DNA of 63,122 nucleotides, the filler included, from Dirinaria sp. TL-2023a (lineage: Eukaryota), in assembly GCA_051941275.1 (NCBI GenBank). It is 8 parts of 8 records of this genome, joined end to end, with 100 filler letters (N's around TTAATTAATTAA, not from the genome) between each part and the next. Parts side by side here need not be neighbours in the genome. Positions count along the whole stretch, not along the records: positions 1 to 7,849 come from JAVEBF010001265.1; 7 more parts are not named here. The stretch is one strand, 5' to 3'. The position numbers and the translations under genes were made by a program. How positions within the stretch are numbered: position 1 is the stretch's first letter; each line of letters begins with the position of its first letter. The notes under the pieces were generated by a model. The model saw nothing but the letters and a program-made list of their open reading frames with translations, was not told where the DNA came from and made no database searches. Below are positions 1 to 63,122 of the stretch, piece by piece.

Positions 1-1050
1 CTTTCAAACTCAATAACATCAGATCGAGAATCTCAATTCGTGACTATCGTTTGAAAGTCACTATGTAGACGTCTAGACATTAATTGCAAGTTGTCAACTG
101 CCTTTCACCCTGAAACTGATGGTCAAACGGAACGCACAAATCAAGATGTGAAAAAACAGCTCCGTCTATATTGTAATCACATGCAAGACGACTGAGTTGA
201 TTTACTACTCATTGCGAAGTTTGCAGACAACAATGCCGTTTCTACAGCAACAGACATGACTCCCTTCTTTGCAAACAAAGAATACCATCCGCGCATGACC
301 TTTTCATCGAACGATATCAAATATGCTACTGCCCGCGATCGCATGTAGACAGCAAAGACTGAAAATATCGCTGATATCATGCAAAATGTTCTGAAATTTA
401 TGCGCTCCACGGCGCAGAATTCTCAGCAGACAATGAAGAATCAAGCTGATAAGCACCGCAAAGAAGTTTTCTATGAAGTCGGCGATCAGATATTTCTATT
501 CAGTAAGAACATCAACATCGATAAATCATCAAAGAAGCTAGAAGACAAGATGTTAAAACTCTTCTCGATAATCAAACGTCATGATATTGCCTATGAGCTA
601 AAACTATCTGACACAATGAGAATACATAATGTATTTCATTCTAACCTGCTTCGCAAAGATCCTGATGACCCCTTATCAGATCAGATACAAGAACCTTCTG
701 ACAAAATAGTAACCGACGAGAGCGATGAATGAGAGCTTGCAGATGTTGTCAACTCGAGATGACATCATGAGCGCTTACAATATCAGTGTCAATGAGTTGA
801 TTGAAAGCACCGCAATAGAACTTGATATCATACTGATGAGAGTGAGTTTAAGCACGCAAAGAATATAACTAACGACTTCCACACACGATATCCTGACAAG
901 CCTGACGACGCAAATAACAAGGCTTCAAACACCGACAACAAAGTCAACAAACGCAAGAGCTCAATATAATGACTAAAAAACTTGGTTGAAGCCTGGTCAA
1001 ATCTTATTTTAACCGCAACAGAGACGTTGCTTATTGAAGGGAGAGGATAA
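1..1050 (+). pseudogene. Hypermutated copy of the 3' end of the adjacent chromovirus (integrase C-terminus, chromodomain, 3' UTR, PPT)
   Basis: Aligns to 5886-6935 at a constant offset of 5885. The differences I checked are C->T or G->A, with several TGG->TGA stops. The PPT is degraded to GAAGGGAGAGGATAA. Confidence 0.95.
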
Positions 1051-1324
1051 TGTCATGAATCTAGACCTGTAGCACCTTAGGTCAGGTCACATGACTCCCT
1101 GAACCCTGAAGAAAGGTCCTTGATATGTGATTTGGCCTATACCAGATGTTTTGTTAGAGGTGGTTTGGTTTTGCCTTATCAGACCTAGCGTCCCCGAACC
1201 GATATTACTTCGAGCCCCTATTTGAGTTTTCCTGTAGATAGATTTCCTTTCCTTTTCTTCTTCATAGTTAGTGTCCTAGTCTATTTGTACCCATATGCCA
1301 TTGAGCGCTGTGCAGGCCCTGACA
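1051..1324 (+). repeat. 5' LTR, shared with the upstream mutated copy
   Basis: TGTCA...TGACA. 12 substitutions versus 6936-7209 by manual alignment. Confidence 0.95.
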
Positions 1325-1326
1325 TT

Positions 1327-1337
1327 ACACTAACTAT
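1327..1337 (+). promoter_or_regulatory. Self-priming primer-binding site
   Basis: ACACTAACTAT, 2 nt after the LTR, is the exact reverse complement of ATAGTTAGTGT at 1264-1274 inside the LTR. Confidence 0.8.
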
Positions 1338-1419
1338 CAACCTTACCTTTGCACTCGTCGGCGTTGCACGAGTAAACCAAGCAATCGCAAGAAAAGACCT
1401 TATACTTATAGGAACCAGT

Positions 1420-2928
1420 ATGCCTAGGCAGGTATCAGACCCCCGAGCCCAGCTCACTCAGGCCTCCTCTGTCGCCAATTATGAACCCATTGACGATGCG
1501 GCCTACCTCCCTCAGATGGTGAAAGACCTATTAAAGAAGACGGCAAACCGCCGCGTGTCGGTACTGCCAGAAGAATCGGAAGACTCTCCGTCGGGAGCAG
1601 ATCAAGCAGACTCCCCGAATTTCATCAATACTGTCGACCAATTGAAGCATTGGGTCCGTAACGACGGCAATGCAGTTCTCGACCTTATTAAGGAATATCG
1701 ATTGGAGCGCGACGCAGCATTGCGCTGCCTAGAAGATTGGAGCACTATGTTGAACATGAGAGATAAGGCAATGGATCAGGCCAGACGGGCCCAAGATAGA
1801 CTTCAAGTGGCTAAACAAGATTTTGAGAATGAGAAGGCTATGAATTTAAGTCTCAATGATCAGTTGCAAGAAAAGGATGATGTGGTACGAGATCGCGATA
1901 TTGAGATATCGGCATTGAAAGAGCAATTGCTCGTTGCCGGGGTTGTTGACTCTGATGGAAACCCGAATCCCCTCGGTAACGAACGTCAACATCGGCGTCA
2001 GCGAAGCAGAAGCAGAAGCCGATCGTCTATGACTTCCTCCTCACGTGCAAGGAAGTCTGCTAAGGTGCCAGACCCTCCAGTACTTACTGACGGCAATGAC
2101 CCCACCTACATCAATTGGCGTCTGCAAATGACGGACAAGCTTCGCATCAATGCGGACCACTTCTCTAATGAGGCAGACAAGGCGGCCTATGTTTGTTTAC
2201 GGGTAGGCGGTGACGCCGCAGACCATATCAATGCTTATCGGATTAATGACCCTGACTACTTTAAGAACCCTCAACAAGTCATGGGAGCACTAAACAGCAT
2301 TTACGAGGATCCGAACCGTCAGGAAAATGCTAGACAAGAATTTAAGCGCCTAAAAATGCATCCGGATACTCCTTTCCATACCTTCTATGTTCAATTTCAC
2401 CGTTGTGCCACCGTTGCCGCCATACCATCGGACTATGTTATGATGGAATTAAAAGAGAGGGTTCTTCCGCGCATGCAAAAGACGATGACTGACAATCCAC
2501 CTAATGCAACAACATTAGATGAGTTGAGGACGTACTTGACTCAACTGGATAATCGTCAACGTCATTTCATTGCAAATCGGGCAAACAATAAATCAGAAAC
2601 AGGCACGAGTGGAGCTGCTTCGGTTTCTGCCAGTGGTGCTGCTACTTTAAAGCCTTCAGCCAATGCACCTATTCGTGGCTCAACACCTGTGGCAACTACA
2701 CCTAACCCACCACGTTTTCGGGACAGTACCCCAGTCCATACTAGTCGACCCTACATTTCGGCATCAAAGGATACCCTCGAACGTAATCTATGCAGGAAAT
2801 GCGGTGAAACCGGTCACTATGCCAACGATTGCCCGCACCCTCGCATCAACCAAGAAGCTCGCATTCACGAGGTTGCCATTGACGGGGAAGACGAAGACTC
2901 TGCTAGTCAACAGTCGGAAAACGAGTAG
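1420..2928 (+). CDS. gag: Retrotransposon Gag
   Basis: First ATG downstream of the LTR in this frame is at 1420 (MPRQVSD). Coiled-coil region, PDPPVLTDG..PTYINW capsid-region motif, CRKCGETGHYANDC zinc knuckle. Confidence 0.92.
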   Translation: MPRQVSDPRAQLTQASSVANYEPIDDAAYLPQMVKDLLKKTANRRVSVLPEESEDSPSGADQADSPNFINTVDQLKHWVRNDGNAVLDLIKEYRLERDAALRCLEDWSTMLNMRDKAMDQARRAQDRLQVAKQDFENEKAMNLSLNDQLQEKDDVVRDRDIEISALKEQLLVAGVVDSDGNPNPLGNERQHRRQRSRSRSRSSMTSSSRARKSAKVPDPPVLTDGNDPTYINWRLQMTDKLRINADHFSNEADKAAYVCLRVGGDAADHINAYRINDPDYFKNPQQVMGALNSIYEDPNRQENARQEFKRLKMHPDTPFHTFYVQFHRCATVAAIPSDYVMMELKERVLPRMQKTMTDNPPNATTLDELRTYLTQLDNRQRHFIANRANNKSETGTSGAASVSASGAATLKPSANAPIRGSTPVATTPNPPRFRDSTPVHTSRPYISASKDTLERNLCRKCGETGHYANDCPHPRINQEARIHEVAIDGEDEDSASQQSENE

Positions 2929-5900
2929 CCGCCGGCAGTGACGCACCGGTTGGCGAAGTAGTCATATCGAGCAATGCATTTGATCAGGGACCACACGATC
3001 GACCTCCCTTGTTGGCCGATTGCTCTCTAACCTTATTGGGTAAAAGATATGACTCCATGGCTTTAGTGGATACTGGCTCGCAAGTATATTCCGCTATCGA
3101 CGAGGAGACGGCCGATGAGGTATGCAGATTCTTAGGCCTACAACCTATACCCCTTTCGAGACCTCGCCCGGTCAGGGGATTCAATGGAGTGCTCAGCAAA
3201 AGGCCTATAACGCATGCTATATACCCCTCCCTGACTGTCAACAATCATTCGGAACTTACTTGCCCCATGCTGATTACTCAATTGGGCACTCATAAGGTCA
3301 TACTAGGGAAACCCTGGATGAACCGGCACGGCTTGAAGTTGGATATGGAGACGGACCGGGTAATTTTCAAGAAAAGAAAGTGTAGGGAGTTAGGATGCCG
3401 ATTCGAAGGAGCCTATAAGAATTCAATTCCACAAAAAGCAGTCCTACCTTCAGGAACTCCTACACCGACTTCTGCAGGAGCATCTTCCCCTGCAGTACCT
3501 AGCCTTCCGAGCTATACGATTTTGAAAAGGACACACAACATAGGTGGATCTAAGAAGAAGTCTGTGCCTACCTCGCTAGTGGTGAAACCCCCTACTACTA
3601 TTGCAAGTGTGCAGGAAGAAGGACCGGCCGATATTCAATTAGTTAGTGCGGCCGCATTCAACATGCTCTCCCAAAAGGAACGCCGCAATAAAGAAGGCCT
3701 CAAACTATTCTCCCTTACTATGTCACAGTTAGATCGAGAACTTCATCGTCGATCCAACACTGCAAAGAAGAAGAATGATGTCGGGCCGACAATATCATCA
3801 ATGGCTATGGAGGATATCATTAAGCTGATTCCCCCGGAGTATAAGGACTTAGCTGAGGCCTTCGATCCTAAGAAAGCAAAGGAGCTACCTCCCCATAGAC
3901 CCTATGACCACAAAATCGAGCTCACCGGTGATTCCAATCAACTACCTAAGAGCCGGGTCTATCCTATTTCGGACTACAAGCTACAGAAGTTAAAGGAGTA
4001 CCTTGATGAAAACCTAAAAAAGGGCTTCATTAGTCCGAGCTATGCCCCTTATGCTTCCCCGATATTGTTTGCCGCCAAACCTAATGGAGGACTACGAGTT
4101 TGCGTTGACTATCGCAGGCTGAATGCCATTACCAGGAGGAACCGATATCCTATACCCCTTATTGAGGAGACCCTTGCCAAAGTCATAGGATGTAAGTACA
4201 TGACGAAGTTGGATGTCATTGCCGCGTTCAATAAGCTTCGTATGCATCCTGATAGCGAAGAGCTCACAACCTTCATCACTTCGCTAGGGGCCTATAAATA
4301 TCATGTGCTTCCTTTTGGGTTAACTGGCGGTCCGTCAAATTATCAACACTATATGAACGACGTGCTATGGGATTATATCAATGAATTCGTGTCAGTATAC
4401 CTGGATGACATTCTGATTTATAGCAAGACCCGCAAGGAACATGTAAGGCATGTGCGGTTAGTGCTACAAAAGCTTATTGATGCCGGCTTACAAGTGGATA
4501 TCCAAAAATGCGAGTTCCATGTGCAGGAGACTACCTTTCTTGGGGTGCTACTTTCTACCGAAGGCCTGCGCATGGATCCTAAGAAGGTGCAAACGGTGGT
4601 TGAGTGGCAAACCCCTACTCGATTGAAAGAAGTCCAGAGCTTCATCGGTTTCTGCAACTTCTATCGGCGATTCATCAAAGGCTTTTCGCGCATAGTCAGG
4701 CCTATGGTTGCATTGACCCAGAAAGATGCCATATTCCATTGGAACGAAGCGTGCCAGGAGGCATTCACTCAATTGAAGCAAGTAATCACCACCGCCCCCG
4801 TGCTTAGGCATTTCGACCGCAACCGCAAGGCAGTTCTAGAAACTGACTCCTCGGACCATATTAATGCCGGAGTCCTTTCTCAATACGATGACGAAGGCAT
4901 GTTGCATCCAGTAGCCTTCTACTCCAAGAACATGTTGCCTGCGGAATGCAACTATGAAATATACGATAAGGAGCTGCTTGCTATAATAAGATGCCTGGAG
5001 CATTGGCGACCGGAACTTGAGGCTACCGAGTTACCTATTGAAATATTCACTGATCATAAGTCTTTGGAGCATTTCATGACCACGAAAGAGTTAACTCGTC
5101 GTCAGGTTAGATGGGCAGAAAAGCTTAGTGAGTATAACTTCAAAATAATGTACCAAACCGGAGCCAAGAATGTCAAGGCCGATGCACTCACACGTCGCCC
5201 CGGAGATCTGCCACAAGGTGATGATGACCGCCTTGCATATCAACATCGCACCTTGTTGACCCCTGACCGTCTGAAAATTCATGCAATGGAACCCGATCAA
5301 CAAGCCCCAATACATGACCGCATACTGACGGCCAACCGCGACGATAAGGAGTGCAACAAAGTCCGTCAACAAATCGAGCTGGGGGACACTTTTTACAATA
5401 GGATCCGGCTCAGGGATTGCACTGTTAGGGACGGTATTCTATACTATCATAACCGCCTATGGGTGCCGGGTAACATGGATCTACTAGTAGGTCTTCTTAA
5501 GGAGACACACGAAGCCCCTATGGTAGGCCACCCTGGTGTGTCTAGGACCCTAGACTTAGTCCGAAGGTATTACTTTTGGCCTAGGATGAGGCAAACCATT
5601 ATTCAGTTCGTACGAAACTGCTATGGTTGCCTAAGATCAAAAGCGCCTTTGGATAAGTATAATGGCTTACTAGTACCTGCCTCAGTACCGCAACAACGAT
5701 GGCAAGATATCTCTATGGATTTCATTACCGGGCTTCCTATGTCAAGAAGGAAAAATGCAATCTGCACCATCATCGATAAGTTAACTAAGGAGAGGCACTA
5801 TATACCTTGCACGGCGTTGGAGGAAGGTACTACTGCAGAGGCAACAGCGGAGATACTGCTACAATGGGTATTTCGCACCCACGGTCTTCCAAACTCAATA

Positions 5901-6854
5901 ACATCAGATCGAGGACCTCAATTCGTGGCTACCGTTTGGAAGTCACTATGTAGGCGTCTAGGCATTGATTGCAAGTTGTCAACTGCCTTCCACCCTGAAA
6001 CTGATGGCCAAACGGAACGCGCAAACCAAGATGTGGAAAAGCAGCTCCGCCTATATTGTAATCACATGCAAGACGACTGGGTTGATTTACTACCCATTGC
6101 GGAGTTTGCAGACAACAATGCCGTTTCTACAGCAACAGGCATGACTCCCTTCTTTGCAAACAAAGGATACCATCCGCGCATGACCTTTTCACCGGACGAT
6201 ACCAAATATGCTACTGCCCGCGATCGCATGCAGGCAGCAAAGGCTGAAAGTATCGCTGGTACCATGCAAAATGTCCTGGAATTTATGCGCTCCACGGCGC
6301 AGGATTCCCAGCAGGCAATGAAGGATCAAGCTGATAAGCACCGCAAAGAAGTTTCCTATGAAGTCGGCGATCAGGTATTTCTATCCAGTAAGAACATCAA
6401 CACCGATAGACCATCAAAGAAGCTAGAAGACAAGATGTTAGGACCCTTCCCGATAGTCAAACGCCATGGTATTGCCTATGAGCTAAAACTACCTGACACA
6501 ATGAGAATACATAATGTATTCCATCCTAACCTGCTTCGCAAAGATCCTGGTGACCCCTTACCAGGCCAGGTACAAGAACCTCCTGACAAAATAGTAACCG
6601 ACGAGGGCGATGAATGGGAGCTTGCAGATGTTGTCAACTCGAGGTGGCACCATGGGCGCTTACAATACCAGTGTCAATGGGTTGATTGGAAGCACCGCGA
6701 TAGGACTTGGTACCATACTGATGGGGGTGAGTTTAAGCACGCAAAGGATATAACTAACGACTTCCACACACGATATCCTGACAAGCCTGGCGGCGCAAAT
6801 AACAAGGCTCCAAACACCGACAACAAAGTCAACAAACGCAAGAGCTCAATATAA
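2907..6854 (+). CDS. pol: Retrotransposon Pol (protease, RT, RNase H, integrase, chromodomain), in the -1 frame relative to gag
   Basis: The frame is open from 2907. Motifs: LVDTGS protease, YLDD RT, ETDSS/DKELLA RNase H, HHCC plus DDE-type integrase, C-terminal EWELADVVNSRW..LQYQCQW chromodomain. Confidence 0.96.
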   Translation, partial: STVGKRVAAGSDAPVGEVVISSNAFDQGPHDRPPLLADCSLTLLGKRYDSMALVDTGSQVYSAIDEETADEVCRFLGLQPIPLSRPRPVRGFNGVLSKRPITHAIYPSLTVNNHSELTCPMLITQLGTHKVILGKPWMNRHGLKLDMETDRVIFKKRKCRELGCRFEGAYKNSIPQKAVLPSGTPTPTSAGASSPAVPSLPSYTILKRTHNIGGSKKKSVPTSLVVKPPTTIASVQEEGPADIQLVSAAAFNMLSQKERRNKEGLKLFSLTMSQLDRELHRRSNTAKKKNDVGPTISSMAMEDIIKLIPPEYKDLAEAFDPKKAKELPPHRPYDHKIELTGDSNQLPKSRVYPISDYKLQKLKEYLDENLKKGFISPSYAPYASPILFAAKPNGGLRVCVDYRRLNAITRRNRYPIPLIEETLAKVIGCKYMTKLDVIAAFNKLRMHPDSEELTTFITSLGAYKYHVLPFGLTGGPSNYQHYMNDVLWDYINEFVSVYLDDILIYSKTRKEHVRHVRLVLQKLIDAGLQVDIQKCEFHVQETTFLGVLLSTEGLRMDPKKVQTVVEWQTPTRLKEVQSFIGFCNFYRRFIKGFSRIVRPMVALTQKDAIFHWNEACQEAFTQLKQVITTAPVLRHFDRNRKAVLETDSSDHINAGVLSQYDDEGMLHPVAFYSKNMLPAECNYEIYDKELLAIIRCLEHWRPELEATELPIEIFTDHKSLEHFMTTKELTRRQVRWAEKLSEYNFKIMYQTGAKNVKADALTRRPGDLPQGDDDRLAYQHRTLLTPDRLKIHAMEPDQQAPIHDRILTANRDDKECNKVRQQIELGDTFYNRIRLRDCTVRDGILYYHNRLWVPGNMDLLVGLLKETHEAPMVGHPGVSRTLDLVRRYYFWPRMRQTIIQFVRNCYGCLRSKAPLDKYNGLLVPASVPQQRWQDISMDFITGLPMSRRKNAICTIIDKLTKERHYIPCTALEEGTTAEATAEILLQWVFRTHGLPNSITSDRGPQFVATVWKSLCRRLGIDCKLSTAFHPETDGQTERANQDVEKQLRLYCNHMQDDWVDLLPIAEFADNNAVSTATGMTPFFANKGYHPRMTFSPDDTKYATARDRMQAAKAESIAGTMQNVLEFMRSTAQDSQQAMKDQADKHRKEVSYEVGDQVFLSSKNINTDRPSKKLEDKMLGPFPIVKRHGIAYELKLPDTMRIHNVFHPNLLRKDPGDPLPGQVQEPPDKIVTDEGDEWELADVVNSRWHHGRLQYQCQWVDWKHRDRTWYHTDGGEFKHAKDITNDFHTRYPDKPGGANNKAPNTDNKVNKRKSSI

Positions 6855-6920
6855 TGGCTAAAAAACTTGGTTGAAGCCTGGTCAAACCTTATTTTAACCG
6901 CAACAGGGACGTTGCTTATT

Positions 6921-6935
6921 GGAGGGGGGGGGTAA
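6921..6935 (+). promoter_or_regulatory. Polypurine tract
   Basis: G-rich run ending GGTAA directly before the 3' LTR. Confidence 0.9.
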
Positions 6936-7209
6936 TGTCATGAACCTAGACCTGTAGCACCTTAGGTCAGGTCACATGACTCCCTGGACCCTGAAGGAAG
7001 GTCCTTGGTATGTGGTTTGGCCTATACCAGGTGTTTTGTTAGAGGTGGTTTGGTTTTGCCTTATCAGGCCTAGCGTCCCCGGACCGATATTGCTCCGGGC
7101 CCCTATTTGAGTTTTCCTGTAGATAGATTTCCTTTCCTTTTCTTCTTCATAGATAGTGTCCTAGTCTATTTGTACCCATATGCCATTGAGCGCTGTGCAG
7201 GCCCTGACA
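6936..7209 (+). repeat. 3' LTR
   Basis: 274-bp direct repeat of 1051-1324. Confidence 0.96.
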
Positions 7210-7849
7210 AAAAGAGCATATTAAGATCTGCACTGCATCTTGAAGATCGAATACTCTGATTAAAGAGTACATTTCGTATTCTATCACTTCGAATATTTAC
7301 TGATACGTTTCTTCAGAAAGTTTGAGTCGAAGAATAGAACACGTTCTATGATCGCGTCATTTCTCGTGTGATCGTAGAATCTTTGAGATTACGCGCTATT
7401 GCAACTTCAAATACTCGAGCAGTGATAGACAGCATGTTTTATGTGACACAAGAAATATAGAATATTAGATCGTTTTCACTCATTGAAGTCAGATTGACGT
7501 CACAATTGAGGTCGAGTTATTGCACTGAGTCTTTTTCAGAGTTCAACACACGAATGATTGCAATCTAAAATTCTATAGTAAATAGACAATCATCTAGAAA
7601 AAAATTTAAGAGCAACGCATTCTTTTCATCGATGATCTCGACAGATCTGAAAATTTAGAAACGAAGAAAATGCGTCGCGAATAACTGAGAGAGTTATTGC
7701 TTTTTTCGAACTCGAATCTCGTCGACTCTCTGTCATGAATTTTTCAACAATTCTCTGATTTCTTGACGCTCTTTTTGCAGACTCAAAATTCGTCGGGCGT
7801 TTATATCTCGAGATAAAGAAATATTTTTTCTAGATTTGCAGTGTTATAC
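7210..7849. repeat. AT-rich, CC/GG-depleted degenerate repeat relic of unknown family
   Basis: Almost no CC/GG dinucleotides, TCGA-rich, no ORF. Confidence 0.55.
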
Positions 7850-7949
7850 NNNNNNNNNNNNNNNNNNNNNNNNNNNNNNNNNNNNNNNNNNNNTTAATTA
7901 ATTAANNNNNNNNNNNNNNNNNNNNNNNNNNNNNNNNNNNNNNNNNNNN
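7850..7949. other. Artificial contig linker. Same linker at 15784-15883, 23691-23790, 31594-31693, 39496-39595, 47374-47473 and 55250-55349
   Basis: N-run, TTAATTAATTAA (stops in all six frames), N-run, 100 nt each. Contig lengths decrease monotonically. Confidence 0.98.
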
Positions 7950-10046
7950 ATGTATGTTTGATTTTACGCTTTAAATCTATTATTAATTATATCTCGAAAT
8001 ACTTTAGAATGCGATCATTTCTAATTAGTTTGAAGTAAAAAACATTGAATGACTCAATGCTCATTCTAAAATGATAATATTCATGATTGATTTTTTTTAT
8101 TGATTTTATCGTACACACTCTTCAATATTTTCAAAATCATTAAATAAATTCGAAAATATAGTTTTTTCGAAATACGATGTGCATTGATGTGAGTAACAGT
8201 TTCATCGTCAATGCGTTGCATAACATAAATTGTTTTAATTGTCTCTGAGACAAAATGATTCTCATTGAATATTAATTTGTCGATTATTTTGTTGAATCAA
8301 TTCTCATATATCGAGTTCTTGTCATCTATAAACATAGATGAGTCAGATATTTTGATTAATCGTTGTATATATGTTTGATTATTTGTTTGAGAGACATGAG
8401 ATATTTCGTTTTATAATATTTCGCGCTGTGCACGCGCTGCGTTAAGCTCTGCAATCAATCGTTCGTTTTCGATTTTTAGTTGATCGACACTCTACGATGC
8501 TTCGCGTTGAGCACGTGCGAGGACGAGTTCGACAGTCAGTCGTTCATTTTCGACTCTTAGTTGATCGACATCGATTTTTAATTGATTATTTTTCTCATTT
8601 AGACGAGTATTCTCGTTCTCAGCACGATCGTGTCTGAATTGCAATTTGATTCAATCGTTTCTTTATTTAATAATTTTTTCTCGAGCTATATTTTGACGTT
8701 TTTGTGCGTCAATGACAATGTCGTTTGCTGTATCGCAATTCGAGACTAATTTATTTTAGTTATTCACACAATAAAAAGCGATATCGCGTTCAATGCGTTT
8801 TATTTTTATCGAGTTCAACATTTTCGTCGAACGTCTGACAACTTAATATTGCAATTGAGAAACTATATAAATATTCTTCGACGTGTTTGCGTTTTCAAAC
8901 TCAAACGACGCATTATTTGATATTATCGACACGCGAAGTTTCTCTGTTCTTTTCAATAAATACTGTAATCGTTGTGCTGAGATTATTGTCAACTCGTCAG
9001 ACGTCTCAGACAGCAATTGTCGCGTCGACGTCTCTTTTTCTTTCTGCTCTTGAGTCGAAATCTAAATCTGTGTCTATGCTCTCTCGTTAACGTCTTTAGT
9101 CATTACTGTATCGTCAATCGTCGTACTTCTTTTTTATTACCTCGCGAAACAACGAGGATAAAAGATAAAATGTGTCAAAGACCCAACCTTGGTTAGATAG
9201 GTTTCCCAATGGTAAAAGTCCCGGCATGGCCAAAAGACTAACTAAACCAAGTCAAAGAACTTGGTGCCTATCTTATTATTTATGTTTCAGGATCGTAACA
9301 TTACCTCGATCCCTCGGCTTAGCTTCGTTCCGAAGCTAGCGTTGAGAGAATTGAGGAGATTCAAGATTCTGTAGAGGATGCTAGCTAATCAGAGTGACTC
9401 ATGACGCTTAGGAATCAATGCACGTCTATCGGAACAAGTAGTCGCCCCGAGCTTAGATAAGCTCTCAGCTGACAGACCTCGTCGAAAAACAATCCTTTAA
9501 GCGTTCGAGCTGAGATTCGAACTCAGAATCTTGCGACCGTGTTGACTTGATTTAATGTCAGAGACCCAACCTTGGTTAGATAGATTTCCCAATGGTAAAA
9601 GTCCCGGCATGGCCAAAAGACTAACTAAATCAAGTCAAAGGACTTGGTGCCTATCTTACTACTTATGTTTCAGGATCGTAACAAAATGTATAAACAACAG
9701 TGTTCAGTTCAATTGTAAATAACAACACAGATGTTGTTGCGATTGTTTGAAACTCGTAAAATTGCAAAACGAGATAAGAGGTTTGATGTTTTGTGTAATG
9801 TCAAGATCGATGTAGAAAATATGATCTATGTAGATGTTATCAACTAAATACACAAAGCATGAAAAAGAAAAAAAATCTATAAACTAAAATTAGACATAAT
9901 ATGAGTGTGTGAGTGTTGAACTCTGATCGGCCGAGTCTATCGTCACTTCGAATGCGTTAAACTCGATCAGGTCAAAACACAACATCACACACAAAAATCT
10001 CGTAGAAAATAAGCCGGATAATATCAGTGAGAACATGCTCGTAACA
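7950..10046 (-). mobile_element. Heavily degraded chromovirus relic (5' LTR about 9799-10046, leader, gag), related to the intact element
   Basis: Minus strand at about 8297-8365 reads KISDSSMFIDDKNSIYEN*, versus intact Gag KVPDPPVLTDGNDPTYINW. The LTR/leader junction TGACA-TTACACAAAACATCAAACC resembles TGACA-TTACACTAACTATCAACC. Confidence 0.75.
9173..9683 (-). mobile_element. 511-bp TRIM-like non-autonomous LTR element
   Basis: Two 128-bp direct repeats (9173-9300, 9556-9683; TGTCA...TAACA), 255-bp non-coding interior, 5-bp TSD AAATG (9168-9172, 9684-9688), minus-strand purine-rich tract GAGGGATCGAGGTAA next to the 3' LTR. Confidence 0.9.
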
Positions 10047-11048
10047 TGAAAAAGTTTTTAAAAATACTTTGAAAGATGTTTTGAAACAAATAATTACGAG
10101 ATGATGAAATGTTATATAAACAAATATGTGATGTCATTGTTGATATTATTTAATCATCGCGTTTTTACATTTAATCGTTGTATTTTCGTTTTTCGTAAAA
10201 TATATCAGACTTCATTTTCGTACTCATCAGAATCATATTTAGTCATTGTCGATGCGATATCTGATAATGTCAGAGTCATATCTAGTTATTGTAAGTGCGA
10301 TATTTGAAAATATTAGAGTCATATCTAGTCATTTGAGATGTGACGATCTCATATTTCGCAGTTTCAGAGTCAATTGTGAGATTGCATCTATAGAATCTAG
10401 AACTCTAGAAATTCTAGAAATTTTTATGTCATTGCGATACATTTTGATGCATACTTGCGATAATTTTTGTCTCAAAAATCTCGCGTTATTCTCGTGATTA
10501 TTGAATTAGGTTATCTGGTATATTAATAAATGAGGGGGTAGGTTCAAGGAAGGTTTGCACTATCCCAATTTGGTTAGCTTTGGCGCTAGCGGGCGCGTTC
10601 CATCCGCAGTGCCAGGTCACTGTAAGGTAAGGACCAAAAATTGTATATTTACGACCTGATTTTCGTGGGACTGCCTCGGGCAACCTACGCAGCGTGATGT
10701 CGTGATACTGTGTAGACACTTTAAATCTGTTGAAGTCTCTGCTCTTCCTTGCCTTCTCCGCGGACCGTCGAATATCCTCAATGATTTGCTATCTGGAAAC
10801 GCTGTCCTGGGCAAGTATCGCAAATGATAACTGGGGATAGCCCGTGGGTCTCCAAGCAGCGATTGGACATATTTGCTGGCAATGAAGCAAGTCAAGTTCT
10901 ACGACGCGCAATCGATACATGGATATTTAATTTGCTGATATGTACAAATCTCCACACCCGCTGGGGGTGTTGCATTATGGCCAGAGGTTTCATGCCTGCC
11001 TTGAAGCCCCTTTTGTACAGACAAATATTGCTTTGTTTAGCCAGCCAC

Positions 11049-12219
11049 CTATATTCCACGTTTCATCACGCTTCTAATGTCCCAAACCAGCAACCTTTCG
11101 TCCCATCCGCAACTAGCACACCAACCTTCTGCACCGAAAAGACACCAGTCCACTCCCATCACAAATTCTGTATGCCTTTCCATCCTCCCAGTCTCCTCTC
11201 CAAAGCCTCCCAGCATCAAATCTCCCCTCTCGTCCTTCACACTGTTACCGTCTGTCCATGCCCGGCAGGTCATGTCATAGCTCCCACTCAGTAACACATC
11301 GCTAAGGTGCGGGCTCCATGCTAGTTTTCTCACAGCGTAGTCATGACCCACGAAGATAGTCAACGGTCCGTTACCGGGAGCTCTGATGTCGAAAGTGCGG
11401 ATGTAGCGGTCTACCCCAGCGACAGCGACAACGCTGGAGCGGTATTTATTCCAGTCATGTGTTAAGGCTTCGGACGGTGGTGTCACAGCGGGATGTTGTT
11501 GGAGGCGGTTCAGGCCCAGACCTTGTGGGGTACGGTGCAGCGGAATGGTAAGGGTGAGGTGATTAGAAGCTGAAGATGGGGTTCGAAGGTCAAAAAGGCG
11601 AAAATGTGAGTCTGACGATACGGAAGACAGGATGGACGGTGAATGAGGTGAGAAGGCGGCACTGTACGTGCAGGAATGGGTTGGGAGTGTGAGCAGGGAG
11701 TCAGCCCGCTGAGGAGACCACTGCATGTTGGTGTAAGATCGAAACTCTACAGTCGCTCGGTTGACAAGGGGCTAGGCATACGATCTTGATTGAGCCATCC
11801 CATGAGCTAGAACAGAAGGTGTCCTTGGTGACCAAGTTCCAGTGGACCGCGAAGACCTCACGCTTATGCTCCTGCCATGACTGGATGGGGAACTCGTTGA
11901 GTGCTACATCAAAGAGCTTGATGGATCCATCCCCTGTTGCTACCACAACTTGATTCTCGTGGACTTCTGACCACGCGAGGTCATAGAGGGAGTCTTGAGT
12001 ATCAAACCTTAGCAAGTCGTGAGCGGCAGAAAAGAGCTGCGGACACCCAACGTACTGATTTTCTACGACAATACCCTTCGGCGTCAACCCAAGGATGTAC
12101 AGCCTGCCATTGCCAACCAGACCAAAATTGGCAGAAGATGCAACTGCTAGTCGAGAATCGAAGAATGGTGAGTATTTCACGGCATAGCCATTGAAGCTTT
12201 CAGTACGAAATTCGAGCAT
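11049..12219 (-). CDS. PEX7: Peroxisomal targeting signal 2 receptor (WD40), 3 exons
   Basis: MLEFRTESFNGYAVKYSPFFDSRLAVASSANFGLVGNGRL N-terminus, WD40 repeats (SSSWDG, SGSYDMT, HTEFV..DW), two GT-AG introns linking the ORF-track pieces. Confidence 0.93.
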
Positions 12220-12436
12220 TGTACTTGATGCGTTACCTGGAGCGCCAGCAGTACCGTTGAAGGCGCATGACATTAGTGCGTACCGCCCTCTACTACCAAA
12301 CTTACCTTGGATCTACGAGTACCTGGATGCAATCTCACATATGTAGATACTCATGTAGATTTAGACTACATTGATGACCCAAGTCAATTGCAGAAATTAC
12401 CTATTGCAAGTCCGCGGCCTTCTAATCACTAGACAG

Positions 12437-12484
12437 ATTTTTATTTTTTTATTTTTTTATTTTTTTATTTTTTTATTTTTTTAT
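12437..12484 (+). repeat. (ATTTTTT)n simple repeat
   Basis: Direct reading. Confidence 0.85.
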
Positions 12485-12827
12485 GTTTGGACAACACGAT
12501 AGGGTCGCCAGGTAGTTGATTAATCTATCAATTCTCTCAATTTAAAAAACATTGACCATGTTCAGATGTAAAATATCAAAATTTTAACATTTTGTTACTA
12601 GTTTTGCCTTCTCAAATCTCAATGGATATGCAATAGATAAAGACACAGTAGTCTTGTGCAGCACAAGGGGTACTTGGATCCTGGCCGAAAATCATGCTGT
12701 GCTTGAGGGTCAGCCAACACTTATTATCAATCGTTTTTGTAAATGAATATTCAGAAATCTTAAACAAGTTCTACGCCTTCGATCATATCATGAGTATATT
12801 GTAAACTTTGGTACATGCAATTAAGGA

Positions 12828-14354
12828 TCAATTCCACCAAAAACTGACGCTAAAGCTTGTGGTCAAGCTCCTCACATAATGCCACCACCCAACTGGAATA
12901 TAGAGACTTTCGCCTTCGCCGAGAATAGTCTCGACATATCTCGCTTCTTTGAATAGCGGAAAGTGTCGCCCAAGCTCATCCGCGTTACCTTCCACATCTA
13001 GTTCACTTGTATTGCTCATATCGACACCAGCCTCGCTGCCCATTGCGTAGAGCCTCTGAGTCTGGTCAGGGTGGTACAGTCGAACGTACTTTTTCCCAAC
13101 GACTTGACAGAGAATGTTGTGGTAAGGGTCTGTATGGAGGGGGGACACTGTGCCAGCTGGGCCAAGCCAGGCATTGAGAGTTGGCTCGGGAAGTTTAGGC
13201 GGAGGCGCTTTGCCAGCAGTTCCGTCAGCCACCGATTGCGGAGGCTCGCTGAAGCAGTAATCTGGAATAGAGATATCATTTCGTAATGACGGAATTTGAG
13301 AGAAAAGGTCATGTTGGGCTAGATAACCAATTTCATCCTTCCCGTGTGGTTGCAAGTTTGATCCCTTATACATCTGTTCTTCTCTATTTGCATCGGAATC
13401 GTTGGTGGCAGTTCTCTCCCCGCGGTTCTCCTGTAGCATGAACTCGTCCATGAATGCTCCAAAGCGGATGATCCTTTGACCCCATCCTTCATCAGTGTAG
13501 CTCCTCCCCACCTCCACCGGCACCAATCTTCTGCCCCCGAACGTCTTCTCTCTCAGATAAGTTGGACTCCGCCACGGCCTTTCATTCAATGCTGGCCAAT
13601 GCTCCAAAGCACCCTTGATAACCAGTGGGCCTTTGCTGTCTTGAAGGTGTCTCTCGAATGCTGAGATCGAAAGTCTTGTGGCCGACGACATTTGATGTTG
13701 GATAAAATCGGACTGGTGAAATCCTTTCATGTTAAGTGGGAAAGTATCCTTGTACTGAACTTCGTGCGTGAGAAGCTTCCGGCGCTTCTTGCGCAATTGT
13801 TCGTCTCCGTAGCCGTGCGGATAAATGTTCATACCCTGTTCTAAGTAGAGGCGTAGGTGGTCAATGATCGCATCGATCATATTCCTGCGACTGTCTGCAC
13901 CAGCCATAATGATAGCCATATCCAGCACGTTCACCGCCTCTTGCACCCAGTCTTCAAGTGGGTCATGCGAGTTCTTGCTCTTAAAACAATCATCATGGGG
14001 CCGCCCGCCCCCACCATTCTTACCTAGAGTGTCCACTAGAGTGTTCCTATCCTCAAAACGACTGTTCTCTGAGAGCGCACTACATATCCCATTTTGTATG
14101 CAATATATTGCATACACAAGACTCGCATCGGTGAAGAGCCGCCGCCAGCAATCAGGTACTTGGCTGTAGGGCCATGTGTAAAGCTTTGAGCGGGCAAGGC
14201 GGATCACGGACTCAGGATAGGTGGGGAGAGCCAGCAGTACAGACTTAGGACAGCCAAGCAGAGCATCATCGCTGGTTGGTGGTGCAAGGAGTGTTTCGAG
14301 TGAGCTTGCGAGACTGTCATTGAGATCCTGTGAGTGCATGAATCCCTCCGGCAT
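12828..14354 (-). CDS. JmjC-domain protein, JMJD5/KDM8-like
   Basis: RLVPVEVGRSYTDEGWGQ, GYLAQHDLF, LHTDPYHN (HxD), GWWHYVRSL..SVSFWW. Confidence 0.88.
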   Translation of the reverse strand: MPEGFMHSQDLNDSLASSLETLLAPPTSDDALLGCPKSVLLALPTYPESVIRLARSKLYTWPYSQVPDCWRRLFTDASLVYAIYCIQNGICSALSENSRFEDRNTLVDTLGKNGGGGRPHDDCFKSKNSHDPLEDWVQEAVNVLDMAIIMAGADSRRNMIDAIIDHLRLYLEQGMNIYPHGYGDEQLRKKRRKLLTHEVQYKDTFPLNMKGFHQSDFIQHQMSSATRLSISAFERHLQDSKGPLVIKGALEHWPALNERPWRSPTYLREKTFGGRRLVPVEVGRSYTDEGWGQRIIRFGAFMDEFMLQENRGERTATNDSDANREEQMYKGSNLQPHGKDEIGYLAQHDLFSQIPSLRNDISIPDYCFSEPPQSVADGTAGKAPPPKLPEPTLNAWLGPAGTVSPLHTDPYHNILCQVVGKKYVRLYHPDQTQRLYAMGSEAGVDMSNTSELDVEGNADELGRHFPLFKEARYVETILGEGESLYIPVGWWHYVRSLTTSFSVSFWWN

Positions 14355-14640
14355 CAAGTGTCCTTTGAAGCGTTCAAAGTATCGTATGATTCCGTAGTGG
14401 CTCTGTTACCCATTTTCTCGTATCCAAATACCTCCCGCCTTTTCGACGTCTTGATGCCTCCAAGGATGTTTTGTCTTAGGTTACAATAACACATTCCGCC
14501 TGCGGGAATGTCAAGATCGCATGCAGCATCAGCAGCACGATCGAAGTGACCTCAGGCAGGATCCATGACATCCGGGGTTAGCACAGGTTTAGTTCAGCTC
14601 ACCCCTCAGCGTTCGGGGTAAAGTAAGATAAGATAAGATA

Positions 14641-14778
14641 CTCGTATTCACCTACTTTCTTGGGAGGGTTAGGGTTAATCCCCACCAAAATTTCTACAAC
14701 CCTACTTGACTTTGGGTTATGAAGATCTTGGTGGTAAAACCCTAACCCTCCCAAGAAAGTAAAATAGGTGAATACGAG
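14641..14778. mobile_element. 138-bp foldback/MITE-like element
   Basis: CTCGTATTCACCTA/TAGGTGAATACGAG and ACTTTCTTGGGAGGGTTAGGGTT/AACCCTAACCCTCCCAAGAAAGT inverted arms. Confidence 0.7.
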
Positions 14779-14928
14779 AAAGGTACCATAGAAACAACCT
14801 CAGTGTCGAGCAAATTTTATGTTGGAAATTCTATGTGCTTATCTCCATGTCACGTGTCGAGTAGACTTACTCGATAATCACGTGTCGAGAAAGATTACTC
14901 GAAATAACGTGTCGAATAATATTATTCG

Positions 14929-15654
14929 TGTTATGGACCAAATGATGGGCCAAATATAGTGACATTACCTATAAGGTAGATAGTCAAAATAGCTAATAAT
15001 AATCGAGATGCCCTGGGAAATCTGAGTGCAATCGCCTGCTAAATAGATCATATCTATCTTAAAGAGTTTCGTCATAGACTCGAAAAATATGTGAAATCGA
15101 CATTGATGCGAAATGCGTCAAATGCATGATGCGAAGTCATAAAAGTAAACACTGAACCGATGCCAAAATACTGTTGCGTCTTCTACTATCAATCTAGGTT
15201 TCCAGGTATCTAATAAGAGATGCTAGAGTTTGATCTGTTGAAGAGATTCAGTTCAGGAGCAACGAGTGTCAACGTGATAGAGTAAGTATCACACAAAATA
15301 AGTACTTAGTACTTGTAACAGTAGTAGACAAGTTAACTGAGATTGAACACGATGTCAGAAGAGCGTCGTGTTGAAGATCTATATAGTAGTTCTTCTGCGC
15401 TAAATGATCAAGAGGTCTAAGCATCAGATTCTCTTGAACTACTTGAACTAATCAAGATGTCTAAGCATCAGGTCCTCTTGAACTACTTGAACTAATCACG
15501 TGATTATCAAGTTCAAGCGCCAAGAAGATGCGCCTCCTTGATCATGATGCGTCCCTGTTCCTCAGACTACCGCATAAAGGTAGGTCACAGCACAGGGTCG
15601 CAACAAATATTAATACTCAAAGTGCTAGTATCAAGTATGTGAAAAATTATAACA
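14929..15654. mobile_element. 726-bp solo LTR
   Basis: TGTTAT...ATAACA ends, 5-bp TSD ATTCG (14924-14928, 15655-15659), internal 44-bp tandem duplication at 15407-15494. Confidence 0.82.
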
Positions 15655-15884
15655 ATTCGACACGTGATCGATTTTTTATATATTATAAATGAGTCGGTCT
15701 CTTAATTTTTAAATAATAATTATGCGTTTTTTTTTTTTTTTTAATTCTTACTCGATTCAACATTCACAAGGGGTCTATGCGAGNNNNNNNNNNNNNNNNN
15801 NNNNNNNNNNNNNNNNNNNNNNNNNNNTTAATTAATTAANNNNNNNNNNNNNNNNNNNNNNNNNNNNNNNNNNNNNNNNNNNNG

Positions 15885-16265
15885 AGACTCAAGCAAGAGC
15901 TCGAAGATCTCAAGAATGACGACACTCTCCTGATCGCCGCACGGAAGACCCTTGATGGCTTTGATAGACTGCAGCAAGGCGCTTTCGATACACTTGACGG
16001 GTTGATGAAGGAGGCCGTGGGAAATTTGGTCAGTATCGAACATGTAAGTCTCGAGGGCAAAGTTGCTGCACGCGGAAAGCAGATGCCGTTTGTGATTATC
16101 ATTAAGGGGCAGTTCGGGCGCAAGAAGGACTTTGAATTCAGACTCGAGTGGGTGCCGTGGAGAGAGGGTGCAGATGACGCGTCGCTGTTCAAACGGTTGG
16201 GAGGGCTCGTAATGGGTTTCTTAAATGGAGAGGATTTAGGGGTGAGTAAGTTGAAGGAGGATTGA
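15885..16265 (+). CDS. 3' end of a hypothetical protein truncated by the contig edge
   Basis: The frame is open from the contig start (RLKQELEDLKNDD...) through to the stop at 16265. Confidence 0.55.
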   Translation, partial: RLKQELEDLKNDDTLLIAARKTLDGFDRLQQGAFDTLDGLMKEAVGNLVSIEHVSLEGKVAARGKQMPFVIIIKGQFGRKKDFEFRLEWVPWREGADDASLFKRLGGLVMGFLNGEDLGVSKLKED

Positions 16266-17093
16266 AGAAGTGAGGACAGAGCGGAGACAACAATCGAGAC
16301 CTCGAAGCCAAGAATATTTTGAAGGCCTGAGTGGCCCTTTCAATGGAGAGAAAATGGTTTCTACGTAGGTCTTGCCATCAGTGAGCGTCCTGACAAGCCT
16401 CAAGGTACAACGAGAATAACACGAACAGAATTTCCATCGCGGGTAAATCCTCAAACATGCCGTGCATCGATTGGTAAGAGGATCATGAGATTCCGTGAGA
16501 TTCAAAGAAGATTTTCGAGAAATTAACTTTCATTGAACCGGAGTCGATATGGTATTGAATGGTATATCTATGACGTTTCTTCTGTCGGCGCCGATACGAA
16601 GGTGGAATCGTCGTCATGCGACAATCTTCTTTGTCATGTCATTCTTCGCGGCAATTCATGCGTGCGCCATTTGGAATCCTGCTAGGAAGTCCGTTCTCGG
16701 TCAGTTGTTCATTGATCATCCTGTGAAGGAGGTAGATCAAAAATTCCCAAGCCCCGTGGGTGCGCCTCGAAAGAATTGAAGTCCGTGGCTTCGAAATGGT
16801 GCAGGATGCGGAACTAACTATCGTTCAGGTCAGCATAATCCATAGTTGATCATACGAACATCAATCTTACCTGCTGATGGATCAAAGGACATCAGTGCGC
16901 GGTCGCGAAAAGTGATCCTTCGGTGTTTTACCATATGCGCATACCTTTTTGCCTTGTAAGCACTACTTGTAAGCACTAAACAGTGTCCCTATAGCTACAT
17001 GCGCTGAAATAGGCGCTTTGTTCCATCTCTTTTCCTACATCTTGACAAAAGTGTCCGAAAATGCAAGCCAAACCCCCAGGCGGCCTTCTCAAG

Positions 17094-18045
17094 ATGTACT
17101 GCGTGCATGTGTTGTTTGTCATTGGAATTTCTTGCGTCACCAGTCTCTCGATTCCACTGAATGATACATCTCTGGTTAGCTCTCCTGGATTCAGCACCAA
17201 GATTGAGTTTGGCAACGAACCACTGAACCCTATCGGCGTGTATATCAATGCAATCGATGCCTTGAAAGAGTGGTCGAAAAATGCCTGGAATTCGGAGTTT
17301 AAAGGCACGATTGGTATGATAGACCCCCAATTTGGTATCGCCATTAGATGTGTGGAAATTGCCCAATCGATAAAAGGCCCTTCGATTCAAATGGACCACG
17401 TCTTACTAGGGCTTCAATCCGGCGTGGTGGCCATGGCAGAAAGGAATCAATTTCGAGAATTGGTTGTCTTTTTGCAATACAATGGAGTAGTCCGCGGCGT
17501 GGTTGAAATTACCCAGCGCCGCAGTTCCGATGTCGCGCAAGACTCTTTTTTCCAATAGTAGTGTACTCGAGCGCAGGATTGATAACACCAGCAGCCTGAC
17601 TAAGGATTCAGGCGAAGTATACGACCCAAATCCCAGATACCATTGGCTTTCCATAGACTGGCGTTTCGACGGTCGCACTATTCTTGCCTCGGAGATCTTC
17701 ACGACTATAATAGACGCCATGATTAGTACGACGTCTGAAAAGCCCGACGCCCAACGCCCATACATTTATGGCGTAAGCTCTTCGGGCAATACGGCGTTCA
17801 ACATACACACCTTGACATATGTTCCGCAAGGAGCACGAGAACTTACCAACGATCTGATCCGCGAATCGCTTTATTTAATCGCGCGTTTTATTTTCATCAA
17901 AGAGCGCAAATTCCTCGAAACAGAATTCACCGTCTTGAGTTTCAGGAAAAAGATAGCGGGGGGTTTCTTCATGAAGATTGGCGATGTCCGAGCAAATCAG
18001 ACGGTGCCCACTGCATTTGAGAGAAGAGACAGACGCGGAGGATGA
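17094..18045 (+). CDS. Putative secreted hypothetical protein, split by an apparent frameshift near 17546-17552
   Basis: Signal-peptide-like MYCVHVLFVIGISCVTSLSIP. Two overlapping ORFs change frame around a T run. Confidence 0.55.
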
Positions 18046-18943
18046 TTACGAGCTCAGAGATATAGATTGGCTGCGGGGGAGGTTGTCCTATCGCTGCAGC
18101 CTCTAACCGGTTGGTAAACTCCTGTCTGAATTGCGATACCCGCTCCCTCTATTATGACTCGGTGTGTCGTAGAGAAACCTGCCACAGCGCGTCTTGGCGT
18201 CCCTAGCTCTCAAAAAGCTCAACGATATTTGTAATTTAGCTTCGATGTCACTTGCTGTGCTTCACACAAGAGACCCGAAACAAGCATCCTTCTGTGTTGA
18301 TATTCTGGACACTTCTTCGCAACGGAACCTCGCGCGGCTTTGTCCGATGCTTTGATATCCGCTCAGATCTCGCCAGCTCGAGATGCAGTATCATATTTTC
18401 TGTATCTAGTCAAACGCTTACTGCTCTTTCTGGGCTTTCAGCTAAAGCTTAAGGAAAGTAGTTAGATAGATGCCGTATTTCAAAAGCCGCAAAGCATCAT
18501 CGTTAGTCGCTATGTTTGAGTCAAGTCGTTGCGAAAAGAACGGTCAAACGAAGCCCTGGAGCATCAATGAGGGACCTTTCACCCACGGATGGATCCCTTA
18601 TCTCCTAATGGGATCCTTGACAGATCAGAGTATCGAAACTCATCCGAGAAATTTTAGTAGGAGCATCACTACCGTCTCTGAGAGTAATCATGTTGATTAT
18701 CGTTGTCTTCTCAATGTTGACCAAGGCTGGGTCAGTGAGCGAATAATTCGCAGTTGCAAGAGAAGCAAGTGGATGCATCAGAAGATATCGCGGATTGCTT
18801 GAATCTCTGCGAACCTATGTCCCGTCAGAGCATTACTTCTCCATCAGACTCACGCATTCTAGCATGCTTATACAGACGTATAATTTCAAATCCATCTTAT
18901 CCTACTTTTGCAAGTTATCCATCTCCTAATCCCACTCACAAAA

Positions 18944-19065
18944 ATGACCTCCACAACTTGCCAAGCAACAGAACCCTACATCTGCACCGCAATCACCTAA
19001 CCTTACTTCGTCCGCTCTGAACGCCGTTGTGTGCTATTGCAAGGATTGCCGCGAGCTCTCGGTGA
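18944..19065 (+). pseudogene. Possible relic of a GFA/Mss4-like zinc protein
   Basis: LNAVVCYCKDCRELS resembles the GFA CxCxxCR motif and is followed by a GTGAG donor. The upstream ATG frame is interrupted by a stop. Confidence 0.35.
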
Positions 19066-20124
19066 GCCTTCGATAGCCGACTCAATCTATCCTAAGTCGG
19101 CCCTCGTTACTGACCCACGGCGCGGAGAAGAACCTCAAAGCTAAAATTTTCGACGTTCTTTCTGGTTGAACAGTCTCCGGACATTTGTGCTTCTGGATCT
19201 AATGTCCCCGCCTGCCAAACTCCGGGGAAAAGCCCATGTGCCGTCCAACTCGGTGTCAAAGCCGATCGATCTCGTATGGTGCGCTTAAACGTTCACAGAC
19301 CAGGCACACGTAGTAGACCACGTGCGATTCTATTCTTGCTTCTGTTCAAGCCAGGCAATGCTGTGTTTGCATTCAAGAGCAATCCCTAAGTCGACTTGCC
19401 CAGATCTGGGTTTGTTGATGCGATTTGTGGAAATACCAGCGCAATTCCCGGCTCAAAAAATGAATTTTTCATGCGTAAATTTCGTCTTCAAGAAAAACGA
19501 TGAAAACTTTTCCAATCGATGGTGGGGGGTTTAATGCCACCATTACACGCCTTTCAATCCAGTCATGATGAAATACCAGCGCCACAGCAAACTGAACAAG
19601 CTCGCTGAGAGCTTTGACTACGACCTTTTCTAGCGCCCTCTGTTGGGTCTAGAAACTCAACATCCAGCGTGGCGACGAGGCACCGCATTCTTGACTGATA
19701 GTCCCCATTAAGCTTTTTGCTGACGTACATGTGCCCGAAGAGAAAGCTTTCGTTTATTTCTCGGCTTTGTCGGCTGAATTGCCATGAATTCCTGCTGAGA
19801 CAGACACACAAAAGAGTCCAACTTGCAAGGGATTCGGCAGAGAAGACATTGTGGTAATCCATGATGGCAACAAAGTGTGTATGGAAGAATAGGAGCAATG
19901 CGGACTTGCTCGTGGCCGTGACCTTAGCACACGTTACCGGGCTATTCAAGCCCCAATGTTAGTATCATTATTCGAAAGAGCCTTTTGTCCGCCAGAACTA
20001 TGATCTGAGGTAATCGGCGGACGGCATTTTGAGGAATGGTGTTACTAAATGCCGGGACAAGGGATAGACAATGCTATGAAGATAGCTGTGGCGTAGCTAG
20101 ACTGCCTGTTTGTCAAATATTCTT

Positions 20125-21010
20125 TCAAACTGTCGGTACCCTCCTCACTCGGTTTGGTGTGGCTTGGGCTGCTAACCCTACGGTAGGCTTTATTGGTTGA
20201 ATATTATGCAGTCGCCGTTTCCTCAACTCTCTCACTCCGAAGTAGATAGCCACTGCTACGGCGAGAGCAGCGAATATCGCTCCTATAACGGACCCGATTT
20301 CCGATGCCGTATTAAGCCCATTCCCATTGGAAGACCCTTGCGTGGTCGAAGTGGCCGTGGCACTAGGGTCCGAGGATGAAGCGGAAAGCCTTGGTCGAGC
20401 CGTAGGTGCAGCAGTCAGTGGACGACTGGACGTTTTCCCTGTAGCTAAGGTTGGCACAGAGCTGATCACAGCATCTCGACCAGGAAAGCTTTCTCGGGCA
20501 GCATGCGCGGATACTGTGATGTCGCCAGCAGTCGCACATCCCCACTGGACTGTTAGGCCGCCATTGTAGTCATATTGTATGAAGGACGGAAGAGTCTTTG
20601 GACTGAAAGCATTGAAGCACAATGAGCTGGCAAATTCTCAAGACAGCACGTCGCTCCGAAGCTTACCAGCATAATTCCCCACTACCGCATCCGTGCGAGG
20701 GTCCATACCCATAATCGTATACTGTTGTAACTGGGGAATCGTATTTGTTCGAACAGTACAGCAGATCCGAATAACGTGGGAAGGTCAGCGTGCTTGCCTG
20801 CTGGCATGGGACACCGCTGTCGCATGAGATCGTGCTAGCTGTTTCGCGTATTAACACGGCACTCCGCGATGCAGGGAGACAAAGCGCACTTCCTTTAAAG
20901 CCATCGGTCCAGTACCCGCATATACTTAGGGCAGGCAGGTCCGAGGCTTTTGATATTGTTGAAATCCCGCTGGTGGTTGATGCTCCGACAAAATCACGAT
21001 TCAAGCGCAT
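20125..21010 (-). CDS. Putative single-pass membrane protein, Cys-containing ectodomain and Ser/Thr stalk; exon structure and start uncertain
   Basis: TM segment IGSVIGAIFAALAVAVAIYFGV followed by a basic RELRKRR. Adjacent Cys-containing ORF upstream. Confidence 0.5.
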
Positions 21011-23791
21011 GGCTCAAGATTCAAAATGCTCGAGCACGAGAGAATGTAAGAGCAATGATTGGAAAGAGGGAAAAAGAAAGATGCCTCTTAGAAACGTAAA
21101 TATGGGTTGACAGGGCCGAAGGCTGACGATACTAAAAAAAAAGGTCTAGACTCAGAATGCTACGCGCCGGTGGCTTTGCGACCCCAATCTTTGTGTACCC
21201 AGGAGAACAAGTCAACAGCACTGAATGATTAAGACAAGCACAATGTAGAGCGGGTAGACCCGAAGAATTATATAGATCGAGCAGTGTGCAGCTACAACCT
21301 GACTCACCTTTCGAATGCAGGCTGAGTCTTTGCTGCATCTTTTCCTTCTTGAATAAAGAGAGGGCTGAGTGGGAGTAGAAAACATTTGAGGGTATCATGC
21401 AGATAAGGTTCGCGACCGGGTACGGAGTACAGAGGACGACGCCATAAGTCCAGGCTAGCCCAGTCAAATGAAAGTCGCCCGGGGGACCACCTAATAATGC
21501 CGTAAATCGAACGGGCCAACCTACTAGGTATGTAGAGTGCAGCTGTTCTCTCCAAAGCGTATCTGTAGTACCTCGAAGACTGGCCTTGACGTACGTGACG
21601 CTGGCCAGGACTTTTGGCGTCAACCTACGTACTCAAATTCCACTTGGAAGACGTATCAGTAGATGCTTTCGAGACATCAGGATCGCCTTGCAAAACAGCT
21701 GTGGCAAGATTACGCCGATAGCGTACGGATACTCAGTACACTTTCGAGAAATTAAGTGGCTTGTGGCTGATGCGAAAGGGAAATTGCGTGGCTGGGGAGG
21801 CTAGGAGCACTGCCACCCTCTGAACGCCGGCAACTTTTCTGAATTATCCCACTACTTCTCCTTCCCATGTTCACTATCGCCCGCTCTTTGTGCTTCGAAT
21901 TACCCACCATCAGTCTGGAAAATGGGATTTGTGGAAAATATGACAGTCTTGATGACAGGAGGATTTGGCCCCCTCGCACCCTCGGAGTACATACCTACAC
22001 ATAGCCATCCCCAAAAGGTTATGGTAAGCGAAATTAGAGTAATTCTGGGTTAGACGCTCGGCTGAAAAAGCTGACCAAAGTTTATGGTTTGCAGAAATAA
22101 GTAGTAATACCCGAGCCGCCTCAAGCGAATACCAAAGATGAAGGATCAACTTCAGATAACAAGCCAATGGACCTCACGCTGCATATTTCCGGATGTTCAG
22201 CATCGAGACATTATGGGCACCGCGAGGCGAAAGCAATTCTCTAGGGTCCAGAGACGATAATACCTTGGGAAGCTCATCTAAAGTTCAGACGATGAGATCA
22301 GCAAGGAATGCGCCAAGTGGACTCAACCATTCAAAGATAGTTCTTAGCTCATCATCTCTTCCCCTATTGAAGATATTACGTTGCAAGTTCGCAAGATGTT
22401 GCGTGCGTGGTTACATTCACTCTACGGTCACTTTGTCAGCACTACCTAGACCATGGTGTAGCACCTCCATTTCAATTATCAACGGTATAAAATTACAACA
22501 CCTCCAAACTCTATCTAGCGAGATTATTCAGGTTCGTATGTCGAAGTACATTCTTTTAGAATCCTGGATATACACGATTGTGACCCGGAGAGAGTACTTT
22601 CCGCATTGAGTCAACATCGTGCAGAATGAGAACAATGATGCCAAACACACGCAACCATGCACATTTTCACGCATAACCAGCTGGTAATTCATCGAGAACG
22701 GACCTATGAAGAAGTATTTGAACCCTTGCCGGCGAGGATTTATTTGCAAAAGGAGCTGTCATGTCCATAAAACAGCATAAAAAACTACAAGTCTCTTCAC
22801 CCTATTCTTCGTGGAAGGAAATTTTCGAAGAGCGACCTTTACAAACACTGGGGAAACAGCCGAAGCGCAACACAATCATCTTCGATCAAAAGACCGAGTG
22901 TGAGATGACGTGTACGAAATAAGAAATAGTCTGACCATCGACAGACAACTTACGACTTCGTCAAATGCTCTGTGGGTTACTGCTGATGCGTCTCGTGATA
23001 GATTTCGTTTTTACTTGACGTCACGCGGCTGCAAGATCTGAAACGTATGACTCGATAGTTTTTGCAGCTTCGATCAAGCTGTGCCGCCACATCCTGCAAT
23101 CTCTATTCTTTGCCAAGCCATAAGCATAATTTCTAACTTAATCTAAGACAACCAACACCAAGGAGCATTACGCGTCAAAATGCATCAAAAGTTTAAGTCT
23201 GAATCTTTGTTCATCTCTCTGAAGCTTCAATTGGGTGTATATCATTGAAAACGGGAGTGGGAGTTTCACAATACGAATCAGCAGCCGACTCTGTTGACCT
23301 GCTCTAGCTGGACCTTGTCATTTATCAAGTCGATTCTCGCATCATGTCGGATCTCGAAGTCAGAAACCCTACAAAAAGTCAGCGTAAAGCTTTTGTAGAT
23401 CTTCCAGTCAGCTGCGCTATTGGCTATCGTTGGGGTAAACCCTCTGAAATTTAATCAAGGAATCTGCCATGACAAAGCTGAAAGCGGACCGTGTGCCCCA
23501 AACCACAAAAAGATATTAAGGCGATCATTGCAGATATTTTTGCAGGATTCAGAAAGAATAGAGTATCGATAGGTGGAAAGGCAGACACGGAATATCCGCA
23601 CTCTTCGTTTCAGAAACGCAGTATCTGGTTAAGCGAAGCGAGCAGAACGCGCGGCTTGCCATATAGAGCTATATCAGTCATGCTATGTGTNNNNNNNNNN
23701 NNNNNNNNNNNNNNNNNNNNNNNNNNNNNNNNNNTTAATTAATTAANNNNNNNNNNNNNNNNNNNNNNNNNNNNNNNNNNNNNNNNNNNNG

Positions 23792-24418
23792 GTACCAGCC
23801 TGCATCATGAACGGCAACGGCACACAGATCGTCACCGCCCCCCCGTCAACGGTAATGATGACGCATTCGAACACCAAAAACCACAACTACGAAGCCTGGT
23901 CCTGCCACTACACGCTGTCCACGGCCGCTACGGGGCCCATCACCAAGGCCGGCACCCCACCGGAGAAAGGCACCTGCACCGTGCACAAGACCTGGAAGAG
24001 CATTACCCTGGCGGGACACACGGCCGGGCCGGGCCAGGAGCGGAGCAGCAGCGTCTGGAGCAAGGATAACATCACCATGAAGCCGCTCACGGTCACGGAG
24101 AGGGAGTCAATTGGTGGTACTTTGAGCTTTAGTTCTTCGACTAGGGGAGGTGGAGGAAAGCCGGCTGCGAGCACGACTACGGATGCGGCGGCGTCGGATA
24201 CGGGCGCGCCGCCTGGTGGTGCTGTTGTGGTTCCTATCACGGATTCTTCTTCTACTTCTTCGACGACTTCGTCTTCGTCTTCGACAACAGCTACCGCTAC
24301 TAGTACTGGAGCGGCGAAACAGACCAAGAACGCCGCTGCTGCTTTGGATTGCGAGTATGCTTCGCAAGCTAAGTGGATCGCTGGAGGAGTAGGGGTTTTG
24401 ATTGGGGTTTTGGCTTGA
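23792..24418 (+). CDS. 3' part of a Ser/Thr-rich, probably GPI-anchored cell-surface protein (5' truncated)
   Basis: The frame is open from the contig edge. S/T-rich tail and hydrophobic C-terminus (KNAAAAL...WIAGGVGVLIGVLA). Confidence 0.7.
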   Translation, partial: VPACIMNGNGTQIVTAPPSTVMMTHSNTKNHNYEAWSCHYTLSTAATGPITKAGTPPEKGTCTVHKTWKSITLAGHTAGPGQERSSSVWSKDNITMKPLTVTERESIGGTLSFSSSTRGGGGKPAASTTTDAAASDTGAPPGGAVVVPITDSSSTSSTTSSSSSTTATATSTGAAKQTKNAAAALDCEYASQAKWIAGGVGVLIGVLA

Positions 24419-25347
24419 TTCTCGCCCTTGCCCTGCCCCCTCCTTTGGATTGATGTCTGCACTGCTAGAATGGATTTGATTTTGTTCTAGGGATGTGTGG
24501 AATTGTGGTTGAGGTTGTGGTGGGGGGAATTGGGGATTGAAGGTTCTGGCATGCCTTGCTTGCTTGTTGTGGAGGGGAGAGGGGCCTTTGAGTCTCATTT
24601 ATTCTCTCACGGCTCTCTCTCACAGAGATACAGAGATACAGAGATAGAAGCGGGGTTCGAGGTGCTAGGTAGGTAAGTAGGTATGGTTGTGAGATAGATA
24701 CCTACCTAGATAGTTGATTTGAATTGACTTCTTTTAAAACACTCCTCCCTCCCCCCCCCCAAACTTCGTCCCCCTTCTTTTTCCGTTCCGTTGGGGGATG
24801 CGTGGATATATATATATGTACAGCGGTAGTTGGGTTAATTGGTAAAAAGCTGCAGGTTCGTTCTTGAATTAGCGAGGTAAAGATGAGATGGGATGGGATA
24901 TGAGTAGTGTGGCAGGGTAGTGTAAGGTAGGAAGCGCGACGTCGAAAATAATCCTACAGTCAGTCACCTTTATGCATGACGTACTTCCATCGCAAGGTAG
25001 GAATGTCGAATGACTTTGTTGCATCATGTATACATAAACGAGTTTAAGAAAAAAAAAAAAAAAATTATAGAACAGATTTCAAGCTGGGTAGCTACCTAGA
25101 TAACATCGCTGGATGGAAAAGAACTCGCTTTCAGGGATATCCGCAAAAAAAAGAAAAAGAAAAAGCACCTGCCAACCTAACTAAGCAAATCAAAGCAAAA
25201 AATTCCAAAACAAGGTTAAGAAGATTTTTTCACAATCATATCCATCAAAATGGGGATTTCATCCCCAATTTCTTTCCCTTTCCGGTTCAGTATGGGGACT
25301 CCCCCCCTCGGGGGCGGGTTTTTCCCCCGGCCAGGGCCTACACCCCA

Positions 25348-27974
25348 TCAACCACCCTCCGTCCCACTCAAAAAGCTCCTCATCATATTCCTACCTTTCT
25401 GCCCACTGATGGCATCCAATTTTACCGCATGCATCACAATCTCCATTCCCGGCCCGTCACCTGTGGCGCCGATATTACCTCCAGTCCCAAGACCGCCGCT
25501 GGCACTGCCTCTTTTGCCGGTTTCTGGCTTCGGCTGGACCCTCAAGCGCCATTGCCCCCTGCGGATGATCCACTCGCCGAAATCATCCAGGCTGCCTCTT
25601 CTTCTGCGCTTTCGCGGAGGCGGCTGGCCCATGCCGAGGGGGCGCTGCGGTGCTGAAAGTGGAGTTGGCGCCTCCGCGGGCGCGGATGACGATTGGGGTG
25701 GTGGTGGGTTCTCCGGTATGGCGGGCGAATCGAGCATTTCTTGATCCTCGCTGCTGCGGGGAGAGAAGCTGTGTTGGAGTGGCTCGGAGACACATTCGTC
25801 GCCGTCTAGGATGATGTATGCGTCGCTGCCGATGTGGATCTTCACTTTATCTTCGCTGAGCGGGGTATTCCCTGGACTCGCTTCCTGCGCACCGGCACCG
25901 CCGCTGGACATCATCAGCCCCAGTGGGGCATTCACGGGCAGATTCATCTTGTTGGCGACGACTTGGAACAGCTTTGATATCCGTTGTTTGGTGAGACCGT
26001 AGAAATCCGCTCGCATGCTCCGGAAATCGACTTTAGTGGTCTCGTCGCCGATTTCGAGGATCAGTTCGTAATTATCTTCGTCCACGAAGGGCCGCGCGTA
26101 ATGGACCCATCCTGCCAATGCCGAGCGGTCAGATGGCGAAGGTTCGGAGGCGAAGGAGATACCGCTCTGGCGAACATCATCCAGGCGGATCACTATTTCG
26201 GACTTGTCGCGCTCGGCATTGAATGTGATTTCATGCATGATGAGTTTCTGCTCCAAGCCCCGCAGGTTGAAGTATCGTGCATCGCGCAATAGTTCAGCGC
26301 GATGGTTGTCGTCGCGGATTGTGAGAGGGTAGCCCCGGAGCAGGTGCAAGAGCTCGGTAAAGACTTTGGCGCTACGGTTAGGCACAGCAGGGGGCTTGAT
26401 CGGGGGAGGGCGAAGTAGGCCGGCGGGATGCAAGCCAGGAAAGACGCCGTTGGGAGTGGAGAAGAAGACGGCGAAGCCCAGCGAGAAGAAATTGGGAGTG
26501 TCGCCCACGCCGGAAAAGATATCACGTGGGATTTGGAAATTTTCCCCGCCGATTTGCACGACGGTTTCGGCTTCGAACAATTGAGTGATGAGGCGTGGTA
26601 CTATGACAATGAGGTGAATACGGACAAACGGGAATGTAGGGAAAACTTACAACCATAGAATTGGGCGTCGGCGAATAAGCGCACATAGTGAGCGCCGTCT
26701 GTCGGCTGCACGACGTAACCTGGCATCCTGCGTTCAGCCAGCGTTTAAATTTGGGTTGGGATTGGAAGCTACCTTGCAGATGCCGGCATATATCGTGGAA
26801 AGTTGCAGGGTCTCGGTCGATGTAAAGCGTTCTCACACCGCCTGTACCGTCTTCGTTCTGGCGTATCTGCTCTTCGAAAAACTTCGAGAAGTAAGAGGGT
26901 GCTCTAGACATCTCAGCACTGCACCAAACGACGCAAGTATCAGAGGAATCACTGACAGTCAGACATGATTGACGCGCCGGACAATCTGAAAAGCTCCGAG
27001 CCAATTTGTATCGGAAAGCCTTTGCCTAGAGGGAGTGCAGATTGGTCGCTCGGACCAGCTTCAGGATGCGGTACTCTTAGAACGCCTGGAACCCTTCCCG
27101 CCCCCATGTTTTCCAACAAGTTTGACTCAGCGACTCGCAACTTCTCTTCTGCTTTAGACGAAGAATCTAGCTCGTTGGTCGCCTGAGAGCGAGCGGACGA
27201 GGCGGATACCTGGGATCCTACACGAGTAAACGCCGCCATGTGTATTCTTCGCGCTTCCTCCTCTTCGTTTGGCTGGAAGGGAGTGCGACCCTCGATCTGC
27301 CTCGCAAGCGGAGACCTCGCAGCATTCCTCCTCTTACGCGTTGGTGCAGCTTGAGCAGGCTCCGGGGATCGTGCTTGCGTGGTGGATATTTTAGGGGACT
27401 CGGCGACGGTACGTCGTCGGGTGGATGTGGGACTGGTGGATGCCGGTGTTTTTGACGTCTCCCTGGACGCCGGTGGAGAGATGCCAGCGCCTTGGCGGGC
27501 AAAGTCTCGTCGCGAGACGTGACCGGCTTGGTTGTTAATATTTGGGCTCTGTCCCCAAGCCCCACCCGCAACACGAGTCGAGCTAACCGGTGAGGCCGAC
27601 GCGGGGTCGTGAAGCTGTCTGGGCGCATCAGCGCTTGTCAACAGTGGCTGCAACGATGGGTCATTGATTGCCGCGGGCGCTGACAGATCAGGCCAGCCGT
27701 ATAAGTTGCCGTGGAAGTCATCGTCGAGGTTCAGCGTCTGGTTCTGGCCCTGATGATAGGAATAATTGCTGGCCGGGCCGACTTCCGGCTCAGCACTAAA
27801 GGACGAAGGTCCGTGTGGGTGGTCAACTGACTGATTATTGTTGTTCCCACTCGTCACGTATTGGAAGTCGAAGTAATTTGTCGACGATGTTGGGATCCAG
27901 TCGCGGTTTTGCTGGTAGAAGGTTTCATCGGTCCATTCTTGTCCCCCACCGCTATGCCCTTCTCCAGGCAGCAT
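25348..27974 (-). CDS. Tandem BTB/POZ-domain protein (yeast YLR108C/YDR132C-like), multi-exon; start uncertain
   Basis: FPIQIGSELFRLSGASIMSD-APSYFSKFF, TLYIDRDPATF, LFADAQFY, second domain VQIGGENFQIPRDIF..NFFSLGF. Confidence 0.85.
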
Positions 27975-29355
27975 CTGCCAGACCTGTCCCCCAAAAGGCC
28001 TCCCCCCGGGTCGCCGCAAGGGACCCCCAACCGCAACCGTGATCTTTGTCCTCTCACTCGATGATGATGGGGCTGCAAATGCCTAGTGCTGACTCGACCT
28101 GCATCTTGCGTTAGCGGGAACCTCCCCTCGGTTTGATCGGCTCTCCCAGTCACCAGCGGATTGTAGACCTGCCCATCTGTAAGCGCTTTTGCTCTTCTAC
28201 TATTCACCTCGTGCCTCACGCAATGTCCGAGCATGCTGGAAAAGGGCTTGAAAAAGACGAACACGAACGTGACAGCTAAGGTGATGATTGCGGCATGATT
28301 TGCTGGGCAACGGTGGGTGGAGTAGATGGCCGCGATTGGTCGTCTAGAACATTGGCTTGCATGCCCAGCTGCACGCTTTTTCTTGAGGACTCTCCTAATC
28401 TGGTCGACGACTATTTACACGTGTGAACACGCTCGTCTCATATATGTTCATGAGCTGAGAAGCCATCCTTGCGCTCACCCTCCTGCTTGCGCAAGCGACG
28501 GTAGACGACCTGGAAAAAAATGGAGCAATGCGCTGCACAGCAACTTTATCAATATAGCTCCGGCAGATTTCCCCTACCGACAAGCCCCTAGACGCTGTCC
28601 ACGACGGACTAGGGACCCATCCTGTCGACAAATCTCCGTCAAGGACCGTCAAAGCCCATCAAAGCCCATCGATCTGCGTCATCCCACGCTGAATCTCCAT
28701 TAATCCCGTTACCACCCTTGATAAGCGGTATTGATTGTCAGCACTAGACCCCAGACGCTCGCTTTTCTAGGCTTGATAGTCTATCATCAGTCATCGGGTG
28801 ATGGGACCGGCCCGTTGCCCGGCCTCAGCTAGCTCTCATTATTTACTTGCTCCCATATTGAATGGACCAGCAATGGAGAATTATTCTCCACTCCATGGCG
28901 ATGTGCAGTACCTTTTCTTTCTTGCGTCCAAAAGGCTTCTGGGGGGTTCTGATCAGGACCGGTTAAAGTTTTGACCGTTCGGAAATGAACGAGCATTAAG
29001 TCGATCGACAATTTGCCTGCCTATGGCCGAAATGTTAAACGAGAATCCTACCATTGAATAATTACATGGATGGAGAATCGCTGAGCGTGGACTGCGGGAA
29101 ACACTTGTGATTCAGAGCTTATCGCACCATACAAGCTTTCATCTCATTAACCCTGGATTATCAAGAGACATAAGCAGACCAATCGAATTCACACATGTAC
29201 ATCGGGGTAAGAGCTAGTGGCTTCAGAACCCGGTCGTTAAATAAGTAATAATCAATCAAGTTCCGTCCCCTGTCTACCTCGTCAAACGCTTTAAAGGCTC
29301 GCTTGCACAGCGTAAGTCCACAAGTCTCGTTAGCAGTCTTTCTATTACGCTACAT

Positions 29356-30400
29356 TTACAGTGTCGGGTCGTATGATCCAGTGGTGTCGATGATTTTCTG
29401 CACAGAACGCTTGAAACTATCCACGGCTTCAAGACGTTCGATATATGCCCATAGCTTGGGATGCCGTTCCTCCGATAATCCCGCTCGGCCTCTAGCAGCA
29501 TTTAGGGGGAAGCTCATAATGATGTCAGCACCTGTGAGCTCATGGCCGCAAAGGTAGCCTCCTCCATTTGGTGAAGACGCAATTTGGCTCTCCAGGAAAT
29601 CCAGTAGCCGGCCAAGTTCCGGTCTTAGAAATGCCGATTCGAAGCCGCCGACGATCATGTTCGTGACTGGTTTAATGAAAAAAGGCGATCTTTCCCTTAA
29701 AACTGATTGGTTGATTGTCAGCAATTGGCCATTCCGCTTTCTCGCCTTGACATTTTTCGCCTTAACATACATTTCATCAATAGCCCGATGACCATGAGCG
29801 GCATAAAGCTGCCTTCAGTGAAATGCATGTAGTACCGGTACCGGAGCCAGCTTTCGGTCTCGCCGCCCACTTGATTGTCCCTGCCGTCTTCGTACCTTTT
29901 CGGGACAAGATGTGGCCCAAAATGATCGATAAGGTACTCGATGATAACGCCAGACTCCGCCAGGATTATCGGTTTTTCAGTTGCCGCAGACTCAATTGAT
30001 AGCAAAGGCGACTTTCCTAACGGATGCACTTTCTTCAACTCCTCAGGCGCTTGCATGTTTTGGCGCTTGTATGTCTTGAGCTCGTAATCGAGCTTCAGCT
30101 CTTCCAATAGCCATAGAACGCGCTGAGCCCGCGATTTCTCGAGCCTAATTCAATCAGCTTCGTCTTCTGGGGAAAGGAAAGCAGCTAGTCTTTGAGAGCG
30201 TACAGGAGGCAGGGGCATGCCAGCCAAGCGATATAAGTGCATGTAAAGACCCAACTGCCCTACTATGAAGACGTTTGCGCTTGATGTGAACTTGATGAAA
30301 GCTGCTTAGAAGACAAGATTACCTACCAATACAACGTGATCTTAGCTTTCTGCTCCACCTTCATCGCTGCTTGGTCGGTAGATTTTGTTACTGGCGCCAT
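29356..30400 (-). CDS. Glutathione S-transferase, Gtt1-like, 3 exons
   Basis: KITLYW-LEKSRAQRVLWLLEEL, VHPLGKSP, LAESGVIIEYL, YLCGHELTGADIIMSFPL. Confidence 0.9.
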
Positions 30401-30780
30401 TTGTCCAATTCACTTTGCTTTGAGAAGATCTACAATACACTGCGACAGTACCACGGAAGTTGCTCACTATTTGAACTTTTCACGTTCGTCTCACCTCATT
30501 CCGCACATTTTACCCCAAGCTAAGAGGCGAGCGCATTCTCGGAAGGCTCTCCATAGGACAAATTTTACCTCGGCTCGCAAATAAATCGGACACTATTCCT
30601 GGAATAGTAACGTCTGAATTATTCCCGTTTGTGCTCGGCTAATCAGCGGCCGGAGGGTTCCTATGGAAGAAATTAGTAAGCAGGAATACCAGTCAGTGGA
30701 CTAAGATAACACCTTCTCATTGAACTGCACGGCGTTAACATCAGACTATCGTAATTATATCCTCGAGATCCTCCTTCACG

Positions 30781-31326
30781 ATGGCAGGTCACAATCATGG
30801 CGGTAAGCTCCCCCTTATTCATAATCGTGCTCGATGGCTAACTCAGAACAGCTGTCGCCATGGATCCGGCGCTCGTGAAGTATGAAAGTATGCTCCCAAT
30901 TCCCTCTCCGTTCGACTGTATTCTCTGTCTTGGAATCGTTCTCATCATCGATTGAAGCGCCTCTCTCGACCCGAATGGCCTCACGGCTCTGTATTGCAGA
31001 AGACATCGTGTGAACAGCAATGCTCTAATGACGAGACTCGAGACCATTTTCCAGTCATATACGCCGTATAGGATATCCAGCTGACGCAAAGATCCATAGA
31101 CATGACCACCAATCGCTACAAATACTTCCGCTGGACACCGCGCACGGTCTGGCTTTCCGTTGCGTATGTGGTCATTGTGCCGTCGATGGTTGGCTATTTG
31201 GGGTTCGTCACCGATGTGAGTCTTGAGATGACAATGGCGACCATTTAGTCAGTGCTGATGTCTCATGGTTAGGGGAAATACGATATGAGGGGCAAGAGGA
31301 GAGGGGATATCATTTCGGAATGGTAG
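30781..31326 (+). CDS. NADH:ubiquinone oxidoreductase B15 (NDUFB4-like) subunit, 4 small exons, absent from the ORF track
   Basis: Spliced product MAGHNHGAVAMDPALVKYENMTTNRYKYFRWTPRTVWLSVAYVVIVPSMVGYLGFVTDGKYDMRGKRRGDIISEW, with three GT-AG introns and CTRAC/CTGAT branch sites. Confidence 0.85.
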
Positions 31327-33137
31327 AATGGGATGTGAACAATAAGGGAATGGGCTACAATTCGTGTTTGACCAACAGGAAGAAGAACTTTACGGAGATA
31401 TTCAAGTGGTGAAGAAACAGATTCAGTTCCGTGCATTATATCCAACTTTTTTACTTTTGCTTTTCGGGTATCGCTGTCAGAAGACCTCAGTATGTGCCAT
31501 ATTATTACAGGATGAATTGAGTTCGCCAGTGACTAAAGACTGAATCCAGCCACATCCTCATCATCAGTACCCCCTACCCCTTCCCCTATAACCNNNNNNN
31601 NNNNNNNNNNNNNNNNNNNNNNNNNNNNNNNNNNNNNTTAATTAATTAANNNNNNNNNNNNNNNNNNNNNNNNNNNNNNNNNNNNNNNNNNNNGGGAGTT
31701 CCTGGAGGTTTGTCTACCGTCCCTATAGCCCAGAAAGCGGACTGCACGAACCGTGAAAAGGTTGAGCATTCGGGAAGAGAGCTAGGCTAATGTTGGGTTA
31801 TCGGGATGTAGGTCGAAGATTTGGAGAAGTTGGCGCCGCAGCTGATATTGGATTTCTGAGGCGTGCAATTGAACAATTCATGTCGGCAAGCACGATGGCA
31901 GCATGCTCTGGTGCTACAAATCGGTCGTAAGTACTCTTATTTGTTTCGATCTTATGTCTCGAAAGTTCTGCTTAATTGGAGCTTCCCTTATTTCATTACT
32001 CCACGACAATACAAGAGCTAAGTAGGAAGATATTTACCCATAAAACTGGAGGCAAAGTATAACCCACACCTTTAAGTTTGTCTCCTATGGTATGCGAAGA
32101 ACCCACTCCGTGTTCAGCAGTTGGCCGGATTTTCGATCACGTATCAAATGCAAAATCTTAAAAAAATCGTTGTTCTGGAGGTATCAACCCAGTTTTTACT
32201 TATATCCAAATGGCACGGGGTTCGCGACACGCTGGTCCCACATGTAGAAAGAGCTAGGTGGATCTACGAGTCTTGATAATATGATATTTGTTTGAAGTTC
32301 GCACGAGCTAAATTTGTCTAGACACCTCAAGGCGCCCGAGCCAATTCCGTACCGGAGAGATAGGTAAGCATAATCAATCGGTACGCAGTCTACGGGCAAT
32401 TCCCATGGAACTCTTGACTTGCGCGTCACCAGAGATTTGGCTCTCAAACGTCTGGAACCTTTCGCAATGATTGCATGATCGACATTTTCGATGCCAAGAG
32501 AAGCATGAAATCTGGGCAAGCTTGAGGCGCCATCTGAAACCAGGAGCTATAACGACAATTACTTTCAAACACTTGGCGCTTCCATGACCTTAATTCGTCT
32601 TTTGCCTCAATGCGACATTAGGACTGCCTGATGTCGGTGCTCGATCACCACAGCCAGCCTGTCTGCCCGTTGGATTTCACTATGAAGCTCAGACGGATCT
32701 TGACGCTGGCAAGCTTAATGCGCTGAACTGACTTCATGGTTGAGGCTTTGAGTGACTCGAAGGGCTCACCGGTGGCGAAAGATCACTCTTCGGTCTCACG
32801 AAATGTTGATAATAATAATGTCTAGTGCCTCGTTGCTTAATTTGATTATGCTGAAACTCGCTGTGTGGCAACTACAGCATACCGCGCGCTTGGGTCAACC
32901 TCTGACTAAAGAAATATCAAGACAATCATGCCATAGTCTTGGATGCCTACGTCTTCGTGACTATTCCACTGAGAACCCATATCATGGCCATGCTGCCACT
33001 TTTCTTATATCTTTGCTCTTGGCATTTCCTCCTTCTCATCTCAGTCTTTCTAGTACTTTCCTTACCACCTTCGTTCATTACACATCTAATTCCATCTGCG
33101 CCGGACGCACCTTGATATCATCTAATAGCTAGTCAGA

Positions 33138-33929
33138 ATGTATTTCAGCACACCTGTCTTTTCCTCACTTATTCTCGCCAGTAGTGCTTGGGCGCAGATG
33201 AAGAGCAGCAACTCGGGAGCAGCAACGCCTTCCGGCAGCACCAAAGTCCACGTCATCAACGTCTCTGATAAGAACGGCTCCCTCACCTACAGCCCCGCAA
33301 GCACTACTGTTCCAGTCGGAGACGTGGTGCAGTGGCACTTCTACCCGAAGAACCACTCCGTCGTGCAAGCAGCGTTCTCGAACCCGTGCGAACCGCTCAG
33401 CAACATCATGCCCAACCTGACCACCTTTTACTCGGGATACATGCCCGTCAGTCCGAAAGACACCATGAGGCCAGTCCTGACGATGATGGTGAAGACCGCG
33501 GCGCCGTTCTGGTATTACTGCTCGCAAGGCGACCATTGCCAGGATGGGATGGTGGGCGTTATCAACCCGTATGCCCAACCCAATCTACATCTTATAAGCA
33601 ATCTCCCCTCTGACTTGGAACATCACAGACCCGCCCCCAGCACCGGCAAAACCATCGACGCATTCGCGCAGAAAGCAAAAACAGCTCCCAAGAGCACGAT
33701 CCCGACCAACTCCACCCTTGCCGCCTCCTCATCGTCTAACAGCACCTCTCCCTCTCCCTCCTCCTCTCCGTCATCGAACAACAATAATACCGCGGCTTCG
33801 AAATCCGCCTCCGCTGCGGCTGCTCCCGCTGCTACTACGAGCGCTAGCACTTTCCCCGGCGCAGCGAATAATCTGGTCTGCGTCGGACTGACTACCTTTG
33901 TCGGACTGGGCTTGGCTTTGCTTTTATAG
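33138..33929 (+). CDS. Secreted, probably GPI-anchored cupredoxin-like Ser-rich protein
   Basis: Signal peptide, GDVVQWHFYPKNHSV, WYYCSQGDHCQDGMVGVIN. Likely 60-nt stop-free intron at 33569-33628. Confidence 0.88.
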   Translation: MYFSTPVFSSLILASSAWAQMKSSNSGAATPSGSTKVHVINVSDKNGSLTYSPASTTVPVGDVVQWHFYPKNHSVVQAAFSNPCEPLSNIMPNLTTFYSGYMPVSPKDTMRPVLTMMVKTAAPFWYYCSQGDHCQDGMVGVINPYAQPNLHLISNLPSDLEHHRPAPSTGKTIDAFAQKAKTAPKSTIPTNSTLAASSSSNSTSPSPSSSPSSNNNNTAASKSASAAAAPAATTSASTFPGAANNLVCVGLTTFVGLGLALLL

Positions 33930-34934
33930 ACAAAGTGGTTCGGAACCGCATGGCTTATATCTGATTCAACCCCCGCGGGAAACAACCAACTTCCAGGAAA
34001 AAGTTCGGGCGGCGAAGGAGGGCAGAGAGAGGAGAAGGAAGGATATTTGCTGTACCCACAATGTATATATAGATATAATAGGGTCCCACTGCCGCCACAC
34101 CACCGTACTCTGCTGCCGCACACATATCACCTTCACTTTGCTGCCACACCGCCCACTTCCCACTGATGGTTTTCATCTACCAGTAGTCCCTCCCTCTCTC
34201 TCTTTATCTAAATTTTTTTTCTCTGAACTTCGGTATAAGTTTCCTTTATAACGCGATCTGCTCACTATTTGACGCGAACGACGCATTTTCGTTCGCGGTG
34301 TTGTAAATCCGATTCCATCGTCCCCACATCTCGTGAAAACCGCCGTTTTGCTTTAGAAATTTCCTACGCACACAGACCCTGGCCTGTCTAGAGCAGGAGG
34401 AAAATGGGATATAACATCCTCCACTACTGTGGCGCGAGGATCACGGCGTGGCGAGACATCTGATGGATACTTGGACTTGGGAGTACTGGGACTCGACTGA
34501 GGTTTTGATACTTATGGTAGTTTCGGTCAAAGTTGCAAATTATTATTGCTAATCCTTTATTTCCTTAAGGGAATAATCTTCTCGTCGCTTTCGGAATGAT
34601 CTCCGAGCGTGGATTTAGATCTTGTGTAAGTTGGCTGAGCCGAGGTCGTGGCTCGTATCTAAGGTAAGCCTGTGGCTCGCTCAACTCTTCTAATTCACCC
34701 CGCTGTCCGAGATAGCGAGAAAGCGAAAGGCAGTCTGATTATCACAGCAAAACCTTTAGATGTTTCGGCGGTGACGACGGCTAGTCGCCGCTACTACAAA
34801 GTATACTTTATATCAGCTTTCTGGTCAATCGCAAACGCACGTTTGTTCGACCATTCGTCTGTGCTGTGTACGTCAAAGCATATATTTTACTTATTCTTCT
34901 TGTCGATATTCAGGAAGACTTTCATGTCGCCGCC

Positions 34935-37514
34935 ATGGCTGAAGCAGTGGTCATTGTCGGACTCCTCGCTTCGATCGCTTCTCTGATCGAGCTCAGCGCC
35001 AAAGTCGTCTCTCGATTACACGATTTCAACTCTAAGTCTTCCGAAGTCCCCAAGTCGTTTCATTTCCTGTCAACCCGTTTATCTTTGTTGACGACAACAC
35101 TCCAACATATTCAGTCTCAGGCAGAGAGTGGCCGCTTTTCAGATGATACAACAAAAGCTCTGAAATCAGTTGTCGACGATACTTTCAAACAAGTGTCTGA
35201 TATACAGATATCTCTGTTTAAAGTCATCTCATCAGATAGTGTTTCGAAGCTTGAGCGGACTTTGAAAGCGTTGAAGAGTCTGGTCAAGGAAGATAAAGTA
35301 CAGAAAGCATTGGAAAAGATATCTAAAAATAATGAATTTTTGGTACTGCATCAGACGACACAGCATGTCGACATGGGTGATCGCATTCTGAAAGCATTGC
35401 CGAAGCTGAGTGTAACATCAGCAACACTATCGAACTCTTCGTCGAACATACCGTTTCGACGAGACTCAGATTTCGTCGATCTGGGGGTTATTCTTGATCA
35501 GCTTCATCAAAAATGCACTTTGCCGGCGTCTCGGACGGCGCTCGTCGGCTTCGGCGAAGTAGGGTAAGTGAAGACAAGCAGTTGTAGATACGGCGAATCG
35601 AGGTACTGACTTCAGGTCAGAAAGTCGCAGCTCGTCATCGAACTCGGCTATCGAATTCGAGAACGATCGTCTGAGACGTGGATGCTCTGGATGCATGCTG
35701 GAATCTCGGCACGGTTCGAGCAGAGCTTTCGCGATATCGCCGATTTCATCGAGATTTCTGGGCGGCAGAATCTCAAAGTGAATGTCTTCCGACTTGTTCA
35801 TGATTGATTACGTAATAAAAAGATTGGGCAGTGGTTGCTGGCCCTCGATAACGTCGACAATTCTGATCTTCTTTCCGAGGCTGGAGATGCTGGCGAGCGA
35901 GAACAAGGTGCCGGGGTGAATGGTGAACGTCGGCAGCCGATGTCAGTGTATCTTTCTCAAACTCAGAATGGATCGATTTTGGTCACTAGTCGGAGCAGAC
36001 ACGCTGCATTGAAGTTGGTGGAAGAAAAGGATATAGTGGCACTACAATCAATGATCGCGACGCACGCGCAGTCTCTGTTCGAGAGGAAATTGGGGTCGCT
36101 CGATCAGGGTGATGACACTGCGGAATTAGCAGCAGCACTGAAGTTTATGTCGCTCGTTATCGTTCAAGCGGCGGCATATATCTCTGAAAGGTCACCACGA
36201 TATTTCGTGCAACAATATCTCGAAGACTATCGAAAAAGCGATCGTAAAAAGACGAGTCTTCTGAATTACGAAGAAGGACAGCTTCGAAGAGACTGAGAGG
36301 CTCGAAATTTCATTATAAATATCTGGCAGATCTCGTTCGAATATATAAGACAGAAACGGTCATTCGCATCTAATCTACTCTCGTTGATGAGCTTTTTTGA
36401 ACGACAGGGTATTCGAGAAGTTCTAGTTCGAAACCGAGCCGAAATCGAAAATGATCATCGAAGTCAGAAAGATCACGATGAGCATGATAACAGAGAAGAA
36501 GAGGAAGATGTTGAAGATAATGTATCGAAAAGCAGTGAGGACGGTGAATTTGAAGACGACGTGCAGACGTTAAGGGACTACTCATTTCTCTTCGTTGGTA
36601 CAAACGGAACTTTTGAAATGCATGCGCTTGTGCAATTGACCACGCGAAAATGATTAGAGGCCAACGAAGAACTCGAGCAGTGGAAGCAGCGTTACATCAA
36701 GAAGCTTTTCGCTGAGTTCTCGATCGAAGAGTTTCAGAATTGGATCTACTGCCATGCACTCTTTCCTCATGCAAAATCGGCAGTCACACAACGGTCACAG
36801 GCAGAAGAGTCACTGAGAGAATGGGCTTCATTTCTTTATCGTGCGGCATGATACGCGTGAAGAAAAGGAAGCATAACTGAGATTATCGACCTATTCTTTA
36901 CGGCGATGAAAGTGAGGAAGAAAATACTTGACGAAGCGCACGAGGAGACTTTAAGCAGTATGAACATGATAGATCTAGCATATAGCTTAGGAGGACGCTG
37001 GAGAGAAGCGGAAAAGCTGCAGTTGCAAGTGATGAAGACAAGGACGAGAGTGCTGGGCAAGGAACATTCAGACACGCTAGTCAGCATGAGTAATCTTGCC
37101 TCGACATACTGGGAACAAGGACGGTGGAAGGAGGCGGAAGAGCTGCAGGTGCAAGTGATGGAGACAGAGAAGAGGGTGCTGGGCAAGGAACATTCAGACA
37201 CGCTAATCAGCATGAATAATCTTGCCTTGACATACTGGAAACAAGGACGGTGGAAGAAGGCGGAAGAGCTGGAGATGCAAGTGATGGAGACAAGGACGAG
37301 AATGCAGGACAAGGAGCATTCCGACACGCTGGCTAGCATATTCAATCTGGCATTTACATTCAAGTATCAAAGTCGTTATGAGGAGGCCGTCTCTCTAATA
37401 GAAACCTGCTTCGAATTACGAAAGCGGATTCTTGGCCCTGAGCATCCAGATACGAAGCTCTCGCTTCGGGCTTTTCAGGAGTGGAAAAAGGAAGCAGAGG
37501 AACATAAGCAGTGA
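34935..37514 (+). pseudogene. NLR-like (STAND) gene: SesA/HeLo-like N-terminus, NB-ARC-type NTPase, TPR repeats; five in-frame TGA
   Basis: P-loop ALVGFGEVG-KSQL across an intron (35564-35620), WLLALDNVD, SILVTSR, MHALVQ, 42-aa TPR units LGKEHSDTL. TGA at 35805, 36294, 36651, 36849 and 36858. Confidence 0.88.
37047..37424 (+). repeat. 126-bp TPR-coding tandem repeats
   Basis: Units start at 37047, 37173 and 37299. Confidence 0.85.
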
Positions 37515-37986
37515 CTTGCATCATACAAGAAAAGCCAAAAAAAAAAAAAAAAAAAAAAAAAAACATAATAGATCTCAGCTGGATTACAGAATCTGTAGAG
37601 GGATTTTCCATCTTGCTGGATCAGTGCATCAACAAAAAATTGTGATGCGTGCAAAAAGCCCTTCAGACTATTTTGCATTGCCTTTTGCAACAGGAACGAT
37701 CCTCGCAGGAATATGGCGGGAGCAGGACAGAGGAAAAGCAGAGACCAACTCCTTTACCTCCAATCATTCGCTTCATCTAGGCGTACGATAATATGGGCGC
37801 CGAAGATCTGCGATGATATAGTCAACTCTCTCCCTCTCTCATCAATTGTTCGATTATATCGAACAACTGAGTGACAGGACACTGGCAGCCTGCGCGCGCG
37901 AAGCCTACCTCGATACCGGATCCCAGCTCTGTTCTCTTGGTGCAAAACAGTTCTCATCCTCATCTTCGAAACCACATATATCCGCG

Positions 37987-38026
<40 letters not shown>
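37987..38026 (+). repeat. (CTA)n microsatellite
   Basis: Direct reading. Confidence 0.9.
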
Positions 38027-38027
<1 letters not shown>

Positions 38028-40113
38028 GAGGGGCTCGACACGGTTTGCGTGGCGCGATTTATTTTCAATTCTCAATCTGTGCGCGGAGACGAGCGAAGCG
38101 TAGATTATATATGTCGGTTTTTTAAGGTTTTGATGCCGTCTGGCTTTCTTCATATGCTCATTGTGGCTTTTGATCTTCGTCTTGTTGTAGTAGTATTAGT
38201 GGTAGTGGTTTTTTGGGGTTGTCGATGGCTTTGGCACTAGGTCCCCCCTTTTTTTCTTCTTATTTGCTATCGAGTCATGTGCTGGCTCAAGGTTGCTTTG
38301 ATGGATTTTGTCTGTCTGTGATGCTGTGGTGTGGAGTATGTGATGGGTGTGTTTAGGGGGCTAGGGTAGCATGCCGATGGCACACCCAGAGGTATCGTCA
38401 CCACCATTGTCGTCATCATCATCATCATCACCATCATCATTACTTTCGATTTATTTTTTACTTCTTCTTCTCCCTGTGAGCAAAGTTTACACTTTCGTAG
38501 CTTAATGTTCGTTATTACTTGAGCCCCACCCACCTACCTAGTTCTATAGTACTATATAACTTCCTCCCGAGCTTTCAAACATGATATATAGGTTTTTTCT
38601 TCTTCTTCTTCTTTTTTCAAATACGTACGATACAACGATCTCTCTATCTCTCTACCTAGGAAATGGAATTTATTCATAAAAAATCGTATATATATATATA
38701 TCTACTTACAGCTGCTTGCTTTGCCGATGCAGATAAATTCCCATTGTAATACATTCCTCGAAAATAAATGAAAGTTATCCATCTGCTGTCTTATTAGAGA
38801 GAAAGACAGAGAAGTATTTCAATTCAGCGTACCCCAATCCCCATTTTCATCCATCCATCTATCAATCAATCAATTTCCCCCTTCCCAACCCTTCTATTCA
38901 TCCCAGAATTAAACGGTAATCCATTCCCTCTCTCTAGCTTAGTCGACGAAAGAAACAAGGATTTCAGCAATATCCCGTTTTCAATTTTTATCAAAGTGTG
39001 TCCATGGATTCGGATTCTTCGTGGAAAAATGGGAAAAGGCGTGGCATCGTTAAATCGATGAATTCTTAAAAAAAGAGATTCGAAGAAGTCAGCAATTTAC
39101 AATTTTTTTTTCTTTGGGAGAAAAGGAGGCACTAATAGATAAGAATTCCAAGGTAAATGAGGAAACGGCGGTGGTGGGGCAGTAAAAAGTAAAGACAGTG
39201 CGAACCCCCCCTATGTTCTCCTACCACCTTATAAGTCAACCCCTATCCTATTCCCCAGCAAAAACTCATCTTCTACAATCTTTCCAAAACTTTCAAAAAA
39301 AAAAAAAAAAATCTCAGATACATCCTCCTATCTAAATCCCCACTTACATACATACTCCGAATTCCAAAATATCGATATCGTGTTTTCGAACAGCCTGCTC
39401 CTGAATGCGATCGATAGTAAAAATCACGATTTTCCCATACAAATTCGAACATTTTCAATCATCCACTTACTCTCGCGCACACTCCAAACATCAAANNNNN
39501 NNNNNNNNNNNNNNNNNNNNNNNNNNNNNNNNNNNNNNNTTAATTAATTAANNNNNNNNNNNNNNNNNNNNNNNNNNNNNNNNNNNNNNNNNNNNGCCAG
39601 GATGGTTGTACTCTTAAGTACACAAATTCATGCCAAGACTCTAACCAAAATAGGAAACAGTCAGTGCGCGTATCAAACATACTGTAGGTATGCGACAGAC
39701 GTGGGACACTCAATATTATAGAGGTGCCATGTATCCAAGACCGTTGTGTATCGGATGGCATTTGGAGATTTCCAGCACTCTGGATGGGTAAGCGAGTCTA
39801 TTCCCAACGCGTCAACCACTCTGAGCCACGTGACTTATCGATGGCGTACATTCCAGTGGCTGTGCTTGCTCGTAACCTCGGCCCAGATAAGTAAGGTAGC
39901 CGTGCGTATCGTCTCGGAGCTCTTTCCAAATGTTGCGAATCGGCACCGAGTCTTAATAAAGAACGGAGTATTCTAATGCCAATAATAATCTCAAGCTCTT
40001 GCTGCCTAATATCTCCCACCTGCAGAACAACCTACAGCGCTTCCATATTCTTCAGTCGCATTAGAAAGTTCTCCACGACTTCTCTGCTTCGTCAACCTCT
40101 CAGCTCTCGCACT

Positions 40114-40676
40114 ATGGCTTCCGCAACCAGCTTCTACGACTTCAAGCCCCTCGACAGCAAGTCCTTCATCCTGACTTTGATCGCCTGTCTTCTAATTTGA
40201 ACGCAGAAAAGGGCGAACCATACCCCCTCTCATCGCTCAAGGGAAAAGTCGTGCTCGTGGTCAACACAGCCAGCAAATGCGGGTTCACACCGCAATTCAC
40301 CGCTCTCGAATCGCTCTACAAATCCATCTCCTCGTCGCACCCGGACCGCTTCGTGATTCTCGGCTTCCCGTGCAACCAGTTCATGCAGCAAGACCCGGGG
40401 GACAACGACACGATCCAGAATTTCTGCCAGGTCAATTACGGCGTCAGTTTCCCCGTGCTGGGGAAGACGGATGTGAACGGGGAGAAGGCGGAGCCCGTGT
40501 ACGAGTGGATGAAGAAGGAGGTGCCGGGACTGTGGGGCATGAAGAGGATCAAATGGAATTTCGAGAAGTTCTTGATCAGTGCGGATGGCAAGGTTGTGCA
40601 GAGGTGGGCCAGCACCACGAAACCGGAGACGTTGGAGGGGCCGATCATGGAGGAGATCAAGAAGGCGCAGAGTTAG
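40114..40676 (+). CDS. HYR1: Glutathione peroxidase-like peroxiredoxin (Hyr1/Gpx3 family), 2 exons
   Basis: GKVVLVVNTASKCGFT, LGFPCNQF, IKWNFEKFL. Intron at 40157-40206. Confidence 0.92.
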
Positions 40677-42226
40677 AGTGGTGAACCGAAGCCTGAGTTG
40701 TGAGCAGAGGATGATGTATGGTAGGTAGGTCTCACGATTTAATGCAGGTCTCACGGTCCTTGTTATGCCAGTATTGGAAATAAACCAAACTTCATGCCTC
40801 AACAGTTAGAATTATAGTCTCAGACCTTTACACCAAGTGGCTTCCCTTATACTTCCACTTTCTTCGTGATGCCAGATCCACGGATTCTCTCTTCGAGCTG
40901 TTCAGTACACCTTCCAACCCTACTTCGTCAGCACCAAGAAAATCCAGATCCAACAGCCCCAAACAATTAATTCCCAGCTCACTCTGAAAATCCATTCACA
41001 ATGAAAAAGACTTGGATCAAGCTCATATCTTACCCAAAAATTCTCCTTTGATTCCAAAATGCAGATCATAGACACTGAATACCTTCTCCCTTTCACTCTC
41101 CCCCTCTCCCTCTTCGATTTCCCCCATACAAGACCCTACAAAAACGAGCCGCCAGTACCTTAGCGCACTTCACACGTATTCTTCGATCACCACTGCATTT
41201 TATCTCCTATTACGTAGTAGCTGCCATATTACATCCCGGAATCTATTGGCAGATTTTTTCCAGCGGAGTCTCGGTTTCGCTTAGCCATAAGTATTTTCCC
41301 CTAGACTTATTCCTTTGATATCTCCGAGCCACTATATTCAATATCAGGTCGATGTTAGGATCTATTCCAATACGGGAGGTAAGTAAAAAGAGATGCATGG
41401 TTCTGATAATTCGTTGGACAAGATAAGGAGAGTCGATACCGTGATTTAGAATAGAAGAGGAAGCCTTGCTTGCGAAGATGGTAGTAAAGGGGTGGTGAGG
41501 GAGAAGGAAAGGTAATTAATGGCTGTGTGAGGAGTGATTGGTGTTTATGCAGATGAAACAGCTTGGGAGTGAGTTGGTAATGATGTGGGGGAGTGGAATT
41601 TGTTACTTCCTGAGGAAGAAAATACCTATGGAGAATCGAGGATTTTTAGGATGTGAGGATTAGGGGGGGAAGTTTCGAGGGTGCTTTACGCCACCAGTGG
41701 CAGCTTAGGTACCTTATTAGAAGCGACTTTCACAGGTGTATAAGTAAGTATATGGGCTGCTCGTAGCAAAGTATAAGATACTATTGTGTGGTCTACACCA
41801 ATCTTGAATACCTAGCTATGTGCGGCCGTGACTGGAAGCCGCTTTTCTTCTCTGTCCTATCACTACCCGAAATAAACATAAAAAATGGTGAGCAGTGTTT
41901 GTTCGCGCAAGCGCCGAAATCATGATCTGGAAACAAATATACTAAATACGAGAGGAGGTAGAGGGAGAGGTACCCAGAAACGCCACGCTTCGCTAGTACA
42001 AGGACATCCTGGCCAAAGAAAATCTATTAGAACGCTTAGAAAAGAGAGCCTCCCGTATGGCTCGAAAACCCCCCCCCCATCGTACCCATGTCCTAATCCT
42101 AATGTGAAACCTCCAGGACTCCATGAAGGGCGTGAGACATCAAACTAACCGGTACCGAACGCCATCTACGCTGTTCCTAAAGATGATAACCGTACCATGA
42201 GTGATACATTTCCCCTCTTTCTTTTT

Positions 42227-44289
42227 TCAATTTGTCTGGCCTCCAGTGAGTTTTGCGACAGTCTCCTCAAGTTTCTGGAGTCTTTCATCCCTCTGCTGAA
42301 GCTCTCGCTGCAAATACTGGACCTGCGCTCGAAGATCATCCGAATCCTGCTCAGTGACTTCAACAGGAGAGCTTTGGTCATTCTCTTCTGCTTTTCTCCT
42401 CTTGTTTGAATCTGGAGCCGCCGCTTCCTCATCTTGCTCATCCTGTGCCGGCTCTCTTCGTCGTTTTCTGTTATTGCGGCCTTCGGCTTTAGGTGCTTCG
42501 ACCGCTTTTCCGTCTTCGTCAACGCCCCGGTGCCTTCTTCTGAGATGCTCGGTGAGGTTTTCTTTGCGTGAGAATTCAGGGCCCGCACTCCGGTTGCAGT
42601 CCTTGTATGGACACACGTAGCGTACCTTGGGGCCCCCATGCTTTTTGTGGACCTCACGCTGATGACGCGAAAGTCCACCGCTGTAGGTAAATCCAAGAAT
42701 CTTCTCACAGCCCCGTTCTTTACAGATATACGGACGGTTATGCTTGTCCATGTGTTTCGTCCATTCGCACTTCCGAGTAAATTTTGGTGGTGTCGATGAG
42801 CATTCGCTATGTGCGCAATACATCTGCCCTTGGTCGTTTCGAGCTGGCTCTTCAGATTTTGCAGATTGAGGACTACCATAGATGCCAGACTTTCTTGACG
42901 GGATAGTGGTGTACGGTACTCTTGGACCTACATCGGCTGTTGGGTAGATGGACAAAGATGGAGATCTGCTTTGACCGGACATTGGTGAGCTTGGACTTGG
43001 ATAATCGGGCATGTCGCTGAGTCTCAAGGCAAGGCTGTCGACTGGCAGATTTGTTGTGGCGCTATGCCCTGCGAACCCTCTGCCTGCTTCGTAAGGGACA
43101 ACTGGGGTTGATGCCGGGACATAAGGATAGACTGCAGTCGGAGCGTTGACGTTTGGAATTATAGGCGCTTGAACGGGGAGTTGCTCGGATTGGTGATATT
43201 GGTGGATGGCAAGCGTATAATTGGAATCGCCAGGAACGCTAGATAAAATATTGATGCCTTGCTCGTGAGGCGAAAGTCCGGGAGCAGTCGCAAAAGGGGC
43301 TGAAGAAGTCGAAGAGCTAGCAGATATATAAGCTGTTGATGCAAAGCTAGTACTAGACGCTGGCAGGGAATAGTAGTCCGTAATACCTGCAAAGTAGGGT
43401 TAGTCATACATTCTGCCCTACCTTAGCGCTACTCGTGACCTCGCATGACTCACGTTCACTACTGGCGCGCCGCGAATGATCTTCTGCCTGCGAAATCTGC
43501 CACAACGAATCTGTCGGCGCAGCGATGGTATATGCGCTGCCCGTGCATATTTCTATCACGATTTGTCAGCACCTACGAATCTCTTTGAAGGTCAGCCACG
43601 TACGAGTACTCGTACCGGGGGCTGTGTGTGGCGATTGTCCTGTCCAAAAGTCAGGAAATCCTGCCGCCTGGTTCCAAATACCACCGCGTGTCGAGTCCTC
43701 GTAGAACATCCAGCAGACGCCCCAGAGTACTACAAGCGCTGGCTTGATATTCCACGGCCATGTTGTGCTTAACGGTCGTCGGCCACTTGGCCACTCGGTA
43801 AACCACTCTTCAGTGTTATGCCGCCGTTGCTTCCAATATTGGTGCCAACGAACTATATCAGTCTCCAGCAACTTCATGGTATAGCAGAATAAAGCTTCCG
43901 ATGCAGCCTGCTCTAAGCAGAGAAGCATGTGCTCAAGGTTGGCTCGGATACTCGGACATATGAGGCCAATAAGGTGCGTTGTCTCCTCGGCAGTGAAACT
44001 TTTTGCATCAGCGTCGGTATCTGACATCTGCCGTAGCCTAGAAATCAGCAACATTGCAAGTCTCCAGACTCTTCCGAGTTCTTCGATCCCTTTACGTGAT
44101 AGTACATGTTGAGCGTCATACTGCAAGAAGAGCTCGGCTCGGGTGGCGACTACCCCTGTCAATGCTCGTTGGGGTTTGACGACCACATCAAGTTCGTCAA
44201 GCAGCCTGATCAGAGGATGGCGTTGGTCAGCGACATTTCAAAAGGGATCAGCTGCCATACTCTCGGATGCTTGTACGACAGGCACCCAT
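42227..44289 (-). CDS. C2H2 zinc-finger transcription factor with an N-terminal WPWNIKP..LWGVCWMF domain; start uncertain
   Basis: Three C2H2 fingers plus a C-terminal coiled coil. Manual splicing of GT-AG introns joins ORF 43566-44186 in frame to ORF 42227-43027. Confidence 0.78.
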
Positions 44290-47200
44290 CCTGCTTGAAC
44301 CCTCCACGGCGAGTTGAGTTCCGCCATGAGTGCACAAGGAATGCAACCGTCTATCACGCTGGCAAAGTTCTTTCGGGAGACGTATAATATTATAGGGCCT
44401 CAAGCCGCTATAAGTATGCAACCGATTTCGAAAGGAATCCTCCAGGGAACACTTGAATGCGATTTGAGAGTCCTTGACAGGATTATGGCGAGCTTCGACA
44501 CGTGACTTCAAGCGATCTCTAAAGCAATAAACGAGACGGACTATAGCGAAAGCCGCATAGACAGAAAGTTGTCGAGTATGAGTAGAAGCTGGCATTGGCA
44601 AGATCTTATTACACTCAGGGAGGCTTGCCATGGTAAAAGATCAAAGCAATGAGGCGATATGAAACCGCACATAATGGCTTCCAGAATAGGAGATGCGGAT
44701 CTCCGAGATATAACAGCATGAGAGCCAAAGCCTCCATCTTACCATTACTCACCAAGTAGCCAAACCAACACGACTCAAACATAACGTCGAGCGGTGAGAA
44801 GGCGAGCAAGCCACACTGTGAGAGAACCAGGCGTCCTTGCAGGCTGGTCGGCAACAAATAATAGCGAGAATTCCGTATACCTCCAGAGGTGTGAGTGTCA
44901 CCGTTATAGATAGGGCGCCTTAAGCTAGATAAGGTACTTCGTTACCTGCGATAATGTACATAAATGAGAGTGGGCTGTGGCGGCAGCTAAGCGAATTAGG
45001 CCTGAAATCTGTGGCTAGTGATATGCGCCACAAAAAATATAGGATTACATGAGCTGAAGACTGCGTGCCAACGACTGGTGTCATTTCTGACTTGGAGAAA
45101 CGTCCCGCTTTCGTCTGATTGGCAGATAGGATAGTAAGGTAATGCATTCAAAAGCTTAGCATGTGGCTTTGCAAATCGATCGGCTAAGCTTACCCAGTAC
45201 AATGATATCTTAACAGCAATGTTATTTTCCGCAGTACTACTAAGGAACTGATGGCCCACAAAACATCTTGCAGTTCATGCAACCATTTTGGGGATATATC
45301 CCCCAAATGCGTCATAGCGTCATCTCACATAGATGCCTTCTTGTAATGCGAATCTTTTTTCTGCGCAGTTGGAGCAAAAGTCGTCGTGAAGTATTGTCCT
45401 TGTTCTACTCTTCTCATCACTATTGCTGCTACATCATGTCGTGGCTAACTAACAGTCAATGATTTTTGAGGTTTAGTCGGTAATATGAGGATGTGCTCGG
45501 GAAAATTAGCCTGATGGGGGCATTCTGCGTGTCAGTGCAGTGGTATTCCCAATGCCATGCTTGTCGGCCGAGTCCGCCGGCCTTCACATACCTAGGGAAA
45601 GCAGACGTACAAAAGCGAATCTGACCAAGGCTCTTGGTTGCGTGGGATCATTTTGTCGGCCGTGAAGACACTTACACCCGATGTGGCTTGAAGGGCTGAA
45701 GCCACAGACAGCATGAGCCACAGCGATATGTAAGGCAACCGGCAGGCCGGTCTGAGCACATGTACGGAGTATCCGACAGACCGTTCTTTGATGCTGCATC
45801 TCGATCTCACAGTGTGCGATTCCATGACAGAGTGCCTGCAGGAAGTCCTCTGCTGCCTATGATTAAGTTGTATACGGAGCGCAGCCCTGTTGACAAAGTC
45901 TGGCTCGAGGTGGTTGGCATCCTCGGTTCGGCTTAAGGTAGATAGGTATCATACTATAACTGAACCCAGGCAGCCAGGCTAGCGAAAACAACCCCACGAG
46001 AGCGATTAGTTCGGCGCGGCCGAACCACATAGAAACATATCTCATGCTCCTCTAAATGGTCGCCTGGAGGACTTACATTAACATGTAAGGTTGTGTATCT
46101 CTATAGCCCCCCTATCTCGAGCACCATGACATATTTCTTTCTCTGTACGGACGTAGGGAAAATACGAACATTTCGCGGCATACTTGCAGTTCCGCTGGTG
46201 CTGGTATGATGATGGAATGGCCTGCATGTATCGCCTGCAAAGACTTTTGGCATCCATAGGCTGCTTTCTAGGCAGATGCGAACTCGGAAGCTGTGGCAAA
46301 GTAAGTGTACCATGTTCATTACCTACCTTGGCTGAATAAGGTACGTTATTTCTGGAACGTCAGCACATCTCGAAACACGTTCAAGCGCGATTTCAATAGA
46401 TACTGTAAGGCTCACCATTTCTAAGTCTATGCTATTATCGAAGTACGATACGGATCTCATGCTATGTTCTGCTCAGCACTTGTGCGATTGAATTTGCTGG
46501 ACGTCAAATTCGATAGACTTATGTCTGTGTTAGTGTCCTTGTAACTTCAAATGAACCAGCCGTCGCTTCTTGATTATACTTGAATCGTCAAGGCACAGAA
46601 GCTTGATCTTCTAAAGTTCTGAAGAAAGATCGCTGGGACACAAGCCCCTCTCTGAAATGTATTGTTTATCTCTACTCTTCCCACTACTCGAGCGCTCAAT
46701 GTCATGTTGTCGATCATAAGCGTACTAGCGATAATTAATTGCACTGCGAGCGGAGTGCTATTTGCGACCCTGAGAGGAAAAAGTATTCTACAATGACAAG
46801 GAGCTAGTATCGTACGAGCGGAGCTTTTCCTGAGTATGTTAGTCACACAAGCAAATTTAATTTGCCCATATACCCATTGGAGCACATGAGCAAGGCCTTT
46901 TCTAAGACCTTTGATGAGCACATGCCAAAGAAATGATTGGATAAATGAGCATTAGCATATATATTTGCCCATCGAGAATATGCATTTGAGCATTCTACTC
47001 ATCCAAGGATTCAGAAGCCGAGCTTCTTCCCCATTGTTGCGGGCCTAATACCCTTATAAACTCACGGCAAACATTGGTCTTCGAGGTTTCAACCGCCGAG
47101 ACCTGACGATATCTCAAGGTTACAACTAGAAGCAGACTTTGGAAGGTCAATTTGCGATAGTCGGGCCTAAACAGATATGTGCTTCGCCCAGTTGATACCA

Positions 47201-47473
47201 ACAACTCAAACCATATTACCAAGTCAACTGTAGCACGTTTCGGAAGGGCGCAAACCACCTTTCGCATATGAAGGAGCTCGAAATTCTTGAAATTCATCAC
47301 ATAACTACATGTAATTTGTGCATTCTTTGAGCCGGATGGATGGATGGATACTTCATTAGGCACTCGGAGCCCGNNNNNNNNNNNNNNNNNNNNNNNNNNN
47401 NNNNNNNNNNNNNNNNNTTAATTAATTAANNNNNNNNNNNNNNNNNNNNNNNNNNNNNNNNNNNNNNNNNNNN

Positions 47474-48247
47474 GTTTTGGATCGTGCGCCGTGATGCGGC
47501 GGGGTTCGGTCAGTTGAAGATGCGGAGTTTGACCTCCGCCGGCCGGATCGATGGTGTTGAGATTCTAGCTCTGCTCGGGGGGAGCGAGAGCGGGAGTGCG
47601 AGCGTACTCGGTGCCTGTGTCTATGTTTGTCGCGCCTCGGCCTTTCGTGATGCTTGGAATGGTCCCGGCTGTGTGAACGACGATGGCGCCGTTCTCGCTC
47701 CTTGTGCCGTTGCCTCCTGGAGCTTGAGGGATTCCTTTCATCCTGGCTGGAGTCTTCGGAGTATCTGCGCCGTCTTCTGAGGTTCTCGCTGTCGTCATAA
47801 GTTCGAGAATTGCTCGCTTGGAAATGCTTGTGCCCTCTTCCCTTCCTGATCACACGATCCTCGTCGTCATCGTGGTCGATGCGTTGGCGCTTTAAACTTC
47901 GTTCATCATCCCCCCTTTCTCCGTTTGCTGTCGCCGCTCTGCTATCTCTTTTTAGTTTTCGTAGGCGTGCTCTTGCATCTTCCGCTTCCTTCACTTTCAG
48001 TGCCGCGTTGTGGTTGTCCGTCTCGCGGATGATGTTCTTCAGGAATCTGGTGTTGGGTTTAGGCGCATTTGTAGTAGGTCTACACGATCTGTTAGGATCT
48101 TGCAGATGAATTTAATACCTATGTCACTAACCTTTTTGGCAATAAAGCTCCTAAGCCGTATGAGGAGAATTTGATGGTGCTGTCTTTGGCATCTTTCGCT
48201 AGAAGGCTTGCAACGTAATCATCGGACAAAGTGTCATTGGACGGCAT
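47474..48247 (-). CDS. Conserved fungal Arg/Ser-rich nuclear protein, 3' truncated
   Basis: DDYVASLLAKDAK and PKPNTRFLKNIIRETDNHNAAL motifs, RS/RH-rich tail, one intron. Confidence 0.75.
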
Positions 48248-48500
48248 GGCTCATGGTAAAATCATTCGTCAAGTCTTATGCATAGACATAACATGAAATC
48301 GTTGTTGGCAAGTAAAGAAAGATGGTCAAGTCGCCAGGATTCACTCCGTACTTCTAGCGCCAAAGGCCATTAAATCTTATCTTAGCGTAGCCCTTATCCT
48401 TTATCCAAACGCGTAAACATTGCCAAGCCTAAACATTGGAACTTCGACAACTCAAGAGTATACTCTTGCGTTTTAAAAGCCTTTTCCAAGGCGCAGCAGT

Positions 48501-49468
48501 ATGGCAGATGATATTTCAGATACACTTAATGCTCTCTCTTCTCTTCAAGAGCAACCTCTAAACATAATCCGTCTCAGCGAACCATTCTCGGCCCCTCAAT
48601 CATCTACACGTACCTCCGATGCCTCGAACTCGGCTCTCGAGAACCCTTCACCGGCCTCGCTGGAGGCCGACCTCGCTCACTATAAGGAACGCTGATACTC
48701 TGAATTTATGCTACTTTATTCCTAACAGTGTATGTAGGAACTCTTCTCCAAATTGCGCTTCTCCTACCTGGAGCAAGTCACAAAAGAGAAATTCCTGCGC
48801 GCAATTGTCGGGGACCCGCCACTCATTGTCGAGCACCAAGAGAACATCGAACTGGAATCGCAGCTTGCGGAAGTAAAAGCGGTTCTCAAGGAGCAGAAGG
48901 AGCATGTTGCGCAAATGGTCAAAGATCTGGAGACAAAGGGAAGAGAGCTGGCTAAACGTATACCCAGCCCCAACTTCTGCATCCGAAGAATCAAAAGACT
49001 GATTTTGAGATTGATTGGTCGCATGCAGGCTACGAAACGGTTCAGCTGCAGACGACTCAGCTCAATTCCCTCCCACCACAGATCGCCTCTCTCAACGAAA
49101 CGATCACCGCTCTGCGCAGCACCCTCCAACAACCGGCCTCATCATCCACAGCCTCGCCAAACCTAGCATTACCTCTGGATGCGACATTGGCTCTGGTCTC
49201 CGAACGCCGGAACGAGATCGAGGCACTCGATGAGCAGATCAAGTCTCTGCAACAGGGTTTAGGCGCAAAGACGACAGCACTGGAGGAGGCTCAGAGCGAC
49301 CTTAAGCTGCTGGAGGAACAAGCGGAGGTCGCGGTTCAGGCGGCTAGCGAAGCTGGTAGGAGAAGGGGTGGTGCAGAGGGCGTTGATGAGCTCGAGATGA
49401 GGGGGCGGTGGCTGCAAGGGGTGGAGTATAGCTTGAGAAATATGCTGGATGTAGATGCGGTGGCTTGA
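48501..49468 (+). CDS. Kinetochore protein Sos7/Kre28-like, 3 exons
   Basis: ADLAHYK-ELFSKLRFSYLEQVTKEKFLRAIVGDPP motif followed by coiled coil. Confidence 0.8.
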
Positions 49469-50416
49469 AAGATGGGCTTTATTCTGTTTTGGACGAATAT
49501 TGTGGAGCGAAATGAACCGCTCGGGAAACTAGGTGCTGAAAATCAGTAGCTTCGACAGATACCCCGGTCAATATAATTTCGAATGATGAAGGAATCCAAT
49601 AATTCAACTAAGTACATGGTATTTCTTGAATAGAGTGGATACATCATTAAAATGGCATCTTGATTGCCAATCCGGTGCTTCCCCAGTCACAGGTATCTCC
49701 TACCAATCATGCATCCTATCAAGACCGTCAGCCTACAAACTTGAACACGTTTGTTACCCCTTCATGATGTTACCTCATAAGTCATTCTTGGGAATCCGAC
49801 ACAGAGAAAAATCACTGTAGTCAAATGTCTCTCGTCCGCTGCTCAGCAGCTTTAGACACTCTATGTTTTGCGCAAACACCGTGTATCCCTTGACGGATCC
49901 TGCTTCAACCAATCCTTATATCATAATCACAGTGCAAGAGGACTCAAAAGTAAATTTGAGGGGTTTGACAAAGTTGACAGTCCAAGGGATGTGACTCGAC
50001 GAGAACTTGGATAAGCATCGCAATGTACAGGTTTTAAAGTGAAGGGTTGCAAAGCTGGTATGATCTCAAATCAGACGCTCTAGGTACAGTGTCTGCGCAA
50101 AGACAAACGACATCGAGTATTTTAACATCCATCGGGGTATTTATTCGCTATTCCCCCGAGGATCGAACTGACAGCAGTGACCGCTCTAACAAACACGAGT
50201 GGGTTATCTTACATGCAAGCTGCTAGAACACCGGACGCAGCATTTCGTTTTCGTTTGATGGAGAAAGAACAAGTGACAGAGCAATTCAACTTAAAGCTTG
50301 GGGGTATCCGGACGGAGTCAGCGAACAGCTCGCCAAGGCCTTGCTGCCATCACTGCAGTGGGGAAAGGCCCGAGTTTTGAATTCTTGCGTGACGAACCAT
50401 GAAGGGAACCGATCCT

Positions 50417-53243
50417 TTACGACGCCGTCCGCCTGCCTCTATCCTGATCGTACTCCAGACCGAGATCGTGTAACTTCTGAATCTGGATTTTGTTGAGCGG
50501 GACATACTGGAAGTTCTCAGGCAAATTGTGCCCGGCTCTATAAAAAAGTGGTTAGCATTATTGCGTTGGTGTAAGAAAACAGGCGTCAGCACGAACTTGA
50601 GGAAATCCAACTTCATGTTGCGAGCCTTGTCTTTGAGAGCGACTTGATCACGACGTGCCAATACATGATGCTTCTTAAGATCGATATCCTTGAGAAGTCT
50701 CCAGCTCGTGCCGTGCTCTTCGATTAGTTCTAGAAGAGTCTGGGTTTCTTCGTCGGTCCAGGCAGTGCGGACCTGTACCTTCTTCGGCTGAGAAGCTGAC
50801 ACTGTGAGAGCAAGGTCATGGCTGGCCTGATAGACATCGAGCGTCGAAGGTGGGGGACTACCACGCTGATTGTAATTGCTGACAGTGGTTGCAAGATCGT
50901 CGTTGTCGGCCTGGCTTTGCGCCTGGCTTTGCGCTTGCCTCTGCGCTTGACTATTGCGCCCTTTTCTAGGCGCTCGTTGCTGAGCAGCTTTCTTCGATCC
51001 TCCTACAGGCTTTGATCTACGCTTCGCTGGAATATCTGGGCTTCGATCGTCTTGCTGGAAGCCTTCATCTTGGCTCGGGTCTATCTCAATGTCATCTCCC
51101 TCAATAGCTGTAGCGTGATCGCGCTTGGTTCCGGTACTATTCGATGCTACGCCTTGGGAGAAGGCAGAATCTTCCCATTCGACGCGCTGTGCATTTGGTT
51201 GGCGGTCGATAAGTTTTCGAGGGCCTAACGCTTGGCGGTGCGTGCTTGCCGGAGGAGGCATGGCGTACTGGTGATTGACGGCGATATTCCCCTTGTTCAT
51301 AGCAGCTTCAAGTACACCCATTGCGAATGCTTGGGGGTTGGTGTCGGGCGTTATCCCCATGGGTTCGTCTTCGATCTGAGCAGGCTGCCAATCATCGCCA
51401 TTCAGAGCGCCGCTCATGAAACCTTCATCGTTAGAAACCATTGCAACGTTCGACATACCTCCGTTCGGTGCTTGACTGGGCCCCATGATCGCAACTGGGG
51501 CCATAGATTGGCTGTTTGGATTTTGGTACTGTGCATAACGAGCTTCCAGACCACGGAGATATTGAGCGCCAACGAGCATCGCTCCTGGCGTCTTGAACCT
51601 GGCGAGATTTTAGCTTTACAGGCTTACAGTCCACATCGCACAGCAAGTTGAGAAAAACTTACTGTACCTTGGTCCCACGGCCACTGACACTTCTCGCAGC
51701 TGCAAGCCGATTGAGCGAACTCCGGTCAGATGCTGTGTTGGAGATTGCCGATGGTGATGGGTAACTCAGTTCCACTACGGGACTAGTCCCATTTCGAGCC
51801 AGATCGAGAGCCCCTGAAGCGACTCGGGACTGCACTTCACCACTAAGTGCCTCAACAATAGCCTCGACGCCGCCGTGAGTCTGAATCAAGGTATCTATCT
51901 CATCCAGGCGGGATTTAGACCACGCGATCATCTTAGTGACGAAAGCGTTCCACGGGAACGCAGCTTTCAGGGGTCGATGCACAGCCCTACCATCGGAAAA
52001 GTGGCTTCGTATGTCGGTCATGCGGCGCACAATCAGAGCCTGATACTCTTGATTCAAATCGTTCTCTTTGAGGCCTGGAGCGCTCCAGCCTTTCAAGGGA
52101 GAGGCAGAGTTACTGACGTAGAATGCTTGTTGAAGGATGATATCGGGGTCAAAGTTCGGCACGTCAGAGTATCGCGTCAACAGCATAATGAAATGCTGCG
52201 TACGCACGTCCACCGCGGCGCTGAAATCCTCGATAGTAGATGCACGGCTGAGGAAAGGAGATGGGAAGAACTTTTCCAGGAAATCGAGGTGATCATTGTT
52301 GAAAGCCTCTCCCCAAGACCTGGTAACAATCACCAGAAATGTCGAAATATTGGCTTTATGAAGCATTGGATTCGGATACCAAGGCTCATCGGAATCATCA
52401 GCTTCAGGCGATCCCAGCAACGCTGTCAGGACGGACTGTGTCGATATATAGTCCTCGATGCTGTCGCCATATATGCCTTTTTGGGCCTGCAGAACACTGC
52501 TGAGGCGCTTGACGTTCTTGCTTAGTCTTGAGTCAGGATAGAGCAAGTCTTGTCGCATGCTAGCGACAACTTCCTCGGTGACCTCCTCTGGAATCAGCCA
52601 TTGCGCTACCTTATCCGCGGCGGCGCTAAGGTCTGGAAGCGTATCTAGCATGTCCTGGACATTCGAGTCCTTCAATGCCTGCTTTGCAATCGATGTGCGC
52701 GCTGTAGTACCTGAAAGTGCTCCAGGCGTGCTTTGGTCGACCAATTGCAAGCCATGATTAGCGCTCTGCTGTAGATTGGGATACGCAACATCGGATTCCT
52801 CTGCGACTACGGAAAGCTCTGGATCGACTTTGGAAGTTAGTGGTTGCACATACTATTTAGTCGAAGTGTCGCGCTTTGATGATCAAGTTGGAGACTTCGC
52901 AATGAAGAGAGCGTGATTTTGGAGGTGAATTCCAAATGCAAGACCACTAATACATACCTTGCGCAGCACTTGCCAATGCATTGGGTTTTTCTTTGGACCC
53001 ATTGGCATTCTTCTCATTCTTTGCGCCTTGGAGACCTTGGCCGGTCGCTTGCCTCGTGCTTCTTCTGCCGCCTTTTGCGCCAATACGCCCGGCTTCACTA
53101 TCACTCACATCTCGACTCTGGCTTCTTGTGGCCCGAGTGGTGCGACGCGGAGACGACTGCTGAGGCGCGTTGGCCGCATCGTGAGATTTCGGAGGCGATT
53201 GTGATGTGTTGAGGCGATTTCGTGCCGAAGTGCGGTCAGCCAT
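50417..53243 (-). CDS. Telobox-type Myb-domain protein (TRF/Taz1-like telomere-repeat-binding factor candidate), multi-exon
   Basis: C-terminal AWTDEETQTLLELIEEHGTSW...RDQVALKDKARNMK. Three ORF-track pieces plus a last exon ending TAA at 50417. Confidence 0.75.
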
Positions 53244-53848
53244 AATAGATCAGCTCGTGCTGAGCTAGCACGAGCTGTAAATGATGTTATGATGAGCAAA
53301 CAAAAACACGATCGACTAAAAATAAGTGAACTGGGCTGTCTCTATGAAACGCAACTGATACCCGATAGAGGCTGGATGATACCTTTAGGTATCGTGATGG
53401 CGAGGGTTGGGGTTGGGGTTGCTCAGGTACGAGGGGAACGAGGGTTAGGAGAGGAGAGGAGGCCTGTGTGTGCCCTGCCCTGCTCTGTTATGATTGACTT
53501 TTAGCGTGCCTATTCGGGTTAGCGCTGGATGTGCCACTCACTCACGTGACAAAGCCTTCTCCCTGTGGATGCCCCGTTCCATCTGCCAAGCCTGTACCTG
53601 GACTGTACCTTACATTCGATTATCCCCATTCCCCGTATACACTGCTTTGAACAATCTTTGACGCACTGCTCGATTTGTCGATTTGCTGCATTGATTCAAA
53701 ATCTTCAGAAGCCATATCATCGACCATTGTAGTTACTATGATGTCTGGCCTCTGAAACCGAACGAGGAACCCTGCTTGCAAAAAATTGCATTGGAGCCTT
53801 GAAACATCAGGGGAACTCCGGAAGAGCAGAGAATCTTGTTCTTAAGTC

Positions 53849-55249
53849 ATGAGACTGCGACAGTGTCCATCACCACTCTTCTTATTACTCCTATCATCAC
53901 TTCACCTCGTCTCTGCCCTCAAGCCAACAGATCTTCCCCTGAAGCATGACTATGGGAAAGACGTGGCAGACTTGGCCGAAGGGCGAGGATCGAGCCAGAA
54001 AGACTTGGGCGGCCCAGAGCACAACACACAAAGCGATTATGATGCACCCAAATATGCATCATCTGTCCAAGCGAAAGATGCACCCATAGACGGAAAGGAC
54101 GGTAGGCCTCACACGGGGCCATGGGTTGAAACAAGCGCTCAAAGAGATCGGAAGAAGGCCAAAGAGAAAGGTGAAAGCGAGAAGACGACTTCGAGCGAGA
54201 AAAGCCCTCCGAAAGGGAAGGTACCGGCGAAGGACGGAAAAGAAATACCAGAGACGAACGATGGGGTCATGGACGATCCCTACAGAGCCGGACCGAAAGA
54301 GGGTACTAGGGGCACGGAGGGAGGGATCTCGGAGAAGAGCAAAGAGAAGGAAGGGCAATTGGCTGGCGTTGGAGCAGAAGAAGGGAAAAAGCCGGATCCG
54401 CCTAAAGAGGCCCCACCACTGCCACATAGTGAAGAGCAGACCGTTGGCGGAAAGGAGTCTGGGAAGAAAGGCACAGATGCAAGTACGGACGACGGGGACA
54501 AATCCAAAAGTGACAAGGCCAAAGGAGAAAAGGGAAAGGAGAAAAGCAAAGAGCTCGGCGGGCTTGAGGTATGAACGCCGACGAATCGCGCTTCGCAGCA
54601 CTGATAAAAAAAAAACAATACGCTAACTCTCCTCAACACAACGCAGAAACCAGAAGATCTCCCAGAAAAGCCGCACGACATTCCGCATCCCCTTCCTCCA
54701 TCAGCGCCCAAATCCGACCCTCTAGCTATCCTCGCCCCCTTCACACCCTCGATCCCTCTCCTCGCCTCAGCACCCGAATCCCTCATCCAACCCCTCCACT
54801 CCTTTGTCCTATCCCTAACCATGATCATCTTCTCCGAAATCGGCGACAAAACCTTCCTCATCGCGGCACTCATGGCGATGAAACACCCCCGCATCGTAGT
54901 CTTCACAGCGGCCTTCTCCGCTCTCATCGCAATGACAATCCTAAGCGCCGTACTGGGCCACGCGGTCCCGACCCTGATCCCGAAACGCTTCACAAACTTC
55001 GCCGCGGCGGCCCTCTTCCTCGTCTTTGGGGCCAAGATGCTGCGAGAAGGATACGTCATCCCGCGAGACCAGGGCGTCAGCGAAGAAATGAAAGAAGTGG
55101 AGATGGAGCTCGAAGAGAAAGAGCTCGAAGCGCGCAAAACCGGGCGGCGGCGCAGCTCCTTGACCCCCTACACCCTCGAAGCCGGCCGACATCCTCCCAT
55201 CAACACGCGCAAAACCCGCTCCACCGCCCGCCTGCCCGCGCCCCCGGAC
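53849..55249 (+). CDS. GDT1: GDT1/TMEM165 (UPF0016) cation transporter, 3' truncated
   Basis: Signal peptide, long hydrophilic N-terminus, intron near 54569-54646, SEIGDKTFLIAALMAM signature. Confidence 0.9.
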
Positions 55250-56648
55250 NNNNNNNNNNNNNNNNNNNNNNNNNNNNNNNNNNNNNNNNNNNNTTAATTA
55301 ATTAANNNNNNNNNNNNNNNNNNNNNNNNNNNNNNNNNNNNNNNNNNNNATGATGTACTGAAGGCACTTCTGTCAGCGGATTTGCTGGCTGTTGCGGCTT
55401 TAGAGCTGCGCTTGTCGTCTAATCCCTGTCTCGGAGCTTGATTGGCTATCGCTGACGTCCCTTCGCGGTCTAGCTTCATCGCATTCCTACCTACGGCCAT
55501 AACGTGCCTCCATAATGTTCAATGCCAGACTCCTTCATAACAGATCTCGTGATATCTTGATCAGACCGCATCGCGTGACCCTCGATACCCGTTCAATCAC
55601 AAAACAGAGCCATTTTGCCGGACCGATTGCAAATGTGGCTGTGCGACGAGATCGACCCGAACCAAATCTGAATAGTGGCTGCTCGGTACCTCCGACGGGA
55701 CTTTCCGCACTTGCCACAAGTCTATTTTCGGCACTGTGGCAAGTGCGCTTAACCGTCAATGGAAGTCGTGAAGAGGCATCAACGCCCGACCAGCAACTAC
55801 TCGGTACGAGGACAGCAGGGAAACTCATGCATGCTGGCTTTGCAGAGACTGCCTATTCTAAGAAGTCGTGCTCTCAATCTGCAGTCAATATATGCGCGTA
55901 TCGTGGACACACCCGTTTTCAGAAATTTACGCCTTTCTCTAGTAAACTTCATGCTGAAGATCTTCCATACTGCAGTGCCGTTCCGTTGTTGTCAAGTACT
56001 CTAATTCAAGAATAGTAGTCTTCCGATCTCCCGACATCCGTGATGGCGTGCATGTGTTTTCCTAAGCTTCCTTGAGCTCTTTTCAGACTTGAATCTCGGC
56101 TTAGGGTCGTTCGAGGGTTTGCCAGGCAATCAAGACGTTCCATTGTCATGGGATGAAATCTTGACAACGTTGTCTCGAAATCAGCATACCGCTCGACATA
56201 CGACAGACGGGTTTCCAATCCCAGCCAGTGAATGCGTTATAGTCGGAGCAGGAATAAAAGATGGGGAAGGGACCGGCGCCCCCTTCGTCGATGTGGCTCT
56301 AAAGAATATGCTGTGCTGGAAAACCGAGCAGCTTGCACGGTAGAATGCAGCTACTCGTATTGCCTAGTGCTGCTATGACAAGAACCGTCTCTGTTCGAGT
56401 TCCTGAAACCATCAATTGTTTCACTCGATTTGAGAGTAGCCATAACGACCCATAGCTCGTTCTGCAGGCTACCCTGTCACCGAGCCATCGTGAATATGAC
56501 TCACGGTCACGACAAACACGCGAAAATGTCACGACTGCTGTCTTTTGTATATCGCGCTTGTCGAGCTTCTCCTCTCTGACACTAATGGTCCCGATAATAC
56601 GGGACTGTAAGTCTGACTATCGATAGCCTTCCAATCAGCCCAAATTAC

Positions 56649-58247
56649 TTAGTAGATTCCAGGCAAAATCCGCGACGGTACTTTTTTGGTGTATTCCTCC
56701 CAGTCCTTGCCATATTTTCGTCTACACTTCTCCTCGTCTCTCCTCTCCCGATGGATCAGGAGTATGGCGAAATAGAGTATGTAAAAGTAGGTGAAAAACG
56801 TCCCCCAGCCCCTAGCCTCTCCTTGAACCACTTCTGTTGTGACAGGCGATCCCCCGGTGATTCCACCATCTGCAGGCGACCGATCGACGTCTGACACCAA
56901 TGACTTAGCAATTATTTGGTAGCCTGCTACGCCGGTGGGCAAGCAGTATGACCAAGCCATTATAAAGTCCCCAAGATAATTGATATGCCGTGCTGTTCCC
57001 CACCAACCCGATATCAGCAGTTTGCTGCCTGCTTTAGTATTCATGTATTTCAAGTGGCCTACTCGAGGATCGTTGGGGTCGGTACGAAAGCGATTTTTTT
57101 CGTTATTGGCCCCCCGGAAAATGTAGTACCCTACCGCCTGTGGAAGTAGCACGCCGAGGATTCCCAGTGGGCCGAGATTCACTGGATAGATGGCGAGGTA
57201 GCGTGCTTGAAGAGAATAGATGAAAGGCAGCCAAACGAGATCCCCAAATGCAAGCATGAAGCCAAAGCCATCCGTAGTGATGTCAATGGTGGTGAGAATT
57301 GCATGTTCCATCCAAAGCGCATCGAGCACATACACTGTTTGAAAAATGGTAATCAGGAGAATACTGTCGCTCACGTAGCCATACATCTTGTACTGATGCG
57401 CAATGAAAGCAAGATCGAGTAAGACCCAGCCAAGCATACCAGGACGCAGTTCACAAAAAGCCTTGACATCTATAGTACCGAAAATGGGCAGGGTAAAACG
57501 CGGGTTGAGCTCGCGACCCATGAACCAATCGTACACTATATTGCCAGAATGCCCGCCTGCTGCTAATTCACGCTTGTCAATGTTGCCTGCCTTGACGGAG
57601 AAGCTGCGATAATAGACAAAACATGCTAGAGCAAAGGCTATAATGAAGTTTACGGTAATCAGCTGAACAAAGCGATCCCAGATGAAGGTCCAAAGCGGGA
57701 AATCGGGTCCCTGGATGGCGGTCCCCGCTCCTACAACCACGAGCGTCAGGACTGCCGAATTGAATGCTTTATAGAATTAGCCTTTGGTTCTCGCGCTCTA
57801 GGTTAGACCTACCGTTGAACTTATATTTAAGCTTTCCTCCGGAGCTGAGTTCGACTCCTTGTGCCTCCGTACCCGGAAGAATGACTTGCAGTAATAAGCT
57901 GAGGCTGTAATAGCCAAGTACCCATCCAGCAGTTTCTAGATCTACAAGGCCTAACACGCCCGCTGCCGGCCAGCCGGCTTCTTCTTTCAGTTTCGTAATG
58001 GTGAGGCTCTTAGGATGAAGTGTTGACGGAATGGGACACCCGGAGACATCATTGCATAAGAAGGCTGCAACAAAGCATAGTAGAGGTAGTACGATAGAAA
58101 TAACAGTAACACCGAGTCTGGAAATACATTAGTCTAGGAGTTTGCATTGCAACACTCGAAAAGAACGGAAAGAACCGACGGTCCACAAAACTCATAGCCA
58201 TGTGCAGAACTTGCAAGTAAGTGAGACTTGCGCTGGCTTCCCGACAT
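56649..58247 (-). CDS. ERG24: Delta(14)-sterol reductase, 3 exons
   Basis: HGYEFCGP, YDWFMGRELNPR, FCELRPG, DITTDGFGFMLAFGDL, LLISGWWGTARHINYLGD, C-terminal ILPGIY. Confidence 0.93.
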
Positions 58248-58539
58248 GGTGGTTGTACTGATAGCTGAGGTAAGTCATGTACACACATAAAGTACATTAC
58301 GTGCATACTTCGAGCAGAGACGGTACACGAAATAGCCCCATTAGTCATCATGCGCTAAACCCGTGTCGGATACGCCGGATTTTCGGGTCAGGCTCCGACC
58401 ACCCTGGTCCATGGGTCTGGCGTCAATCATCAGTATCCCTCTATCATGAGCCTTGCCGTCTGACGAGTGAAGTCCTTTTGACGGGATCCAGCACCCAGCA
58501 CTAGGTTGACAACAATCTACGCATTTTCTACCGGCCACA

Positions 58540-59699
58540 ATGCGCCACGCCACTCTCTACGCCGTCATTTCCGTCCTTGGCTTACCCATTTTTGCCGCAG
58601 AGTCGAAGCCGCCAAAGCCATGCACAATCAAATCTCCCTCGACAGGTGATTTTTATGACCTTAATGCCATAACCGTACATCCTCTTAAAGACCACAAAAA
58701 GGCGCATAAAGACGACCGAACAGAGAGCTGGCATTCTAGGGGCTACGACTATGGGACGAACTTCACAATAAATTTCTGTGCGCCGGTTATAGAAAAAATG
58801 GAAGATGTGGTCGGAGTGGATGAGGCACTGTGGCCAAACGTCAGTGCTTTCTACACGCTGAAGGGGAAAAAATACTCGATAGGGTGAGCAATGGTATATT
58901 TCTTTCCGTGCTCCTGGTCACTCACAGTCGCTATAGACAGGCATCTGCAGAACCTATCTTTCGCGGTCGCAAGCTAGTCCTCAATTACACTGACGGCTCA
59001 CCTTGTGATGACCGAAAAACGCTGCGGCGTGCACCTCGAAGAGAAAAGGAAGAGCGTGACGACGATGAAGAGGAAGACGACGAAGGGGATAAAAGAAAAC
59101 ATGAAGATGATGATACGGACGATGAAAGAGCTGATAAGAAAAAGAGCACCGACGAGAGCAAGCGCAGGCGGAAATCTACCCTCCTATCCTTGACATGCGA
59201 TCGGGAGTCGCTGGCCGCTAAAGCACATGTCTCATTCATAGGTGCAAGTCCTGATGAATGCACGTACTTCTTCGAGGTAAAATCGATAGCTGCATGTGGT
59301 GGAGTTATACAGGACACCCAGCAGACATTGGGTCCTGGTGGAGTGTTTGGCGTAACGTAAGTCGTGCCAGCAAGCTATTTGAGCGCACTTTGACCAATAC
59401 TGAACCATAACCGTAGAGCGCTCATAGCCGCAGCCGTTTACTTCCTTGGCGGTATTGCCTATCAAAGGACAGTGATGCACCAGCGCGGCTGGAGGCAGTT
59501 ACCTAACTACGCCATCTGGGCGGGCATTGGGAGCTTTTGCTACGATGTTTTAATCATCATCACTTCATCATGCTCTCGCTGCCTTCCCCGACGAAGGGGT
59601 TACAATCAACTCCCTACCTCGAGTCGCGGTGGGAGGAATTCCCGTTCGGAGCAGGAGAATCGGTTAATCGATCAATTAGATGAAGAGTGGGATGACTAG
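58540..59699 (+). CDS. Mannose-6-phosphate-receptor-like sorting receptor (Mrl1-like), 3 exons
   Basis: Signal peptide, NFTINFCAPV, GRKLVLNYTDGSPC, CTYFFEVKSIAAC, TM segment, RGWRQLPNY, ENRLIDQLDEEWDD. Confidence 0.87.
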
Positions 59700-61469
59700 G
59701 GAACACAGCCGGCTAGCATTCTGGCTAGCAATGTCGACAGTGGGTCGCCTATGCTATAGATGATGTACGGTCACAAACGCAGAGTTAGTCTTTAGAGCGT
59801 TGTATAAGGTAGGCTAGCATCTGCACCAGTCAACGGCGTTGGGTTGGGAATCGGTGCCTGGCGAGCATGCAGGGGTTTGCATAGATTGAAACCCTCACGA
59901 GGGGGGCTTTGTGAATTAACTTATATAGCGCTAGCTTCTGGAATCATTACTGGGCATCACGCACGCTGTGTCCGCTGTTTTTGAGATTTAAACCTGCGAA
60001 TATCGTACTTAAATACATAGACATCCTTTTTGGAGCGTCAAAAACGCTTGAGACGGTTTACGCAGCATGTACGACTAGAGAATGGTAATTTTGCGCTCAT
60101 CGTTCGCTATCTCAAGATCATTCTCAATATGCATTTATTGCACACTGAAGTTAGCATGAGCTGGATTAGCTTCGGTGGTTGTAGCAGAGTTCATGAGCTA
60201 GTAGCCGCCCAACATCCTGTATTTGTTCGGCATCATTTTGATTATATCAATTTGGGACTAATGTAGTAAGCGTTCCTTACCGCCAAGCCGCACGCCATCC
60301 TCACCTTGTAGGCATCTAGCAAAAGCCTCATTGCAGGGCTCAAGAGCGGAAAATAGATGCACAAACATCTGCATTAAAGTTCCGATGACCCGTCGATCAT
60401 GTTGTACAAATATCGCTCGAGCACCATTCGCTCCTGGAGTTTTTATAGCACATTTCTTTGAAGATTGCTGTGTCTCTGTGGCAGTATATAAGCAACTAGC
60501 CCGAGATCATTCATTATTGTTTTCTGAATCCAGTGAGAGATCTCCTATGTCCGACCCAAATAAGCCAACGCCGTCATTTAACAAACTTCTGAATCTTCTC
60601 CGCATGATGTATGCTCTTGGTTCTTGATTGGTCTGGCAAACTCACAGTCACAGCACTTGTGACTCTGGGAGATTGCTTCCAAAATTTTGGCGTGATCATT
60701 ATGAACAACTTGAGCTTCTGGAAATATAAGAGATGGCGGATGCCGCGCTTTCCCTCTTGTTATTTTCTTGGCTGATGATACCTTTTGATACACCGTTCTC
60801 CGGACTCGTGCTTGAGCGCTAGTGGCATTTTGAGTCGTTGTGGAGAGCCCGTCTGTGAATGCAGCATTTACACTATATGTGGTAGTTTCGATGCATCTCC
60901 TGTTCTCTATCATCTAACTGGGGAAGGCAATGTTATATTGCCTCTTCATTAATTTCGATTCAAGGCAGTAGTGTCTGCCTCGGCTATGAAAAGACGATTT
61001 TGAGGAGGTACAGAAGTGGGAGTCTTTCATGTTAATGTCATGTCGAATTTGTTGAGTGACTTGAGTGGGCGTGTAGATTTATCATGACCTATTAAATGGT
61101 GTACTAAGGGAGGCTTCTGAGCTGCCACCGAAGTCATGCTTGCCTTTTGAAGTGCGCCACTTGTGCTACCAAACGGGAGATATAAAACATGCGTGCCACC
61201 GGCGTCTGATGCCCACAACAGCCTAGCAAATAAGATGCTGTATACGCCGTTGACCCTACAACTTCTCATGCGAGGCTGTGAAAGGCGTTGTATTGTGTGT
61301 TTTCGAAGACAATCAAGGACACAGACTCCTTGATTTCTGGGGCAATTTTGTTCCCCTGCCCCTAAACCAACCTCGATACTTGCAGCCGTCAGTTGAACAT
61401 CATCTTCTTTATAATTTCTTGATATCTTTACGTTTTCTTGATATTTTGCCTGATATTATTTCGCGCGGT

Positions 61470-62405
61470 ATGAAACGTTCCTTGTGCATGGCCGTGCCTT
61501 GCACAGTTTTGTCTCTTCTGTCGCCAGCTACAGCTCTGTGCTATTTCCCTAGTGGAAACCCCTCCAGCGACATCCCGTGCGAACCGAATGCAAATGACAG
61601 TTTTTGCTGTGGTACTGGATGGGTTTGCTTATCGAACGGAGTGTGTCTGAACAGTACTCACGACCCCCCTTGCGCACGTGGCTCCGGCACCGATTCCAGT
61701 TGGGAATCAGCTTCATGCCCTAGATTTTGCACTGGCAAGAGAAACACGCAATCCTGCATTCGAGACGCAGCTAAATGAGTAACAGGAGCTCAAACAAGCC
61801 CTTGTTCAATGTCCGATTGCGGATCCGGTCGTGAATGGTGCTGCGGCACTCAGTGCTGTAAGGACGGCACTTTCTCGTTGCCTCAAGCGAAAGAAACCAC
61901 AGTTAAATTGGCATTCAGCTATCCATCAGGCCAAAGTACAAACTCTCAAGCTTTACGAGCAGTGACCACTGTTAGATTGCCATATAGCTATCCCCTAGGT
62001 CAAAGTGCAACTTTACAAGCTAAAAAGAGTAGCGCAAGGCCTATTACATCATCTTCCGCGGCGGATATTCCAGCTGCACGAACTCAACATACCAAAGCCA
62101 TCACATCCATAGCTGGTACAACTTCGGCCGCCGCAGAGCATATTCATAAAAACCCCTCAAACGACATCGGTCTAAAGGTCGGTGCTGGCGTGGGAATCCC
62201 TCTTGGGATTGCAGTCTTTGGTGCAATGGCATACATCATCTATCTTCGATGGAAACCTTGTCAAAGCAAATCCAACGACCCTGCTAGAAGAACTTTCACT
62301 GAGCGAGAAATGGGCGAGCTGTTACCCCACCTATTTCGAGCACTGGAAGTCGGGTATCAGCCATCAGAACTCCCTGCTGTCCGTGAACGCGTGGAGCTTC
62401 CGTAA
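61470..62405 (+). CDS. Cys-rich single-pass membrane protein
   Basis: Signal peptide, CYFPSG..DIPC..CC..CLSNGVC..WESASCPRFC, S/T stalk, TM VGAGVGIPLGIAVFGAMAYIIYL, C-terminal ELP repeats. Confidence 0.72.
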
Positions 62406-63122
62406 CGAGGCGCATTTCAGCTGCGTAGCGATCCTGTCGAGTAAAGATAAGGATTAGAGCAGAGGAACACTAAAGCTTAATTGATGGGAAAAGGGTTTGG
62501 AAGAGGACCAATCAGTATGTGATTAGCAGTCTAATTTATCGTTGTTCTTTGAGGTTCGACTCCCCCTCCCCCCCCCGAAAAGCTCAGTCAGAAGCTCTCT
62601 CTGAGTAGCCGCTTTCTTTCAGCGAGTCAGCTGAGTGAGCGGACGGGAGACTTGGCACCTCAATAGAATAACCAGCATCTCAGATCGAGAATGAGCAAGT
62701 TCATTCTTCACATTCTTTCACTCACTCAGTCTCTCTTAAATGTTCGAGCAGTCCACCAAAAAAAAGAAAAAGCAAAGGAAAAGACCAGACTGAGTGACAT
62801 ACTTTCAGGTTGCTTGAATATTTCTACAAGCAAGGGGCCGACCGAATCCTTCGCAGATACACCTTACTCTTTCCTAAGTTTTGAGCTAAGACACAGACAG
62901 TACAGAAAAAAGCTCTTCCTGATGACAGATGTCAATTGTTTTCAGCAAGAAGAGAAACTCGGTGCGACTTGCACAAAACACGGATTCCCAGGCTCGATAT
63001 AACCATAGAATTAGCTCCAGACCCTCTCAATTCCACCATCCATAACAAAAAGAAGGGGGATCAAGTACGAACCGCAACCCTCGTCCTCCTCTCCCAAATC
63101 CTCCACCCACCCCCCTCAACCT

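Follow-up and report, generated by a model that had tools for sequence, protein, structure and literature searches.

Which process converts cytosine to thymine throughout one copy of a retrotransposon, leaves the adjoining copy untouched and removes almost every CC and GG dinucleotide from older relics close by? The question arises from a 63,122-nucleotide stretch of the Dirinaria sp. TL-2023a assembly GCA_051941275.1 (eight parts joined end to end, filler included), hereafter the window, for which an initial annotation had proposed RIP-like hypermutation with a strong preference for changing CpC to TpC. The ERG24 protein encoded in the window is 99% identical to ERG24 of a Dirinaria MAG (Caliciaceae lichen fungus).

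Comparison of two retrotransposon copies

The internal region of an intact LTR retrotransposon, element B, extends over positions 1325-6935 on the plus strand and carries open frames of 579 and 1315 amino acids. The gag frame spans 1189-2928, with its first in-frame ATG, read by eye, at 1429, and the pol frame spans 2907-6854. Pfam identified zf-CCHC in the former and RVT_1, RT_RNaseH, Integrase_H2C2, rve and SH3_Tf2-1 in the latter. The zinc-knuckle gag, the order RT - RNase H - integrase and the flanking LTRs (1051-1324 and 6936-7209) are those of a Ty3/Gypsy element. The putative LTR ends are TGTCA and TGACA, with a purine run upstream of 6936 and a homology between the two repeats that stops at 1324/7209. 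In the internal region, the observed/expected ratio of CC/GG is 1.09. A search of shorter proteins with pol gave a best hit that is 77% identical, from Lasallia pustulata, and no near-identical copies.

Copy A, a hypermutated partial copy located at 1-1213 (plus strand) and truncated by the window start, comprises the C-terminal part of pol (1-966), the region around the polypurine tract and the initial 163 nt of an LTR, inside which the hypermutated tract ends. The rest of this LTR (1214-1324, plus strand) is unmutated, and the whole repeat at 1051-1324 appears to be common to copy A, as its 3′ LTR, and to element B, as its 5′ LTR. The unmutated counterpart of copy A lies within element B at 5886-7209 (plus strand, 3′ LTR included) and served as the reference state; it is a relative of copy A and not necessarily its literal source.

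Alignment of 1-1324 with 5886-7209 by blastn was gap-free over 1324 columns and revealed 96 mismatches, consisting of 61 G>A, 34 C>T and a single A>T. In all 95 transitions, the C or G state was found in the 5886-7209 copy, and no change ran in the reverse direction. Derivation of element B from copy A through A>G and T>C changes was rejected, as the frames of element B are intact and the pol frame of copy A contains seven Trp-to-stop changes and one Gln-to-stop change. The commonest codon changes in this frame, besides those seven, were Pro to Ser (10) and Gly to Asp (8). Since 95 targeted changes stand against one other, the two copies are otherwise identical, and copy A was mutated in a burst and not by slow decay.

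Sequence context was then expressed on the strand of the mutated C, with rates normalized to the sites available in 1-1213. The 5′ C of CpC accounted for 85 of the 95 transitions, followed by CpT (5), CpA (3) and CpG (2), and only one TCG was found among them. Normalization gave 85/160 for CpC, 5/143 for CpT, 3/183 for CpA and 2/98 for CpG, that is, 53% of CpC sites mutated versus 1.6-3.5% in the other contexts (Fisher odds ratio 46.9, p = 1.7e-45). The strong preference for CpC proposed beforehand thus holds after normalization, and recounting reproduced the figures on which it had been based: 16 substitutions within nt 1-180, of which 13 at CpC, with CpA, CpG and CpT accounting for one apiece, and exactly 10 of 11 transitions at CpC in the LTR part (1051-1324). 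The second base downstream of the target also had a marked effect, with 39/49 CCA, 32/58 CCT, 10/24 CCG and 4/29 CCC sites converted at their first C, while the 5′ neighbor had only a weak one (rates of 47-64%).

C>T and G>A changes are intermingled along copy A (54 runs observed versus 44.7 expected). CpC sites were hit more often on the minus strand (52/79) than on the plus strand (33/81, p = 0.0016), an asymmetry that is unexplained. These data bear on a possible cytidine deaminase, AID/APOBEC-like or of another family, that would edit transposon DNA or reverse-transcription intermediates. In its favor, the hypermutation consists of C>T changes alone, retrotransposons are what is mainly hit in the window, and primate APOBEC3G has in common with the present process both the CC dinucleotide context and the inactivation of retroelements by C>U. 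The substrate of APOBEC3G, however, is single-stranded minus-strand cDNA, in which the 3′ C of CC is deaminated, with GG>AG on one strand only as the outcome, whereas here the 5′ C is converted (GG>GA), both types of change are interleaved on one molecule with no strand-coordinated tracts, and specificity is set by the 3′ neighbors (C at +1, a base other than C at +2) and hardly by the 5′ neighbor. Non-coding flanks, a relic of a DDE_1 DNA transposon and a cellular NLR-like gene, described below, are also affected. Editing of cDNA on one strand was rejected in view of the interleaving and of the decisive 3′ neighbor, and we regard a deaminase of any kind as very unlikely.

The last mutation of copy A is at position 1213. 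From 1214 to 1324, none of the 14 CpC sites is mutated (P = 2.6e-5 at a rate of 53%), and the sole difference is the A>T at 1268. This switch from mutated to clean DNA inside an LTR repeat, a classic site of misjoining, could point to a chimeric join at 1213-1324, and, for the substitutions themselves, one could invoke modified cytosines of silenced copies that are systematically miscalled as T. A misjoin, however, would account for the junction only and not for the mutations. There is also counter-evidence to a process that senses duplications: element B (1214-7209) is unmutated in the comparable 1324 nt, yet it adjoins a copy to which it is 92.7% identical. A secondary explanation is therefore needed, whether late arrival of element B, recombination or a chimeric assembly join.

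CC/GG depletion in the window and in public contigs

Element B is inserted into an old retrotransposon relic (7210-9139, minus strand) in which the loss of CC/GG is saturated. Over 7230-9170 (1853 called bases, 33% GC), only six CC/GG remain, while 109 CpG are kept. The purged relic continues at 9684-10508 (strand not assigned), with six CC/GG in the 801 nt of 9680-10480, none in 10017-10508 and a dense distribution from 10509 onward. The relic borders are sharp at both 7209/7210 and 10508/10509. CC/GG observed/expected ratios are 0.07 in the relic, 0.62 in copy A and 0.93 in the genic remainder (16001-63122). CpG and CpA are retained, the CG observed/expected ratio of the relic reaching 1.97. 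The gag relic in which the same signature had been noted was recovered by tblastn at 8093-8977 on the minus strand, with 26% identity to the gag of element B, in DNA nearly devoid of CC/GG. Pfam, applied to the relic in each of its three minus-strand frames, returned no transposon family.

Between these two purged segments lies a miniature LTR element of 511 bp (9173-9683, plus strand), with 128-bp LTRs that are 95% identical and a target duplication of 5 bp (AAATG; 9168-9172 and 9684-9688). Its LTRs differ by six transitions, three of them at CpC, with changes in both copies (four and two). Its CC/GG density is normal, and it entered the relic after the relic had been purged of CC/GG.

Two further places had been annotated as bearing the signature. 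First, a 44-bp tandem duplication (15407-15498) has three mismatches, two of which are of the CC type. It is located in an intergenic patch (14800-15520, strand not assigned) that is partly depleted, with 0-7 CC/GG per 100 nt versus 11-17 per 100 nt upstream (14401-14800). Secondly, the NLR-like gene at 34785-37512 (plus strand) encodes a SesA N-terminal domain, a central region and four TPR_10 repeats (Pfam SesA, TPR_10). The annotated Trp-to-TGA changes agree with its five internal in-frame stops (35805, 36294, 36651, 36849 and 36858), all of which are TGA. Across much of the gene, CC+GG amount to 4-15 per 200 nt, and the gene was apparently inactivated by the CC-type signature. Within this window, the signature marks copies and relics of transposons, short LTR pairs and this NLR-family gene. 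It is not seen in the genic remainder, being restricted to transposon copies and a single gene of a paralog family.

The CC-type signature was found at saturation in three public metagenome contigs (L002, L003 and L004). L003 retains three CC/GG in positions 1-14400 and L004 five in 13,763 nt. L002 and L003 represent the same locus in two assemblies and are 99.74% identical, both being purged. The purged DNA of L003 includes a DDE_1 DNA-transposon relic and a pol relic whose alignment stays in one frame for 1341 columns. In a partly mutated stretch of the same contig, the surviving CC are mostly CCT (40, versus 7 CCA, 5 CCG and 7 CCC), so CCA was hit hardest there too. The relics end at about 30% GC with CpA kept; CpG, also kept in the window relic, is partly lost in L002-L004 (observed/expected 0.38-0.68). 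The window relic showed no DNA similarity to L002-L004 by blastn, and only weak gag-level matches by tblastx. A fourth contig, L001, displays ordinary CpA-type RIP (CA/TG 0.46, TA 1.42, CC/GG 1.24), a canonical pattern opposite to that of the window and of L002-L004.

This recurrence weighs against a technical artefact, as the same signature is present in contigs of three other assemblies, with both versions of the L002/L003 locus purged, and in predicted proteins from JGI, NCBI, ENA and Logan sources. Furthermore, since the first C of CCC is refractory in a single pass (4/29), CC/GG can vanish completely only by iterative conversion. Miscalled bases or a chimeric join are hardly credible as the origin of the signature.

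A more substantial alternative is that heterochromatin or transposons are targeted with no sensing of homology, by methylation in CC context (maintenance or de novo) followed by deamination of 5mC, either spontaneous or enzyme-assisted. The signature does lie in transposon-rich and AT-rich DNA with sharp borders, and an intact element B beside a mutated copy A is easier to understand if the silencing state picks the target. Moreover, of the 41 positions polymorphic between L002 and L003, 39 show a transition at a C:G pair that had been left, which suggests a continuing slow loss of C in this DNA. On the other hand, the 95 targeted changes against one other in copy A indicate a burst, 53% of CpC were hit while CpG was spared (2/98), the NLR-like gene is not a transposon, and the young miniature LTR element has a normal CC content although it resides inside a relic. 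On balance, we consider this explanation unlikely.

Candidate mechanism and relation to known systems

The direction, context, burst-like kinetics, strand interleaving, relic saturation and recurrence in other public contigs observed here probably reflect RIP-like hypermutation, in a lichen-forming member of the Ascomycota (Caliciaceae; Dirinaria or closely related to it), acting on double-stranded, repeat-associated DNA at the first C of CpC, more precisely of CCD. In this RIP-like scheme, CCD would take the place of the CpA target of Neurospora RIP, with CCA as the best site, followed by CCT and CCG, and with CCC refractory. Bursts on double-stranded repeats would convert C to T on both strands (CC>TC and GG>GA) with no indels, and repeated rounds would strip a repeat of every CC/GG. 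The resulting Pro>Ser/Leu, Gly>Asp/Glu and Trp>TGA changes would ruin coding capacity, CpG and CpA being largely spared.

The trigger may be a sequence duplication sensed before meiosis. The process may likewise be homology-dependent, hence repeat-directed in the strict sense. Element B may have escaped by arriving after the last mutagenic (sexual) episode or, alternatively, the present arrangement could have arisen after that episode by LTR-LTR recombination with copy A between 1214 and 1324. The enzyme could be a homologue of the RID/Masc1- or DIM-2-type cytosine methyltransferases, a type suggested by the role of the 3′ neighbors, which set specificity in methyltransferases as well. Pfam searches of the larger frames of the window found no RID, DIM-2, methyltransferase or deaminase domain.

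Like Neurospora crassa/Pezizomycotina RIP, which depends on RID and DIM-2, the present process makes exclusively C:G>T:A changes, in bursts, on both strands and with no indels. It likewise hits transposon copies and paralogs, has sharp borders, leaves AT-enriched relics over successive rounds and relies for its specificity on the 3′ neighbor of the target C. It differs in acting on CpC instead of CpA, with no enrichment of TpA, and in leaving one member of the visible pair untouched (0 versus 95 changes), while Neurospora RIP usually mutates the two members of a duplication. Canonical RIP was rejected on context, given the rates at CpA and CpC and the negative RIP indices reported below.

TpCpG-targeted hypermutation of transposons was reportedly described by Horns et al. 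in 2012 in Microbotryum and other Pucciniomycotina. This system shares with ours RIP-like C>T changes in transposons at a non-CpA target, which indicates that the context can vary by lineage. It occurs, however, in basidiomycetes and targets the C of TCG, whereas CpG is spared here and relatively enriched in the relic. A TCG-type process was rejected on the CpG rate of 2/98 and the single TCG among the 95 mutations.

The motif and target base are also those of M.CviPII, a CCD-specific cytosine methyltransferase of chloroviruses whose reported target is the first C of that motif. M.CviPII is, however, a viral restriction-modification enzyme of green-algal viruses, and we know of no link between it and fungi; the likeness may serve as a lead only.

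Canonical RIP has been reported in lichen fungi, namely Cladonia rangiformis (PMC12542154) and Xanthoria (10.1101/2025.11.25.690456). The accessible parts of both reports deal, as we do, with lichen-forming Lecanoromycetes and with AT-rich, transposon-derived compartments with sharp borders; they differ in resting on GC content (10-20% GC) and RIPper indices, and CpC is unmentioned in those parts. According to the accessible part of a kingdom-wide screen, RIP-like defences share the CpA preference (PMC12543289). In the literature on RIP, hypermutation, lichens and Lecanoromycetes, searched mostly outside subscription journals and with supplements excluded, we found no report of a CpC-dominant process. 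A target specificity unlike the CpA of Neurospora, as the initial annotation had proposed, is borne out by the normalized rates, and within the literature searched a CC target has not been reported for a fungal RIP defence. The chances appear evenly balanced that some lichen fungi carry an undescribed repeat-directed mutator that targets CCD and removes every CC/GG from transposons. The enzyme of such a mutator would be a RID-type homologue with a shifted register (first instead of second C of CCA) or one from another lineage. As pure speculation, one could also think of an acquired methyltransferase of the CCD type, resembling those of chloroviruses.

Standard RIP indices and purged proteins

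As had been predicted, TpA-based indices miss the signature. The usual thresholds for RIP, as given in the accessible part of PMC3897900, are TpA/ApT >0.89 and (CpA+TpG)/(ApC+GpT) <1.03. The mutated kilobases of the window gave 0.58-0.59 and 1.21-1.44, respectively, both negative, and TpA was not enriched (TA observed/expected 0.5-0.67). As fungal RIP is judged by such indices, a CC-specific process that goes to saturation would mean that surveys have overlooked an entire mode of genome defence, in lichen fungi if not more widely. If our reading is correct, relics at about 30% GC score as free of RIP on every standard index, the binning of AT-rich lichen regions in metagenomes may be affected, and databases gain pseudo-proteins that lack proline and glycine and in which TGA is read as tryptophan. 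Compared with one another, the RID and DIM-2 homologues from lichen fungi of the CC and CpA types would then offer a natural experiment on the choice of the target base by these enzymes, and an enzyme able to convert the first C of CCD in double-stranded DNA might be of interest for base editing.

The signature accounts for odd database entries, namely long "proteins" that lack Pro and Gly and in which TGA codons occupy the Trp positions. It also calls for caution before such contigs are taken to indicate a code in which TGA specifies Trp, or a bacterial origin. A search with one purged protein, P0244, against representatives at 50% clustering retrieved 8962 proteins at E<=1e-30, a number that does not measure the spread of the signature because only 4 of the best 150 were free of Pro and Gly. 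Among the best hits to the L003 relic, by comparison, Pro and Gly together were below 2% in 102 of 120. A protein family from JGI and NCBI contigs displays a graded loss, in which Pro to Ser dominates and Gly is replaced by Asp or Glu. A search of viral_contigs with P0311, a protein of this family, returned no match. Of the 51 Pro positions compared between two of these proteins, P0303 and P0311, 31 had become Ser, 11 Leu and 7 Phe, and two were kept.

Target specificity in the A/B pair

An intact Ty3/Gypsy-type element, element B, has the unmutated copy at 5886-7209 as its 3′ end and carries on the plus strand an open gag frame of 579 aa with a zinc knuckle and an open pol frame of 1315 aa with RT, RNase H, integrase, and SH3_Tf2-1. 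The closest named relatives of this pol are Lasallia pustulata transposon fragments (50-77% identity), and the ERG4/ERG24 frame (56649-57776) shares 99% identity with a protein from the metagenome-assembled genome of a Dirinaria sp., followed among named matches by other Lecanoromycetes (73-78%). Based on these matches, the window would derive from a lichen-forming fungus belonging to the Caliciaceae or near them. The hypermutated copy A contributes the C-terminus of pol (1-966, plus strand), the window starting inside its mutated part. Its LTR (1051-1324) is the counterpart of the 274-bp LTR of B (6936-7209, plus strand), the limits of which were deduced from a run of purines that precedes 6936 and from where homology stops, at 7209. 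Copy A continues through this common LTR into the internal region of B with no spacer, in an internal-LTR-internal-LTR arrangement.

Pairwise alignment of 1-1324 with 5886-7209 gave 1324 columns with no gaps and 96 mismatches, consisting of 61 G>A, 34 C>T, and a single A>T. The C or G state was always on the 5886-7209 side, with no change in the reverse direction. With the unmutated copy as reference, CpC accounted for 85 of the 95 transitions, CpT for five, CpA for three, and CpG for two. The initial annotation had counted 16 substitutions in nt 1-180 (13 at CpC and one each at CpA, CpG, and CpT) and 10 CpC among 11 LTR transitions; our recount was identical, and the CpC preference held once normalized to the sites available in 1-1213, with 85/160 CpC mutated versus 3/183 CpA, 2/98 CpG, and 5/143 CpT (CpC versus other contexts, odds ratio 46.9, p = 1.7e-45). 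The +2 base also had an effect (C*CA 39/49, C*CT 32/58, C*CG 10/24, C*CC 4/29, where the asterisk follows the mutated C), while the 5′ neighbor was nearly irrelevant, with mutated fractions of 47-64%. The target is thus the first C of a CC whose next base is not C, a motif best expressed as C*CD (D, non-C), with CCA preferred. Codon changes in the copy A pol frame were most often P>S (10), G>D (8), and W>stop (7).

C>T and G>A changes were interleaved along copy A (54 runs versus 44.7 expected), with a strand bias in 1-1213 (CpC on the minus strand 52/79, plus strand 33/81, p = 0.0016). Editing of cDNA by a deaminase is contradicted both by this interleaving of the strands and by the position of the mutated C. 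The strand asymmetry peaks toward the LTR, reaching 4/26 on the plus strand and 21/39 on the minus strand in 801-1200.

In the mutated kilobases, TpA/ApT was 0.58-0.59 and (CpA+TpG)/(ApC+GpT) 1.21-1.44. Both classical RIP indices are therefore negative against the thresholds described as customary in PMC3897900 (>0.89 and <1.03, respectively), bearing out the prediction that TpA-based indices would miss the signature.

CC-purged DNA in the window and in metagenome contigs

Directly 3′ of the 3′ LTR of B, the stretch 7210-9139, which spans the filler between two joined records, contains 6 CC/GG in 1853 called bases (33% GC) for about 100 predicted from composition, and retains 109 CpG. It harbors a gag relic (8093-8977, minus strand) that shares 26% identity with B gag; the signature initially noticed near 8300 does sit in DNA nearly without CC/GG. 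The purged state is found again at 9684-10508, with a sharp border at 10508/10509. The two purged stretches are separated by a miniature LTR element of 511 bp (9173-9683), whose LTRs are 128 bp long and which has the target duplication AAATG. This element is normal in CC content although inserted in the purged relic, and its two LTRs differ by six transitions and no other changes, with CpC the site of three. The purge therefore preceded the insertions: the old relic was purged to saturation, and the A/B elements and the miniature element were inserted later. If silenced DNA were methylated at CC and then deaminated, with no sensing of homology, the untouched B would be accounted for, but the burst of mutation and the normal CC content of this young element inside the relic would be left unexplained.

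The miniature element (9168-9688 with its perfect 5-bp target duplication) is TRIM-like, with LTRs starting TGTCA and no coding capacity. Paired 44-N runs recur about every 7.9 kb (7850-7949, where filler joins two records, 15784-15883, 23691-23790, and onward; 616 N in total), one pair lying inside the purged relic; they resemble masked sequence more than assembly gaps.

A partly CC/GG-depleted patch (about 14800-15520) holds the 44-bp duplication, two of whose three mismatches are CC-type. In the NLR-like gene (34785-37512, plus strand), which encodes a SesA domain and four TPR_10 repeats (Pfam) and in which the signature had been proposed, all five internal in-frame stops are TGA and CC+GG falls to 4-15 per 200 nt. 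Two more stops, at 35565 and 35607, are probably within an intron starting GTAAGT. At 36992-37330, tandem 126-bp (42-codon) TPR_10 repeats are 86-87% identical and show numerous G/A differences running both ways. The genic remainder (16001-63122) has a CC/GG observed/expected ratio of 0.93, and a domain search of the window's larger frames found no methyltransferase or deaminase domain. A 109-nt imperfect palindrome (14653-14761, opposite-strand self-match 80%) lies about 250 nt from the end of a JmjC/cupin frame (12828-14405, minus strand).

Scanning metagenome contigs with B pol as query yielded four loci (L001-L004). In L002, L003, and L004, CC/GG observed/expected was 0.00-0.01 over 13-24 kb at about 30% GC, with TC/GA at 1.44-1.55, CA/TG at 1.41-1.54, and TA at 0.51-0.58; three CC/GG remain in L003 1-14400 and five in the 13,763 nt of L004. 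L001 instead displays the classical RIP pattern (CA/TG 0.46, TA 1.42, CC/GG 1.24), so both mutation types exist among the fungi sampled by related records. Its 10001-13895 interval, adjoining a normal ZPR1 gene, holds a related Ty3-type element (pol 52% identical) with textbook CpA>TpA RIP.

L002 and L003 are one locus in two assemblies (99.74% identical). Of the 41 differences between them (1-15783), 39 are transitions at remaining C:G pairs, which suggests ongoing C loss, or polymorphism, within a population. The L003 pol relic aligned in one frame over 1341 columns with no frameshift seen. The purged DNA of L003 also includes a DDE_1 DNA-transposon relic; the process is therefore independent of reverse transcription, and such non-retroelement targets again contradict cDNA editing. 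In the partly mutated part (14400-18000), the surviving CC (CCT 40, CCA 7, CCG 5, CCC 7) point to CCA as the favored site, as in copy A. The paralogous purged copies L003 and L004 differ by 713 mismatches, of which 620 are C/T or G/A, with the C of the C-bearing copy at CpA (340), CpT (235), or CpG (44): after CC exhaustion, other cytosines are lost more slowly. A base-calling artefact is at odds with the recurrence of the signature in several assemblies and sources, and with the iterative conversion needed to remove C*CC sites.

A proposed RIP-like process and the untouched copy

These data fit an enzymatic, episodic process acting on double-stranded repeated DNA, that is, a RIP-like defence, since the changes have one direction (95 targeted versus one other), no indels, interleaved strands, 3′-neighbor specificity, and sharp borders, old copies are saturated, and the targets include retrotransposons, a DNA-transposon relic, non-coding flanks, and a gene of a paralog family. 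Cytosine methyltransferase-type enzymes such as RID typically depend on the +1 and +2 bases, while APOBEC-type deaminases are guided by the 5′ base. The most likely candidate would therefore be an enzyme of the RID/Masc1 or DIM-2 type whose target has shifted from CC*A to C*CA.

The main difficulty for a RIP-like defence is that B is unmutated beside A. The mutated tract ends within the common LTR, with the last change at 1213 and 0/14 CpC sites hit in 1214-1324 (P = 2.6e-5). In the simplest account, A would have been mutated earlier along with other copies, LTR-LTR recombination with a crossover between 1214 and 1324 would then have joined B to A, and no mutagenic (sexual) round would have followed. 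A chimeric assembly join is a technical alternative, for the A/B junction only.

The process works overall like Neurospora-type RIP; however, neither the CpA preference nor, in the A/B pair, mutation of both duplicates was found. The available text of lichen genome papers infers RIP from GC content and RIPper indices with CpC unmentioned (PMC12542154; 10.1101/2025.11.25.690456), and that of a 2025 kingdom-wide screen describes a CpA preference shared by RIP-like defences (PMC12543289). None of the searched terms was present in OcculterCut, and no report of a CpC-dominant process was found in the main text of freely accessible full-text articles. A RIP-like process with a CpC target thus appears new, within a known kind of defence.

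Proteins depleted in proline and glycine

A protein collection was searched with the L003 relic, stops being read as X. Among the 120 matches listed (P0241-P0360), 102 had less than 2% Pro+Gly, with Trp still at 1-3.5%. The Trp positions of low-Pro/Gly proteins correspond in the paralogous locus L004 to TGA in 12/19, 9/12, 9/15, and 15/17 cases and never to TGG, so gene callers most likely read TGA as Trp. Public collections contain many 700-1270-aa "proteins" essentially without Pro or Gly and with 1-3.5% Trp. These are apparently hypermutated transposon relics called with TGA as Trp, which risk being confused with organisms having a reassigned stop codon.

Within one such family, the copies form a series of declining Pro content, from 4% to zero, in which P>S predominates and G>D/E also occurs. 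For P0303 against P0311, 51 Pro correspond to Ser (31), Leu (11), or Phe (7) or are kept (2), and 25 Gly correspond to Asp (14), Glu (6), or Lys (1) or are kept (4). Four of the best 150 representatives at 50% clustering were Pro/Gly-free, and the same excess of P>S and G>D/E was seen in several B-related fragments from ENA, Logan, and JGI.

Follow-up and report, generated by a model that had tools for sequence, protein, structure and literature searches.

The stretch of DNA analysed here, which we call the window, comprises 63122 bases and consists of eight contigs of about 7.8 kb with N spacers between them. The element described below is located in the second of these contigs (7950-15783), which also carries a host JmjC gene that clusters with Ascomycota in a protein atlas. 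It extends from 9173 to 9683, measures 511 bp in total, and is bounded by two 128-nt direct repeats that a repeat finder gives as 95% identical. Its parts are listed in Table 1, together with those of a Ty3/gypsy element in contig 1 and of the older DNA in which the short element lies.

Table 1. Coordinates of the 511-bp element, of the older sequence around it and of the Ty3/gypsy element in contig 1.
Feature	Position	Strand	Description or basis
Ty3/gypsy element	1051-7209	+	LTRs 1051-1324, 6936-7209; frames of gag (1189-2928) and pol (2907-6854)
Self-primer (putative) of the contig-1 element, with its primer site	1264-1274 pairs with 1327-1337	+	11-nt self-complement
Hypermutated block, nearly without CC and GG, broken only by the 511-bp element	7950-10400		CC+GG observed/expected
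Remains of gag from an older element of Ty3/gypsy type, lying downstream of the insertion in the sense direction	8093-8977	-	tblastn
Target-site duplication, copy 1	9168-9172		AAATG; the five bases preceding the first repeat equal the five following the second
3' LTR, 128 bp	9173-9300	-	repeat finder; six transitions relative to the 5' LTR
Polypurine-like tract, immediately upstream (in sense) of the 3' LTR	9301-9320	-	last 15 nt GAGGGATCGAGGTAA
Internal domain, 255 bp, non-coding	9301-9555	-	six frames stopped; no Gag/Pol similarity
tRNA-like T-arm hairpin, acceptor-like stretch and one base	9502-9526	-	5-bp stem, loop of T-loop consensus
Primer-binding site (putative), complement of own LTR	9542-9554	-	13 nt; one base separates it from the LTR
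5' LTR, 128 bp	9556-9683	-	repeat finder; inferred U3 9683-9639, R-U5 9638-9556
Putative self-primer, inferred first 13 nt of the transcript	9626-9638	-	perfect inverted repeat with the primer site, and fold
Target-site duplication, copy 2	9684-9688		AAATG

On the plus strand both repeats start with TGTCA and end with GTAACA; in the sense orientation, which is minus, they read TGTTAC...CTGACA. The minus-strand orientation was assigned because the primer-site complement and the purine counts both favour it over the plus orientation. Read on the minus strand, the 15 bases that precede the 3' repeat include 12 purines, versus seven of 15 in the plus orientation, and the best self-complement in the plus orientation, used as a control, is 5 nt long. 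The purine tract is interrupted and is weaker than that of the contig-1 element (14 of 15). No open frame exceeds 54 codons in the six frames of the element, and the best tblastn match to the Gag or Pol of the contig-1 element has an E value of 0.58. The U3/R border was placed solely from the position of the self-complement, which gives an inferred U3 of just 45 nt. The initial annotation had described a complete miniature LTR element with 128-bp LTRs, a 5-bp target-site duplication, a polypurine-like tract and no open reading frame, and all of these components were recovered. Its completeness is borne out by this anatomy and by an island of base composition, described below, that marks it as inserted as a unit.

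TRIMs, short for terminal-repeat retrotransposons in miniature, were initially reported from plants; ants, bees, cestodes, bivalves, and fungi followed. Like the TRIMs characterized in the available text of PMC6934838, the element is shorter than 1000 bp, has repeats within the range of 100-250 bp with TG..CA ends and a 5-bp target-site duplication, and has a non-coding interior with a primer site and a purine tract. The definition in that text also includes a primer site complementary to a tRNA, and in this respect the element is unlike TRIMs: TGG-type sites, the kind that was checked, are absent after either repeat in either orientation, and the primer site complements the element's own LTR. 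It is the only copy among the eight contigs of the window. No LTR pairs were found elsewhere, in contigs 3-8, and the 255-bp interior has no other match in the window. Searches with primer-gap-primer site patterns and transition-tolerant LTR patterns gave no match in public metagenome, genome, and viral contig collections; those collections contain few fungal genomes, so these empty scans say little.

The element integrated as one unit into a retrotransposon relic that was already hypermutated. To its left the ratio of observed to expected CC+GG is 0.00, 0.02, and 0.13 over 1.2 kb, and to its right 0.12 and 0.19 over 0.7 kb. The three parts of the element have ratios of 1.68, 0.55, and 1.46, and the change is sharp and falls exactly at the LTR ends. 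An island of CC and GG within a stripped block means that the element arrived later than its surroundings and as a unit, through at least one integration of LTR-bounded DNA. It is younger DNA inserted into a dead element, and the stripping of CC and GG around it is attributed to the C-before-C hypermutation of this genome. The two LTRs differ at six positions, all of them transitions and three in a CC/GG context, and their divergence is unusable as a measure of age.

Only gag is visible of the surrounding relic. It matches residues 108-378 of the contig-1 Gag at 25.7% identity (tblastn, E 4e-17), and the insertion lies about 195 bp upstream of it, on the same strand and within the hypermutated block. 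The earlier proposal that the element is nested in the leader of an older chromovirus relic holds insofar as the insertion is within the relic block and upstream of gag; the leader and the LTR of the relic, however, are indistinguishable at this place. It was also considered whether the downstream LTR of the short element belongs to the relic as its 5' LTR, in a tandem like the one seen in contig 1. This reading was rejected: the target-site duplication argues against it, no primer site follows that LTR, and CC and GG are at normal content in the LTR but nearly absent from the relic on either side.

One feature of the element is found where a tRNA primer site would be expected. On the minus strand the 5' repeat is followed by a single T and then by a 13-mer (9542-9554) that is the exact reverse complement of 9626-9638 inside the 5' LTR. 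When the LTR was shuffled 20000 times, no shuffle gave a 13-mer at the primer-site position; the longest match reached was 11 nt, in seven shuffles. When 25-nt windows were slid along both strands of the remaining sequence of the window, 10 of 123090 yielded 13-mers, and these ten are attributed to one 13-mer that occurs in both contig-1 LTRs and was read at five offsets. A match of 13 nt anywhere in 125 kb is unremarkable, then; at the primer-site position it is remarkable. The first description of the element as having a self-complementary 13-mer and no TGG-starting primer site was accurate on both points.

The folding of the leader agrees with this arrangement. RNA from 9638 to 9500 has a predicted energy of -44 kcal/mol (z -4.06), and none of 200 shuffles was equally stable. 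In both the minimum free energy fold and the centroid fold the helix of primer and primer site is present: pairing of the 5' end with the primer site closes off a structured U5. The equivalent of the primer 13-mer in the 3' LTR (9243-9255) differs by one base, a G where the 5' LTR has an A, and the pair there would be G-U. The direction of hypermutation points to G as the base present when the element inserted; a change at the mirror position of the primer site may have followed, or the pair may have been G-U. Pairing is kept both ways, and the present match of 13 out of 13 may have consisted of 12 Watson-Crick pairs and one G-U pair at the time of insertion.

A comparable layout is found in the Ty3/gypsy element of contig 1. 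This element has LTRs of 274 bp with TGTCA...TGACA ends, gag and pol frames that are apparently open, and domains for a zinc knuckle, protease, reverse transcriptase, RNase H, integrase, and a Tf2-type SH3 domain; its best relative of solved structure is Ty3 Gag-Pol. Its primer site begins 2 nt past the 5' LTR and complements 11 nt of that LTR, a length of at least 11 nt being reached in 12 of 20000 shuffles. This genome therefore also has an autonomous element with a self-complementary primer-site layout. The leader of the contig-1 element folds with the same topology as that of the TRIM, with an energy that is not unusual (z -1.08). A match to the Chromo domain (E 0.015) reaches 15.6 bits against a cut-off of 25.1, and a chromodomain is only hinted at by this similarity. 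In the contig-1 element gag and pol share 22 nt (2907-2928) and pol is read in frame -1 with respect to gag; this overlap suggests expression by frameshifting, not from a single open reading frame as in Tf1. Directly before the full element lie the 3' end of pol and an LTR of another copy, in a tandem with a period of 5885. When the repeats 1-1324 and 5886-7209 are compared, 95 of their 96 differences are G-to-A or C-to-T changes in the first copy, and 85 of these 95 stand in a GG or CC context. The repeats thus carry a one-sided hypermutation of the CpC type, with the same signature as the block around the short element in contig 2.

The interior of the short element contains a further structured feature. 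On the sense strand, 16 bases beyond the primer site, a hairpin spans 9526 to 9510, with a perfect 5-bp stem and a 7-nt loop of T-loop consensus; an acceptor-like stretch of 7 nt and a single base come directly after it. Five consecutive T's (9489-9485) begin 13 bases beyond that last base. The hairpin is the only one of the T-arm kind on either strand of the window. The stretch preceding it we take to resemble the variable arm of a class II tRNA, and the minus strand of 9485-9548 as a whole has the look of the 3' half of a tRNA, in sense orientation and directly behind the primer site. ARAGORN at default settings calls no tRNA gene in the window, and Rfam searches with E values up to 10 find no tRNA in 8000-11000 or in 9440-9700. 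Calls made over the element by ARAGORN at relaxed thresholds are considered noise because 105 such calls were made across the 63-kb window. The hairpin is not itself a primer site for a tRNA because it is in the sense orientation.

Self-priming is described as common in the Tf1/sushi group from fungi to vertebrates, and it has been predicted for the plant Tcn1 and TAR lineages as well as for Maggy, Skippy, Cft-1, and Boty (available text of PMC10085805, PMC4600332, PMC6317226, and PMC6934838). On balance we favour, with moderate confidence, the reading that 9173-9683 is a non-autonomous, TRIM-like miniature LTR element that is self-primed in the style of Tf1/sushi. A complement to its own LTR at the position of a tRNA primer site indicates that reverse transcription probably starts from the end of the element's own RNA.

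By analogy with Tf1, a transcript would start at or near 9638, within the 5' LTR, and its first 13 or so bases would fold back on the primer site, 1-2 nt beyond the end of the LTR. Next, RNase H from a helper reverse transcriptase would cut behind the duplex, and the freed 3' end would prime minus-strand cDNA through U5 and R, yielding about 71 nt of strong-stop cDNA. Plus-strand synthesis would be primed by the purine-rich tract (9301-9320), and the 5-bp duplication would be made by the integrase of the helper. Gag, protease, reverse transcriptase with RNase H, and integrase would all be supplied in trans, presumably by a self-priming Ty3/gypsy element of the Tf1/sushi kind.

The helper had been proposed to be a chromovirus such as the element in contig 1. 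This element does offer a Ty3/gypsy organization with apparently open gag and pol and an 11-nt primer site of its own, but its Chromo match is below the cut-off and the LTRs of the two elements are unalignable (alignment score 29 versus 25.9 +/- 4.5 for shuffles, not above chance). Two junction motifs are common to both elements, CTGACA/TTA where the end of U5 meets the spacer and GAGG(A)TAA/TGT where the purine tract meets U3 (the slash marks the junction). These junctions are the sites at which integrase and RNase H act. The shared motifs would fit a helper of the contig-1 kind; the contig-1 element is a candidate for the type of helper and is not itself identified as the helper.

The main rival to self-primed transposition of a 511-bp TRIM is that a full-length self-priming Ty3/gypsy element inserted here and then lost its coding interior in place, in which case the 511-bp form never transposed and there is no TRIM family. 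Such a history would keep the mechanism of self-priming and would remove only the claim of a family. It is in keeping with the presence of a single copy in the window and with the lack of a match in the public contig collections, few as their fungal genomes are, and the self-complementary primer site would simply have been inherited from the parent. Against it, the 255-bp interior has no trace of Gag or Pol and matches neither the contig-1 element nor the relic, and a tRNA-like hairpin is unexpected in a remnant composed of a leader and a tail. None of these points is decisive. We regard loss of the interior in place as rather unlikely, while giving it more weight than any other alternative to the self-primed TRIM.

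A second possibility is that the anticodon stem-loop of a host tRNA binds the primer site, as in Copia, Ty5, and most fungal Helenus elements, and that the match to the element's own LTR is incidental. Helenus, or TRIMp3, comprises TRIMs of fungi, animals, and plants with tRNA-derived sequence in their LTRs (Kojima 2024; PMC10886601). According to the available text of that paper, the fungal members occur in rusts and some Agaricomycetes, have tRNA-like LTRs and 5-bp duplications, mostly carry Copia-type primer sites complementary to tRNA anticodon loops, and are linked to Copia helpers. Like them, the element described here is a TRIM of a fungus, is flanked by a 5-bp duplication and has a tRNA-like piece. 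In Helenus, however, the tRNA-like sequence has A and B boxes and lies in the LTR, whereas here a T-arm-like hairpin lies in the interior and neither ARAGORN at default settings nor Rfam finds tRNA-derived sequence in the LTRs. The present LTR also pairs with the primer site, unlike that of Helenus, for which the author asked whether the tRNA-like part of the LTR was complementary to the primer site and reports no such match in the available text (PMC10886601). Priming by a tRNA fragment would leave to chance a 13-nt match to the element's own LTR at the exact position, which no shuffle reproduced, and the autonomous contig-1 element has the same arrangement in a different sequence; the window holds no tRNA gene for comparison. 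We consider this explanation very improbable. That the locus is not a retroelement at all is hardly credible: direct repeats 383 bp apart are formally a partial tandem duplication of 1.33 units of 383 bp with a chance inverted repeat, but the TG..CA ends, target-site duplication, purine tract, and self-complement are all at the positions they have in an LTR element, and the borders of the CC/GG island at the ends of the repeats mark foreign DNA that arrived later.

The self-primed TRIM can be compared most closely with the Tf1/sushi group. As in that group, a primer site just past the 5' LTR complements part of this LTR, the LTR has TGACA at its end, a 5-bp duplication is present, and a helix of primer and primer site closes the folded leader. 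The self-complement of Tf1 is 11 nt long, as is that of the contig-1 element, versus 13 nt in the TRIM. The TRIM also departs from the group in having no gag or pol, in starting its LTR with TGTTA in place of TGTCA, and in its short inferred U3. The fission-yeast Tf1/sushi elements are described as combining TGTCA...TGACA ends with self-priming (available text of PMC10085805 and PMC4600332), and the leader of Tf1 as forming a 'pretzel' with two extra duplexes beside the primer duplex (PMC10085805, available text). The central duplex of the pretzel occurs in the minimum free energy fold of the TRIM. In contrast to Tf1, the two side duplexes are no better than in shuffled sequences (fractions 0.41 and 0.35), and the same is true of the contig-1 element (0.32 and 0.83).

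A search of the full text of the literature found no self-primed TRIM or other non-autonomous self-primed LTR element. PMC8773270 tabulates one TRIM consensus from a lichen fungus. A self-primed TRIM is an expected derivative, a modest variant of known mechanisms. Such elements may form a family, of which a single copy is at hand. A much stronger claim can be made, namely that a self-primed TRIM family propagates in lichen-type ascomycetes, that the tRNA-derived 3' half behind the primer site is functional, perhaps as a signal for processing, packaging, or polymerase III, and that these elements add one more kind to the small-RNA-derived TRIMs Cassandra, Helenus, and Ajax and are the first non-autonomous LTR elements to be primed by their own LTR. 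This claim we hold to be doubtful, and put it forward only as speculation.

Self-priming makes an LTR element independent of host tRNAs, and it would evade any silencing based on tRNA fragments that is aimed at primer sites. If the self-primed reading is true, the minimal set of cis-acting sequences for a reverse transcriptase and integrase of the Tf1 type would consist of a pair of LTRs, a self-primer with its binding site, and a purine tract, and an element of 0.5 kb would be a convenient substrate for testing self-priming. Classifiers of TRIMs that rely on tRNA primer sites would overlook such elements. The presence of an unmutated element inside a CpC-hypermutated relic also provides a relative time marker for genome defence at this locus.

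Some minor features of the window concern the relic block and its repeats. The block poor in CC and GG is 2.5 kb long and stops sharply near 10400-10500, beside a WD40 gene. Within it there are three tandem units of 43 nt at 10227-10355 and a pair of 70-nt repeats, 81 nt apart, at 8420-8570. Elsewhere, in contig 5, a unit of 126 nt occurs three times in tandem at 36992-37369, with identities of 100, 88, and 76%; because 126 is a multiple of three, this unit may be a coding repeat.
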